Shown one piece after another: positions 1 through 64,000 of a stretch of 64,000 bases of DNA. Below the pieces are notes generated by a model. That model searched no databases. It was not told the origin of the DNA and worked only from the letters and a program-made list of their open reading frames with translations. The DNA is from Macrostomum lignano (taxonomy: Eukaryota). The position numbers and the translations under genes were made by a program. The stretch covers positions 32,098 through 96,097 of the forward strand of contig NIVC01003476.1 of NCBI GenBank assembly GCA_002269645.1, read 5' to 3'. Every line of letters starts with the position of its first letter. Position 1 is the stretch's first letter.

Positions 1-377
1 TTTATATTAATTTCTACGCCAGTCACCATACATCACACTCTATACCACACTATACATAGCCAAGAAATGTACGCTGGTATATGCCACGGAAATTAAGTGT
101 ATGTTGGAATTTTCTGGTATACACCCCACCATCCGCAAAATGGCATAATAGTAAAGGAAGACCACTTAATGTCTAAATATTGGAAGTTAGATAAGGAAGC
201 AAAAGGTCTGCTGCAAATTGATAACATCAGTAGGATATTTTAAGGTAGGGCCATCCATTAGACCTACTACAATATTTATATAAATATAATAATGCATAGA
301 CCACATAGTATATTGTCACATAGTTGATTTCTAATATAATATAAATGCATACAATATGTGAGGATAAAAGCATACAA

Positions 378-822
378 GGCCAAGCGGGCAATTTCCTAGT
401 TTCGTATATTTACGTGGCATAATCGTGCTAAAGTGACGTGGCACATTATGTAGTCTATGGTTTATGTAGTTTATAGTCTATGGAATAAAGGTCTAAGTGT
501 GATAAGAGCAAAGGCGATGGTGAAAGGAAGGAATTAGCTACAAATATTGAAATTCAAATTAGCTGCAAATATTGAAGCTACAAATATTGAAACTCAAAAC
601 ATAGCTCTAGCTAGTAGACTCTACTACAACACAAGGCCTACTATAGCATTTAATACCCTTTAATACCATTTAAGAAACAAACTATTGACATTATAAACTT
701 TTATTGATGTTTAACCATAAAAGTTCTTAACTTGTTCTGTTGCCCATTTGTTTTTATGCCATGTAAATGCACGATTTCAAACAGAAAATAATTAAATGTG
801 CGAAACTAGGAAATTGCTGGCC
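378..822. mobile_element. MITE/foldback-like element with terminal inverted repeats
   Basis: GCAATTTCCTAGTTTCG at about 388-404 is the exact reverse complement of CGAAACTAGGAAATTGC at 801-817. AT-rich non-coding interior; no clear TSD. Confidence 0.45.
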
Positions 823-2245
823 AAGGGCAACTAGGAAAGTGTCTATAGGTGGTCTAGGTCTATCACATAGTTCCTTTCCCTTGCTTCGTTCGGTTGTAAT
901 TTATTTCAATACAAGTCTACATTTCCTAAGATAAGAAATATAGTCCAGAGTCCTAGTTAGGATAGGTGCACAGTAAGAGAACAGACCTAGATAAAGGCCC
1001 TAATACCTGTTAGCTGTTTGTGTTCAGGCCGCAAATATCTATTAAAAGCTAAAAAGATGCTAGAAATTAGAATGATAATTGCCAACATGTAGTCGATGTA
1101 GATAGGTAAGACTAAGACACAATTCGCTTTATTCTTGGAAACTGGTTGGTGCAGTTGTAGTGAGCTGTATTCCTTGTACATGGCAGTAAGTAGTAGTAGT
1201 AATAGTAATTAAGTTTGGCTCAGGCAAAAAGCCCGTTTGGCCAATATAAGTCGATGATTGTTTAAAAGGTTGGATACCTTTGTTGTTGATGACTGACTGA
1301 CACGATCGATCAAAACTTTACATGCAAATTTCAAATTTTCAGTAATAATATAAAAGTTAATAACAAAAGCCTAAAAAGAAAGTATACGTAATTGTTTAAT
1401 TATAAAATACTTTACAGTGTCTTTATTCAAAAATATTTTTTGTTTGCGCTGCAAGCTTAAACAATTATTCAATATTTTGCTAAATGACAATGTAACTAAA
1501 ATTCAAACAAACGGCATAACGGTTGCAGACTTTCAGACCAGATCAGTTCGAAGCTTTTCATATTGTCTGTTCCGTTTTCAGAAATAGAATCGGTTTCAGA
1601 ACCGTGTTCTGGTTCTGGAATTTGGATCGCGAACTTTTCTCGATCCGTTGTCTTGTTTACACTTTAACAGTATAAAATGTATTTGAAATCGTCTATTTTT
1701 ATTATTGAATATTGTTATTTTATTATTCTGTTTTTTGCCATATCCAAGAGGGAAACAAAGTCAAGACAAAATTAAATTGTGAAGACTGACAAACATAAAA
1801 TGGGTTCGAAGGGAATCGAAGCTTTTCATTTTCCTACCGATTCTGGTTCTGGAATCGAAATTATTCTGGTTCTAGAACCAATCTTCGTGAGAAGTCTATA
1901 AATAAAAATCTGTTTGGCAGTTTTTGGGCGCTTTTTATAAGAAGTTAAGAACTACTACTACTAGGCCTACTAAAGCCAAAATTTCACGAAAACGTCAAAA
2001 AGCTAATTTTTAATATTCAATTATGAAGTTTTGGGTTTATGAGGTTTAGGAAATTTAATCATTGATTGTGAAGCATAGTCTAGTGGGTATTTTGAGTTTT
2101 GTTTTTGCAAAATTTTAGTGTTAGACCTATGAAATAAATGGCTTGCTGATAAGTGATGACATGTGATGTGACATGTCGCAGTAATGGCTTTCTTTACTTA
2201 ACATTTCTCAAAAGAGATATAGAATACTTTTCTAAAGTTGATAGG

Positions 2246-2519
2246 CATACATGCGCAACAGTCGGCCAAGTCGGCCGATCCGGCCGACCGATTTGGCGGC
2301 CAACCAAGGAAGTCGCAAAAATGCCCACCTGAAAAAATACCAAAGTAGTAGTACTAAGTAGCTGACGAGGCATTTTGACTTAATAAGACAGTCATAGTTA
2401 CTCCTGCCGTTTACCCAAAGTAGCGTTAATTTCGTGTTAGGGTTTTTTTACATGTAAGTCGCATTTTTGTTAAAACTAAGTCGCATGGCCGACCGAATTT
2501 TGGAGGTTGCGCATGTATG
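2246..2519. mobile_element. hAT-like MITE, copy 1
   Basis: 14-bp perfect TIR CATACATGCGCAAC / GTTGCGCATGTATG, flanked on both sides by the 8-bp direct repeat TTGATAGG (2238-2245 and 2520-2527). Confidence 0.85.
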
Positions 2520-2631
2520 TTGATAGGTAATGTTAGGTTAATTTCATCTTGTTTGCATTATGTATACACTATAGAGTCCATAGGTTTTCCGGGTTTTTGG
2601 TGCTATTAGGTGGCCTATGGGCTATGGCATT

Positions 2632-2929
2632 CTTTACATGCGCAACAGTCGGCCGATCTAGCCAACCAATTTGGCGCAAATTGGCAGCCAACCAAGGAAG
2701 TCACAAAAATGCCCACCTGAAAAAACACCAAGTAGTAGTACTAAGTAGCTGATGAGGCATTTTGGCTTTTTAAGACAGTCATAGTTACTCCTGCCATTTA
2801 CCTAAAGTTGCGTTAATTTTACTTTAGGGTTTTTTACATGTAAGTCTCATTTTTGGCTAAAAAATATGTCACATTTTTGTTGAAACTAAGTTGCATAGCT
2901 GACTGAATTTTGGAGGCTGCGCATGTATG
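2632..2929. mobile_element. hAT-like MITE, copy 2
   Basis: Same internal sequence as 2246-2519, near-identical TIRs, and a different 8-bp TSD ATGGCATT (2624-2631 and 2930-2937). Confidence 0.85.
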
Positions 2930-2940
2930 ATGGCATTGAT

Positions 2941-3636
2941 GTACATAACTTTGCCCAAATCAAATGGTTTTTACTGACATTAAACTGCCATTATAATTTA
3001 TATAGCAGGAGTGGGTTGGCTGCATACTAGGTGACAAACACAATAGGTTGGCTGACCAAGGGGTGAAGGCGTGAAGCCAGAGGAATAGATAAGTCATAAT
3101 GTGGAATCATGCGATGCTATTTGCTTAGTTTGTTATACAAATTGGCTATATCCTACATGTACATTTTTTAAACATTGGTTTAATGTCAATAAAAACCCAT
3201 TGGCGATCTTCTAGTTTGTTTTGCAATATTATTTTTGAGTTTGAAATGGTGCATCAACATAGTGAAACAACAGAAAATGGTAGGCCTAGTACTTCTACTT
3301 GGCTAGCCAGTTGATAGTTGAGCAGGTATCATATGTTGCTTTGTACATATCATACAGAGGAAAGGCCTAGATTGTTAGGTTCAGCAATTTTGCCGCAGGC
3401 CATACCTCGTTTGGTGGCAGAATAAAACTTGGTGCTGCTGGTTGACTAGCCATGTTAAAGAAATTCGTGTAAATACAAGAGCAAGAGTCTAAGTAAAGTC
3501 AGTGAAATCAAAATGTCTTTAACAGTGCTATTTCGCGCGTTTAATTATGTTGATATACCATTTCAAACTCAAAAATAATATCGCGAAACAAACTGGAAGA
3601 TTGCTGCCAACCAATTGGCCAAAGTTATTTGTATAT
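2941..3636. mobile_element. Foldback/MITE-like element with long imperfect inverted repeats
   Basis: About 3203-3261 is an imperfect reverse complement of about 3547-3605. The outer arms at about 2941-2958 and 3618-3636 are also complementary. Confidence 0.4.
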
Positions 3637-4987
3637 AGCATTGTGAAATCTTGGTTTAGTAAAATATAGGGTTTATAAAATTTCAATGTTGTGAAATTTT
3701 GATGTTATAAAGTTTTGACCATAAAAAACTGTTTTGAAATTATAAAATCACTTTTATAGAATGACCCTAAAATTAGATTTTGGCATTGCCATTGTTATTG
3801 TTATGATAGCTATATAATATTATAAATAGAGAGATGGTTATTTTTATGGTCAACACAAAATATTATCTAAATAAAGCGAAAAAATTGCTGTGCAAATAAT
3901 AAAAGAGAGTTAAATTAAAGAAATAAGTGTTATTAATATATTTAGCTGTCTATAGTGATTCTTGTCATTGTTCCAACTTTAGCTAGCTTTTTTAGGTTTT
4001 TGTTAACTAATTAGTGTACATAAAATATATTTTCCAGGACCATAAAAATAGCTATTTTTCTTCTTAAGCATAATAACTATATAAATAAGTTTTGCTATTT
4101 ATACAGTTATGATTTTTATAGGTAGAGATATTAAGACTTAAGTTAAAACCTAAAGCCCAAATGCCAAATAGTGTCCTATGCATTGACCATCAAAGTAACA
4201 ATTTTGCTATTTATATAGTCACTGTAATAATAACAACTGCCTTAGATTTTAGTATATGTAATACATAGCTATACCATACTATAGACAGTAAGGGTAATGC
4301 ATTATCTATATAAGAAAAGAAGATAGTTATTAAAAACAACTTTTCAATTTTTATGCCAAAGGATAGCTATCTAATTAAGATATCAATCAGTATAGTATAT
4401 ATATATATAATATCCTATTCTATATTGTTTGCACTAGAAATTTAAGTTAGTTAGCTTATAAGCTTTAGTATAAGCTATGACCCAAAAATTTCTTTAGAAT
4501 ACAGTATCTTGACTCAAGACCTAACTATAGATATATATAACTATAGATATATAAAACAATGACATAGCATAGCTAAAAAGCCATTGTATATGAGAATAAT
4601 CTATAAAAATGTACTTTTAACTTGTGAATATTACTGTATTAGGCTTATACTTTTTAAGCACTAAATCAAATTTTAATTATTTTCCTATAGACTAATTTCC
4701 TTTTATAGTCTGTTCCTAATAGTTCATATGTATCCCACACTTTTCATGATTAATGTCATGATTTCATAATTAACTAATATTTTCTTGCAGTTTGCATAGC
4801 ATGGCAACATAGCATGGCTACAAGGCCATTCTATGTGTAAATATAAAATATATACTTTTAACTAGTGAGTATTAGGCTTATAAGTCAATTCAGAGTCAAT
4901 TTTGAAATTAAAACAATTGAACATTTTAGGAACAACAAATGCCATATCATTATCAGTGACAAAATAGAGATATTTTGGTCAAAAGAC

Positions 4988-5253
4988 CATACATGTGCAA
5001 TACCTAGTCAATCTGGCTGGCTAGCAAGGGGCAAAATCAAGGTAAATTGCAAAAATGCCTACCCCAAAAAACTAATATAGTACTAATTAGATGATAAGGC
5101 ATTTACACTTGATAATAAAGTTATAGTTACTCCTGCCATTTATCCAAAATCATGTTAATTTTGTTTCAGGGTTTTTTCATAGGTAAGTCATATTTTTGGG
5201 TCAAAAAGTAAGTTGCATAGCAAGTTTAAGTCAGGGGAGGTCGTGTATATATG
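4988..5253. mobile_element. hAT-like MITE, older degraded copy 3
   Basis: Starts CATACATGTGCAA and shares the internal segments AAAAATGCC.ACC and ATAGTTACTCCTGCC with copies 1 and 2. Right TIR is eroded. Confidence 0.65.
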
Positions 5254-6099
5254 CATAAGTCCATAATAAAAATGTATAAATATGAAAAAAAAAATTTACA
5301 TTATAAGTAAAATTGTAATTAAAAATTACAAAAATGTATTTTTATCCTTTTACTAATCAATGATTTGGTAAATCAACTTGGCCTAGCACTTGGCTCTCCA
5401 TTGCAGCCAATGTCTAAACTGTGTAGTCAGACCATGTCTGCACTTCTAAAGGTTCATATATGTTAAATGCTATTTGCAATAATGTCCATTGGCTGCAATA
5501 GGTACTAGGCTAGTGTTCCGCCGTAAGGAGGGTCCATGTACCATAGCCATAGCTGTAAGCAAAGCAACACTATACTAGGCTTATTGTAGCAATCAGTTAA
5601 AAGGGAAAAACGGGGGGGGGGTATATGCTAGATGCTTAGTTTAATGACTTTTTGTGATAAGTGTAAATAGTTCATTCAACATTTTATTGTGAAAATATAT
5701 TAGGTATAACTTTGTAGCCTATGCTACACAGATAGAGTAGGTCCCAGCATTACTGAGCATGAAAATGGCAAGTGCTACTGAGTGCAAAAGCCAAGCAAAT
5801 ATTCCCCAAAAGAGCTAGCATAGTATGCCACAGCTGAAATGTTATATTTCAATAAGAGCCTATAAGAACATATAAGGTCTATATACAAGTAGATTTTTTT
5901 ATCATTTGTATATTTAAAAAATTAACATATGTTATTAATTTGATAATATATTTTTATAATTGTATATTTACTTACCAATTATTAATTCAATCATATTGTT
6001 CACTGAAACACTATATATACACCAAGTCTAGATGTATAATGTAAATAAATAAATTACAGCTACTTATCATCAACACAGTGTGCCATCAGTTATAACAAA

Positions 6100-7923
6100 A
6101 TGAAAGTTGTTGGTTTGGTTAGTGGTGGCAAAGATAGCTGCTACAATATGATTGAATGTGTCAGATCTGGTCACCAGATTGTTGCATTAGCTCATCTCTA
6201 TCCACCTAGTGGAGCAGAAATGGATAGCTTTATGTATCAAACAGTTGGCAGCGAGGCTGTGGCACTCTATGCTAAAGCTACTGGTTTGCCACTGTATACT
6301 CGGCCTATTGTGGGCGAGTCTAGGGATACTGGTTCTGCCGATCACTATGCTGTAAGTGCTCTGTCTGGCTTTAGAATTGTTTAATAACTGGAGTTTGCTA
6401 TAGTATTTTGTCTTTTACAGACTTAAATGCCTGCATTCTCTATACTGTGTCAATTTAAGTGTATTAATTTACCTCATCATATTATTCATTAGTACGAGCG
6501 TAAGCGCCATTTCCATATGGTCATTCAGTGACTGCCACCTCCCTTCGCTCATTCAGTGAGTGCCATTTTCCTTAGGTCATTTAGTGAGTGCCATTTCCCT
6601 TAGGTCATTTAGCGAGTGCCATTTCCCTTAGGTCATTTAGCGAGTGCCATTTCCCTTAGGTCATTTAGTGAGTGCTATTTTTATAAGGTCATTTAGTGAG
6701 TGTCATTTCCCTTAGGTCATTCAGTGAGTGCCATTTACCTAAGGTAATTCAGTAAGTGCCATTTACTTAAGGTAATTCAGTAAGTGCCATTTCCCTTGGG
6801 TCATTTAGCGAGTGCCATTTCCCTTGGGTCATTTAGCGAGTGCCATTTCCCTTAGGTCATTTAGTGAGTGCCATTTCCCTTGGGTCATTTAGTGAGTGCC
6901 ATTTCCCTTAGGTCATTTAGCGAGTGCCATTTCCCTTAGGTCATTTAGTGAGTGCCATTTCTATAAGGTTATTTAGTGAGTGTCATTTCCCTTAGGTCAT
7001 TCAGTGAGTGCCATTTACCTAAGGTAATTCAGTAAGTACCATTTACTTACGGTAATTCAGTAAGTGCCATTTCCCTTGGGTCATTTAGCGAGTGCCATTT
7101 CCCTTAGGTCATTTAGCGAGTTGCCATTTACCTTAGGTCATTTAGCGAGTGCCATTTCCCTTAGGTCATTTAGTGAGTGCCATTTCCCTTAGGTCATTTA
7201 GCGAGTGCCATTTCCCTTAGGTCATTTAGCGAGTGCCATTTCCCTTAGGTCATTTAGTGAGTGCCATTTCCCTTGGGTCATTTAGTAAGTGCCATTTCCC
7301 TTAGGTCATTTAGCGATTGCCATTTCCCTTAGGTCATTTAGTGAGTGCCATTTCCTTTAGGTCATTCAGTGAGTGCTATTTCCCTAAGGTCATTCAATGA
7401 GTTCCATTTCCGTAAGGTCACTAACTTTAAAACACTTTGACAGTCCTCCAGAAATTCGGGCGACAGCGAGGACGAAGTCGAAGACCTCTATAAACTCCTG
7501 GCCGAGGTGAAAGCCGGCATCCCTGGCCTTCAAGCCGTTTCAGTTGGGGCCATTCTGTCTAATTACCAGCGGGTCCGGGTTGAGTCCGTGTGCGAGCGGC
7601 TCGACCTGCAGGTGCTCGCCTTTCTGTGGCGTCGGGATCAGGTCTGCTTTTTTTCTGTTTTTCTCTGTTTTTCCTCAATTTTCTGTCTGTTTTGTTGTCT
7701 GTTTTTGTCTCTGCCAGTTAATATATATCTGTTTTTGTGTATGTCTGTCTGTTTTTGCTTGTTTGTTTGTCTGTCTCTAGCTGTCTGCCTGTCTTTGTCT
7801 GTTTTTGTGTCCGTCTGTCTGTCTATCTGTCTGTCTTTCTGTATGTCTGTCTGTCTGTCTGTCTGTCTGTCTGCCTGTCTTTCTCTATGTCTGTCTGTCT
7901 GTCTGTCTGTCTTTCTGTATGTA

Positions 7924-7980
<57 letters not shown>

Positions 7981-8123
7981 TTCTGTATGTCTGTCTGTCT
8001 GTCTGTCTGTCTGTCTTTCTGTATGTCTGTCTGTCTGTCTGTCTGTCTTTCTGAATGTCTGTCTGTCTGTCTGTCTTTCTGTATGTATGTCTGTCTGTCT
8101 GTCTGTCTGTCTTTCTGTATGTA

Positions 8124-8166
<43 letters not shown>

Positions 8167-8251
8167 CTGTCTGTCTGTCTTTCTGTATGTCTGTCTGTCT
8201 GTCTGTCTGTCTTTCTGAATGTCTGTCTGTCTGTCTGTCTTTCTGTATGTA

Positions 8252-8294
<43 letters not shown>

Positions 8295-8569
8295 CTGTCT
8301 GTCTGTCTTTCTGTATGTCTGTCTGTCTGTCTGTCTGTCTTTCTGTATGTCTGTCTGTCTGTCTGTCTTTCTGAATGTCTGTCTGTCTGTCTGTCTGTCT
8401 TTCTGTATGTCTGTCTGTCTGTCTGTCTGTCTGTCTTTCTGTATGTCTGTCTATCTGTCTGTCTTTCTGAATGTCTGTCTGTCTGTCTGTCTGTCTTTCT
8501 GAATGTCTGTCTGTCTGTCTGTCTTTCTGTATGTATGTCTGTCTGTCTATCTGTCTGTCTTTCTGTCTA

Positions 8570-8608
<39 letters not shown>

Positions 8609-11600
8609 GTCTGTCTTTCTGTCTATCCGTCTTAGTCTCCGTCACAAAATATTTGTCTTGTCTGCTTTAGTCTGTTTAGTATTATCAGTCTGTCTGTGAT
8701 GTATCTGCGTCTGTAGATGTACATTAGTTTGCTTGTTATGCGCACCTTTCGGCTTCTATCTGTGCATTTCTGTGCATTGCATTTGTCCCAGTCTTGCGAG
8801 TCCATTCAGTGTCGCTGTGAACACATCTCCAGACCGAGCTGCTAGAAGAGATGCTCTTCAGCGACTTAGACGCCATCCTCATCAAAGTGGCCGCCTACGG
8901 CCTGTCGCCAAAGCGCCATCTGGGTCGCCGCCTTGCCGACATTCGCGACGAACTTGTGCGCCTGGCCGCTCCGGCCGCCGGCGGCCTGAGTCCGTGCGGC
9001 GAGGGCGGCGAATATGAGACCCTGGCGTTGGACTGTCCTCTGTTTAAGCACGGCCGAATTGTGCTTGACAACGGGCACTTGACTGCGGCGGGTACGGATA
9101 GTAGGGTGGTTGTGCATAGCGACGATGCTTTTGCTCCGGTGTGCTATTTGAAGCTGACTGGCTGTTGTCGGCTTGGCGAGCCCAATGTAAGTTTGATGGT
9201 TGTATTTCCTAATTTAGCTGAATCCACGGTATCTCAGTGTAGCTTGGCTGTGATTGGTGCAGATTCAATCTAATTTGGGAGTATCTCAGTGTAGCTTAGC
9301 TGTGATTGGTGCAGATTCAATCTAATTTGGGAGTATCTCAGTGTAGCTTGGCTGTGATTGGTGCAGATTCAATCTAATTTGGGAGTATCTCAGTGTAGCT
9401 TAGCTGTGATTGGTGCAGACTCAATCTAATTTGGGAGATCTCAGTGTAGCTTGACTGTGATAGGTGCAGATTCAATCTAATTTGGGAGTATCTCAGTGTA
9501 GCTTGACTGTAATAGGTGCAGACTCAATCTAATTTGGGAGTATCTCAGTGTAGCTTGGCTGTGATTGGTGCAGATTCAATCTAATTTGGGAGTATCTCAG
9601 TGTAGCTTAGCTGTGATTGGTGCAGATTCAATCTAATTTGGGAGTATCTCAGTGTAGCTTGGCTGTGATTGGTGCAGATTCAATCTAATTTGGGAGTATC
9701 TCAGTGTAGCTTAGCTGTGATTGGTGCAGATTCAATCTAATTTGGGAGTATCTCAGTGTAGCTTGGCTGTGATTGGTGCAGATTCAATCTAATTTGGGAG
9801 TATCTCAGTGTAGCTTAGCTGTGATTGGTGCAGACTCAATCTAATTTGGGAGATCTCAGTGTAGCTTGACTGTGATAGGTGCAGATTCAATCTAATTTGG
9901 GAGTATCTCAGTGTAGCTTGACTGTAATAGGTGCAGACTCAATCTAATTTGGAGTATCTCAGTGTAGCTTGACTGTAATAGGTGCAGACTCAATCTAATT
10001 TGGGAGATCTCAGTGTAGCTTGACTGTAATAGGTGCAGACTCAATCTAATTTGGGAGTATCTCAGTGTAGCTTGACTGTAATAGGTGCAGACTCAATCTA
10101 ATTTGGGAGATCTCAGTGTAGCTTGACTGTAATAGGTGCAGATTCAATCTAATTTGGGAGTATCTCAGTGTAGCTTGACTGTAATAGGTGCAGACTCAAT
10201 CTAATTTGGGAGATCTCAGTGTAGCTTGACTGTAATAGGTGCAGATTCAATCTAATTTGGGAGTATCTCAGTGTAGCTTGACTGTAATAGGTGCAGACTC
10301 AATCTAATTTAGGAGATCTCAGTGTAGCTTGACTGTAATAGGTGCAGACTCAATCTAATTTGGGAGTATCTCAGTGTAGCTTGACTGTAATAGGTGCAGA
10401 CTCAATCTAATTTGGGAGTATCTCAGTGTAGCTTGACTGTAATAGGTGCAGACTCAATCTAATTTGGGAGATCTCAGTGTAGCTTGACTGTAATAGGTGC
10501 AGACTCAATCTAATTTGGGAGATCTCAGTGTAGCTTGACTGTAATAGGTGCAGACTCAATCTAATTTGGGAGTATCTCAGTGTAGCTTGACTGTAATAGG
10601 TGCAGACTCAATCTAATTTGGGAGATCTCAGTGTAGCTTGACTGTAATAGGTGCAGACTCAATCTAATTTGGGAGTATCTCAGTGTAGCTTGACTGTAAT
10701 AGGTGCAGACTCAATCTAATTTGGGAGATCTCAGTGTAGCTCAGTTGTGATTTGTGCAGACTCAATCTGTACTATTATATACTTTGTTTCTGATAAAATT
10801 GATCACTATTCTCAGGCTGGTCTCGAAGAGTTCAGTGCAAAGCAACTGTCGCCTATCGATCGCATATCGCCCGCTGTAATCGAACGAGAATTTCAAATTG
10901 ACGCCAAAAACTATCCCAATTCACGCGGAGGTTCTTTGTATTGTGATGATGATTCAAACGATTTGCCTTCATTGAGATTGTCAGTTATCAATGTTCAAGT
11001 TGCTGAACAAAGCGGCGAGATCTCAGCTACTGAGATGGCCAAGTTATTGATGTCGAAAGCTAATGCTGCAATCCAGGCTGCTGGAGGTGAGCAATCGGCT
11101 GAGATGCGACCTCTGCTGTGTGTTTTGACAGTAAGTTATAGTTTATGTCGTTGGTTTACACATTGTTTATTGATTGAAGGGTGTTTGTAGCTTAGTGTTT
11201 AGAGCGTTTGACTCAGGACTGAAAGGTCGTGGGTTCGATTCTTGACCCAATAGGAACAATTTGTGCCCTTATCGAGCAAGACGCTTAACTCTGCATTGCT
11301 TCAGTTGCTTCAAAATGGGGTAATCTAGAATAAACTGGGGTAATTGAGGTTGTGTGTGGCGACCCTTCAGTCCTTGGACTAAATAGCCGTAAGCAGCTTT
11401 CAGATGCACCGCGTAATAGCTGCGACTGAGCTGTCGGTTGCACATTATCTTTTCATTAAAGCTGGTTTAATCAAGTATTATAGTTATTATTGAGTGCTCA
11501 ACTGTTTCTTAATTTTCCAAACCCCCAAAGCCTACAAAGCCTCACTGCTAACGTTTCCGCTAGTGAAAACTACTCATAGTAGTTTAATTAAAAAAACTGC

Positions 11601-12601
11601 TTATCCTTAGAATTTTTTTATTTCTTAGAAATCGTTCTCCTTGGTTTTTCGTTTTCATCAAGCAGTGCAACAACGATCGTATACTCGCTCACACAGGGTG
11701 TACAGCACAATAAGCCTTGAATTAAAAACCATTCCAGGTGCCAGACATGTCATCATTCGCGTTAGTCAACTCTGTCTATGGTTCGCCAGAGCTCGGCTTT
11801 GCCAGCCGGCCGGGCTATCGATCGCCGCCAGCGCGAGCTTGCGTTGAATTGGCAACAGCAGCGTCTGAAGTGATGTCGGCTTCAATCCTAGTCTTAGAAG
11901 AGGATAAGGGATCCGATGCCTCAACAGTGGCCGCTATGCACGTGCGCAGCCGGAGTCACTGGGCCCCGGCCAACATTGGTCCGTATAGTCAGTGTATTGC
12001 ATTAGCTAATCATCGATTGTTATTAATATCCGGTCAGATTGCTATGGATCCGGCTACGCTGGAGATTCCACTAGGCTCCAGTGCTCAATGGCAAGCCGAT
12101 CTGTCCTTGCGTCATACTCTACGAGTAGCCCGTGCCAATGGTTACCAAGGACGCTTTGGTAGTGGTAGTAAAGACTGTAGTTTGTTTATCTGCTTTGGTT
12201 TAGATGCCGACTGTCTGTCTGCCGGTGTTGATAGCTTTCAACGATTGATCTGTCGGGAAAATCCCAGTCGTCTAGTGCTGCCTGCACTCTGCACCGGTCT
12301 GCCTAAAGGTGCCAAAGTTGAATGGCTCACCTTTTTAGTTAATGCCAACGATGATACATTAACGACTAGCATTGAATATGTTGACGAATTGGATGATGTC
12401 ACGACGCTAATTTCCCGTTGGCAACGAGGTGCTAAAAATAGTCTGGCAGTGTGTCTGGTCAATGAGACTGCACTAGCTGGGAGGAGCTACGATCTATCAT
12501 CAAACATTGCTGGCTGTCCTGTACTGCAGATCCGTTGCCATGGGTTTCTAAGCCAACGGTATGGCAACTCTGCTGCCGTTGTTGCTAGGCTGAATTTCTA
12601 A
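6100..12601 (+). CDS. DPH6: Diphthine--ammonia ligase with C-terminal RidA/YjgF domains; 5 exons, about 660 aa
   Basis: Exons 6100-6351, 7444-7641, 8833-9186, 10816-11130, 11738-12601, all GT-AG and phase 0. Motifs: SGGKDS PP-loop, [52 protein letters not shown]. RidA-like segments [41 protein letters not shown]. Confidence 0.95.
6530..7420. repeat. 28-bp minisatellite GAGTGCCATTTCCCTTAGGTCATTTAG(C/T), DPH6 intron 1
   Basis: Period 28 read directly; about 30 copies; ends next to the branch-point-like CTAAC at 7421. Confidence 0.95.
7740..8640. repeat. (TCTG)n microsatellite, DPH6 intron 2
   Basis: Interrupted tetranucleotide array; source of the spurious SVCL-repeat ORFs. Confidence 0.97.
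9230..10770. repeat. 52-bp minisatellite, DPH6 intron 3
   Basis: Unit GTATCTCAGTGTAGCTTGGCTGTGATTGGTGCAGATTCAATCTAATTTGGGA, about 29 copies. Variant units (GTGATT versus GTAATA) occur in blocks. Confidence 0.97.
11180..11420 (+). mobile_element. tRNA-headed SINE with CORE-like central domain, DPH6 intron 4
   Basis: A-box-like TAGCTTAGTG at about 11188 and B-box GGTTCGATTC at 11232-11241. Then CCCTTATCGAGCAAGACGCTTAACTCTGC..CAGTTGCTTCAAAATGGGGTAAT, resembling the MIR/CORE-SINE core as recalled from memory. Confidence 0.6.
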
Positions 12602-12820
12602 ATCAGCTAGCTTGAAGGTCGTTTGTTTGTTATTAGCATTTTTGACTTGAATTTTGAATGTTAATACTGTTATTACTATTTATTGATATTTTAAATATGG
12701 TGCAATATAAATTAATAAATACAATTGATTTAGTCTTCCTCTAATAGTGATTTTGTTTTTTTTTATTACAATATGATCTTTTCATTTATTTAGTTTGAAG
12801 CCAATTTTTTAGGGTGAGAA

Positions 12821-13144
12821 GGGTCCGTAGATCAGTAGTCTAGCGCGGCGTTCGGACGTGCCAGCGGCCCAGGCTCGATTCCATTAATTTGGGGCTGAAT
12901 TGGAATCTCGGCTTGGCTCTGCTCATGCAATTAACGACCCTGAGGCCCAACCCCCCAAGGCACAGTGAGGTGTACATGCATAGGGCCGCTGTACACTCCT
13001 GTGTGAGTGTGTGCCTGCGTACGTATCCGAGCGCTTGTGTGCCTGCTCAGGGGAGTCGGCAGAATGGGCAGTAATGGCTCTCGCCGGTTGTGTGACAATG
13101 TCGCTTAAAGTGCGCCAGGTGCACACAGGCCCCCCTGACTCTAA
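12821..13144 (+). mobile_element. tRNA-headed SINE-like element (family 2)
   Basis: A-box-like TAGATCAGTAG and B-box GGCTCGATTCC (12872-12882). Its 3' part recurs inverted at 48273-48426. Confidence 0.65.
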
Positions 13145-13489
13145 GAAAGTATAGCGTGGGAAGTAAGTTTTCGTTCTCTGAGTTTTAAAAAAAGATTTTT
13201 GAAAACAAAATAAGCTCGTTATTGTATCAGAATAAGTAGAGAACTTGGTTCGTATGTAAATATGATTAGTTTTTTGCAGCGGGTCACTTCACTCTTATTT
13301 CCGATCCACGGTTAACGTCAGCCAGGCGAGACCAGAACTAGTTAATTAATTGCTTATTGAATTTAATTATAGTAGACAGACTGAAGTTGACAAAATAACT
13401 GCTTGATCTGTACGGTTAGACAGCCTATAATGTGGATAAAACATGCAGACGGATCAGCAAACTTTGAACTAAATAACATCCAAACTTCA

Positions 13490-14340
13490 GCAAGAATTGC
13501 CCCCAAACCTCAGTAGGAATCGCCCCCAAACCTCAGTTAGAATCGCCGCCAAATATCAGTAAGAATCGCCCCAAACCTCAGTAAAAATCGCCCCCAAACC
13601 TCAGCAAGAATCGCCCCCAAACCTCAGCAAGAATCGCCCCAAACCTCAGCAAGAATCGCCCCCAAACCTCAGTAGGAATCGCCCCCAAACCTCAGTAAGA
13701 ATCGCCCCCAAACCTCAGTAAGAATCGCCCCAAACCTCAGCAAGAATCGCCCCAAACCTCAGCAAGAATCGCCCCAAACCTCAGCAAGAATCGCCCCAAA
13801 CCTCAGCAAGAATCGCCCCAAACCTCAGTAAGAATTGCCCCAAAAATCTCAGCAAGAATCGCCCCAAAAATCTCAGCAAGAATCGCCCTAAAAATCTCAG
13901 CAAGAATTGCCCCAAAAATCTCAGCAAGAATCGCCCCAAAAATCTCAGCAAGAATCGCCCTAAAATCTCAGCAAGAATCGCCCTAAAAATCTCAGCAAGA
14001 ATCGCCCTAAAATCTCAGCAAGAATCGCCCTAAAAATCTCAGCAAGAATCGCCCTAAAAAATCTCAGTAAGAATCGCCCTAAAAATCTCAGCAAAAATCG
14101 CCCTAAAAATCTCAGCAAGAATCGCCCTAAAAATCTCAGCAAGAATCGCCCTAAAAAATCTCAGCAAGAATCGCCCTAAAAATCTCAGCAAGAATCGCCC
14201 TAAAAACCTCAGCAAGAATCGCCCTAAAAATCTCAGCAAGAATTGCCCTAAAAACCTCAGCAAGAATCGCCCTAAAAATCTCAGCAAAAATCGCCCTAAA
14301 AATCTCAGCAAGAATCGCCCTAAAAATCTCAGCAAGAATC
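13490..14340. repeat. 21-23-bp minisatellite AAACCTCAGCAAGAATCGCCCC upstream of ACBD5
   Basis: About 38 copies with gradual unit drift along the array. Confidence 0.95.
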
Positions 14341-14544
14341 GCTCCCTAATATTAAGTAATTTTTATAGCATTTCACAACCAATCGCTCATTTCGGCATAG
14401 ATCTTGAAGCAATTTGAATGATTTTATTACACATTTCAGCTCATCTTCAAGCGATTGTCAATCAGTGAGTTCAGTGAATCAAAAAAGCTCCTATAACTGT
14501 ACTGTATTCGAAGTGCGAAATTAAGCTCTGCTGTAAATTAAGCC

Positions 14545-16248
14545 ATGTCAGCAGACACCAGTCCAGACTCCCAGCATCGTAATGCCTCATCTCGCAGTCC
14601 GCTAGCCCAGTTCGAGGCCGCTGTACAAGTTGTTGACAGTCTGCCGCGCGGCTCATCTAGCCAATCGGTTGCTATGCAAGGTTTCAAGCCGTCAACGGAT
14701 TTAATGCTTCGCTTCTATGCTCTATATAAGCAGGCTAGTAACGGTCCCTGCCAGCAGCCAAGGCCGGCATTCTGGGATCTGATTGGCAAAATGAAATGGG
14801 ATGCCTGGCGCGCGCTAGGCGACATGCCTCGCGAACGCGCCATGCTGGAATATTCTCGCCAGCTTCGCACTGTGATTGAAAGCCTGCCAAACTCGTCTCC
14901 AGCTGTTAGCGGACTAATTGACAAAGTTGCCAACTTCTATAGGCTTGTTGACGATGATGATGATGATCAGGAGTCTGAGGTTAAACTCGGCCTATTATTA
15001 GCCAATCGGATTCGATGTCGAAGCGGCGGTCATTTGGATGCAGAATCAGCCGCCGCCGCAGATTTAGATGTCAATTCCAATTTTCTAACGCAATCGTTGC
15101 CGCCTAAAATCACTAGTAGTAGTAGTAGTAATGATAATAGGAATGGCTTTCTAAGAAATAGTCAGCCTAATCCGCGCCGGAGACAAGCGTCGGAAACGTC
15201 AGTTTGGCCTGCGGCGGCGGTAGTGGCGTCAGCTGCTGTCGATCCAGAACATCCCGACCGAGGCGGCAGCAGCAGCAGCAGCGACAGCGACAATGACGAA
15301 TTCTGCGATTCCTACGACAATTTTGTACAGCCATTTGGCGATGATCAGCCGGGTGACGTCACCGGCGGTCAGCAGCCTTCGACTTCACCTTCATCTGCAT
15401 CTGCCTCAGGCGGCGGCGGTCACCAATCAGCTGGGCGTCGTCAAGGTCGTCAGCAGCAGCAGCAGCCTCACATCCAGCAGGCCTCCGAGCAGCTCCAGAC
15501 ACTGGCTAGACCCCATCGGGGCTGGCCGCCAGTGCTGGACTGTCAGGCGTGGGGTGGAAGGTCCGTTGGCCACGGACACGAAAGCTGGAATTCCGGCCCC
15601 TCTGCTGGGGTTGACCCTGGTGGACCTGGTGGCAGGCTCACCGACATGCCCTCTGCACACTCACGCGGCGACGCGGTGGTGCAAGGCCCCTGTCCTATGG
15701 TGAGCGGGGCATTGACGGCTGGCTGTGCCATGTTGCAGTCAGACCGTTCCCGTAGGCCCATTGACCAGGTGACCCAGCGGGGCCGGCATCAACAACAACA
15801 ACAACAACAGCAGCAGCAGCAGCAGCAGCAACTGCCTTCGGCTTCTAGCTTCGAGAATAGCAACGGGTTGTCATGGCAACCGCCGCCGCCGCCGCCGCCT
15901 GATCCTACTGGCCGCTCGGCAGCTGCTGCATCGAGCTTCGAACTTGAGCGCGAACTAGTCGGCCAACTGAGGCACATCCGAGCCGCTCTGGATCGTCTGT
16001 CCGGCGATCTTGGACAGATTCACACCCGTCTAGACAGGCTAGAACGAACTAGTCATAAAAGTGCATTGTCGGACAGCTCCGGCAGTTTCTACTGCTGGTT
16101 TCAGCGGTGGCTGTTCAGCGGCAGAGGTGTCGGCGGCTTGTCGGTACCGGCGCTGCTGCTGCTGCTGGCCTGGCCTGTGCTCGTCCAGCTGCTATGGCGG
16201 CTGCCCTGGAGACGGCTGCGACAGAGGAGGGGTCGGTTGGCCCTCTGA
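14545..16248 (+). CDS. ACBD5: Acyl-CoA-binding domain protein, ACBD5/ACBD4 type: N-terminal ACB domain, FFAT-like motif, coiled coil, C-terminal tail anchor; 567 aa
   Basis: ACB motif LRFYALYKQASNGPC..RPAFWDLIGKMKWDAW. Acidic SDSDNDEFCDSYDNF matches the FFAT-like motif of ACBD5. Heptad-like LRHIRAALDRLSGDLGQIHTRLDRLE. Hydrophobic VPALLLLLAWPVLVQLLW followed by a basic tail. Single open frame. Confidence 0.88.
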   Translation: MSADTSPDSQHRNASSRSPLAQFEAAVQVVDSLPRGSSSQSVAMQGFKPSTDLMLRFYALYKQASNGPCQQPRPAFWDLIGKMKWDAWRALGDMPRERAMLEYSRQLRTVIESLPNSSPAVSGLIDKVANFYRLVDDDDDDQESEVKLGLLLANRIRCRSGGHLDAESAAAADLDVNSNFLTQSLPPKITSSSSSNDNRNGFLRNSQPNPRRRQASETSVWPAAAVVASAAVDPEHPDRGGSSSSSDSDNDEFCDSYDNFVQPFGDDQPGDVTGGQQPSTSPSSASASGGGGHQSAGRRQGRQQQQQPHIQQASEQLQTLARPHRGWPPVLDCQAWGGRSVGHGHESWNSGPSAGVDPGGPGGRLTDMPSAHSRGDAVVQGPCPMVSGALTAGCAMLQSDRSRRPIDQVTQRGRHQQQQQQQQQQQQQQLPSASSFENSNGLSWQPPPPPPPDPTGRSAAAASSFELERELVGQLRHIRAALDRLSGDLGQIHTRLDRLERTSHKSALSDSSGSFYCWFQRWLFSGRGVGGLSVPALLLLLAWPVLVQLLWRLPWRRLRQRRGRLAL

Positions 16249-16306
16249 TCCCTCAGGTGGCTGGCTAAACGGTCGGTGCGAATATTGGTGAGAATGTGAT
16301 GGCCAT

Positions 16307-16750
16307 GATTCTAAGAAATCACTCAAGATTCTGAGATGGATAGGATTCTAAGAAATCACTCAAGATTCTGAGATGGATAGGATTCTAAGAAATCACTTAA
16401 GATTCTGAGATGGATAGGATTCTAAGAAATCACTTAAGATTCTGTAATGGCTAGGATTCTAAGAAATCACCCAATCAAGATTCTTTGAGGGCCAGGATTC
16501 TAAGAAATCACCCAATCAAGATTCTTTGAGGGCCAGGATTCTAAGAAATCACTCAAGATTCTGAGATGGATAGGATTCTAAGAAATCACTCAAGATTCTG
16601 AGATGGTTAGGATTCTAAGAAATCACTCAAGATTCTGTGATGGATAGGATTCTAAAAAATCATCCAATCAAGATTCTGGGATGGATAGGATTCTAAGAAA
16701 TCACTCAAGATTCTGAGATGGATAGGATTCTAAGAAATCACTCAATCAAT
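16307..16750. repeat. 37-bp minisatellite GGATTCTAAGAAATCACTCAAGATTCTGAGATGGATA
   Basis: About 12 copies just 3' of the ACBD5 stop codon. Confidence 0.93.
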
Positions 16751-17145
16751 ATTCTTCGAAGGCCAGAAGCTCACTCAAATATTACTAACATTTTTTAAAA
16801 TATTCGAAATTAGCCAGTGTTTTCGCCTCGCTTTTTCGGACTTGGATTGGACACAAATATTGAGGCTTACACAGACAAGCTTTTGTCGCTCCTACAGTCT
16901 CCCTCACGGTGTGATGTTGCAATGATTCTTAATGTCTTATTTTAGCCTGACAAAAATACTCTTGTGCTGTCTTTCGTTAATTTGCCTGTAATTTTCCCCG
17001 TGTTTTGTACTGCAAATAGCTTTGAGACTATCCTAAAAAATGATTTTGTGATTAGCCGATTAAGTCTCTATTCTTCTGTCTCTTGTTTTCTATTGATTTC
17101 CGAATCAATAGGTTGTAATTTTTACAACCTTTGAACTTTTTATCT

Positions 17146-17742
17146 CTGCTACCCTCCCTCAGAGTCCTTCATTTGGTCACTGCTACCCTCCCTCAGAGTA
17201 ATTCATTTGGTCACTGCTACCCTCCCTCAGAGTAATTCATTTGGTCACTGCTACCCTCCCTCAGAGTAATTCATTTGGTCACTGCTACCCTCCCTCAGAG
17301 TAATTCATTTGGTCACTGCTACCCTCCCTCAGAGTAATTCATTTGGTCACTGCTACCCTCCCTCAGAGTAATTCATTTGGTCACTGCTACCCTCCCTCAG
17401 AGTAATTCATTTGGTCACTGCTACCCTCCCTCAGAGTAATTCATTTGGTCACTGCTACCCTCCCTCAGAGTAATTCATTTGGTCACTGCTACCCTCCCTC
17501 AGAGTAATTCATTTGGTCACTGCTACCCTCCCTCAGAGTAATTCATTTGGTCACTGCTACCCTCCCTCAGAGTAATTCATTTGGTCACTGCTACCCTCCC
17601 TCAGAGTAATTCATTTGGTCACTGCTACCCTCCCTCAGAGTAATTCATTTGGTCACTGCTACCCTCCCTCAGAGTAATTCATTTGGTCACTGCTACCCTC
17701 CCTCAGAGTCCTTCATTTGGTAACTGCTACCCTCCCTCAGAG
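17146..17742. repeat. 34-bp highly homogeneous minisatellite CTGCTACCCTCCCTCAGAGTAATTCATTTGGTCA
   Basis: About 17 copies with essentially identical internal units. Confidence 0.97.
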
Positions 17743-18329
17743 AGTCATTTATTGGTTCTACACTAGAGTTAAACCATCCAATTTTATGCACTGTCATATT
17801 TTAATTTATGATTTCAGTAGATTAACTATAATTTATGCATAGGTTTAGGTCCCTATAGTATGCGCAGTCAACTTACCCCGAGAGCTTGTATATTGTAGGT
17901 CCTGTAAGGCAAAATCATTTTTCTCAATCATTCAAATCGTATCCATTGGTCTTTTGCGCATAATTTTCAGTATTTCTTCATGCATATTTTTGTAATTCGT
18001 ATTAATTCTAATTTAGTACGTGTAATAACAGTATAAAAACGTGGCTAATATGTGATTGATATAATTGCGAGATCTATTGTCATCTAATAGGCTTACACCC
18101 CAACCCTGTAATTTCAATATCTATTACTCAACACTTGTGTATATTCGTAGTTTTACGCATCTATGCGTTTATAAGCTAGTATAGTGCGTTAACTTTTTTC
18201 TGCTATCATATTCAGAATTATATGTGATTTTATCTCTGTTGATTGTTGTTGGTTAACTATATGTATTGTCTTTGCGTTGTTTTATACATTTATTAGAATT
18301 CCTGTCAGGTAGGTTAAGTAGTAACGCTC

Positions 18330-19230
18330 AGAATTTAGTGTCAGATGGATCATTAATAAGTGTCAGGATTTAGTGTCAGATGGATCATTAATAAGTGTCA
18401 GGATTTAGTGTCAGATGGATCATTAATAAGTGTCAGGATTCAGTGTCAGATGGATCATTAATAAGTGTCAGGATTTAGTGTCAGATGGATCATTAATAAG
18501 TGTCAGGATTTAGTGTCAGATGGATCATTAATAAGTGTCAGGATTCAGTGTCAGATGGATCATTAATAAGTGTCAGGATTTAGTGTCAGATGGATCATTA
18601 ATAAGTGTCAGGATTTAGTGTCAGATGGATCATTAATAAGTGTCAGGATTCAGTGTCAGATGGATCATTAATAAGTGTCAGGATTTAGTGTCAGATGGAT
18701 CATTAATAAGTGTCAGGATTTACTGTCAGATGGATCATTAATAAGTGTCAGGATTTAGTGTCAGATGGATCATTAATAAGTGTCAGGATTTAGTGTCAGA
18801 TGGATCATTAATAAGTGTCAGGATTCAGTGTCAGATGGATCATTAATAAGTGTCAGGATTTAGTGTCAGATGGATCATTAATAAGTGTCAGGATTTACTG
18901 TCAGATGGATCATTAATATGTGTCAGGATTTAGTGTCAGATGGATCATTAATAAGTGTCAAGATTTAGTGTCAGATGGATCATTAATAAGTGTCAGGATT
19001 TAGTGTCAAATGGGTCATTAATAAGTGTCCGGATTTAGTGTCAGATGGATCATTAATAAGTTTCAGGATTTAGTGTCAGATAAGGTCATTAGTATTCTAA
19101 GTGTCAGGATTTACTGTCAGATGTATCATTAAAAAGTGTCAAGATTTGTTGTCAGGTAGGTCATTAATGTCAGGTTTTGTTGTCAGGTAGGTCATTAGTA
19201 ACTGTCAGGATTTAGTGTCAGCTGCCATTA
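18330..19230. repeat. 35-bp minisatellite GTGTCAGATGGATCATTAATAAGTGTCAGGATTTA
   Basis: About 25 copies, ending about 80 bp upstream of the beta-catenin-like ATG. Confidence 0.96.
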
Positions 19231-19309
19231 GTGTCAGAATCCGTTAGATTTAGGTATATTTATTTGCCACAATAAATTGCATGCCGTCTACTCCGAAGCT
19301 GTCAGCAAA

Positions 19310-22300
19310 ATGTCAACATTTCGGTCTTCTTATCGCGAAGCAACAACGCCTACAGGTGCATCAGCTGCAGCTGGTCCGGTAAACTTCAGCGCCAGCTTAG
19401 ATCGTCAATCGGTTTCCATGGATACGCTGAATAGACAGATGCACAGAGGCAGAGCTGTGAGGGTCAGGCAGGCTCTGTTTCCCGAGACTGTTGGTGCAGA
19501 GGCTGAGCAGATGGCTGGCTTGGAGACACTCACAAGAGGTCGGCGGAGACTGCCAACCAGTGTGCAACAGTTGGCTGAACCGGCGCAGGTGAGAGAGTGA
19601 TAATAAAACTTGATGTGGTTGCACCGGTTGTAATTATAAAACTACTTGACATTTGTTTCTCCAATGTATTTTCGGAATTGTTTTCAAAATCTATTTTTAG
19701 AATCGCCTTTTGTAATCGTCTCCAATCTATTTTTAGGATGGCTCTTCAGTCTATTTTCTTAGAATCGCCTTCTAATCTATTTTTAGAATCGCCTCCCACA
19801 TTCTATTTTTAGATTGGTCCTCTAATATATTATAAAAAATCGCCTTCAAATCTTTTTTTAGAATCGCCTCTCCCAATCTATTTTTAGAATCGCCTACCCA
19901 ATCTATTTTTAGAATCGCCCTTTAATCTATTTTTAGAATCGCCTCTCCCATTCTATTTTTAGAATCGCCTACCCAATCTATTTTTAAAATCGCCTCTCCC
20001 ATTCTATTTTTAGAATCGCCTACCCAATCTATTTTTAGAATCGCCTCCTCCAATCTATTTTTAGAATCGCCTCCTTCAATCTATTTTTAGAATCGCCCTA
20101 CAATATATTTTTAAAATCGCCCTCTTTTCTTTTTTTAAAATCGCCCTTTAGTCTATTTTTATAATCGTCTTCAATAATTGGTTTTTAATCTTAGATTACA
20201 TGAGAACATTTCTTTTTTGGAGTTGCCCTGTTTAAAGCCTAACCAAAATAACCCTTCTTTAACCCCTTGCTCACGAACCGCCCTCTGCACAATGTACCCT
20301 TCTCCCTAATCCCCGCAGATACTTCGCACAGCCGTAGTCAATCTGATCAATTACCAAGAGGACGCAGACGTGGCACTGCACGCGGCAGCGGAACTGGCTC
20401 GCCTGCTAGGCAGCTCAGATCCGGTCACCTGTCAGCGGGCCGCCTCCCTGACTCTGCAATTGTCTAAGAAGCAGGCCTGCCGATTGGCATTCGCTGTTCA
20501 AGTCGATCTCATTGAGGCCCTACTAATAGTAGTGCAAACTGCACAGTCGGTTGAGGCGCTTCGATTCGCTGTTGGCGCCCTGTGCCACATCTGTCAGGCT
20601 GAGCAGGGCTGCGCCACTGTTTATCAGTGCGGCAGAGTTCGCGCCGTGCCTGAACTGCTGCGCTTGTTGGGTGAGGTCACAAACGGCGGATGGGGAGAGG
20701 CTGGGAGCTCAGAATAACTACCTAACAGCAGGTGATGAAGGAGAGAGGCTGGGAGTAGCTACTCAGCAGCCAGATGATGAAGGAGAGAGGCTGATCGAGA
20801 GTAGCTACTCAACAGCAGGTGATGGAGGAGAGAGGCTGATCGAGAGTAGCTACTCAACAGCAGGTGATGGAGAAGAGAGGCTGATCGAGAGTAGCTACTC
20901 AACAGCAGGTGATGGAGGAGAGAGGCTGATCGAGAGTAGCTACTCAACAGCAGGTTATGGAGGAGAGAGGCTGATCGAGAGTAGCTACTCAACAGCAGGT
21001 GATGGAGGAGAGAGGCTGATCGAGAGTAGCTACTCAACAGCAGGTGATGGAGGAGAGAGGCTGATCGAGAGTAGCTACTCAACAGCAGGTTATGGAGGAG
21101 AGAGGCTGATCGAGAGTAGCTACTCAACAGCAGGTTATGGAGGAGAGAGGCTGATCGAGAGTAGCTACTCAACAGCAGGTGATGGAGGAGAGAGGCTGAT
21201 CGAGAGTAGCTACTCAACAGCAGGTGATGGAGGAGAGAGGCTGATCGAGAGTAGCTACTCAGCAGCATATGGTGCGATAGGTGTAATGTAGTCAGTGTTT
21301 TGTATTCATATAACTATATCGTATGTACAATGCCAATGCCGCACAGGTAGCACGGATGTCCGCACCCGGAACTACGCTCTCACCTGTCTGCACCACCTGC
21401 TGGTTCACCTGGAGGAGGTGCGTAACGAAGCCAGGATGGCTTCCGGTGCTCAGGTGCTCTCTGAGCTGCTTCTGAGCATTGTGTCCACCAGCTGGCAGCA
21501 AGCCTCTGTGTCCTCGCCTCCGCCACCGATGTCGCCGCCACTGTCTGCAGCTTCCACAGGTTCCGGTTCGGAAGCTCAGCAGCAGCAGCAGAAACTGATG
21601 GCCGTGTGCATTGACTCTCTGCAGTTGCTGGCTTTTGGTATGCATTTGTGTTGTGATGAGGTATATTAATACATCAAGTACATGCAGGAGGTCTGTGGGC
21701 ACCCTTGCGGAACCCTTGTGTTTACAAGAATTTTATTATAAAATATTACGTAAGAATAGTTGGATGACGTCACGTCCTTTTCCCGACAGCCAATCAGGAG
21801 AGCAAACTGGTTCTGCTAAGCTGCGGCGCTGTGGACCAGCTGGTTAATTTATTGCTAACAAGTCGTTACGAGAAGCTGCTATTCTCGACTAGTCGCTTAT
21901 TAAAAGTGCTATCGGTTGAGCCAAGCTGCAAGTCAGCCATATTAGCCGCAGGCGGTATGACTGCTCTGGGACGGCACTTGAAATCGACTGGCTCGGAGAG
22001 ACTGGTTATGAATGTGCTCTGGACTATTAGAAATCTTAGCGATCAGGTAAAAGTGTTTCACCTGGAACCCTACCCCTTTCGCCTGGAATCTTACCTGTTT
22101 CACCTATAATCCCACCTGTTTCCCTGGAATCCCACCTGTTTCCCCTAGAATTCTACGTTTCCTCTTGAATCCTACATGTTTCCCCTGGAATCTTACCTGT
22201 TTCACATGGAATCCTACCTGTTTCCCCTGGAATCCTACCTGTTTCCCCTGGAATCCTACCTGTTTCCCCTGGAATCCTACCTGTTTCCCCTGGAATCCTA

Positions 22301-25300
22301 CCTGTTTCCCCTGGAATCCTACCTGTTTCAATTGGAATCTTAGCTGTTTTACTTAAAATCCCACCTGTTTCCCCTGGAATCTTACCTGTTTCACCTGGAA
22401 TCTTAGCTGTTTTACTTAAAATCCTTCCGGTTTCCCCTGGAATATTTCCTGTTTTCGCTTGAATCCTTCCTGTTTCCCTGGAATATTTCCTGTTTTCGCT
22501 TGAATCTTTCCTGTTTCACATTGAATCCTACCTGTTTTGCATAGAATCCTACCTGTTTTACATGGAGTCCTACCTGTTTTACATGGAATCCTACCTGTTT
22601 CCCCTGGAGTCCTACCTTTTCCCCTGGAATCCTACCTTAAGGATCCCACTTGTCTTAATTTTACCAACACTAAAACTACAGGCCTTCACACTGAATCAGC
22701 CGCTCGATCAGCTTCTAGTAGACCTAATCGGCCTGTTAGCTTCGCCGGACATCGACTGCGTCACCTGCGCGGCGGGCATATTGTGCAACTTGACCTGCCG
22801 AAATCGACGAAATAAATTTGTTGTCACCTCGTCTGGCGGCGCCGGCGCTCTATCGCAAACTCTCCTAGCTGCCCAGGATCGCGAAGAGATTGCCGAACCG
22901 TTAATGTGCGCCCTGCGTCATATTACTCACGATCATGAACAGGTCAGTAGTGCATGTGTAAGCATCTTATTGTCAATTTTTATCGAAAACTCAAAAAACA
23001 TCAGTAAACAGTCTACAACCACTTTGAGAAATATAGTTAAAGAGTCGCATTCTCGGTCCTCTCAATCTGATTGGACGACACGCTGCCAGCCAATAGGCGT
23101 TCGCGAAGCTTCTGAATCCAGCCAACCTCGTAAATACCATATTATTTAGGCTTGCGCAGCTGCCGATGCTGTTCTATCGCACGGGCTGGCCTGCACTCTT
23201 GGCGAGCTGCTACATCGGGCGGCTGTCGTTGCCGATGCCACCACCGTGGGAGTCGGCGTCAGCGTCGCCAACGACGAGCCAGGAGGTCCCGCTGCCAGTC
23301 GGCCGTTGGTGAAGGTCAGTGCTGGCTAGTTGACATGGCACCTTTTCTTTGGATCCTTTCTTCAGCTTTTGTGCTGCTTCATCCTTGAATCTGCTTCTCC
23401 GCTCCATCAGTGCTTGAGAATCTGCTTCTCCGCTCCATCAGTGCTTGAGAATCTGCTTCTCCGCTCCATCAGTGCTTGAGAATCTGCCTCTCCGCTCCAT
23501 CAGTGCTTGAGAATCTGCTTCTCCGCTCCATCAGTGCTTGAGAATCTGCCTCTCCGCTCCATCAGTGCTTGAGAATCTGCCTGTCCACTCCATCAGTGCT
23601 TGAGAATCTGCCTCTCCGCTCCATCAGTGCTTGAGAATCTGCCTCTCCGCTCCATCAGTGCTTGAGAATCTGCCTCTCCGCTCCATCAGTGCTTGATAAT
23701 CTGCCTCTCCGCTCCATCAGTGCTTGAGAATCTGCCTCTCCGCTCCATCAGTGCTTGAAAATCTGCCTCTCCGCTCCATCAGTGCTTGAGAATCTGCCTC
23801 TCCGCTCCATCAGTTCTTGAGAATCTGCCTCTCCGCTCCATCAGTGCTTGAAAATCTGCCTCTCCGCTCCATCAGTGCTTAAGAATCTGCCTCTCCGCTC
23901 CATCAGTGCTTGAGAATCTGCCTCTCCGCTCCATCAGTGCTTGAGAATCTGCCTCTCCGCTCCATCAGTGCTTGAGAATCTGCCTCTCCGCTCCATCAGT
24001 GCTTGAGAATCTGCCTCTCCGCTCCATCAGTGCTTGAGAATCTGCCTCTCCGCTTCATCAGTGCTTAAGAATCTGCCCACCCTAAAAACCCCTCCCCGAT
24101 CTCCACAGGCCGCTCTGGGCCTCTGCCGGAACCTGTCGCTCCACGCTGCCGGCCGCGCCGCCCTCCACGCCGAGTCCGTCCCTGCCGCAGCCTCCGCCAT
24201 CGCGGCCGCCACTTTGGCTCGCGGCATCGACGCCCTCCTCGACGATGCCGGCTCGATAGCGTCTGCTGGCGGCGCCGACGACGGCGTCAGAGCCGAGGAG
24301 GTCCTTGAGGCCGCCCTGGCCTGCCTGCACTCTCTTGCCGGCGAGGGCGACGGCGAAACCGACCCGATCGAAGCTCGCCGCCAACGTGACGCCGTAGCAG
24401 CCGCGGTGCGCAGCCGGCCGGGCCTGCCCGACTCTGTCGCCGAATTGGCCGCCGGCGGCGTTGTCGGCAGCAGCTGCGTCGGTCCGGCTGGCGACCTGCT
24501 GGAACGTCTGGCTACGGCGAATGCCGCCACTGGTTCAACTTCGGCTACGCTGCAGCGCAGGCCAGCTGTGGAGCTGACGGATGAGCAGCAGCAGCAACGC
24601 CATCTCAGCGACAGATCTTCCGTTCTTGACGTTCCAGACGTTTCCGTCCGGCCCTACCGATACGGTGAGGAGAACTCCATGCCCCCACTCCAGCCACACA
24701 CACTGAGAATCGCCCCCACTCCAGCCACACACACTGACAATCGCCCCCACTCCAGCCACACACACTAAGAATCGCCCCCTCTCCAGCCACACACACTGAG
24801 AATCGCCCCCTCTCCAGCCACACACACTGAGAATCGCCCCCACTCCAGCCACACACACTGAGAATCCACACACACACACTAAGAATGTGGGGGGATCCCC
24901 CCACACACACTGAGAATCCCCCCACACACACTGAGAATCCCCCCACACACACTGAGAATCGCCCCCACACACACTGAGAATCGCCCCCACTCCAGCCACA
25001 CACACTAAGAATCGCCCCCTCTCCAGCCACACACACTAAGAATCGCCCCCTCTCCAGCCACACACACTGAGAATCGCCCCCACTCCAGCCACACACACTG
25101 AGAATCCCCCACACACACTGAGAATCCCCCCACACACACTGAGAATCCCCCCACACACACTGAGAATCGCCCCCACTCCAGCCACACACACTGAGAATCC
25201 CCCCACACACACTGAGAATCCCCCCACACACACTGAGAATCGCCCCCACTCCAGCCACACACACTGAGAATCCCCCCACACACACTGAGAATCCCCCCAC

Positions 25301-26131
25301 ACACACTGAGAATCCCCCCACACACACTGAGAATCGCCCCACACACACTGAGAATCCCCCCACACACACTGAGAATCCCCCCACACACACTGAGAATCCC
25401 CCCACACACACTGAGAATCCCCCACACACACTGAGAATCCCCCCACACACACTGAGAATCCCCCCACACGCACTGAGAATCCCCCCACACACACACTGAG
25501 AACCCCCACACACACACTGAGAACCCCCCCCACACACACTGAGAATCCCCCACACACACTGAGAATCGCCCCCACTCCAGCCACACACACTGAGAATCCC
25601 CCCACTTCAGCCACACACACTGAGAATCGCCCCCCACTCCAGCCACACACTGAGAATCACCCCTCTTGCAACCCTTGAAAATCAGAATCTGCAACACATA
25701 AAAGCAGCATAACAAAGAAATGTAATTCAAAATTCTCTCATTTGTTTTACTAGGCTCCGGTGCCGTTGTGTAGTCTCAAAGTGGCCTATTGCTTCGCCTA
25801 TTTAATATTATATAATTAGATTGTTTTATTATCATTGATAATTTTCACATAATGATTGGTTAGTTAATGCTTGCACAAAGGATGCACACAAAAGTAATAA
25901 AAACAACTAATTGGGCCACACGATGCAATTCCGTACTAATATAGAGACATATTTACTCTCGCCGTTTACCCAAAAAATTTATAACGCAATTCCGTAGATC
26001 CCGAAAGAAGCGGGGCCACTCTACCTGTTAACTATGCTGCTCAGTTGCCGCCCAGCTACCACACCTATCAGCAGGAGCAGCAACTGCAGCCAGAGCCGCC
26101 GCAGCACTGGTATAGCACTGCCAAGATATGA
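19310..26131 (+). CDS. CTNNB1: Divergent beta-catenin/armadillo family protein; 8 exons, about 764 aa (gene symbol is family-level only)
   Basis: Exons 19310-19588, 20319-20670, 21347-21637, 21790-22046, 22682-22942, 23150-23314, 24109-24664, 25998-26131, all GT-AG with matching phases (2295 nt including stop). Motifs: [116 protein letters not shown]-terminal WYSTAKI. Confidence 0.9.
19690..20170. repeat. About 25-26-bp minisatellite CTATTTTTAGAATCGCCTCTCCCAAT, beta-catenin intron 1
   Basis: Degenerate tandem array. Confidence 0.85.
20720..21270. repeat. 45-bp minisatellite, beta-catenin intron 2
   Basis: GAGAGGCTGATCGAGAGTAGCTACTCAACAGCAGGTGATGGAGGA, about 12 copies. Confidence 0.95.
22070..22640. 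repeat. 21-bp minisatellite GGAATCCTACCTGTTTCCCCT, beta-catenin intron 4
   Basis: Tandem array between the 22047 donor and the 22681 acceptor. Confidence 0.92.
23385..24075. repeat. 31-bp minisatellite GAGAATCTGCCTCTCCGCTCCATCAGTGCTT, beta-catenin intron 6
   Basis: About 22 near-identical copies. Confidence 0.96.
24680..25660. repeat. Mixed 21/31-bp minisatellite GAGAATC(G)CCCCC(ACTCCAGC)CACACACACT, beta-catenin intron 7
   Basis: Two interleaved unit lengths. Confidence 0.95.
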
Positions 26132-26579
26132 TATGAATGATTGCTGGCTTACACGTTGACCGTGTGTTTTTTTTATTGTTGACTGTGTACAAGCTCCACA
26201 TAAACGATTATTCTAAGCCTCTCGTTCATGCATAAATTTTCCAGTTTATGTATATGTTGATACTTGAGATTATGGTTTTTTAAACTGTGATATTATATAG
26301 CCTGTTATCTGTTCTTAAATACTTTTACTAAATGCTATATTAAATCTTGTGATTTAAGAATGAAAGTTTGAAAATTATCATTAGCTAAATCCGATTTTAG
26401 CGGAATTCATATTTCATTGTATTTTCTTTTATTGCTAATAATAATGTTTCCAAGCCTGTATCTTCTAATTCTTGCCTTTAAAATCGTGTTTTTCTAAACT
26501 ATTATTGTAATTGCCGCATTGATTTCTATCCCAAATTTACACGGACCAAAAAAACTGCCAGGCCATTTATAACGCCCTC

Positions 26580-27230
26580 TCAACCCCCAAATGTACACTC
26601 GCCACTGCCTGGCCAGTTATAACCTCCTCTCTACCCCCAATGTACACTCGCCACTGCCTGGCCAGTTATTACCCCATCTCTGCCCCCAAATGTACACTCG
26701 CCACTGCCTGGCCAGTTATTACCCCATCTCTGCCCCCCAATGTACACTCGCCACTGCCAGGCCAGTTATAACCTCCTCTCTACCCCCAATGTACACTCGC
26801 CATTGCCGGGCCAGTTATTACCCCATCTCTGCCCCCAATGTACACTCGCCACTGCCGGGCCAGTTATTACCCTATCTCTGCCCCCCAATGTACACTCGCC
26901 ACTGCCAGGCCAGTTATTACCCCATCTCTGCCCCCAATGTACACTCGCCACTGCCGGGCCAGTTATTACCCTATCTCTGCCCCCCAATGTACACTCGCCA
27001 CTGCCAGGCCAGTTATTACCCCATCTCTGCCCCCCAATGTACACTCGCCACTGCCAGGCCAGTTATAACCTCCTCTCTACCCCCAATGTACACTCGCCAT
27101 TGCCGGGCCAGTTATTACCCCATCTCTGCCCCCAATGTACACTCGCCATTGCCGGGCCAGTTATTACCCCATCTCTGCCCCCCCAATGTACACTCGTCAC
27201 TGCCAGGCCAGTTAAAACCCCATCCCTACC
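26580..27230. repeat. About 49-bp minisatellite CCCCAATGTACACTCGCCACTGCCGGGCCAGTTATTACCCCATCTCTGC
   Basis: About 13 copies, intergenic. Confidence 0.95.
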
Positions 27231-28042
27231 CCCAACACACAATAAACCGCATTATGAGCGCTGGCGCATTGTACTTTTAATGATATTTGCTATGCTGAGT
27301 GTTTATTTTTTGTTATATAATCTATTGACTCTGGCTTGTTTAATAAATCGTGCACATTCCATTCTGCGGTGTTGTGAACTTTTTTGAGAATTAAACATTC
27401 CCGTCCAGTTATGGAAACAAGGTTTTGATATTACGACGTATTATTGAAATATTTGTTTAAAGTTCGTCTAAAATAATTTATATGTTGGCCGTTATATTTT
27501 GGCTGGTACCAAGTGTAACTAATGCGTGTGTTATCAATTTATTATTTTTATCATTCTCTAATTTTCAAATCAGTTTTTTACCGCCTAGCTAGCAATTGCC
27601 ACACGGAAAAAAACATTCGCCTACTCATGCTACTGTTTTTCAGTAGGTCGGTAGTGCGTTTTGCTATCTATTTTTGTCTCTGGTAAATTTTATTAATTCT
27701 CTTGCACAGCTTGAGTAGTTTAGTTCTATAAATACGCGTGTAACTAAATTTAATAATAACACTATTTATCATTAATCATAAACTAATATAGTTGTTTTAC
27801 TGGTATACTAAAGCTACTATTAGTAGTACAGCTGCTAAATTAATTAATTAAATTAACAGGTGCAAAAGTTGTTGGTTCCAATCTAAAAGAATTACGTCTT
27901 AAAATTTTGTTACTTCTTTGATTGCCTGTGCAAGCACGGGTGCTTATATCACGTGGATATGAAAACTATTAAAAGTGGATAAAATATTCACGAACGGGCA
28001 TCTGCTAAACAGTGCTTATGTATCTGATGTCTTGTCTTATAC

Positions 28043-28877
28043 CCCAGTGAGCCTTGGCATCTCAGCAATTCCCCCCAGTGAGCCTTGGCATCTCAGCAAT
28101 TCCCCCCAGTGAGCCTTGGAATCTCAGCAATTCCCCCCAGTGAGCCTTGGCATCTCAGCAATTCCCCTGTGAGCCTTGGCATCTCAGCAATACCCCCAGT
28201 GAGCCTTGGCATCTCAGCAATTCCCCCCAGTGAGCCTTGGCATCTCAGCAATTCCCCTGTGAGCCTTGGCATCTCAGCAATACCCCCAGTGAGCCTTGGC
28301 ATCTCAGCAATACCCCCAGTGAGCCTTGGCATCTCAGCAATTCCCCCCCACAGTGAGCCTTGGCATCTCAGCAATTCCCCCCAGTGAGCCTTGGAATCTC
28401 AGCAATTCCCCCAGTGAGCCTTGGCATCTCAGCAATTCCCCCAGTGAACCTTGGCATCTCAGCAATTCCCCCAGTGAGCCTTGGCATCTCAGCAATTCCC
28501 CCAGTGAGCCTTGGCATCTCAGCAATTCCCCCCGTGAGCCTTGACACCTCAGCAATTCCCCCCAGTGAGCCTTGGAATCTCAGCAATTCCCCCCAGTGAG
28601 CCTTGGAATCTCAGCAATTCCCCCAGTGAGCCTTGGCATCTCAGCAATTCCCCCAGTGAACCTTGGCATCTCAGCAATTCCCCCAGTGAGCCTTGGCATC
28701 TCAGCAATTCCCCCAGTGAACCTTGGCATCTCAGCAATTCCCCCAGTGAGCCTTGGCATCTCAGCAATTCCCCCAGTGAGCCTTGGCACCTCAGCAATTC
28801 CCCCCAGTGAGCCTTGGCATCTCAGCAATTCCCCCAGTGAGCCTTGGCATCTCAGCAATTCCCCCAGTGAGCCTTGA
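28043..28877. repeat. 30-31-bp minisatellite CCCCAGTGAGCCTTGGCATCTCAGCAATTC
   Basis: About 27 copies, intergenic. Confidence 0.96.
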
Positions 28878-29618
28878 CATTTTTATTTTAATCTTTGGAA
28901 CTTTCATCTTTCTTAATAGTCGGTTAACTTATTATTGTTAGTAGTATAATTAAAACAATTTTTTATTAAGTTTCTATCGATTACATCTACATGCAAAACT
29001 ATAGCGAAACGATAATCGTGAATTCTATTTTTTCTGCCTATCAACTACTATGAGTAGATATTGCAAAAGCTCAATACTTATTATTTATAATACCATACAT
29101 GTACGAGCTATATTGGTATCCAGTGTGCTATGCCAACTTTTCATCCAATGCACTCTCTTGATACCATTGGAGCATCACGTGCGTAGCCAACGGAGCCAAG
29201 CCATCCGGTTTGGTAGAAGATCACTAAAATTGCAGCAATCAAGCACACGTTTGAACCCCAGTCCAGAGCTCTCAGTGCACTAGATGAGATATTTTCACTG
29301 ATAAGGAACGCCACGAATTTCTATATTCGTAGCCTCTACATGTACGTGTACGTATTGTTTGTTGAATTGCGCATTACACCCTCTTCGAACATTGATTATA
29401 ATATAATGTATTAATGTTCATGCATATGCGAAGTTCAGTTTATTCAAAAATATTTCGCCCAAAAGCAAAGTCACATGAACAGGAGTCTTGGCTACACCGT
29501 TTACTGCGTAGCCTCTGCATTCCGTGTCATCGGAGTTGCCGGAACCCTGCAGCTGCATCAGTTTTGGTTGTAACGCAAAAAATCATCTGTCTCTGATCTG
29601 TCTTACAGCTTTGGTGCC

Positions 29619-29619
<1 letters not shown>

Positions 29620-29679
<60 letters not shown>

Positions 29680-29680
29680 G
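29620..29680. repeat. (TCTG)n microsatellite
   Basis: About 15 perfect units. Confidence 0.95.
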
Positions 29681-29977
29681 ACATCAAACTTGGGTTATAC
29701 TCGTAGCTACAGACTTTATAAATAGATTAGATTTTACTAATACAGTTTTTTTCGTTTTATTTTAGCCTTTCTAGTTTTACAAAATAAGTGTTGTAGAAGA
29801 ATTCCTTATTTCTAAAGCTGTTTGATAAACCTAGTAAAATATCTTTCAGTTTAACATAAAGTATTTAATTTTACTGCAAGATAATCTAGTTATATGCTTG
29901 TCCTATGTATTGATATTTAGTCCCCAAAATTTCAATTATATACCAGGTAACTTTAGAATTTCAGCGCAACTTCTGCA

Positions 29978-32755
29978 ATGAAGCTGAGAACAATCGGGCC
30001 GATTGCTACATGCATATTACTTCTAACTGGTACACACGGCAGTAGCGGAAATTCTAACACTACTAAGTGTAGTAGTGTTGGCTCTGCAGTCGCAAACTGC
30101 TATTGCAGCAGAGGGTCGAGAGTCGTTGAAATTTCTCCACGCGACGCTATAGTCGAAATTTCAACTCGCTACAATGACTCCAACCAGCCCTTGCCTAGTG
30201 GCACGAACTGCAAGTTCGTCATCCCGGGCCGGGCCCATCTGCGGTATTTGATCACCGTTCTCGAGGCCCACGTGGCAGACGACGCCACCTACCTTGAAGT
30301 GACTGACGGCAACAGGACTCTGCTGCACGACGTCAATCTGCACTTCAGCCGGCGGATGGCTATCAGCAGCGGCGGCTCCATCTCGGTGAACTTCTGGATG
30401 GGCTGGAACAGGCGACCCGGGTCAGGAGGCGGAGGCTACCGGATTCGAATGGAGCGGTTCCGGAGCCACCACTGCCCGCCGAACTGGACTAAGGCTGCGT
30501 GGAGTGCAGAGCAGAAGTTCTGCATCAGCCCTTCATCAGCCGATTTCCTTGGCCTGGTCGCCAACGCTACCGCTGTCGCTGATTACGTCACGGCGCAGGA
30601 CATCTGCAACCGGATGAGAGCCAACCTGCTGATGCCGCCTAAGGTGACAGCTTCTTGGTTTCATTGCATTGCTTGTAAAAAAAATTATTTTTCTAGAAGA
30701 GGAACATTTGATCTGCTTTTAAAGGAACTCTTTCTGTACCCTGAAAAATATTTTGGCTGTCGCCCCTGGTGCTGGCGCCCCTGGTGCTGGCGCCCCTGGT
30801 GCTGGCGCCCCTGGTGCTGGCGCCCCTGGTGCTGGCGCCCCTGGTGCTGGCGCCCCTGGTACTGGCGCCCCTGGTGCTGGCGCCCCTGGTGCTGGCGCCC
30901 CTGGTGCTGGCGCCCCTGGTGCTGGCGCCCCTGGTGCTGGCGCCCCTGGTGCTGGCGCCCCTGGTGCTGGCGCCCCTGGTGCTGGCGCCCCTGGTGCTGG
31001 CGCCCCTGGTGCTGGCGCCCCTGGTGCTGGCGCCCCTGGTGCTGGCGCCCCTGGTGCTGGCGCCCCTGGTGCTGGCGCCCCTGGTGCTGGCGCCCCTGGT
31101 GCTGGCGCCCCTGGTGCTAAATTCCCTGGTGCTAAAGATCCTGGTGCTAAAGTCCCTGGTATTAAAGCCCCTGTTGCTAAAGCCCCTGGTGCTAAAGATC
31201 CTGGTATTAAAGCCCCTGTTGCTAAAGCCCCTGGTGCTAAATTCCCTGGTGCTAAAGCCCCTGGTGCTAAAGATCCTGGTATTAAAGCCCCTGTTGCTAA
31301 AGCCCCTGGTGCTAAAGATCCTGGTGCTAAAGCCCCTGGTGCTAAAGCCCCTGGTGCTAAAGCCCCTGGTGCTAAAGCCCTCTCAGCGGTTTATGAACCG
31401 ACCAGCCATTAATTCTATTATCCACATTTGCAATTTTCAGTCCCAGCTCAAGTCAAGGCTCGGGGATCTGCAGAAACTGCTCAACTACAAAGACCTGGTG
31501 TGGATCGGCCTGATGAGCAACAGTTCAGCTGCTCCCGGCAAAAATCTGTACTGGCTTGACAACTCACAAGAGCAACCGCAACAGTAAGAAGCCACTTATG
31601 AATACAAATTAGCTTACAATGATTTTCACCTTCACAATGTCTAATATTTACAACCTTACAATTTACTGTATAAGTTTTCTTTTGCTGACTCTTCACAATC
31701 CCCAACCTTCACAATCCCCAACCTTCACAATCTCCAACCTTCACAATCCCCAACCTTCACAATCTCCAACCTTCACAATTCCCAACATTCATAATCCCAA
31801 ACATTCACAACCCCCAACCTTCACAATCCCCAAACTTCACAATCTCCAACCTTCACAATCTCCAACCTTCACAATTCCCAACCTTCATAATCCCCAACCT
31901 TCACAATACCAAAGATTCACAATTCCCAACATTCATAAACCCCATCCTTCACAATCCCCAAGTTTCACAATCCCTAACCTTCACAATCCACAAGCTTCAC
32001 AATCTTCAACCTTCGCAATCCCCAACCTTCACAATCTCCAACCTTTACAATTCCCAACCTTCATAATCCCCAACCTTCACAATACCAAAGCTTCACAGTC
32101 TTCAACCTTCACAATCCACAAGCTTCACAATCCCGAAGCTTCACAATTCCCAACATTCACAATCCCCAACCTTCCTAATCCCCAATCACCCAGAGACCCA
32201 GACTTCCTGACCTGCCGTTCGGGCTACACCTGGTCAGCTGGGTCTGCCTGTCAGTCGGGTGAGCTGTTCGGCCTGCTCCGGCCAACCCCATCAGCCTACC
32301 TACTTCTGGATCGGCCAAACGAGCAGCACTACTTTGCCTGCTCAGCGCCCATAGGCGGCACTGATGACTTCTACCCAGTGTGGCTTGAGCAGTCGCTCTT
32401 TAAAGTGCAAGGTGACCCAGCTTCCAAGTCATCAGGAAGTGAATTTAAACAATTTTTCAGTGATAATTTCAGCATCATTGTGTCCGCACTGATGCTCGCT
32501 TTGGTTGTCATGGTATCATTTGGCCTTGCCATGATTTATCGTCCTAGGATTCACAGCGGCATTCCGACTGGTGAACCAGTTCGACCTGTACAGCATCCGC
32601 CAGAAGAGGTACCCTTAATTGATAATGAAGAAGTTGAAAATCTGGCAGATGAAGAACTCTCAATTAATAACGAAAGTGCAGGAAATGTTATTGACGCCAA
32701 TCAAATTGTTGATATTCATAATACTGTTAGTGATCATACATGTGCTATACAATAA
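29978..32755 (+). CDS. Type I membrane protein: signal peptide, CUB-like domain, C-type-lectin-like domain, TM helix, acidic cytoplasmic tail; 3 exons, about 456 aa
   Basis: Exons 29978-30643, 31441-31583, 32194-32755 (phases 0 and 2 match). Signal-like IATCILLLTG. CUB-like NCKFVI..YLEVTDG..SISVNF..GYRI. CTLD-like HCPPNW..FCI..AQDICNRMRANL..WIGL..LYWLD..HYFAC. TM IIVSALMLALVVMVSFGLAMIY. Confidence 0.8.
30763..31380. repeat. 15-bp minisatellite CCCCTGGTGCT(GGCG/AAAG), intron 1 of the CUB-CTL gene
   Basis: Sharp switch from GGCG to AAAG-type units at about 31117. Confidence 0.96.
31690..32190. repeat. 16-bp minisatellite CACAATCCCCAACCTT, intron 2 of the CUB-CTL gene
   Basis: Degenerate array running up to the 32193 acceptor. 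Confidence 0.9.
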
Positions 32756-32779
32756 TAATCACATTATAAACTTTAGGGG

Positions 32780-33885
32780 TTTCTCTTGGCCATAGACAAT
32801 AATCGATCTTGCATGCTTCGGAGGCTTTGCTTTGACTGTTTGACTATATAATCAATACTGCGCACTTTGTGGTTTTGTTTGGCCATAGACTATATTCGAT
32901 CCCGCACAATTTTGTGGTTTTTTTTGGCCATTGACAATAGTCAATCCTGCACACTTTTGGGGGTTTTGTTTGGCCATTGACAATAATCAATCCTGCACAC
33001 TTTTGGGGGTTTTTTGGCCATAGACAATAGTCAATCCTGCACACTTTTGGGGGGTTTTGTTTGGCCATTGACAATAGTCAATCCTGCACACTTTTGGGGG
33101 TTTTGTTTGGCCATTGACAATAATCAATCCTGCACACTTTTGGGGGGTTTTGTTTGGCCATTGACAATAGTCAATCCTGCACACTTTTGTGGTTTTGTTT
33201 GGCCATTGACAATATTCGATCCCGCACACTTTTGTGGTTTTTTTTGGCCATAGACAATATTCGATCCTGCACACTTTTGTGGTTTTGTTTGGCCATAGAC
33301 AATATTCGATCCTGCACACTTTTGTGGTTTTGTTTGGCCATAGACAATATTCGATCCTGCACACTTTTGTGGTTTTGTTTGGCCATTGACAATATTCGAT
33401 CCCGCACACTTTTGTGGTTTTTTTTTGGCCATAGACAATATTCGATCCTGCACACTTTTGTGGTTTTGTTTGGCCATAGACAATATTCGATCCTGCACAC
33501 TTTTGTGGTTTTGTTTGGCCATAGACAATATTCGATCCTGCACACTTTTGTGGTTTTGTTTGGCCATTGACAATATTCGATCCCGCACACTTTTGTGGTT
33601 TTTTTTGGCCATAGACAATATTCGATCCTGCACACTTTTGTGGTTTTGTTTGGCCATAGACAATATTCGATCCTGCGCACTTTTGTGGTTTTGTTTGGCC
33701 ATAGACAATATTCGATCCTGCACACTTTTGTGGTTTTGTTTGGCCATAGACAATATTCGATCCTGCACACTTTTGTGGTTTTGTTTGGCCATAGACAATA
33801 TTCGATCCTGCACACTTTTGTGGTTTTGTTTGGCCATAGACAATATTCGATCCTGCACACTTTTGTGGTTTTGTTTCGCCATAGA
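32780..33885. repeat. 45-bp minisatellite TTTTGTGGTTTTGTTTGGCCATAGACAATATTCGATCCTGCACAC
   Basis: About 24 copies between the CUB-CTL gene and its duplicate. Confidence 0.96.
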
Positions 33886-34263
33886 TGATAATATCTTTTG
33901 CTTTTTGGGTTAAACTGTATAAATGAATTGAACTTTTAAACGGCACGTAAAGACGATTAGTACTACATTCGGTATTACGAGTAGATGTAAACTTGCGGAT
34001 GAACTAAAACAGATATGCATGTTTTGTAAGATATAAAGTGCGTCGCAAATGTACGCATTGCCAATAAAATATTTGCTACCGGATACCTAAGATTCCGTAT
34101 GTACAGTAAAAAAGTTTGCATAAATTGATTTTGATCTTCCATCAATCAATTTTGCTAATTCTCATGATGACCCAGATGACTTTGAATTTTTATTTCGTGC
34201 TCAACTTGCATGCAGTCTGCGTTGCTTTAGTAACTCAAAGTGAATTGTTAGGAAAACTTTGCT

Positions 34264-35309
34264 TAGGAACCACCACTGCCCGCCGCACTGGACTAAGGCT
34301 CCCAGGAGTGCCAGCAACCAGAAGCTCTGCATCAGCCCCTCATCGGCTGATTTCCTTGGCCTGGTCGCTAACACTGCCGCTGTCACTGATTACGTCACGG
34401 CGCAGTACATCTGCAACCTGCTGATGCCGCCTAGGGTGACAGCCTCTTGGTTTCATTGCATTGTTTGTGAAAATAAGAGTCTCGTGTAAATTTTTTCTAC
34501 TAAAATAGATGACCATTTGGTCTGCTTTTAGAAGAACTGTTGCCGTCCCAAAAAATTTATTTTGTCTGGCGCCAGTGGTGCTAAAGCCCCTGGTGCTAAA
34601 GACCCTGGTGCTAAAGACCCTGGTGCTAAAGCCTTTGTTGCCAAAGCCCCTGGTGCTAAAGCCCCTGTTGCTAAAGCCCCTGTTGCTAAAGCCCCTGGTG
34701 CTAAAGACCCTGGTACTAAAGCCCCTGGAGCTAAAGACCCTGGTGCTAAAGCCCCTGGTGCTAAAGCCCCTGGTGCTAAAGCCCCTGGTGCTAAAGCCCC
34801 TGGTGCTAAAGCCGGGCTACACCTGGTCAGCTGGGTCGGCCTGTCAGTCGGGTGAGCTGTTCGGCCTGCTCCGGCCAACACCATCAGCCTACCTCCTTCT
34901 GGATCGGCCAAACGAGCAGCACTACTTTGCCTGCTCAGCGCCCATAGGCGGCACTGATGACTTCTACCCAGTGTGGCTGGAGCAGTCGCTCTTTAAAGTG
35001 CAAGGTGACCCAGCTTCCAAGTCATCAGGAAGTGAATTTAAACAATTTTTCAGTGATAATTTTAGCATCATTGTGTCCGCACTGATGCTCGCTTTGGTTG
35101 TCATGGTATCATTTGGCCTTGCCATGATTTATCGTCCTAGGATTCACAGCGGCATTCCGACTGGTGAAAGGGTTGGAGCTGAACCACATCCGCAACGGCG
35201 ACCCTCAAATGTTGACGATATGGAAGAATCAACAGAATCAGCACATCATGACGCCAATCAGAGTGTTGTTGATGCTCTAATTCCTAATCATCATACGCTG
35301 GTACAATAA
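34264..35309 (+). pseudogene. Rearranged partial tandem duplicate of the CUB-CTL gene: no CUB or signal exon, exon 2 deleted, TM exon intact; may be functional
   Basis: 34264-34435 matches the 3' end of exon 1 with a 12-nt deletion. Same donor context GTGACAGC and the same 15-bp array (about 34578-34812), fused directly to exon-3 sequence at about 34814. 34814-35168 differs from 32221-32575 at only 5 sites. Confidence 0.75.
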
Positions 35310-35391
35310 TAATCACATCTCTTTCATAAGTCACATCACATATAATAAATTTGTATATTTATGATAATAATCATAACTCACCTTCCCTCAA

Positions 35392-35574
35392 TGTCGTAGT
35401 TTGAACGAAACTGTCGGCAGAGTTTATTCAAGCATAGAAAGTTATAACATAAGTGGGAGGCTGAGAACGAAAGCTTAAGAACATATAGCTGGTTGCTACC
35501 ATAGACATAACGAGGATATGGGTAAAGTGGGTAAAGTGTAACAACGCTAGCTCTAGCTAGCAGCCACTACCACA
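35392..35574 (-). repeat. 3' LTR (183 bp)
   Basis: TGTCGTAGT...ACTACCACA with imperfect 9-bp terminal inverted repeats; matches 39478-39664. Confidence 0.95.
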
Positions 35575-38500
35575 TGTCCCCGTCTGCAACGGAAGACGAT
35601 GGATAACGACGTACGCAAGACAGTAAAACAAACAAACTTTAAGAACTAGCTAGTAAACTTCGCAAAGTCAGTGAAGTAACGCGATCACGGTTTACTCAGT
35701 CTGAGCCTACAGCACAAGGCGATTTGGGGGATTCCTCACCCTAGTGCTTCTTCTTGTCGGAGCGATCTCTGGTGGAATCTCAGGCATATTAGTTTGTGGT
35801 TGTTGGTGAACTTCCTCTTCTTCCTCATCGGCTTCAGAGGCAGGAGCCAGCGGGCCGAATTGATTGTTTGAAGCCAGGTGTAGTTTGGCGCCCGTCAGTA
35901 GCCAGGAGGTGTTGCGCCCTTGCGTCATCAGGAACTCAGCTCGAGAGCTGGTGGTGTCGCCGTTGGCCTTAAACTGCACCGGGTCGCCATGCTGGAAGGT
36001 GGAGACCACCGGAACTCGAAGTCGCCGTCCTAGCACGAGCTCGGCAGGGGTTCGTCCGCGTGAAGTTGAAGAATTGCGATGATGTAGCAGAGCCCTCTGC
36101 AAAAAAGCGATAAAGCTGCCATGTGTTAGACGCTGGGTCCATGCCCACAAGGCCTTCTTGACAGTCTGGACGGCTCGCTCAGCTGCACCATTAGATTGAG
36201 GGGAATATGGAGGGCTCTCCGTCTTACGAGCACCGTTCTTTTCCAACCAGGCCAATAGTGGAGCCGAGGTGAACTCCGCTGCGTTGTCTGAGACAACCAG
36301 CTCCGGAACACCAAAACGAGTAAAAACTGTTCGCAATGAGGTGATGACGCTGTCTGCCGATCTGTCTTTTGTCGGGAAAGCTTCGATCCAGCCCGAGTAC
36401 GCATCAACCACGATGAGAATGTTGCCGACGGCTGGTACAAAAGCCCAGTCCATGTGCACTCTTTGAAATGGAGCGGTGGCAGGTGGCCAAGTGTCCCGAG
36501 TTTTTTTGTAGACGAGGTCTTAACTGAGTGCATGCCTGGCATTGATGAACGAATTGCTCCACAGTTCTCTGCATACCGGGCCACCAACAGGTCTGTGCAA
36601 GCAACTTGTAGGCTGCGTTGGAACCCGTGTGAGTGTCATGCACTGCGTCGAAGGCCTCTCGTCTGAGCCTTGGTGGAATGAATGCTCGGCGGCGCATGTA
36701 GATCAGGCCATTCTCTAGGGTCAGGCATTCCGCGACTTTCTTAAAGGCTGCCTCTTGCTTGTGTACAGTCTTGCCAGTCTCCAGACCGAATGCGGCGAAC
36801 TATTCGTTGAAGGAGTCTGTCTGACTCAATTTCGGATATTATTCTGTGTGGATCGATGGTAGGTGATTCAAAGGCAACGCAGTTTACCGCCTAAAAGGTA
36901 CTGCCAGGCTCAAGATCCGCGTTTTCGAACCGGAGTTGGGAGAGCGCGTCGGCATGCGGAATTTTTGTCCCTTGTAAGTATTCCAGAGTGAAGTCAAATT
37001 GCATTAGAAACAGCGCCCATCGGCTGATTCTGGAAGAGGTGCGCAATGGAATGCTGCCACCAAAGAGGCGAAGCAACGGTTGGTGGTCAGTCCGAATGGT
37101 GAACTTTCGGCCTTGCAGATAGTGTGCCAACCTATGGATTGCCCAGAAAATCGCCAGGGCCTCTCGTTCAATGTTTGAGTAGTTAGCTTCTGCGGATGAG
37201 AGTCCTGGAGATGTAAATCACGGGGTGCCCGTCCTGGATCAAAACAGCCGCAAGCGCACCTTTAGAGGCGTCAGTGGTGAGAGTGGCCTCTTTCTCGAGG
37301 CTGTAAGGCTGCACCACAGGCCTGGATGAGATTTCTCGCTTGAGCCCCTCAAATGCGTGAGTGCACTCATCGGACCAGTCGAAGGGCGAGTTTGCCTTCC
37401 GAAGGCCATTGAATGGAGCGACTTTGGCGGAAAAATTAGGTATCAGACGGCCAAAAAAATTTACTAGACCAAGGAACTGCTCAACTTCCTTCTTGGAGCT
37501 GGGAGCGGCGATATGACGGATCTTGTCAACTAAGCGGTCATCAGGCTGAATCCCAGATGCGGAGATTTTGAATCCAAGAAAGGAAATTTCATCGCAAATG
37601 TTTATGGAATTGCTTTCGTTGATGGTCACTTTCTTCTCTGCGAGCCTGGTTTTGACCGCCTTCAGCCGCCTACCTAGTGCTTCGGAATTCTCTGCAAAGA
37701 CTAGGACATCATCTTGGTAGACAAGGATACCTTTGAGGTCAGATAGAATATTCTCCATGGCCCTTTGAAAAATAAAAGAGGCATTTTTCATGCCCATTTG
37801 TAGGCGTTTGACACGGTAGAGGCCGCGTGAGGTATTGATCACTGATAGTTCCTCTGCAGATTCATCGAGAGCTATTTGCCAATAGGCAGAGCGCAAGTCT
37901 ATTTTCGCAAACTTTTTTGCGTTTTTGAGCTTGGCGAATAGGTGCTCAATCGAGGGGATTGGATAGGACTCCGACTTGATTTTCCCATTGACGTGCATTT
38001 TGTAATCGGCACACATGCGCAGCGAGCCATCTTTCTTCTTAACCCAAACAACAGGCGATGCGTTGCTTACGGGGCCATCAATGGGCTCGATGACGCCCAG
38101 CTGCTGCAGTCTCTCTAGCTCGGCATTAACTTGTGGCTCCAGCGCAAGTGGAACTGGACGAGCGCGGCAGAACTGCGGCCTGGCTGGCACCTTCAATCAG
38201 TTCCATGCTCGCTTTGATGCCCTTGATGGTCGGCAGTGGTTCATTGGCAGGCGCCGCTGTGGCAGTGGTGGCTGCGTGGAATACGGCGTCGCATTCTAGA
38301 AGATCGCGTCCTAGCAGGCTGAATGTCTTTGAAGATGAAACCACCATCAGCTCAGCTGGATGAATTCGACCGCGCATCTCGACGGTGGTAGACAGCTTTC
38401 CCAATGTCTTTAGGATGTGGTCATCATATGCCTCGAGTCGCCGATGATACTTGTCCAATTTGGGGCATTGCAGCGATTCCCAGAGGTGGCTAGAAAGCAC

Positions 38501-39477
38501 TGAAACTGAAGCTCCGGTGTCGATCTGCATCGGAATAGCGACACCGTTGATCAGCACAGTTTCTTTCGCTACCGAAACAGCATGGATGAGATCTACGTCT
38601 GTCAGATGGAGTACATCAGAGGCGTCGGAGTCCGAGGTTACAAGTTTCGTGTCCATATGGTTGACCTGTTTGACGCCACGAAGTTGCGACGCCACTGGAG
38701 CGGCACACGGATCCATAGTGGTTGCGCTTGTTGCATTTATTGCATGTCTTGCCGTAAGCCGGGCATTTGCCAGCTGGGTGAGATCTGCCACAAAACTTGC
38801 AGTCGCCTATATGCCGTTCATGGGACATGGTCACGCTACCGCCTCGATGCTGCCGAGCTCCCTTCCCTGCGAAGTTGATGGAGTGTCCTTCTTGGGTAGG
38901 CTCTGTGTCAGCGTTTCGAAGATCCCTGCTGTCTACGAACTTCGTCACTTATTCGATAGTCCTGACTATATCCACGATTTCGGTGATCTTCAAGTCTTTC
39001 GTTTGCATGGCTCCCAGAATGCGTCGTTGATCTTCTGGGTTCTGTAAGCCAGAGATGAGCATCAGACGTACCATTCCTCTTCCGGGCTGGTGCAGGTTTT
39101 TAGAGCATCGAACTCGCAGTGCGTGGCCCCCTTCCTCAAGCGAGAAAGGAACTCCGTAATGGGCTCATCGGCAGCTTGACGTAGCGTGAAGAATTTAGTT
39201 CTCTCAGCAACGACAAGGTACTTTTGAGGTTGCAGAAAGTTCACATGGCAGTCTCCAGCTCCGCAAAAGTGTGTGCTTCCACTTCTTTCGGTGCGACAAG
39301 ATGAGTATTTTTTTCGAGAGCTGCTAGCCCACAGAGCGCTATAAAGTTGTCCGTGATTTGTCGATCTGTTTCTTTATCTTCCCACTTCTTGGTTCGACCC
39401 AAGGCTTTGAATGCTTTAATCCAGGTTAATGCATGAACCGTGTCAGCAAGGTCCAGATTGCCAAGCCGCGACGCCAT

Positions 39478-39664
39478 TGTCGTAGTTTGAACGAAGCTGT
39501 CCGCAGAGTTTATTCAAGCATAGAAAGTTATAACATAAGTGGGAGGCTGAGAACGAAAGCTTAAGAACATATAGCTGGTTGCTACCATAGACATAACGAG
39601 CATATGGGTAAAGTGGGTAAAGTGCAACAACGCTAGCTCTAGCTAGCAGCCACTATGTACCACA
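39478..39664 (-). repeat. 5' LTR (187 bp)
   Basis: Followed on the minus strand by A-TGGCGTCGCGG, which is both the PBS and the gag start. Confidence 0.95.
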
Positions 39665-39789
39665 CTCAACTCTAGAAGCTGCGCGGGCCTGGACTCACCT
39701 GGACTCGCTGGCCCGGAACTATTTTTTCAGGCAATTTTAGTGCGAATATTCGCGATACACTACTTACAAAAAGTAAAGTAATGCTGGGA

Positions 39790-40462
39790 AGAGACGAGAC
39801 CTGTGAGAAATGAGACAGAAGAGAGATGAGACAGGAGAGAAATGAGACAAGGGAGAGATGAGACAGGAGAGAGATGAGACAGGAGAGAGATGAGACAGGG
39901 GAGAGATGAGACAGGAGAGAGATGAGACAGGATTGAGATGGGACAGGAGAGAAAGATGAGACAGGTTAGAGTTGAGATGGCGTCAAAAGAGATGAGACAG
40001 GAGAGAGATGAGACAGGGGAGAGATGAGACAGGGGAGAGATGAGACAAGGGAGAGAGATGAGAGAGGAGAGAGATGAGACAAGGGAGAGAGATGAGAGAG
40101 GAGAGAGATGAGACAGGGGAGAGATGAGACAGGGGAGAGATGAGACAAGGGAGAGAGATGAGAGAGGAGAGAGATGAGACAGGGGAGAGATGAGACAGGG
40201 GAGAGATGAGACAAGGGAGAGAGATGAGAGAGGAGAGAGATGAGACAGGGGAGAGATGAGACAGGGGAGAGATGAGACAGGGGAGAGATGAGACAAGGGA
40301 GAGAGATGAGAGAGGTGAGAGATGAGACAAGGGAGAGAGATGAGAGAGGAGAGAGATACGACAGAGAGAGATGAGACAGGGAAGCGATGAGACAGGAGAG
40401 AGATGAGACAGGAGAGAGATGAGACAGGATTGAGATGGGACAGGAGAGAAAGATGAGACAGG
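39790..40462. repeat. Purine-rich about 15-bp satellite GAGAGATGAGACAGG
   Basis: Same family as 46070-47700 and in the same orientation. Confidence 0.95.
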
Positions 40463-40630
40463 TTAGAGTTGAGATGGCGTCAACACGCCATCTGTTGATG
40501 GTGTGGGCTCTCCATTGGCAGTGTTGGCTCTCTGGTGATGGATCAATAGTCAATTGCATTTTGCTTTATCTAACTCGTAGAATTCAATGCTTAAGCTTGT
40601 ATACACACACCGGGATAGCAATGGATAAAT

Positions 40631-40724
40631 AATCAGCGGTCCCAGTGCGTGACAACGATTGTCTGGCGAGCGCCGGTAGGCGCGAGCCATAGACAATCGT
40701 TGTCACGCACTGCGACCGCTGATT
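40631..40724. repeat. 94-nt near-perfect inverted repeat (hairpin)
   Basis: 34-nt arms at 40631-40664 and 40691-40724 with one mismatch. The loop has a further GCGCC-GGTA-GGCGC mini-stem. Confidence 0.9.
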
Positions 40725-41988
40725 CTTTGCATTGTTTTTCTGTTTGACGATCCTACAGACAATGCATTGTTTGTAGTAATGGATTGTTCTGCATTAAAAA
40801 TGTGAATAATGATCGTCAAATTGCTAAACAATGGTGTGGCCTCGGTTTTATTGTATTTTTCACCTAACTATCTGAACCTGATTTGCGCTCGTCTATACTT
40901 TATTAGATCAGATGCGCTTGAAGATGCTTGTTTAGCAAAAGATAGAAACTATTTCAGGCTATTTATATTTAAAACCTTTTCGCGCCGGAGCTAGAAATAC
41001 AGAAGCTCCGTTCCTGCCGACATGGTCAGCTGGGCTGGCCATAGACTATAGCTAGAATCTTAATGCGCCGCTGTGCAAAGCCTTTCTAGCCGAGAAGGGA
41101 GCATTTTATACTTGGCTTGGATAAATCTAGGGTCGAAAAAGCAGTTTCAAAGTGCATTTTTCTTAATGCTCTCTATATAGATTATGCAGTGTGTACACTC
41201 GAAATCTAGCAATAGACACTACAGTTCACTTTAAAATCTGCAAACAGGCCTTTTTGAAAGAGAAAGCACTGCACCTCCTTAATACGAGTAGTGTATCATT
41301 TTATTGAAAAGTAAATCAGCTACAACCATGAAAATTTTGCATTCATCGGATTCTGAGACTGATGATGTCATCACAGAGAATGCTGAAACCGAGTCGCTGC
41401 ATTCCATTGCAGATAAGTGGGACTTTTTTCACCCATTTTTCGTATGATCAGCGCTGCTGACCATGCTCGGCAGGAACGGCTACTGTGCAGCACATAAATT
41501 TTCTTTCACTATAGACTCCAAAAAATTACCAGCAGTAAAGGCTGTTAGTCCATGTTCAGCTCTGCTGACCATCCGGCAGGTTAAAGTTAATGGGTTTGTA
41601 TCATTTTTTACTTGTACAAACGCCTTGTGTATGTTGTAACGAGTACATATTTATTTTGGAATAGATTTTTTGCTGCAGTGGAACGGAACTTTTTAAGTGC
41701 AAAATTAGTGCAAAACGCTAGGAGTGTAACAAATTTGAATTTAAAATTAACAGAAGTGAAAGAGATAAAAAGCAATAAAATTAAGTGGTGTAATTTTTTG
41801 TGCACTCAATCAGAATAAGAAATTGGGGTTATAATTAGCTGTAAGGTTTGGATTTTGTAACGCGATTTACTATCGAGGGCAGTTTAACAATAGATAAATT
41901 AAACAATTAGTTAAAGCTGAATCACCCAGGTCGCTTCCTGTTATTCACTTTTTGTGGATTTTTTTATGCCTACTAAGCTTTGATTTGC

Positions 41989-42135
41989 TCACTTCTTTGT
42001 TGCAAATGGGGCACAGACATCTTTCACCTTTGAATGCTGCCCCGGCATTGCCTCCTCCTCTTCCCCCTCCTCCTCCTCCTCCTCCTCCTCCTCTTCCTCC
42101 TCCTCCTCCTCCTCCTCTTCCCCTCCTCCTCCTCC

Positions 42136-42197
<62 letters not shown>

Positions 42198-44235
42198 CTC
42201 CTCCTCCTCCTCCGACGGCATCGCCTCCTCCTCCTCCTCCTCCTTCGACGGCATCGCCTGCTCCTCCTCCTCCTCCTCCTTCGACGGCATCGCCTGCTCC
42301 TCCTCCTCCTCCTCCTTCGACGGCATCGCCTGCTCCTCCTCCTCCTTCTCCTCCTCCTCCTCCTCGTGTGAATTGAACCTCCGTCCAGATCGGAGCATGA
42401 CTCGAGTAACTGTCTCTCATCTGCGTCATTATATTATGCCGGCCAAAACTTAGCTCATACAGTGCTCTGTATTCCTGCCGCTGAATCAGTGCGAAGTTGT
42501 CGATTAGTTCAGTTTCGGTTGTTACACCCTCGCTGATGGCCGGCCGAAATCGTGGGAAATTGTCTTTTACACCATCATAACTGAGGTTCCAATCGCCACC
42601 AATCATGACAAAATCTGCATCTCCGCAGAGTCGATCAACTGCTCCGTTTAGAATTTTATAACAATCTTTCTTTTCTTCGTTGCTTCTGTGTGGCAGATGT
42701 ACAGAGAAGTAGGCCAAGATCATGCCATTGGCTCTCATCCTGAGCTTCGTTAACAGATAGCGGCCCTTGTCGGATGCCGTGAAACACTCATGCTGCAGCT
42801 GCCAGACTTTAGTATTAAAGGCTGTAACGATGGTATCCGGAGAATTACGATTGAGAATGTGGGAGACACATTCCCAATCGGGGCCAAGCAAGTCACAAAA
42901 TGTTTTCAGGTACTCCTGTCCGCTCCATTCAGAAATTGTGATTATGCTGAGCTGAGAGTTCTGCTTGGCTGACAGAAGTTTTTGGCAACACATTCGAACT
43001 TCTTCTTCTAGCTCTGCCGCAGCTTTCTTCGCAGTTGTCACCTGATTAGTTGTCGCCTTATCTGCCGCCTCTGCCGCCTCTGCCGTCTCTGCCGCCTCTG
43101 CCGTCTCTGCCGCCTCTGCCGCCTGACCTGCCGCCTGATCTGCCGCCTTTGCTGCCTGATCTGCCGCCTCTGCCACCTTTGCTGCCTGATCTGCCGCCTT
43201 TGCTGCCTGATCTGCCGCCTCTGCCGCCTTTGCTGCCTGATCTGCCGCCTTTGCTGCCTGATCTGCCGCATTTGCCGCCTGATTTGTTTTCATATTTGCT
43301 CTCCATACTTCTTGAATTGCCTTGCACACTGCTACCACCGCTGTCTCATTCCCTGCCACATCTGTCTCATTCCCTGCCACATCTGTCCCAGTCCCTGCCA
43401 CATCTGTCCCAGTCCCTGCCACATCTGTCCCAGTCCCTGCCACCTCTGTCCCAGTCCCTGCCACCTCTGTCCCAGTCCCTGCCACCTCTGTCCCAGTCCC
43501 TGCCACCTCTGTCCCAGTCCCTGCCACCTCTGTCCCAGTCCCTGCCACCTCTGTCCCAGTCCCTGCCACCTCTGTCCCAGTCCCTGCCACCTCTGTCCCA
43601 GTCCCTGCCACCTCTGTCCCAGTCCCTGCCACCTCTGTCCCAGTCCCTGCCACCTCTGTCCCAGTCCCTGCCACCTCTGTCCCAGTCCCTGCCACCTCTG
43701 TCCCAGTCCCTGCCACCTCTGTCCCAGTCCCTGCCACCTCTGTCCCAGTCCCTGCCACCTCTGTCCCAGTCCCTGCCACCTCTGTCCCAGTCCCTGCCAC
43801 CTCTGTCCCAGTCCCTGCCACCTCTGTCCCAGTCCCTGCCACCTCTGTCCCAGTCCCTGCCACCTCTGTCCCAGTCCCTGCCACCTCTGTCCCAGTCCCT
43901 GCCACCTCTGTCCCAGTCCCTGCCACCTCTGTCCCAGTCCCTGCCACGTCTGTCCCAGTCCTTGCCTTTGCTTCCTCGGATCGCCAATACTCTTCTGTCC
44001 GTTTCAACGCCTCTGCCACATTCTTTAACGCAATTTTCACCTCATTCCAATACCTACTCGCCTCTTCGGGTGCCTCATGTAACAACACGAGCTGCGATGC
44101 CGCTGAAAACGCTATTTTAACCAGTCCACTAGGAAGCAAGTCTCCTTTAAGCTCTGGTTTTCGTTTTGAACCATCCGCGTTGATGGACAGCGCCAAGAAA
44201 CCAGTGCAGTCAGAGTTGGCTGGCTCGGTCGCCAT
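41989..44235 (-). CDS. EEP (exonuclease-endonuclease-phosphatase, DNase I-like) fold protein, paralog A; domain split by (TGTEVAG)x28 and Ala/Gln repeats; Gly/Glu tail; 748 aa
   Basis: Ordered EEP-like motifs [39 protein letters not shown]. Intronless, with in-frame stops upstream of the ATG. Confidence 0.7.
43345..43960. repeat. Coding 21-bp minisatellite TGTCCCAGTCCCTGCCACCTC (28 units plus 2 variants)
   Basis: In frame inside paralog A, encoding TGT(E/D)VAG. Confidence 0.96.
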
Positions 44236-45850
44236 ACTTCACGGCCTTGCGGGTGATGAAAATACCGGTCACCGTCAGACAGTCCCTGGTCCCAAAGTCA
44301 CGGATCTCAGTTCCTCCAGCACTAAGGCCACCTTTTCTGGAAAAATCGTAAAAACGTATCATGAGAAAGAACTCAAACTCGTATCTAACAGTTTTTACTT
44401 GCGGTAAAAAAACACAGAACACTGTCCAATGTGAGGCATGTGCTGTGTACTGGCACACAGAACACTGTCCAATGTGAGGCATGTGCTGTGTACTGGCACA
44501 CAGAACACTGTCCAATGTGAGGCATGTGCTGTGTACTGGCACACAGAACACTGTCTAATATGAGGCATGTGCTGTGTACTGGCACACAGAACACTGTCCA
44601 ATGTGAGGCATGTGCTGTTTACTATCTGTGTACTAGACCCCTGTCCCTGATCTTCTGGCCACTGATCCCAGTCTCTGATCCCTGACCCCAGTCCCTGACC
44701 CCAGTCCCTGACCCCAGTCCCTGACCCCAGTCCCTGACCCCAGTCCCTGACCCCAGTCCCTGACCCCAGTCCCTGACCCCAGTCCCTGACCCCAGTCCCT
44801 GACCCCAGTCCCTGACCCCAGTCCCTGACCCCAGTCCCTGACCCCAGTCCCTGACCCCAGTCCCTGACCCCAGTCCCTGACCCCAGTCTCTGATCCCAGT
44901 CTCTGATCTCCGATCCCAGTCCCTGCTCCTAGTACACAGAGCACTGTCCCCAGAACACTTCCATCACCAAAGGCAGTCAAGAGGCTAGTCACTCACATGA
45001 GCTGTCAGCAATTGTCGTGGCGAATCGGCACAGCAACTGGGGGAGTCCAGGCAGCTGTCTCTGCAGCACCCAAGCCGAAAATGCATACTATATACGCAGC
45101 ATTTCGCCTCACATGAGATTCCTGTCCAATGGGAACAGCTGAATCTGGACTCACGGCTGCAGCGGCGGAGAGAGGACGGTGGGAGACGGTCAGCCCCACC
45201 CCTCCTGATACAAGGCAGCAGCCCAGCACAACAGCTGGGGTGGGGCAGGTCTCCCTAACAGCTAACTCTCGTAGTGTTTTTTTGCTGTACAAGGAACCGG
45301 GACTGCGTCTCCACTTATCTAAACTCTTTGCAGACAATGAAAAATTGTCAAAACATGTTTTAGAAGTATAATATTTAATGAGTTATTAGCTATTGAAAAT
45401 GCTCTGTAGCAGTCTGTATTCTGTGCTCTGTTGCAGTCTGTATTCTGTGGTCTGTAGCAGTCTGCATTCTGTGCTCTGTTGCAGTCTGTATTCTGTGGTC
45501 TGTAGCAGTCTGTATTCTGTATGGTCTGTAGCAGTCTGTATTCTGTGGTCTGTAGTAGTCTGTATTCTATGGTCTGTACCAGTCTGTATTCTGTGGTCTG
45601 TAGCAGTCTGTATTCTGTGGTCTGTAGCAGTCTGTATTCTGTGGTCTGTAGCAGTCTGTATTCTGTGGTCTGTAGCAGTCTGTATTCTGTGGTCTGTAGC
45701 AGTCTGTATTCTGTGGTCTGTACCAGTCTGTATTCTGTAGTCTGTAGCAGTCTGTATTCTGTGGTCTGTAGCAGTCTGTATTCTGTATGGTCTGTACCAG
45801 TCTGTATTCTGTATGGACTGTAGCAGTCTGTATTCTGTATGGTCTGTAGC
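44236..45850 (-). repeat. Upstream block duplicated at about 53966-54950; contains 43-bp, 13-bp and 24-bp arrays
   Basis: Unique stretches align almost base for base with the region upstream of paralog B; the array copy numbers differ. Confidence 0.9.
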
Positions 45851-46069
45851 ACTCTGTAATCTCTATATATATGAGTTCAACACCCTTCTCATCACCGTTG
45901 CAATCCATTACAAAAAATACAAATAAATTAATCGATGTGCCATTAATGAACCTTTTGAGGTCTCAAATCGTGTTTTCAGCTTCTAAAAGTAGCAAATTGA
46001 ATTGTCCCTTGAACAAGATCTTGCAGATATAGATTTCTGTGAATCAGATGCCATTTACCCCCAAACATT

Positions 46070-47700
46070 GGAGAGACGAGACAAGACAAGGGGAGATGAG
46101 ACAGCGAGAGATGAGACACGGTAGAGATGCGACAGGAGAGAGATGAGACAGTGAGAGATTAGAGATGAGATGATGAGACACGGGAGAGAGATGAGACTCG
46201 GGAGAGACGGTAGAGATGAGACTCGGGTGAGACGGGAGAGACGGGAGAGATGATACACGGGAGAGACGAAACACTGGAGAGATGAGACACCGGAGAGATG
46301 AGACACTGGAGAGATGAGACACGGGAGAGATGAGACACGGGAGAGATGAGACACGGGAGAGATGAGACACCGGAGAGATGAGACACGGGAGAGATGAGAC
46401 ACGGGAGAGATGAGACACTAGAGAGATGAGACACGGGAGAGATGAGACACGGGAGAGATGAGACACGGAAGAGATGAGACACCGGAGAGATGAGACACTG
46501 GAGAGATGAGACACGGGAGAGATGAGACACGGGAGAGATGAGACACGGGAGAGATGAGACACGGGAGAGATGAGACACGGGAGAGATGAGACACTAGAGA
46601 GATGATACCCTGGAGAAATAAGACACTGAAGAGATGAGACACTGGAGACATGAGACACCGAAGAGATGAGATACGGAAGAGATGAGACACTGGAGAGATG
46701 AGACACGGGAGAGATGAGACACTGGAGAGATGAGACACTGGAGAGATGAGACACCGAAGAGATGAGACACTGGAGAGATGAGACACGGAAGAGATGAGAC
46801 TCTGGAGAGATGAGACACTGGAGAGATGAGACACGGGAGAGATGAGACACGGGAGAGATGAGACTCTGGAGAGATGAGACACGGGGGATGAGACACTGGA
46901 GAGATGAGACACTGGAGAGATGAGACACTGGAGAGATGAGACACGGGAGAGATGAGACACGGGAGAGATGAGACTCTGGAGAGATGAGACACGGGGGGAT
47001 GAGACACTGGAGAGATGAGACACTGGAGAGATGAGACACTGGAGAGATGAGACACGGGAGAGATGAGACACGGGAGAGATGAGACTCTGGAGAGATGAGA
47101 CACGGGGGGATGAGACACTGGAGAGATGAGACACTGGAGAGATGAGACACCGAAGAGATGAGACACGGAAGAGATGAGACACGGAAGAGATGAGACTCTG
47201 GAGAGATGAGACACGGGGGGATGAGACACCGGAGAGATGAGACTCTGGAGAGATGAGACACCGGAGAGATGAGACACTGGAGAGATGAGACACCGAAGAG
47301 ATGAGACACGGGAGAGATGAGACACGGGAGAGATGAGACACGGGAGAGATGAGACACGGGAGAGATGAGACTCTGGAGAGATGAGACACGGGGGGATGAG
47401 ACACTGGAGAGATGAGACACCGAAGAGATAAGACACGGGAGAGATGAGACTCTGGAGAGATGAGACACGGGAGAAATGAGACACGGGAGAGATGAGACAC
47501 GGGAGAGATGAGACACGGGAGAGATGAGACACGGGAGAGATGAGACACGGGGGGATGAGACACTGGAGAGATGAGACACTGGAGAGATGAGACACTGGAG
47601 AGATGAGACACTGGAGAGATGAGACACGGGGGGATGAGACACTGGAGAGATGAGACACTGGAGAGATGAGACACTGGAGAGATGAGACAGGGTAGAGACG
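46070..47700. repeat. 15-bp purine-rich satellite GAGAGATGAGACAC(G/T)G
   Basis: More than 100 units; source of the spurious VSHLSRVSSL ORFs. Confidence 0.97.
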
Positions 47701-47822
47701 GATGAGAAAATCGGAGGAGATAGCGCCAGGAGTGAGGCCTGTCAGAAGCCCCAGCCAGAGTTTCTGAAAACTGCTTTGAATTGCTCAACAGCAAGTATTC
47801 ACGCATAACCCATTCTGCAAAT

Positions 47823-48802
47823 TCAGTAGCTTAGCATGCTGGCTCTTGTGTTGCTCCCTTTGAGCAAAGCAGAGCAAGATGGGTCGCAGCTGTGGGTGGG
47901 TGAGTCATTTGCCGCGAAATCAAAGACTGCCACGTGGCGCACAGAAATGTGAGTGAAAGCACTAAAGCGGCTCTGTGTATTTTGTGTCGTAATTGTCTGC
48001 AAGTGTTTTCTAACAGTAGGTCCACCTAGCCATTTTGCCGCCCGTACCGATGGAGAATCCCCCAGCTGAAATAATTTAGCCAAGCCACACCACCAGTGGC
48101 TATTCAAAGATACTTGGTTGCTTCAACTAGCCAAGAGTACTTTCTAGTGCGCATGATGATCGAGATTGGATAAATTTGCAACCAAGTACTTAAAATTCAT
48201 TGCAGGTCCACTAGCTCGGTCTAGTCGAAGGCCATTAGACACCTTAAGACTGTGATGATTTTTTTATTATTATTAGAGGCAGGGGGGTTGTGTGCACCCT
48301 GGCGCACTTAGGCACACAACCGGCGAGAGGCATTACTGCCCATTCCGCCGACTCCCCTGAGCAGGCACACAAGCGCGCGGATACGTACGCAGGCACACAC
48401 TCACACAGGAGTGTACAGCGGCCCTAACTTTATATTATCGTTAGGCATGTACACTTCACTGATGCTGAGCTGATGCAACTGGATTCTTGTTCCTTCGAGA
48501 GAAGACGCTTCATGTTGTATATTGATGCCATACTTGACACCATAGTTATTAAGGCGTTTCAGCTTGTTGAAGATCTGGATAAATTGATCCTTTTCAACTT
48601 GAAAGGTACCAGTACGGAATTCTTTATTCGACGGATCCCGAGCATCCACAGGTTCGCATCTGCGGAAAGTCTTCATCAGTTCTGCGATTCGGGCTTCTTT
48701 TTCATTGGAGAATTTAGGCAGGCTACCTGTGATGAAGGAAACGGTGTACTTTTGTGCAATAACGTTAATTGCGAACCCACAACTTCCAGTTTTCCAAGTC
48801 AT
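47823..48802 (-). pseudogene. Unassigned decayed coding sequence interrupted by a SINE
   Basis: Non-repetitive ORF 48401-48802 is cut by the SINE at 48426. Protein-like frame resumes below about 48260 with two stops and runs into ORF 47823-48107. No family recognised. Confidence 0.3.
48259..48426 (-). mobile_element. 5'-truncated copy of SINE family 2 with (TAA)n/A tail
   Basis: Reverse complement matches about 12980-13144; tail at 48259-48274. Confidence 0.8.
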
Positions 48803-49199
48803 TGCTCTTGAAAATTGACTCTAGCAGTTGCTCTAATATTTTGCAGTGTACTTATTCACATGGTCAGCTTCCATTCGGGTCGCCATTGTTATATAATTCG
48901 AGTTGGCGCTAAGAGGATTGTCAAAGGAGAAAATATAATTATATCTTCTTCCATATGTCATGTGAGTCATAGTTGAGTTTACAAACCAGATAAATCTGAG
49001 CTTAAAGCGGAATACCGCTGAGTGGCAACAATTTTAGGGTTGTAGAAAAAAAGCGAGCAGTATTTACTTCTGTCTTGATGCCCAGCCAGACTTTCAATCT
49101 TACTGAAAGATGAGACGACACATTTGAGTTAGGGCAGGGTAGGCGCTCTATACCTGCTGCAGCCTGCTGATATTTAAAAGCCAGTGTGAAGCGAACACC

Positions 49200-49750
49200 A
49201 TGTCGAACATTAAAGAGCCACCATGTAAAACATTAAAGAGCCACCATGTAAAACATTAAAGAGCCACATTGTTAAACATACAAGAGCCACCATGTCGAAC
49301 ATTAAAGAGCCACCATGTCTAACATTAAAGAGCCACCATGTCTAACATTAAAGAGCCACCATGTCTAACAGTAAAAAGCCACCATGTCGCCTGCTATCTG
49401 GGGGTGCTTGCTATCTGGGAGAGCCTGCTATCTGGGGGTGCTTGCTATCTGGGGGTGCTTGCTATCTGGGAGAGCCTGCTATCTGGGGGTGCTTGCTATC
49501 TGGGGGTGCTTGCTATCTGGAGGTGCTTGCTATCTGGGGGTGCCTGCTATCTGGGGGTGCCTGTTATCTGGGGGTGCTAGCTATCTGGTGGTGCTTGCTA
49601 TCTGGGGGTGCTTGCTATCTGGTGGTGCTTGCTATCTGGGGGTGCTTGCTATCTGGGGTGCTTGCTATCTGGGGGTGCCTGCTATCTGGGGGTGCTTGCT
49701 ATCTGGGGGATGCTTGCTATCTGGAGGTGATTGCTATCTGGGGGGATGCT
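49200..49750. repeat. Adjacent 23-bp (AACATTAAAGAGCCACCATGTCT) and 17-bp (GCTATCTGGGGGTGCTT) arrays
   Basis: Two abutting tandem arrays switching at about 49388. Confidence 0.92.
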
Positions 49751-50413
49751 TGCTGTCTTAGGATGTTTTCTTTTCGCATTGCACTTCATCTGAGCAGTTT
49801 TTCTATTGACTATGTGAAGGCTTTGTTTGGCCATCTTATTGATACTTGTAGAGAACAGAGATTCTATCTAGATGTCCCCCATCGGGGGGGGGGCGAAGAT
49901 TGCTAGTCCAAAACTAAACTGCATACATAAACAAATGGTCAGACTCAAAAACTCCATTTTCGGTTGGCAGCTGCATGTTTTAAAGGAGGTGCTGAATTCA
50001 TGCTGCAGCATGGTTATACTTGTAAGCTAGCCGAAACTGAAAATTACCTCTTAAGCTACAGACAGCACTGAGTCATTCTGCTTTTATTGGAAAAAAAACT
50101 TCGTCTCCTTAAGTGTGTAGTGTGATGCTCAGCTAATCGCTGACTCATGCGAACAGTTTTTTCGTGCACCCTATGCTTTAACTCATTCAGCAGCGCAGCG
50201 CTCATCTCATTGTTTGCTTAAACCAAAAAATCAATCTAAATTTGTTCTGAAATGGCGTGCCAAGATTGAAAGGAATTTGGCTCGAGTTTTAGCAACCAAT
50301 GAGAACCGAGGCTGCTTGCATTTTCACATTGTAATAATACGGGATGAATAAATCTATTGAGAGAAAGTGATTCTATTTTCAGAATTAATTGCAACAACCA
50401 AAAGCTTCAATAG

Positions 50414-50629
50414 ACTTCCATCCATAATGCCATCGTTCGCACCAGCGGAGGATCTTCCCTAGGAGATACTGTACTTAGCAAAGCAAACTATTCGAAGGTA
50501 TTGAAGCTTTTGGCATCAAATTTGTTCGCAGGTGTAGATTCTGAGAGACTAATCAATAAGCTACAAGGTTTAGATGCATTCAACTCATTTAGAAAGGAGG
50601 AAAAGCTCCTGAAGCTGCTAAAGGAAAAT
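50414..50629 (+). CDS. Putative isolated coding exon of an unrecognised gene (72 codons)
   Basis: AG at 50412-50413, GTGAGT donor at 50630. One open frame TSIHNAIVRTSGG..KLLKLLKEN; the other two frames are closed. Confidence 0.35.
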
Positions 50630-50734
50630 GTGAGTGCATGAACACGATTGCACTATCTCATATAAGTCTAACTCAAGCTATGCAAGCGATTGGCGATTTG
50701 GATGCTGAAAATGCAGGCCTTCCACCACCCTATG

Positions 50735-51860
50735 AAGGCGCTGCTGACAATCAAGGCGCTGCTGACAATCGATGTACTGCTAACAATCGAGGAACTGCTA
50801 ACAATCGATGAACTGCTAACAATCGAGGAACTGCTAACAATCGATGTACTGCTAACAATCGAGGAACTGCTGACAATCAAGGCGCTGCTAACAATCGATG
50901 TACTGCTAACAATCGATGTACTGCTAACAATCGATGTACTGCTAACAATCGATGTACTGCTAACAATCGATGTACTGCTAACAATCGAGGAACTGCTGAC
51001 AATCAAGGCGCTGCTAACAATCGATGAACTGTTAACAATCGATGAACTGCTAACAATCGATGTACTGCTAACAATCGATGTACTGCTAACAATCGAGGAA
51101 CTGCTAACAATCGAGGTACTGCTAACAATCGAGGAACTGCTAACAATCGATGTACTGCTAACAATCGATGTACTGCTAACAATCGAGGAACTGCTAACAA
51201 TCGAGGTACTGCTAACAATCGATGTACTGCTAACAATCGATGTACTGCTAACAATCGAGGTACTGCTAACAATCGATGTACTGCTAACAATCGAGGTACT
51301 GCTAACAATCGATGAACTGCTAACAATCGATGTACTGCTAACAATCGATGTACTGCTAACAATCGATGTACTGCTAACAATCGAGGTACTGCTAACAATC
51401 GATGAACTGCTAACAATCGATGTACTGCTAACAATCGATGTACTGCTAACAATCGAGGAACTGCTAACAATCGAGGTACTGCTAACAATCGAGGTACTGC
51501 TAACAATCGAGGTACTGCTAACAATCGATGTACTGCTAACAATCGAGGTACTGCTAACAATCGATGTACTGCTAACAATCGAGGTACTGCTAACAATCGA
51601 TGAACTGCTAACAATCGATGTACTGCTAACAATCGATGTACTGCTAACAATCGATGTACTGCTAACAATCGATGTACTGCTAACAATCGATGTACTGCTA
51701 ACAATCGATGTACTGCTAACAATCGATGTACTGCTAACAATCGATGTACTGCTAACAATCGAGGTACTGCTAACAATCGATGTACTGCTAACAATCGATG
51801 TACTGCTGACAATCAAGACGCTGCTGACAATCAAGACGCTGCTGACAATCAATGCGCTGC
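50735..51860. repeat. 18-bp minisatellite GCTAACAATCGA(T/G)G(T/A)ACT, about 60 units
   Basis: Four unit variants arising from two dimorphic positions. Confidence 0.97.
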
Positions 51861-52765
51861 TGCTCCGTCATCTGACTAAATCTAAAATACTGGTGCACAC
51901 TTGAACACCAACCGAATGGCTTTAATTTAAGTTAAACATTAAAAACATACCTGAAATGTAATTTCCTGTAAATGTAGCGCAAATTAGTACATGCAATCGC
52001 TGACGCAATCGCTGACGGAATAAAATCCATTTGGGATAAGCATTTCGGGTTCTTCATCGAACTCTAAATAAATAATTGTGTGTTCGAGGAGATAAATAAT
52101 CAACGACGTGCATAAATCGTTAACCAAAATGAGTAGCAAGTGCTAAACACGCGGATCTATTAATGTGTGTACGAGTGCGATCATGAGGCAAGCGCATCTT
52201 CTAATGTGTAAGATGAAAGCATTAACGTCGAGTTTTTCGAGCCTAGAATAACGAATAACTCGAATAATGAATAAATCATTAATAAGCAGAATTAATGAAA
52301 TAGCGCTCGAGAGTAAGAATTTAAAAATTTCACGAGAGTGAAAGCGATAGAGCAATTAAAGTTTACCTAAAGCGGAATAAGAGAAAAAACAAAAAGCTAC
52401 AAGCAAAACGATTAAAAAACCGAATAAACCAACGCAATCTTCATTTGACGAGAGGTACAGATACAGACCCATGCAGTTCTTATCTGGAGTGCGAATGAAC
52501 TATTAATTACGTATAAAAGTATCAGTTTGAGAACTACTTAAGTAAAATATGAAATATGCTCTAAAAAAGTTAATAGTCTTTTTTATTATGTGCCAAAAAC
52601 GGTTCGAAATTAAAACTAAATTAAAGTACACAAAGTTCTGCGAATTGTCTGTGAAAGTTAACCATTGGCAGCTTTTGCAGACTGCCAGTCGCGGACAGGT
52701 CTCTATGGAGGATAGCTCTGACGCACACTCGTTCGTGTACCAGCCGCATGATAGCTCCGCTGCTG

Positions 52766-53965
52766 CTAAGTGTTTATATTCAAATCTCTCATCAGATTTC
52801 CAATGTCAGGCCGCAGTGCCGGAAGTTGAACCTCGGCCCAGATAGGAGCATGCTGCTTTGTGTAATTGCCTTGCAGCTCTCTCATTATTTTCTTTGTATC
52901 AAAGCTTGGCGTAGTCTGTAGTCTCGAGCGTGGTGGCAAGATCAATGCGAAGTTGTCGATTGGATGTTTTACACTCGGAGCGCTTGTACTGCCATCTTCA
53001 TTGCTAAAGGCTAGAAAAATGTTTGGATGAATCTCATGTCGAAGGTCTTCAGGCCCAATTTTCCAATCGCCACCGATCATGATCAAGTCTGGAGGTTGGG
53101 TTTCGCGGCAAAGCTGATCAAGCTTTTCTTTTAAATTTCTATAAGATGCTTGCTTTTTCTCTTCATTTTTGCTTGGCAGATGTACAGAGAAGTAGGCCAA
53201 GATCATGCCATTGGCTCTCATCTTGAGCTTCGTTAACAGATAGCGGCCCTTGTCGGATGCCGTGAAACACTCATGCTGCAGCTGCCAGACTTCAGTATTA
53301 AAGGCTGTAACGATGGTATCCGGTGGATAACGATTTAGAATGTGGGAGACACATTCCCAATCGGGGCCTAGCAAGTCACAAAATGGTTTCAGGTTACCCT
53401 GTCCGCTCCATTCAGAAACTGTGATTATGCTGAGCTGAGACTTCTGCTTGGCTGACAGAAGTTTTTGGTAACACATTCGAACTTCTTTTTTTAGCTCTGC
53501 CGCAGCTTCCTTCTCAGTTGCCACCTGACCTGCCGGCTGACCTGCCGCCTCTGCCGCCTGACCTGCCTCCTGACCTGCCGCCTGACCTGCCGCCTGATCT
53601 GCCGCCTGACCTGCCGCCTGACCTGCCGCCTGATTTGCCGCCGCTGCCGCCTGACCTGCCGCCTGACCTGCCGCCTGACCTGCCGCCTGACTTGTCTCAT
53701 TCCCTGCCTGTTCTGGCTCGAACCACCAATAATTTTTTGTCCGTGTCCACGCATTTACCACATTTCTTAATGCAATTCCCACCTTCTTCCAATACCCACT
53801 CGCCTCATGTAACAACACGAGCTGCGATGCCGCTGAAAACGCTATTTTAACCAGTCCTCTAGGAAGCAAGTCTCCTTTAAGATTTCCTATTCGACTTGAA
53901 CCATCCGCGTTGATGGACAGCGCCAAGAAACCAGTGCAGTCAGAGTTGGCTGGCTCGGTCGCCAT
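52766..53965 (-). CDS. EEP-fold protein, paralog B, with a short (AAGQ)n insertion; 399 aa
   Basis: Same N-terminus [23 protein letters not shown] and central block as paralog A. Motifs FSVHLP, MIGGDWK, IDNF, QHAPI. Intronless. Confidence 0.7.
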   Translation of the reverse strand: MATEPANSDCTGFLALSINADGSSRIGNLKGDLLPRGLVKIAFSAASQLVLLHEASGYWKKVGIALRNVVNAWTRTKNYWWFEPEQAGNETSQAAGQAAGQAAGQAAAAANQAAGQAAGQAADQAAGQAAGQEAGQAAEAAGQPAGQVATEKEAAAELKKEVRMCYQKLLSAKQKSQLSIITVSEWSGQGNLKPFCDLLGPDWECVSHILNRYPPDTIVTAFNTEVWQLQHECFTASDKGRYLLTKLKMRANGMILAYFSVHLPSKNEEKKQASYRNLKEKLDQLCRETQPPDLIMIGGDWKIGPEDLRHEIHPNIFLAFSNEDGSTSAPSVKHPIDNFALILPPRSRLQTTPSFDTKKIMRELQGNYTKQHAPIWAEVQLPALRPDIGNLMRDLNINT

Positions 53966-55211
53966 ACTTCACGGCCTTGCGGGTGATGAAAATACCGGTC
54001 ACCGTCAGACAGTCCCTGGTCCCAAAGTCACGGATCTCAGTTCCTCCAGCACTAAGGCCACCTTTTTTGGAAAAATCGTAAAATGTATCATGAGAAAGAA
54101 TTCAAACTCGTATCTAACAGTTTTTACTTGCGGTAAAAAACACAGAACACTGTCCAATATGAGACATGTGCTGTTTACTATCTGTGTACTAGACCCCTGT
54201 CCCTGATCTTCTGGCACTGATCCCAGTCTCTGATCCCTGACCCCAGTCCCTGACCCCAGTCTCTGATCCCAGTCTCTGATCTCTGATCCCAGTCCCTGCT
54301 CCTAGTACACAGAGCACTGTCCCCAGACACTTCCATCACCAAAGGCAGTCAGGAGGCCAGTCACTCACATGAGCTGTCAGCAATTGTCGTGGCGAATCGG
54401 CGCAGCAACTGGGGGAGTCCAGGCAGCTGTCTCTGCAGCACCCAAACCAAAAATGCATACTATATACGTAGCATTTCGCCTCACATGAGATTCCTGTCCA
54501 ATGGGAACAGCTGAATCTGGACTCTGAGAGGACGGTGGGAGACGGTCAGCCCCACCCCTCCTGATACAAGGCAGCAGCCCGACACAACAGCTGGGGTGGG
54601 GCAGGTCTCCCTAACCGCAAACTCTCGTTGTGTTTTTTTTGCTGTACAAGGAACCGGGGCTGCGTCGCCACTTATCTAAACTCTTTGCAGTCAATGAAAA
54701 ATTGTCAAAACATGTTTTTAAAGTACAATACTCAATCAGTTATTAGCTATTAAAAATGCTCTGTAGCAGTCTGTATTCTGTTGTCTGTACCAGTCTGTAT
54801 TCTATGGTCTGTACCAGTCTGTGTTCTGTGGTCTGTAGCAGTCTGTATTCTGTGGTCTGTAGTAGTCTGTAGTCTGTGGTCTGTATTAGTCTGTATTCTG
54901 TATGGTCTGCACCAGTCTGTATTCTGTATGGTCTGCACCAGTCTGTATTAGTAGTGATAGAAAATTTCGGTCATACCCCATTTGTCAATTACAAAATACG
55001 TAATAAGGTACCCGTCAGAAATTTTACTACGCACATACCTTATTTTTCTATTAAAAATTAAACAGTAAGGTACCGAACCAAAAGGTAGGGTATTCTACAG
55101 GAATTCCAACTACACTGCACCGTACCCACAAAGAATTCAACAGAAGAAAAGATCTCAAGCTCGATCAACCAACCAACTTGTCCAAAAACGCATTTTTGGC
55201 ATATTTCTGCA

Positions 55212-56501
55212 TTACAAGAATAGAGGTAACACTTGTGTTGCAAAGCGTCGTAGGCAAAAATACGCGCGCCGAAACTCATTTCCTCGTCAAGGCCCACTAC
55301 CAAGGAGACGCGTTAAAAAGAATCGAAGACTACCACCACGAGTCAGTTTGAAATACAAATAAAACAACACCCAAATATCACAATAACCAGTCCGAGGATC
55401 CTGAATAGCAAATCGACTGTAGGATCAATTTCGAAAATCCCCACATTCTCGCCCCAACTACCGTCTAACATTTTCCGGTGGACTTAAACAAAGCGAATCA
55501 AAATATTCCCCGACTCTTCGTCCTCGGCGCCCCCGAACCCGCCAGCTACTCACCCAAACCGCAACCCAATGCCTACCAGGAAGATTCGAAGTGTCTGTAT
55601 TCGCCACAAAGAAATAGTCTTTACCATCTAAGGGTAATTGTCCAAGAATTTGAAGATCTCGGCGGCGCACCCGCGGCGGAGCGCGCATGCATTCGCACTG
55701 AAAGCAAATAGCGCTCTCATCCACCCGGAATTTGGCCACACTCACAATGGACTCCAAGCGGCGGCAGTCCACGGACACGGCCCTGGTCACGGTTTCAAGT
55801 AGCTGCGGCATTTGAACCCCGGCCCGCTGTCCATCCAGGCGCATGCGCTGGATCTGCGCGCGAAGCGCAGCAACTGAGGGGTTTTGACACCACTCATCCC
55901 GTATGTAGCGCGCCAACGTGCTGAAAATTGCCCGGCGGGACGAGCAGGGCGCTGCTTCACTCGGGGCCGGCCCATGAGGCTTGGTTGATTCGGCCATGGT
56001 AAAAAGTGTAGGTCTAATCTCACTATCTTCGGGCAACTCTGACACTGAGCCTACCATCTGCTCGATTATAAGTCAGTGTGGACTCAATGTGGACCCGCGG
56101 GCGTTTTGGGTGGTGGCCCCTCGCCGCCCTCCTGCGCCCCAAGAAACCGAAGCCTGCAGCAACGACCGGCTGGCCCCGGCTGAAGGTCCGCCCCCGGCCA
56201 AGGCACTGGTGAGCTCTACCGGGTCATCTATCTCAAAGTCAACTGGCGTTGCTTGGGCGGCTTCTGGACTCGACGGAGGGAGGGCGACGGCCAGCGCTAC
56301 GTGTGTGTGTATGGGGCGAGGTAAGACCAATTGTGTGTCCAGCAGGTCATCTATCTTTACGTCAATTGGCGCCGCTTGGGCGGCTTCTGGACTCGAGGGA
56401 GGGAGGGCGACGGTCAGCGCTGTGTGTGGGCGAGGCAAGACCAATTGTGTGTCCAGCACAGCAGGTGTTGGCAGCTGCTGAAACTTCGCCACACAGCACA
56501 A
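55212..56501 (-). pseudogene. Decayed ORF ending in an adenain-type (clan CE, Polinton/adenovirus-like) cysteine protease domain
   Basis: One reading frame with in-frame stops at 56073, 55458, 55425 and 55287. Motifs VANTD..PGRHWVAV, GEYFDS..SPP, AIQDPRTGYCDIWVLFYL..GGSL..FL. Putative His 55569-55571, Asp 55497-55499, Gln 55401-55403 and Cys 55380-55382 are all in frame. Confidence 0.7.
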
Positions 56502-56879
56502 CTATTGTTTTAAGGAGCGGGCGTCTCGTTTGGAGGATTGGGGGTTGCCCAGAATTTCAACTTACGCTGCCACGCGCTCAATTGCGCCATTAACTACCAC
56601 CTGCCACGCAGATCCCCTAAGGAGCAGGCAATTGCAGGTTTCGGACAAAATTGCATGGAAATAGGGGTTCGGGAGCACCGGAATGCATGATGCGGACAAA
56701 ACTACGTGCAAAAAGAATTCAGAATTTCTCGATTGATATTTGATATGCTGAAAAACTACTAGTAGTATTATACACCGTGTTTAAAATTTCTGATTCGTCA
56801 AAACACACAACAGGTGAGAATTATATACAAATTGCTCACAATACTGCTTACACTTTCCCTATGACTTACAAACAGCTCA

Positions 56880-57290
56880 AGAATTAAAAACCCAGGAGCC
56901 CAGGAGCCTTGCCCTGATCGTACACGTTATTTTTACTAAGCCTAAATTAATTTCCAAAGGGATTAGCTCATAAATATTCAGAGAACTGGTTTTCCTATCT
57001 TATCCTTACTAGTCTATCCTGCTAGTCTATACTCAACAAAATTACAAAAAATTGAGAGGACTGTGTCTGTTGGAGTGCTCGTTAATTTGCTCGATAACTT
57101 CTCTGAGCAACTGGCTGGTTCAAACTTGACCGGGTAAGCTCTGAGCGGTGTAACAAACTCGGGCAATGTTATTATAATTTCATCTGGGATCTTCGAATAT
57201 GTTTTAACAGAGTGAGACATCTGAGACTTCCACCCACCGATCGGAGGTGAAATTCAGTTTTGAAAAGGCAGAGAAGAGACCGTTGGTACA
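56880..57290 (-). pseudogene. Possible decayed Polinton-type minor capsid (penton) fragment
   Basis: PTDTVLSIFCNFVEYRLAG..PVL*IF and upstream LNFTSDRWVEVSDVSL loosely recall the penton motifs YCDIVE.Q.VG..PLLR and L.G.WEV.L. Weak and by eye only. Confidence 0.25.
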
Positions 57291-57774
57291 TTCTAACTCC
57301 CTCAGTGTGTATTGGATGGAGGGTGCTGCGTGTCAGTCAGCTACAATTGTTATTACTGAGTTTGTATTAAAAACCACTGCACACATTGGGTAGGGGTAAA
57401 AGCAAGTTAGGCAGTTGTCTAATTTATTTAATGGTCACTAGACAGAGGGGTGGCAGGGTGCTCAAATTTTGATCATTGAAATTCAAACTTGCTTACCAAG
57501 AACTTGCTAACTAACAGAGCTGATATTATCGTTTACCTCACTGATCTTACATGTAAATTGACTGTTTATGAGTGCTTCTGATTTAAAGTTTAGGGTGCTT
57601 TCTCTTAATTGTTCTAGTTTCACTGATGTCTCTTTCACTTTTTAAATACATTTCACTGTTGCTACACCTTTCAAGTACAAATTTTATGAAGGGCTTGACA
57701 TGAACGTCATCAAGGGATGCTAAACTTGAGTGTATCCCGGAAAAAGATACCATTTAATCTCGACACTATTACTA

Positions 57775-57960
57775 TAGCTGTCCCCTCTATTTGGACACTA
57801 TTACATGCACTTTGCTCCACTAAAGCTGGCCCCTCTATTCGGACACTATTACATGCACTTTGCTCCACTAAAGCTGGCCCCTCTATTCAGACACTATTAC
57901 ATGCACTTTGCTCCACTACAATTCTGGCCCCTCTATTCAGACACTATTACATGCACTTTA
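57775..57960. repeat. 48-bp tandem repeat CCCTCTATTCGGACACTATTACATGCACTTTGCTCCACTAAAGCTGGC
   Basis: About 4 copies. Confidence 0.9.
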
Positions 57961-58469
57961 CTTAATATATGTTAAAGGATAAGTACGATGAACAGGTCGT
58001 ATTTAAACCATTCATTCTTGGCTTTCTATTTTGCATGTGTTGTAAGAGATCTTATCTTTATTTTACACAAGAGATTTTTTCATTCTTTTAATGTGTTTAT
58101 TTTTAACAAAGCTGTAGACTGCAAAAACTATAAATATATTTACAAATGGTTACACAGCGAAGAGCGATAGAGAAAAGCAGAAATATAAATGAAAAACAAA
58201 AAATCGGAAAGAGCAAAAGCAAGCAAAAATCCAAGAACTAAGTAATAAAGAGAGCAAAAGTATATATTGTTTGTAGGTAAGATTTTTTACAATGTTTTGC
58301 AAACACTGAAGCAAAATTTTAGTATTCAGGGCAAATAAAATTTGGTATTTTTTTAGTGAGCTAAAAATGAAGCGGATAATTGAAAAGTTTATGGTGAATT
58401 TGAAAAGATTCATTTGAAAGGCACTAAAAATGATATGAAATTCTAGACTACTAACTTCTGAAGCCGGAA

Positions 58470-61120
58470 TCTCTGGTCTCCATTTTTGCGACTTTGTAGT
58501 CTCGCTTGCCGCCAGCAACTTTGAGTGCCTTCTCCACGATGCGGTATTTGTTGACCCAACCTCTACTGGGCTTTTCCCCAAGAAATTGCACGTGGATGCT
58601 AGTTGCTGCTTGCGGCGGTCATCGGCGCTGGCCATTGGCATCTTTTTTGGTGCCGCCGTCTTTGCTGTGGCACCGGTTCTGGCAGCTGCGGCTCGTGGCT
58701 TTTTGCCGGCTTTAGACGTGGCCTGAGAAATAAGGAAGATTGTTTTGCGGAAGTTATAGAATAAAGCCTGGTTGTAACGGTAAAAATGACGGCTAGATAT
58801 TTAAATTCCGATTTATTGTTAATAGTTAGATTATTTAAAATACAAATTTTTAAAAGCTATTATACGTACATTATGTAACTATTCTACGTAAAACTATTAT
58901 TAGTACACGCATATTATTATATCATTATATCCCGAAGAGTCTTAAAAACATTCTAAAACTGAAAAAACTTACTCTTTTATAGCGGCCGAAATGATTTTAT
59001 CAACGATACGGGCCCCGGCACGCCGATATGCCTCCGTGTGCACCTGGTAGTGTGCCATGGCGACCTCGGTGCTGTGGTTCAGGCGGTCACCAAAGTTTCA
59101 GGCTTTCAGGTTTTCAGGTCGAGTTTTCAGGTCGTGTCCTTCCAGTAGACCCTATAATTTTTTAATTTTTTCAATAATTAATCTCATAAACTGTCGCCTT
59201 TTTTCTTCAAGATAAATAAGTAACCTGATAACCTGATTGAATTGCTGAATGAGTGAACAGGTGACTGGGAAAGTGAATGCATTGCTGAAGCCGTGAAGTT
59301 TTTCTGTCGTTACAATTTCGAAATAACGTGACTCAATTAGGTTTGTTACCATTTAGAACAGTTTGTTTGCATCAAAGATGAACGATTTTTTTATTATTAG
59401 TTCGGTTGATGACGGTGTACACGGCTTGAGGTAAAGACAGTAGGCCTAAATAAAAGTCAGTGGGAAGATGGCGACAGGGGGCTAATCGGTTTTCTGGTCG
59501 TTCCTAATGTAAGTTCAGCACTTGTAATAAAGTTCAGCACTTTAGCGTTGCCCTTGCCAAAACTGAGACACATTCCGATGGCCAGGTAGGTCATTGTGCC
59601 CACTTTGTCATTGTCCTCCGCTGCTTTCAGGCTGTCCTCCTTCATCTTAATAATGGCCAGGATCTGCTCGTCAGAAAGCACTCGCTCGTTGTTCCGGTCC
59701 TGTAAAATTTGTGATTCGTTTATTGATTAACTAATTTTTGTCTATCAAAAGCACAAAAGTTTTACGCTAGTAATACAAGTTTACGCTACATCTACCGTTA
59801 AAAACTATTTAGTGGATATTGTGACGATGTCACTTTCATACTTTTTTCCTATTCTGCGTCGTACGTGTAAAGTATACAGTATATAATCTCTTTCTACATG
59901 TACATTACACTTAAATTTAACCTTCTTATTTAATTTATTAGCGATGACGTATTTTTGTTATACCGTATAATTCATAGAAATAGTTAGCAGTATATAAAAC
60001 GTATTCAAATCTTTTTCTTGCTCTTGCTCAAGCCTTCCTCGATCCACACTGTCTCATTACAATACTACTAGTACTACTCTACGCTCGTTGCTATCTATAG
60101 TATCAGACATACGAGGTTGTTATCAATTGTGAATTGATTAAAATAAACTCTCGACATCCGACGCCACATCGATATTAGTATCGTCCATATTACTAATCGA
60201 TCTAAATTCGTCACGATATAGATTCTCGGGACGAATCGTAGCTCGTATATTACCATAAGTAATAAATGAACGAAACTTTCATAATTAAATCAAGCACGTA
60301 ATAAAACTATATTTTCATTTACATGCTAATTTTGATATTCAGTACATATAGAGATACAGTTGATTTTTCCATAGTTTGCTGTTAACAGTCTAAAATGTTT
60401 AACAAATACTTTAGTGAAACCCTACAAGGACATCGCTAACTGCATGTAGCACGTACTTCTTGAAATAATAATTATTTGAACTTTAAAGCGAGTGATATAT
60501 AACATGTCAAACTTGCTTACCCTGCGGCGAGCCTCGTAAACTTTCTTCCTTCGAATGTAATACTTCATCAATAAGGTACAGCACGCGCCGAAACTTTCCA
60601 AGTCCAGTTGAAGCCCAGAAGCAGCAACGTCTTGCAACCTATAGGCTCGCAGAAACGTAGCCACTTTCTGCAGGACGCTAACCGTCTCTTTCAGCGGACC
60701 GAAGCTCAGAGACGGCAAAAAATCGTTGATCTTACAAAAAGTAGATATTAAAAATAACTATTTGCATCAAAAAACAAAAATGGACTGCTGAAAAAACCAC
60801 ATAACCGCGATAGCAGGCTAATTAATATGACGAAATATGTGAAAAGGTGACTGGGAAAGTGAATGCATTGCTGAATGAGTGAACAGGTGATCGGGAAAGT
60901 GAATGCATTGCTGAATGAGTGAACAGGTGACTGGAAAAGTGAATGCATTGCTGAATGGGTGAACAGGCGACGAAGATAGCTAAATAAATAGGAGGAAATG
61001 TGCATATTGAATCGGTATATTGCTCACTTTTTCACGAGCGTCCTGTCTGATAAGTTCGTTGAAGGTTGCAGATCCAGTTGCATCCATCGCGCGGACTAGA
61101 TAGCGGTCCATCTTGCCGAT
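58470..61120 (-). pseudogene. Spliced, decayed tyrosine-recombinase-like gene, 5' end lost at the Gypsy junction
   Basis: Exons about 61120-61028, 60730-60521, 59699-59350, 59151-58973 and 58722 to about 58470, with GT-AG ends and matching phases allowing one frameshift in exon 3. Motifs SFGKGNAKVLNFITSAE (box-I-like, Arg absent), QKT (HKT-like), GHDLK and LNHSTEVAMAHY (His-x8-Tyr). Several premature stops. Confidence 0.55.
60830..60970. repeat. 40-bp repeat GAACAGGTGACTGGGAAAGTGAATGCATTGCTGAATGAGT, also present at about 59240-59290
   Basis: About 3.5 copies here and about 1.5 copies in another intron of the same YR-like gene. Confidence 0.9.
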
Positions 61121-64000
61121 GTTAACTATGTGGACACGAAATCTGTAACCCCAGACTCTGACGCCTCGGATGTACTCCATCTGACAGACGTAGATCTCAT
61201 CCACGCTGTATCAGTAGCGACAGAAACTGTGCTGATCAACGGTGTCGCCATTCCGATGCAGGTCGACACCGGAGCTTCAGTTTCAGTGCTCTCTAGCTAC
61301 CTCTGGGAATCGCTGCAACGCCCCAAATTGGACAAGTATCACCGGCGACTCGAAGCATATGATGGCCACACCCTAAAGACATTGGGAAAGCTGTTTACCA
61401 CCGTGGAGATGCGCGGTCGAATTCACCCAGTTGAGCTGATGGTGGTTTCATCCTCAAAGAACTTCGGCCTGCTAGGACGCGATCTTCTAGATTGCGACGC
61501 CGTATTCCACGCAGCCACCACTGCCACAGCTGTGCCTGCCAATGAACCACTGCCGACCATCAAGGGCATCAAAGCGAGCATGGAGTTGATTGAAGGCGCC
61601 AGCCAGGCCGCAGTTCTGCCGCGCTCGCCCAGTTCCGCTTGCACTGGAACTGCAAGTCAATGCCGAGCTCGAGAGACTGCAGCAGCTGGGTGTCATCGAG
61701 CCCATTCAGGGCCCGGTAAGCAACGCCTCGCCTGTTGTTTGGGTTAAAAAGAAAGATGGCTCACTTCGAATGTGTGCCGATTACAAAGTGCTCGTCAGTG
61801 GGAAAATAAATTCAGACGCTCTGCTTATTCGCAAATAGCTCTCGATGAGTCTGCGGAGGAACTATCAGTGATCAACACCTCAAGCGGCCTCTACAAATGG
61901 GCATGAAAAACGCCTCCTTCATTTTTCAAAGAGCCATGGAAAGCATTCTATCTGACCTCAAAGGCATCCTTATCTACCAAGATGATGTCCTAGTCTTTGC
62001 AGGGAATTCTGAAGCACTCGGGAAGCGGCTGAATGCGGTCAAAACCAGGCTCGCAGAGAAGAAATTGACCATCAACGAAAGCAATTCATAAACATTTGCG
62101 ATGAAATTTCCTTTCTTGGATTCAAAATCTCCGCATCTGGGATTCAGCCTGATGACCGCTTAGTTGACAAGATCCTTTATATAGCCGCTCCCAGCTCCAA
62201 GAAGGAAGTTGAGCAGTTCCTTGGCCTAGTAATTTTTTTGGCCGTCTGATACCTAATTTCTCCGCTAAAGCCGCTCCGCCGAACAGCCTTCGGAAGGGAA
62301 ACTCATCCTTCGACTGGTCCGATGAGTGCACTCACGCATTTGAGGCGCTCAAGCGGCCTCTACAAATGGGCCGCTGGTGCAGCCTTACAGCCTCGAGAAA
62401 GAGGCCACTCTCACCACTGACGCCTCCAAAGGTGCGCTTGCTGCTGTTTTGACCCAGGACGGGCACCCCGTGATTTACATCTCCAGGACTCTCATCCGCA
62501 GAAGCTAACTACTCAAACATCGAGCGAGAAGCCCTGGCGATTTTCTGGGCAATCCATAGGCTTAAACACTATCTGCAAGGCCGGAAATTCACCATTCGGA
62601 CTGATCACCAATCTTTGCTTCGTCTCTTTGGTGGCAGCATCCCATTGAACAGCCGATGGCGCTGTTTCTAATGCAATTTGACTTCACTCTGGAATACTTA
62701 CAAGGGACGAAAATTCCTCATGCCGACGCGCTTTCCCGACTCCGGTTCGAAAACGCGGATCTTGAGCCTAGCAGTACCTTTTGGGCGGTAAACTGCGTTG
62801 TCTTTCAATCCCCAACCATCGATCCACAAAGAATAGTATCCGAAATGAGTCCGACAGACTTCTCGAACGAATAGTTCGCCGCATTTGGTCTGGAGACTGG
62901 CAAGACTGCACACAAGCAGAGGCAGCCTTTAAGAAAGTCGCGGAATGCCTGACCCTAGAGAATGGCCTGATCTACATGCGCCGCCGAGCATTCATTCCAC
63001 CAAGGCTCAGACGAGAGGCCTTCGACACAGTGCATGACACTCATACGGGTTCCAACGCAGCGCACAAGCTGCTTGCACAGACCTGTTGGTGGCCCGGTAT
63101 GCAGAGGCACGTGGAGCAATTCGTTTATCAATGCCAGGCATGCACTCATTTGAGACCTCGTTTGCAAAAAACTCGGGACACTTGGCCACCTGCCACCGCT
63201 CCGTTTCAAAGAGTTGCACATGACTGGGCTTTTGTACCGGCCGTTGGCAACATCCTCATCGTGGTTGACGCTTACTCGGGCTGGATCGAAGCTTTCCCGA
63301 CAAAAGACAGATCGGCAGACAGCGTCATCACCTCATTGCGAACAGTTTTTACTCGTTTTGGTGTTCCGGAGCTGGTTGTCTCAGACAACGCAGCGGAGTT
63401 CACCTCGGCTCCACTATTGGCCTGGTTGGAAAAGAACGATGCTCGTAAGACGGAGAGCCCTCCATATTCCCCTCAATCTAATGGTGCAGCCGAGCGAGCC
63501 GTCCAGACTATCAAGAAGGCCTTGTGGGCATGGACCCAGCGTCTAACACATGGCAGCTTTATCGCTTTTTTGCAGAAGGCTCTTCTACACCATCGTAATT
63601 CTTCGAAATCACGCAAACGAACACCTGCCGAGCTCGTTCTAGGTCGACGACTTCGAGTTCCGGTGGTCTCCACCTTCCAGCAGGGTGACCCGGTGCAGTA
63701 CAAGACCCACGGCGACACCACAAGCTCTCGAGCAGAGTTTCCTGATGTCGCAGGGGCGCAACACTTCCTGGCTACTGACGGGCGCTAAACTACAACTGGC
63801 CTCAAACAATCAATTCGGCCCGCTAGTTACTGCCTCTGAAGCTGATGAGGAAGAAGAGGAGGTTCACCAACAGCCACAAGCTGACGCGTCTGAGGCTCCC
63901 CCTGAGACCGCCCCGACAAGAAGAAGCACAAGGGTAAAGAATCTCCTGAATCGCTTTGTGCCGTAGGCTCGGACTGATCAAGCCATAATCGAGCTATGTC
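61121..64000 (+). mobile_element. Second, 5'-truncated and internally deleted copy of the same Ty3/Gypsy family (PR-RT-RH-IN); runs off the window
   Basis: VDTGAS, YQDD, HDTHTG..CQAC, VDAYS/SDNA/GAAER. Co-linear with 35707-38660. No gag or 5' LTR at the left junction. Confidence 0.95.

Follow-up and report, generated by a model that had tools for sequence, protein, structure and literature searches.

Flatworms are the textbook case of a split between adhesion and signalling among beta-catenin paralogs, and Macrostomum lignano, a model of regeneration, branches early among them. In Caenorhabditis elegans several subfunctionalised beta-catenins are present, and HMP-2 is the adhesion-dedicated paralog of the cadherin-catenin complex. 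Kibet et al. are said to have surveyed the beta-catenins of M. lignano in 2025, and the gene described here is probably already listed by them. For planarians, PMC5643146 reports that beta-catenin-2 has lost the Wnt elements, whereas its alpha-catenin motif and cadherin platform are preserved, that it is located only at cell junctions and that it carries a C-terminal PDZ-type ending; Schmidtea beta-catenin-2 appears to have served there as an adhesion-only control, without engagement of beta-TrCP or TCF in co-immunoprecipitations. Planarian beta-catenin-3/4 keep GSK3 sites, bind both beta-TrCP and TCF and act as Wnt antagonists (PMC5643146).

The window, i.e. the whole 64 kb stretch of M. lignano DNA analysed here, contains an eight-exon gene (Table 1), and its product is a real, intact beta-catenin paralog, in agreement with the preliminary description made from the sequence. 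Full-length zebrafish beta-catenin (2z6g) was matched by phmmer with E = 1.9e-95, and every one of the best 50 Foldseek matches was a beta-catenin or a plakoglobin (TM-score normalised to the target, 0.71-0.81). The AlphaFold2 pLDDT was mostly >90 for about aa 110-510, except for an insert in arm repeat 4; the best Pfam Arm match (aa 353-392) lies in this range, and exon 4 was mostly >90. Of the twelve arm repeats plus helix C that are the family norm, repeats 1-10 are recognisable, whereas neither repeats 11-12 nor helix C can be recognised. The structures of HMP-2 (4r10/4r0z) were also matched (E ~5e-38); HMP-2, which is not part of the tree given below, stems from an independent nematode duplication. 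Human residue numbers refer to a beta-catenin sequence of 781 aa, for which this length and the identity of 29 landmark residues were checked.

Table 1. Coordinates of the window gene, its exons and its sequence features on the + strand of the window; human equivalents of residues are in brackets.
Feature	Position	Amino acids	Content
In-frame TAG	19229-19231		Upstream of the ATG
Window gene	19310-26131	764 aa	8 exons; beta-catenin homologue
Exon 1	19310..19588	1-93	Start codon, short N-terminus, first part of alpha-catenin-binding segment
EATTPTGAS	19337-19363	10-18	
Alpha-catenin-binding segment	19424..20375	39-112	Spans intron 1
Exon 2	20319..20670	94-211	End of alpha-catenin helix and arm repeats 1-2
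Y105	20352-20354	105	(Y142)
LLGSSD	20403-20420	122-127	BCL9 site
Exon 3	21347..21637	211-308	Arm repeats 3-4
N219	21370-21372	219	(F253)
First insert	21472-21588	253-291	39 aa, Ser/Pro/Gln
L294	21595-21597	294	(F293)
Exon 4	21790..22046	308-393	Arm repeats 5-6; K313 (K312), K346 (K345), W385/R388/N389
Exon 5	22682..22942	394-480	Arm repeats 7-8; N429, K438 (K435), R472/H473
Exon 6	23150..23314	481-535	Arm repeat 9; Ala/Val/Gly insert; K535 (K508)
Second insert	23216-23299	503-530	28 aa, Ala/Val/Gly, in repeat 9
Exon 7	24109..24664		
Exon 7, first part	24109..24348	536-615	Arm repeat 10, still recognisable
Exon 7, remainder	24349..24664	616-720	Ala/Gly-rich stretch in place of arms 11-12 and helix C
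Exon 8	25998..26131	721-764 and stop	Pro/Gln/Tyr-rich tail
WYSTAKI	26108-26128		C-terminal end

The placement among flatworm beta-catenins, for which a phylogeny had been proposed, was obtained by using the neighbour-joining method with 200 bootstraps and with planarian beta-catenin-3/4 (KY196224, KY196225) left out. The window gene grouped with a second M. lignano gene, Mlig026881, at 100% bootstrap, and both grouped with Schmidtea beta-catenin-2 (ABW79874.1), the Hymenolepis and Cichlidogyrus sequences and protein P0177 at a moderate 76%, i.e. in the adhesion-type beta-catenin-2 class. The signatures RNLSDQAF/Y.L, G(I/C)LCNLTC, ALRH(I/V)TH and KKQA(C/S)RL are common to this class and the window gene. 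The sister paralog Mlig026881 (P0002) shares with the window gene the absence of a degron, an S/T-rich stub near T41/S45, a conserved alpha-catenin segment and three intron positions that coincide within a codon or two; residues 56-95 of P0002 matched exon 1 by tblastn (E = 2e-6). It differs in keeping F253, F293, D162, D164 and Y654 and in having neither of the two inserts, and its arms 11-12 and helix C are 39%, 60% and 48% identical to human, respectively, where the window protein is unrecognisable. The M. lignano complement found consists of one degron-bearing beta-catenin-1, which is present three times, and two genes of the beta-catenin-2 type that lack the degron. The beta-catenin-1 (Mlig023492 g1-g3, P0148) is of the same genome and family and has arm repeats 3-9 conserved; unlike the window gene it has the canonical SDSGIHSVMSGTSAPS degron, keeps F253/F293 and D162/D164, and has no alpha-catenin helix, this region being 21% identical to human and devoid of Y142.

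An N-terminus about 40 residues shorter than in vertebrates, without DSGxxS and with EATTPTGAS as its only reminder, had been described, and each of these points held: Y142 aligns to Y105, which makes the window protein 37 residues short against human, and equivalents of D32/S33/G34 are absent from the landmark alignment. An upstream exon that supplies the degron was sought in the genomic sequence and none was found. The pattern D[ST]G..[ST] did not occur in any + frame of 11000-19310 or in intron 1; three beta-catenin N-termini searched by tblastn against the whole 64 kb gave nothing beyond the window gene; the ATG is preceded by an in-frame stop codon and is the same in GenBank; and the 8.3 kb upstream contains two other + strand genes. 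Likewise, none of the six aligned proteins of the beta-catenin-2 class has the degron, Mlig026881, Schmidtea beta-catenin-2 and the parasite beta-catenin-2 proteins included, and it was present in the aligned beta-catenin-1 of M. lignano, Camerata and Opisthorchis. The absence itself stands; as judged from these alignments, it is common to the flatworm beta-catenin-2 class and the sister paralog and, contrary to the impression given by the earlier description, is no peculiarity of the window gene.

The alpha-catenin-binding segment is strongly conserved. The region equivalent to human 118-149 is 68% identical in the window protein vs 21% in M. lignano beta-catenin-1, and the segment matched two chains from complexes of beta-catenin with alpha-catenin, 4ons_B (E = 2.7e-11) and 1dow_B (E = 1.9e-7), which the search names only as beta-catenin. 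This motif, together with the absence of GSK3 sites, is a trait of the beta-catenin-2 class (PMC5643146).

The described groove residues were all recovered, K312 and K345 as K313 and K346, W383/R386/N387 as W385/R388/N389, K435 as K438, R469/H470 as R472/H473 and K508 as K535, with K312 and K435 being the charged-button lysines. Since N426 and R515 are likewise kept, all 11 groove contacts tested are conserved, and the positive and polar residues of arms 5-9 for the extended part of cadherin tails are retained. The claim of an intact TCF/cadherin groove is thus right for the tested cadherin and TCF contacts and fails at the pocket for the Axin/TCF helix, where F253N, F293L and W338F (F339) have occurred and H260 and K292 are kept. 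At the BCL9 site, LLNDED is replaced by LLGSSD as previously noted, D162 being changed to S125 and D164, L156, L159, L178 and K181 being kept.

In the C-terminal third, arms 11, 12 and helix C are 12%, 17% and 7% identical to human, respectively. BLASTP against the sister paralog gave 48% over 85 aa in arm repeat 10 and lost significance after about aa 615, and hhalign with arms 11-12/helix C found no profile match (probability 0.04%). Block-mean pLDDT was mostly 85-95 for aa 531-615, with dips to 66 (571-580) and 47 (581-590) and values <50 at 583-590; helices were predicted at aa 621-649 with moderate confidence, and aa 653-690 and the exon 8 tail were <50. Repeats 11-12 are accordingly as unrecognisable as had been stated, and so is the whole C-terminal co-activator region (arms 11-12, helix C and acidic tail; 7-17% to human), in line with the eroded co-activator surfaces proposed before. 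The tail WYSTAKI is also as described; its end, TAKI, has a hydrophobic last residue and Ala at position -2 and is no class I PDZ-binding motif, the endings of Smed beta-catenin-2 and the sister paralog being VEL and MDV, respectively. Two low-complexity inserts, previously assigned to repeats 3 and 9, are present. The second is in repeat 9, whereas the first lies in repeat 4, in the helix 2-helix 3 loop between human L286 and N287, and is ordered only in part according to AlphaFold2 (pLDDT <50 at 267-277; no helix at 266-282 by DSSP).

Taken on its sequence, the window gene is probably, though far from certainly, a duplicate that arose within Macrostomum from the adhesion-type beta-catenin of flatworms (beta-catenin-2 class) and works as an adhesion-only catenin. 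Its product would link the tails of classical cadherins to alpha-catenin where cells adjoin, would escape Axin/GSK3/beta-TrCP turnover and would be incapable of transcriptional co-activation, with canonical Wnt signalling in M. lignano presumably running through the separate degron-bearing beta-catenin-1, Mlig023492. Smed beta-catenin-2 resembles the window protein in the missing degron, the kept alpha-catenin motif and groove residues and the changed F253 pocket; unlike the window protein, it has recognisable arms 11-12 (19% and 36% to human), Y654 and helix C (29%), lacks the two low-complexity inserts and ends differently. Cadherin tails, as the structure of the E-cadherin complex shows, touch arms 11-12 around Y654 as well, and the apparent loss of this surface counts against the adhesion reading, as the non-canonical PDZ-type ending also would. 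The sister Mlig026881, which keeps arms 11-12, Y654, helix C, the pocket and D162/D164, seems a better candidate for the main junctional catenin, and the window copy may differ from it in role. After the duplication the front two thirds would have stayed constrained as in the sister, and the C-terminal third would have diverged quickly and then become fixed, a course that points to a junctional catenin whose contacts with cadherin tails have changed, or to one that is tissue-specialised. The adhesion-signalling split would here be taken one step further: the adhesion-type gene was duplicated again, and one copy shed its C-terminal third while it retained the alpha-catenin and groove surfaces. 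The window gene is in this respect a lineage-specific member of the known functional split among beta-catenins and opens no new question for the field.

The preliminary description had left the choice between a stable TCF competitor and an adhesion-only catenin, of which the latter fits better and the former is disfavoured. A stable, transcriptionally inert competitor would be nuclear, take up TCF in its conserved groove and damp beta-catenin-1, as a convergent analogue of planarian beta-catenin-3/4. Conservation of the TCF hot-spots K312, N426, K435, R469, H470 and K508 makes the sequence compatible with TCF binding, and the missing degron would suit such a role; the strongly conserved alpha-catenin segment speaks instead for a junctional one, and arms 10-12 are reportedly needed for passage through the nuclear pore, which also counts against a nuclear competitor. 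Beta-catenin-3/4, according to PMC5643146, no longer have their two terminal arm repeats, helix C or a transactivation domain and keep the groove residues, and the erosion of arms 11-12, helix C and tail in the window protein is similar. They also have GSK3 sites and beta-TrCP binding, whereas the window protein has neither these sites nor DSG and has an altered Axin/TCF pocket, and the same groove residues occur in Schmidtea beta-catenin-2, the adhesion-only control (PMC5643146). The competitor is accordingly considered unlikely.

A neofunctionalised scaffold, in which the front part would bind alpha-catenin and a groove ligand and the Ala/Gly-rich C-terminal third would have acquired a new lineage-specific partner or regulation, is just as improbable. 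In the relative-rate comparison with the sister gene, unique changes in human 78-519 numbered 46 vs 38 (p = 0.38), and those in human 520-691 (arm 10-helix C) numbered 48 vs 9 (p = 2e-7), i.e. divergence of the C-terminal third was five times as fast as in the sister; this burst accounts for the undetectable arms 11-12 and helix C. Between its two genomic copies, the window gene now shows conservation in the same part (aa 501-764, 6 synonymous vs 2 non-synonymous differences, p = 0.006, with small counts), and the predicted helices at 621-649 would fit a scaffold, although most of the C-terminal region is predicted with low confidence or as disordered. Full-length searches for an orthologue in another species, by which long-term conservation could be judged, gave nothing between P0001, the second genomic copy, at 98% and the sister at 48%. 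One further candidate, P0142 (at '70%'), was rejected as an orthologue because it is the same gene in a public model with a frame shift. It seems slightly less likely still that the post-duplication copy, after an independent loss of arms 11-12, helix C and tail, acts as a decoy that resists degradation and captures ligands of the groove (TCF, APC or cadherin tails), with its C-terminal third selected for a new role, which would make it a convergent and degron-less counterpart of beta-catenin-3/4.

The eight-exon model was derived from genomic sequence, and an artefact, by which a 5' exon for the degron or 3' exons for arms 11-12 were missed and the oddities are unreal, was considered. It is very unlikely: each of the seven introns has GT-AG borders, the phases are consistent, and P0001, as the second genomic copy is modelled in GenBank (767 aa), agrees in exon structure and in the ATG used. 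The GenBank entry BOX15_Mlig009386g1 (Macrostomum lignano) is 98% identical to the window-gene product, the window shows collinearity with contig NIVC01001186.1 of M. lignano, and the frame of exon 7 is kept between both genomic copies, in which all indels are in-frame. Hidden exons were ruled out by the scan of the upstream frames, which gave no degron-like ORF in the 8.3 kb, and by tblastn of N- and C-termini, which was empty elsewhere in the 64 kb. Both gene copies are under purifying selection, with 24 synonymous and 7 non-synonymous differences between them (dN/dS 0.10, binomial p = 4e-9), so that a redundant duplicate decaying to a pseudogene after a recent genome duplication, for which the unrecognisable C-terminal repeats, the low-complexity inserts and the better-conserved sister gene might speak, was rejected as extremely improbable, the frame being intact in both copies and arms 1-9 evolving no faster than in the sister.

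The introns of M. lignano are rich in minisatellites, by which gene predictors are confused, and errors are plain to see in two public models, P0142 and P0157. In a published RNAi experiment on M. lignano, 'three homologs' were hit together, which are probably the three beta-catenin-1 copies (PMC12435804). The primers of planarian beta-catenin-3/4 (PMC5643146) matched neither candidate locus (L003, L004), and the peptides encoded by them matched none of the 286 proteins compared. A clade of degron-bearing beta-catenins with a short C-terminus (P0147, P0165, P0171, P0183 and P0190) was observed, in which beta-catenin-3/4 are suspected; the search with P0183 matched only metagenome and Logan proteins.

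The gene model was built by joining the open segments of 19310-26131, a stretch of intron-rich eukaryotic DNA, at canonical splice sites (see the table). GT-AG was found at every intron, the phases were consistent and the product was 764 aa. This protein matched the Pfam Arm family and full-length zebrafish beta-catenin 2z6g (E = 1.9e-95), its AlphaFold2 model had pLDDT mostly >90 across about aa 110-510, and the best structural matches of the model were beta-catenin or plakoglobin entries throughout. The top database match was M. lignano BOX15_Mlig009386g1 (P0001, 767 aa) at 98% identity, and the independently built 8-exon model was the same as the GenBank model of that copy. The window was collinear with NIVC01001186.1, the contig of the P0001 gene, with upstream neighbours common to both; the exons paired 1:1 at 97-99% identity and the introns at 89-98% (best local match only). 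Based on this collinearity and these identities, the window is taken as a second genomic copy (homeologue, other haplotype or other assembly). The preliminary observation proved accurate, and the gene is judged to be real and to function. Within the known adhesion-type class of flatworm beta-catenins it represents a lineage-specific member whose C-terminal third is unusually eroded. It may already be named by Kibet et al. 2025, a work that a 2026 preprint describes as surveying beta-catenin in Macrostomum.

Other M. lignano beta-catenins were identified by exhaustive search and cluster look-ups. In a neighbour-joining (NJ) tree of 56 beta-catenins (200 bootstraps, beta-catenin-3/4 left out), the window gene, P0001 and Mlig026881 (P0002, 746 aa) formed one clade in 200/200 bootstraps, the window gene having Mlig026881 as its sister. 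This clade joined Schmidtea beta-catenin-2 (ABW79874.1), Hymenolepis, Cichlidogyrus and P0177 at 76% (NJ), a grouping also supported by the shared signatures RNLSDQAF/Y.L, G(I/C)LCNLTC, ALRH(I/V)TH and KKQA(C/S)RL. The degron was absent in 6/6 class members compared, so its absence, the leading feature of the preliminary description, is a trait inherited with the class and no peculiarity of this paralog. Three intron positions coincided between the window gene and its sister and the others differed (approximate comparison), which points to an old DNA-level duplication. The sister keeps F253, F293, D162, D164, Y654 and helix C. Its locus (L002, 10001-17047, NIVC01000337.1) encodes a near-complete beta-catenin with the alpha-catenin helix and arms 11-12, has a TTTTTSRTST stub in place of DSGxxS, and is degron-less yet seemingly signalling-competent. 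The databases searched yielded no orthologue of the window gene from another Macrostomum species.

Mlig023492 g1-g3 (P0148, 835 aa) carried the canonical SDSGIHSVMSGTSAPS degron, was without the alpha-catenin helix, and was placed with Camerata 'bCatenin1' and Opisthorchis/Clonorchis catenin beta in a weak clade (33% bootstrap, NJ); it is the signalling beta-catenin-1 of M. lignano. Its three near-identical copies (P0148, P0274 and P0275), with a poly-Gln-rich tail, are probably the 'three homologs' knocked down together (PMC12435804). A further clade from environmental and Logan assemblies (P0147, P0165, P0171, P0183 and P0190; loci L003 and L004) combined a degron of the DSGIQ type with N-termini that are long and rich in Asn/Gln, ended soon after arm 11-12, and would fit what is described for flatworm beta-catenin-3/4; the 848-aa gene of L003 is an uninterrupted ORF. 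Two public models are wrong: the 'DUF4116 domain-containing protein' A0A1I8FQN6 (UniRef; P0142) is a frame-shifted fragment of the window gene, and the 'Armadillo repeat-containing protein 8' A0A1I8IV10 (UniRef; P0157) is beta-catenin-1 fused to a translated minisatellite (GASTRGASTR...).

Residues were numbered on the human beta-catenin sequence, for which the length of 781 aa and 29 landmark residues served as checks. Y142 corresponded to Y105, making the N-terminus 37 residues shorter than in human where about 40 had been proposed; D32/S33/G34 were absent, leaving no DSGxxS, and EATTPTGAS (aa 10-18) aligned to human GATTTAPS. The groove, described earlier as intact, kept the listed contacts K312, K345, W383, R386, N387, K435, R469, H470 and K508 and likewise N426 and R515; the hydrophobic pocket for Axin and the TCF helix, overlooked at first reading, was altered (F253N, F293L and W338F). 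The change of LLNDED to LLGSSD (D162 to S, D164 retained) and the terminal WYSTAKI were found as described. Both low-complexity inserts were present, the Ala/Val/Gly one (aa 503-530) in the repeat 9 loop and the Ser/Pro/Gln one (aa 253-291), previously assigned to repeat 3, between human L286 and N287 in the helix 2-helix 3 loop of repeat 4.

The alpha-catenin-binding segment (human 118-149) had 68% identity in the window protein versus 21% in M. lignano beta-catenin-1, and ranks as the best-conserved non-repeat part of the protein. It matched the beta-catenin chains 4ons_B and 1dow_B, which were crystallised with alpha-catenin. This segment and the groove of arms 5-9, which is intact, indicate a putative linker from cadherin to alpha-catenin. 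Evidence against destruction-complex regulation comes from the lack of a degron and the altered Axin pocket, and evidence against co-activation from the eroded C-terminus. An adhesion-type catenin is the reading somewhat favoured on balance. According to PMC5643146, the alpha-catenin motif and cadherin platform are conserved in planarian beta-catenin-2 and the Wnt elements are not; the protein is described as confined to cell junctions and reportedly served as the adhesion-only control in beta-TrCP/TCF co-immunoprecipitations. In the inhibitory beta-catenin-3/4 the GSK3 sites are conserved and both beta-TrCP and TCF are bound, but helix C, the transactivation domain and the final two repeats are gone.

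A competitor for TCF, as the retained groove residues might suggest, is considered unlikely: arms 10-12 of beta-catenin are needed for passage through nuclear pores, the F253/F293 pocket is changed, and the same groove residues are retained in Schmidtea beta-catenin-2, yet PMC5643146 treats that protein as adhesion-only.

Arms 11 and 12 were unrecognisable, as first described (12% and 17% identity to human, respectively), and helix C had 7%, versus 39%, 60% and 48%, respectively, in the sister. Arm 10 was recognisable (48% identity to the sister over 85 aa). Beyond about aa 615 no significant similarity to the sister was found, and an arms 11-12 plus helix C profile did not match there (hhalign probability 0.04%). 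The AlphaFold2 model had two moderate-confidence helices at 621-649 and low confidence past 653; Ala made up 24% of aa 501-700 and Gly 10%, and the G+C content of exon 7 was 70%. In the relative-rate test against the sister with human as outgroup, unique changes were 46 versus 38 at human positions 78-519 (p = 0.38) and 48 versus 9 at 520-691 (p = 2e-7), a pattern repeated with three other outgroups. Since the duplication, constraint on the alpha-catenin segment and arms 1-9 appears to have stayed equal in both genes, and arm 10 to helix C to have diverged about five times faster in the window gene. A new function of this C-terminus is an unlikely reading.

An artefact of the gene model is very improbable. 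No D[ST]G..[ST] was found in any + frame of 11000-19310 or in intron 1, N-terminal tblastn probes from human beta-catenin, the sister and M. lignano beta-catenin-1 matched exon 1 only, and an in-frame TAG lies at 19229-19231 upstream of exon 1, so that no upstream degron exon was seen; the 8.3-kb upstream stretch already holds two other + strand genes. Nor did C-terminal probes (tblastn) reveal any hidden exon that could encode arms 11-12 or helix C. A decaying duplicate is hardly credible, since of the substitutions between the two copies 24 were synonymous and 7 non-synonymous, alongside two in-frame indels (dN/dS = 0.10; binomial p = 4e-9 against neutrality), with 6 and 2, respectively, in aa 501-764 alone (p = 0.006), showing purifying selection on both.

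Each larger intron and both flanks of the window gene (16295-27235) carried their own, mutually unrelated minisatellite; array length varied between the two copies (intron 6, 794 versus 193 bp), and about 20 such arrays were present in 64 kb. The upstream neighbours (7500-16250, +) matched those on NIVC01001186.1, where the counterpart of the 11738-12601 gene also bears diphthamide-synthase domains, suggesting a DPH6-like gene. The Keratin_B2_2 match is probably a low-complexity artefact because it sits over a 15-bp tandem repeat (GCTGGCGCCCCTGGT x24, 30756-31118); a 460-aa gene without Pfam matches occupies that place on NIVC01001186.1. No Pfam match was obtained for the two long ORFs scanned in the 41989-44235 and 46044-47806 regions. 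GC skew and AT skew are extreme there, the ORFs overlap tandem arrays with units of 21 bp and 16 bp, and they are probably repeat-derived open frames, not genes.

Positions of the exons, repeats and neighbouring features in the window
Feature	Position	Strand	Details
L-PSP endoribonuclease-domain gene	11738-12601	+	upstream neighbour
ACBP-domain gene	14545-16248	+	single long ORF
5' flank minisatellites of window gene			37-, 34-, 35-bp units
Exon 1	19310-19588	+	splice-joined model
Intron 1 minisatellite	19714-20172		about 26-bp unit
Exon 2	20319-20670	+	splice-joined model
Intron 2 minisatellite	20724-21267		45-bp unit
Exon 3	21347-21637	+	splice-joined model
Exon 4	21790-22046	+	splice-joined model
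Intron 4 minisatellite	22054-22637		21-bp unit
Exon 5	22682-22942	+	splice-joined model
Exon 6	23150-23314	+	splice-joined model
Intron 6 minisatellite	23387-24077		31-bp unit
Exon 7	24109-24664	+	splice-joined model
Intron 7 minisatellites	24681-25663		21/31-bp units
Exon 8	25998-26131	+	splice-joined model
3' flank minisatellite of window gene			99-bp unit
380-aa ORF	29978-31120	+	Pfam Keratin_B2_2 match
LTR-retrotransposon pol fragment	37183-38196	-	ORF with reverse transcriptase and RNase H domains
Long ORF, 748 aa	41989-44235	-	overlaps tandem array 43335-43966
Long ORFs, 462-532 aa	46044-47806	-	overlap tandem array 46084-47698
LTR-retrotransposon pol fragment	62781-63788	+	integrase zinc-binding domain and integrase core, near window end

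Follow-up and report, generated by a model that had tools for sequence, protein, structure and literature searches.

We analyzed a 64,000-nucleotide stretch of DNA (hereafter, the window), which carries two intronless open reading frames on its minus strand, ORF A and ORF B. The preliminary description had taken them for intronless paralogs, and this was borne out: both ORFs are open, and their alignment spans Met1 to the last catalytic His with 63% identity overall. The features of the two loci were as follows.

41989 to 44235, minus strand: paralog A, an intronless ORF of the endonuclease/exonuclease/phosphatase (EEP) fold, 748 aa, with a 406-aa β1-to-β2 linker and a repeat tail.
44170 to 44202, minus strand: strand β1 of A with the N-x-D-G-x-x-R motif, aa 12–22 (N19, D21, then R25; family-invariant).
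43963 to 44169, minus strand: N-side base of the insert in A, unique sequence, aa 23–91, including LLHEA; predicted helical and fast-evolving.
43335 to 43966, minus strand: coding minisatellite of A, 21-nt unit ×30 (TRF).
43054 to 43280, minus strand: 9-, 21- and 51-nt coding arrays of A, heptad-like Ala-rich runs (TRF and repeat counts).
42361 to 43050, minus strand: C-side half of helix α1, β2 (SIITISEW, E436) and the remaining EEP core of A (H513, D548, N550, D579, H613).
42051 to 42365, minus strand: trinucleotide repeat ×105 of A, C-terminal tail, in neither B nor the relatives.
44236 to 45866, minus strand: region upstream of A with 43-, 13- and 24-nt noncoding minisatellites; a copy lies upstream of B at 53966–54955.
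52766 to 53965, minus strand: paralog B, an intronless ORF of 399 aa with a 155-aa β1-to-β2 linker.
53519 to 53691, minus strand: coding AAGQ minisatellite of B, 12-nt unit ×15 (repeat search).
52826 to 53464, minus strand: β2 (SIITVSEW, E185) and EEP core of B (H262, D300, D337, H372; pLDDT 65–91).
53060 to 53062, minus strand: Lys302 of B, codon AAA, at the Asn position of GDxN, which is Asn in A and in four of four relatives.

The SINADG motif was located at aa 17 and LLHEA at aa 51 in both ORFs, and KLLSAK...LSIIT(I/V)SEW at aa 419 in A and aa 168 in B. Stop codons followed the last catalytic His by 27–135 aa, and no hydrophobic segment was visible in ORF A or B.

Relatives were sought among 1.84 billion proteins with HMMER/phmmer, using the repeat-free C-terminal domain of B as the query. 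This exhaustive search recovered only four real relatives. The closest was Macrostomum lignano PAA65713.1 (P0004; E = 2.1e-17), a hypothetical protein (BOX15_Mlig011052g1) that UniRef labels 'Endonuclease/exonuclease/phosphatase domain-containing protein', and which matched ORF A at E = 3.8e-32 in tblastn. It resembles A and B in family membership (43% identity), N-terminus, invariant residues and the S/T-H motif, and its gene is likewise a single ORF among very large minisatellites. The other three (P0006, P0007 and P0008) are unnamed Logan proteins with E-values of 4e-7 to 9e-4. All four are stand-alone proteins of 269–317 aa with unrelated neighbours, encoded by single ORFs in genomic DNA. 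Neither the exact A protein nor the exact B protein was found in a collection of 15 billion sequences. We conclude that A and B form a genuine pair of intronless paralogs in tandem arrangement, within a small, taxonomically narrow EEP subfamily.

The EEP superfamily consists of Mg2+-dependent phosphoesterases with a four-layer α/β sandwich, and A and B had been assigned to this EEP/DNase-I fold beforehand. An AlphaFold (AF2) model of B was built on the six-sequence family alignment. In the model, β1 (aa 12–19, pLDDT about 80) and aa 178–380 (pLDDT 65–91) form a single domain. Foldseek comparison of the model with the PDB gave 195 matches at E ≤ 1e-3, of which the best 50 were all EEP proteins with a probability of 1.00. 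The assignment was thus upheld, and the lack of an EEP fold match, named in advance as one of the results that would speak against it, did not occur. The best PDB matches were nocturnin (2e-10), TDP2, ANGEL2 and EEPD1, with TM-scores of 0.46–0.64 on target length, and every named match in a structure search of a viral library was also EEP-fold. PDB profile matches were weak (12 in all, nine of them EEP proteins; E 0.08–0.33), the best of the NCBIfam matches (E 0.0014–0.04) lay under the cut-offs, and hhalign to ExoIII gave a local alignment only, pairing the GDxN region with ExoIII GDMN (P = 3e-5). The CdtB/DNase I type was the top marginal match in both profile searches (PDB, E = 0.084; NCBIfam CdtB-family model, E = 0.0014, below cut-off, in two of six family members). 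Since the C-terminal domain of B matches PAA65713.1 at the E-value given above, the resemblance to EEP proteins is not by chance. As shown by the structural model, the core of A and B has the EEP fold.

This fold is shared with TDP2, nocturnin/CCR4-type deadenylases and ANGEL2 (Foldseek E 2e-10 to 1e-8). Moreover, TDP2/APE-type enzymes have N-x-D-G on β1, the His on the 'HL' strand and GD(F/W/L)N, as in the A/B family. However, compared with TDP2, nocturnin, ANGEL2, ExoIII and APE1, A and B are without UBA or leucine-zipper domains and without the Asp before the final His, and they carry a large α1 insert. Membership in the TDP2 or CCR4–nocturnin families was rejected: structural-alignment identity was only 10–14%, with no sequence match and no accessory domain.

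The family-invariant columns were N19, D21, R25, T182, E185, SVHLP, G299, D300, D337, N338, H372 and P374 in B numbering. The family keeps the Asn and Asp of β1, the Glu of β2, the SVHLP His, Asp-x-Asn of GGDxN, the Asp of (I/K)DNF and the final His. In EEP proteins, the Asn at the end of β1 and the Glu at the end of β2 are metal and phosphate ligands. These residues (N19/E436 in A and N19/E185 in B) are invariant in six of six members and lie at strand ends in the model. Also invariant are the catalytic His (H613/H372) and, one strand earlier, its partner Asp (D579/D337), and all catalytic residues that are invariant across the family are present in A. As first read, GDxN is GGDWN in A (D548; N550, codon AAC) and GGDWK in B (D300; K302). 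The final His motif is YSSH in A and TKQH in B, where Gln and one extra residue precede the catalytic His. Directly before this His, A, P0004, P0007 and P0008 have S, P0006 has T and B has Q. The SSH and KQH motifs stand, but SSH is not a peculiarity of A, since S/T-H occurs in all relatives; the Asp of the canonical S-D-H is absent from the entire family. The claim of non-canonical residues in B was confirmed at two catalytic positions. Judged from these residues, A is probably an active phosphodiesterase, and its substrate is most likely nucleic acid because its motifs are TDP2/nocturnin/ExoIII-like. Nevertheless, even A may have an atypical chemistry, as the S-D-H Asp is missing family-wide, and B is probably catalytically impaired or altered owing to the Lys at the catalytic Asn.

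The distance from the β1 Asn to the β2 Glu was 26–30 residues in the four relatives, which have no internal repeats, in contrast to 155 in B and 406 in A, which has the repeat tail in addition. Therefore, the insert splits helix α1. The preliminary description of a fold broken by an insert that bears repeats and differs greatly in length between A and B thus held. On the other hand, its account of the strands did not: only β1 (SINADG) precedes the insert, LLHEA belongs to the insert itself, in a stretch predicted as helix, and the sole genuine Glu strand is SIIT(I/V)SEW, judging from the insert-free relatives. The proposed duplication of that strand (LLHEA versus β2) was not significant in a shuffle test. 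In layout, the insert has a unique-sequence base at either side and in-frame minisatellite arrays between, and A and B keep one common base flanking different arrays. The pLDDT of the modelled insert was below 50, with helices predicted on either side of the arrays. The insert would protrude from the surface as a mostly helical or disordered appendage starting near the substrate-binding face.

A topologically matching insertion is found in human nSMase2 (SMPD3), where 165 residues (175–339) lie between Asn130 and Glu364 of the catalytic domain (PMC9697135). This contradicts the earlier statement that the EEP fold tolerates only short loops. The parallel is architectural only. Unlike those of A and B, the insert of nSMase2 does not consist of tandem repeats. 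In addition, nSMase2 possesses a membrane domain at its N-terminus and the canonical D-H pair, whereas A and B show no hydrophobic N-terminal segment and lack that Asp. Comparison of A and B with neutral sphingomyelinases gave no significant sequence relationship, the best being SMPD2 (nSMase1; E = 0.16 over 52 profile positions).

Tandem repeat analysis with TRF agreed with the repeats first described (28 TGTEVAG-type units, AADQAAK and AAGQ). The 21-nt array of A (×30.1, 98% matches) encodes 24 TGTEVAG and four TGTDVAG units, plus NETDVAG variants, and the 11-mer CAGGGACTGGG within this minisatellite also occurs in a noncoding array upstream. The Ala-rich runs of A correspond to the 9/21/51-nt arrays, and the AAGQ run of B to the 12-nt unit (×14.9). 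The third array of A, less stressed before, is the trinucleotide repeat, which encodes a Gly-rich, RGG-like and poly-Glu C-terminal tail. In the window, array periods were multiples of three in four of four arrays inside the ORFs versus 18 of 39 outside. Tandem repeats account for 32% of the window, with arrays about every 1.5 kb, coding or not, and throughout the region repeat-derived ORFs of 200–530 aa occupy several frames. In repeat-prone genomes such as that of Plasmodium falciparum, in-frame low-complexity or repeat inserts are tolerated in surface connections of conserved enzymes. The present units differ from those in being 12–51-nt minisatellites, not homopolymer or codon repeats, and in that two adjacent paralogs bear different arrays. 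The M. lignano homolog locus is 41% tandem repeat, with very large minisatellites around the gene; simple or tandem repeats make up 15% of the M. lignano genome (PMC5730564).

Divergence between A and B was uneven along the gene. In aa 1–265, the 5′ two-thirds including the insert, dS was 0.05 and dN/dS about 2, and the unique parts of about 1.6 kb of upstream DNA were 96–97% identical. In the 3′ third, past the SVHLP codons, dS was about 1.1 and dN/dS 0.41, and this part of A showed 46% identity to P0004 versus 37% to B. These values suggest that A and B are old paralogs whose 5′ two-thirds and upstream region would have been homogenised recently, most simply via gene conversion. Because dN/dS was about 2 in aa 1–265, the A versus B comparison gave no recent sign of purifying selection there, and one copy could be decaying.

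The insert may, although we consider it unlikely, be an adaptive module, a stalk of variable length and diversifying sequence, built as a helical hairpin tipped by repeats and retained because it would tune the enzyme's access to substrate, its oligomerisation or its recognition of partners. The common base around differing arrays, the predicted helices flanking them and the heptad AADQAAK, with Ala at a/d-like spacing, are consistent with it. Furthermore, the insert base showed 27 nonsynonymous versus three synonymous differences. Its nucleotides had diverged by 12%, as against 3.9% for the noncoding DNA upstream (Fisher p = 1e-5), and its dN of 0.15 compares with a dS of 0.05 and a flanking noncoding divergence of 0.039 (Poisson p = 5e-8); amino-acid change ran at about three times the base-change rate of the flanking noncoding DNA. 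However, the synonymous/nonsynonymous contrast by itself was not significant (binomial p = 0.13), mutation is plausibly raised beside minisatellites, arrays recur about every 1.5 kb in coding and noncoding DNA of the window alike, the four relatives lack the insert and the insert model is of low confidence. A 'length-tunable stalk', as first proposed, is possible but unproven, and a simpler origin lies in the repeat-saturated genome. If true, it would fit a conflict-driven role, e.g., in defence or reproduction.

We regard it as still less probable that one or both ORFs, B more likely than A, are non-functional relics, held open mainly by multi-frame-open repeats and recent duplication or conversion. 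The dN/dS of aa 1–265, the Lys, Gln and extra residue at the catalytic positions of B, the other repeat-derived ORFs and the absence of both proteins from public protein sets favor this reading. Nevertheless, the non-repeat parts, about 300 codons per copy, are open, and A/B indels in aa 1–265 are all multiples of three, whereas indels of 1 nt and 16 nt occur in the noncoding flanks. Moreover, the old 3′ third shows a dN/dS of 0.41 at a dS of about 1.1, and both copies keep its D, D and H, and the start codon and N-terminus agree with the M. lignano protein.

It is very improbable that the insert is an unrecognised intron, open in frame by chance, with a mature α1 of normal short length. The short link in the relatives and the lack of visible purifying selection over the insert would fit, as would the average of about five introns per M. 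lignano gene (PMC5730564). However, no plausible frame-keeping intron able to remove the insert was found in A or B: A offers no consensus-like GT...AG pair that would keep the frame, and B has one weak donor, with purine-rich candidate acceptors. In addition, 64–92 non-repeat codons are open in both paralogs, array periods and indels are all multiples of three, and the relatives' genes are single ORFs.

A retrotransposon origin had also been raised, and LINE endonucleases are indeed EEP-fold proteins. The strand of A also carries, 3.8 kb downstream of it, a reverse transcriptase ORF, but this is of the Ty3/gypsy type (4ol8, E = 2e-44), preceded by a protease ORF and followed by an integrase, which leaves no LINE link. 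No reverse transcriptase was found in frame with A or B or nearby in LINE order, and none downstream of B. The LINE APE-type arrangement, endonuclease then reverse transcriptase in one ORF or element, was rejected as both ORFs end soon after the last His. With stand-alone relatives among unrelated neighbours, and best fold matches to TDP2 and nocturnin, not LINE endonucleases, the reading of A and B as non-LTR retrotransposon ORF2s of which only a decayed 5′ endonuclease end is left is effectively refuted.

Taken together, A and B are likely genuine EEP-subfamily paralogs with an α1 crossover expanded by in-frame minisatellites and a recent history of homogenisation. The arrays would stem from the genome's very heavy load of minisatellites, and the α1 crossover would be a permissive site, as for the 165-residue insertion of nSMase2. 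Two features would let the arrays persist here, namely periods divisible by three and the permissive crossover. The homogenised part of the old paralogs would include insert and upstream DNA, after which the arrays in A and B would have grown or shrunk independently. The 155- and 406-residue inserts are, in short, one surface helix expanded by in-frame minisatellites. Since this insert shares its site with the large insertion of human nSMase2, the gene pair represents an uncommon form of an established design rather than a novel type of system.

Both paralogs are complete intronless ORFs, and their alignment starts at Met1 and extends to the final catalytic His. Every motif quoted in the preliminary description was found in its place, namely, in both copies, SINADG (aa 17), LLHEA (aa 51) and KLLSAK...SIIT(I/V)SEW, and further GGDWN and SSH in A and GGDWK and KQH in B. 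The coding arrays of the two genes were likewise verified by Tandem Repeats Finder. A tblastn search revealed no third copy of the gene within the window, and neither protein carries a signal peptide or hydrophobic segment, beta1 beginning at residue 12.

The two EEP (DNase-I-like) paralogs and their coding arrays (arrays from Tandem Repeats Finder)
41989-44235, minus strand: paralog A, complete ORF, 748 aa
52766-53965, minus strand: paralog B, complete ORF, 399 aa
Within A: 21-nt unit x30, 98% identity, encoding 24 TGTEVAG and 4 TGTDVAG
Within A: 9-, 21- and 51-nt arrays encoding Ala-rich runs
Within A: trinucleotide x105, encoding a Gly/RGG/poly-Glu tail
Within B: 12-nt unit x15, encoding AAGQ

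The fold of these proteins was then analyzed by structure prediction. AlphaFold gave a pLDDT of 36 when A and B alone were in the alignment; on a six-member alignment, pLDDT was about 80 at residues 11-20 and 65-91 at residues 178-380 (B numbering), with a mean below 50 for aa 24-176 of B. A Foldseek search of the PDB with this model returned 195 matches at E<=1e-3. The top 50 (TM 0.46-0.64, target-normalised) were all EEP proteins, among them nocturnin (2e-10), ANGEL2, EEPD1, EEP proteins of bacteria and many TDP2 entries. The named matches of the model in a viral structure library were also EEP-fold. In profile searches against the PDB, EEP proteins made up 9 of 12 weak matches, with marginal E values for the CdtB family (0.084), SMPD2 (0.16) and ExoIII (0.33). 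In NCBIfam, the CdtB-family model matched at E 0.0014 (2 of 6 family members) and the ExoIII model at 0.011, both below the model cut-offs, and single domains gave no usable NCBIfam match. Furthermore, ExoIII of E. coli could be aligned to the GDxN region by hhalign (P 3e-5), a match of supporting weight only. The EEP fold proposed in the preliminary description thus holds, with a confidently modelled core and EEP proteins filling the top 50, and we judge the predicted assignment, based on structure prediction and motif order, to be sound.

The position of the insert was defined by four insert-free relatives (M. lignano P0004, PAA65713.1, and the Logan proteins P0006, P0007 and P0008). In all four, a single short helix separates the Asn strand (a-I-N-t-D-g-t-n-R) from the following strand v-T-V-t-E-w, with a gap of 26-30 residues; the same beta1-beta2 gap is 155 residues in B and 406 in A. 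One part of the P0004 helix, GLEQLVKDVQEETEQQ, aligned to the N-side of the insert ('GLVKI...') and another to the C-side of the window proteins, indicating that the insert interrupts the beta1-alpha1-beta2 crossover within helix alpha1. The EEP fold is therefore interrupted, as had been described, by a repeat insert of very unlike length in the two copies (406 against 155 residues), a difference of 250 residues between neighbours. The preliminary premise that only short loops are accommodated by the EEP fold is wrong, since human nSMase2 (SMPD3) has a large insertion at the same crossover as the A/B insert (PMC9697135). The further suggestion that the Glu-bearing strand was duplicated is unsupported: in the model of B, beta1 spans aa 12-19 and beta2 aa 178-187, and LLHEA (aa 50-54) lies within a predicted helix. 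Local alignment of the pre- and post-insert segments was no better than shuffles, the observed score being reached by 526 and 945 of 2000. SIIT(I/V)SEW is the sole Glu strand in A and B.

The insert is also probably coding. Arrays with a period divisible by three were 4 of 4 inside the two ORFs, compared with 18 of 39 outside them. Over aa 1-265, every indel between A and B was a multiple of three, and the flanks showed 1-nt and 16-nt indels. An intron is improbable for lack of credible frame-keeping splice sites: no frame-keeping GT...AG intron able to remove the insert was found in A, and in B the same search gave one weak donor with purine-rich acceptors. Both genes, and the insert, are real.

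Tandem repeats constitute 32% of the window, with one array per about 1.5 kb. With this load and its Ty3/gypsy elements, the window resembles the repeat-rich genome of Macrostomum; in the M. lignano genome, LTR elements account for 21% and simple/tandem repeats for 15% (PMC5730564). The 11-mer CAGGGACTGGG occurred 45 times in the window, compared with 0.03 expected, and only in three arrays: the coding 21-nt array of A, a 13-nt noncoding array that lies 450-700 nt upstream of this gene, and its homologue upstream of B.

Sites of the 11-mer CAGGGACTGGG
43387-43943, minus strand: CAGGGACTGGG sites
44687-44925, minus strand: CAGGGACTGGG sites
54242-54298, minus strand: CAGGGACTGGG sites

The unit containing this 11-mer may resemble the G-rich Jeffreys minisatellite core. 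In B, the corresponding coding position holds one 'AGNET' proto-unit, two bases off the unit of A, indicating that the array of A grew out of a pre-existing codon stretch; it now has its core in common with the gene's own upstream minisatellite. These features point to a local, recombination-driven process for A's array, rather than to an imported domain.

Other repeat-laden coding sequences were observed in the window. ORFs 31619-32755 (+) and 34509-35309 (+) share a C-terminal segment of about 130 aa that seems identical in the two and includes a transmembrane stretch; different minisatellite-encoded repeats precede it in each, and the ORFs constitute a second repeat-variable tandem pair. 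The ORF at 29978-31120 (+) extends into a 15-nt 'RPWCW' array. The 567-aa ORF at 14545-16248 (+) looks ACBD5-like (acyl-CoA-binding domain), with a C-terminal membrane anchor and poly-Gln, poly-Asp and poly-Ser runs. Rfam and tRNA scans found no non-coding RNAs in the window.

As for the active site, the family-invariant residues (B numbering) are N19, D21, R25, T182, E185, S260-V-H262-L-P, G299-D300, D337-N338, H372 and P374; in the model they are located at the ends of strands and follow the canonical EEP order. The canonical S-D-H Asp is absent throughout the family, so 'SSH' is a family trait. The Asn of GDxN is essential in APE1, ExoIII, TDP2 and DNase I. A retains every invariant residue together with this Asn (N550 of GDWN), and its kept catalytic residues suggest that it is probably an active enzyme. 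In B, the Asn found in A and all relatives is replaced by Lys302 (codon AAA), and a Gln and one extra residue stand ahead of the final His; judged from Lys302, B is probably catalytically impaired or altered.

The history of the pair differs between the two ends of the gene. According to blastn, the A/B duplication takes in two-thirds of the ORF, on its 5' side, and about 1.6 kb upstream, including shared noncoding minisatellites. The homogenised tract stops exactly after the SVHLP codons (A 42691, B 53174). Downstream of this point, synonymous sites are saturated.

Divergence between A and B
aa 1-265: dS 0.05
Unique upstream noncoding DNA: 96-97% identical
3' third: dS about 1.1, dN/dS 0.41

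In the 3' third, A was 46% identical to P0004 and 37% to B, and three outgroups were equidistant from A and B, indicating that A and B are old paralogs whose 5' parts, with the insert, were recently homogenised. Gene conversion would be the simplest route to this homogenisation. The insert base, the unique-sequence flank beside the arrays (aa 24-85), differed between A and B by 27 nonsynonymous and 3 synonymous changes. Its nucleotide divergence was 12%, compared with 3.9% in adjacent noncoding DNA (Fisher p 1e-5), and the nonsynonymous excess exceeded the neutral proxy (Poisson p 5e-8). This excess stems from diversifying selection or else from a mutational effect that acts locally, next to the arrays.

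When the C-terminal 250 aa of B, which are free of repeats, were searched exhaustively with phmmer against 1.84 billion representatives, four genuine relatives were identified: P0004 (293 aa, E 2.1e-17, 43% identity), named 'Endonuclease/exonuclease/phosphatase domain-containing protein' in UniRef, and P0006, P0007 and P0008 (269-317 aa, E 4e-7 to 9e-4). The strongest and third matches, P0003 and P0005, were artefacts of tandem repeats and went unmatched by the family HMM. In word-indexed searches, full-length B gave low-complexity matches only, its C-terminal domain gave no match, and the family profile returned P0007 alone. A related-loci search with the family alignment yielded no viral relative, nor any conserved stretch of use against metagenomes or genomes, and a metagenome scan for a degenerate 12-letter protein motif gave 10 chance loci, none homologous. 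This EEP subfamily is very small and uncharacterised, with only four cluster representatives among 1.84 billion.

The P0004 gene consists of one 882-nt ORF; its contig measures 258 kb, and a 21-nt array (x80) and a 45-nt array (x123) flank the gene. The P0008 gene is likewise a single ORF in genomic contigs. The window matched the P0004 locus over only 131 nt (79%). In the 20.9-kb locus (L012, NIVC01001626.1), 41% is tandem repeat, and the gene is preceded (1-8480) by an array of 21-nt units 1.7 kb long and one of 45-nt units 5.6 kb long. On the Logan contig L001 (SRR9661224, 125-2914), P0007 is third in a same-strand row of zf-TRAF, THUMP and EEP ORFs with gaps of only 45-60 nt, which could mean that the pre-mRNA is polycistronic or that the genome is very compact. 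An N-terminal cluster of Cys residues (CxCCG...CSC...SHxC) is present in P0006 and P0007 and absent from the window genes.

A retrotransposon origin, suggested in the preliminary description, was not borne out. An RT ORF 3.8 kb downstream of A matched Ty3 RT at 2e-44, with a protease ORF before it and an integrase after it; no RT lies downstream of B, and the relatives' neighbours, such as the zf-TRAF and THUMP genes, are unrelated. Given the Ty3/gypsy type of this RT and its integrase, a LINE origin was rejected. Two inverted copies of a Ty3/gypsy-type LTR retrotransposon pol region (protease, RT, integrase), at 35707-38791 (-) and 61130-63788 (+), bracket both EEP genes. About 1.5 kb upstream of B, a 199-aa ORF (55458-56057, minus strand) has a 'GRHWVAVW' motif that recalls Ulp1/adenain-type cysteine proteases; its sole PDB match was weak (ASFV S273R protease, E 0.64).

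That the insert is an adaptive 'tunable stalk' is a minority possibility, to which we give a low probability. We consider it improbable that all of the following hold jointly: the insert would be a selected, fast-diversifying, length-variable coiled-coil or disordered stalk setting enzyme reach or binding, A would be active, B (Asn-to-Lys) a dead partner or decoy, and the intronless, patchy family would be engaged in genetic conflict, which, if true, might be defence against mobile DNA or reproductive competition. The A/B pair is a variation on a known architecture within an uncharacterised EEP subfamily, not a new kind of system; what makes the variant notable is an insert that is made of hypervariable minisatellites and whose length in the two neighbours differs by 250 residues. 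It flags a very small EEP subfamily without the canonical S-D-H Asp. With its old 3' catalytic third and recently homogenised 5' part, the mosaic offers a natural test case for insert length and for the Asn-to-Lys active-site change. After nSMase2, it is a clear second case in which the EEP beta1-alpha1-beta2 crossover can take hundreds of extra residues, and here the cause is visible, namely in-frame minisatellites in a genome saturated with minisatellites.
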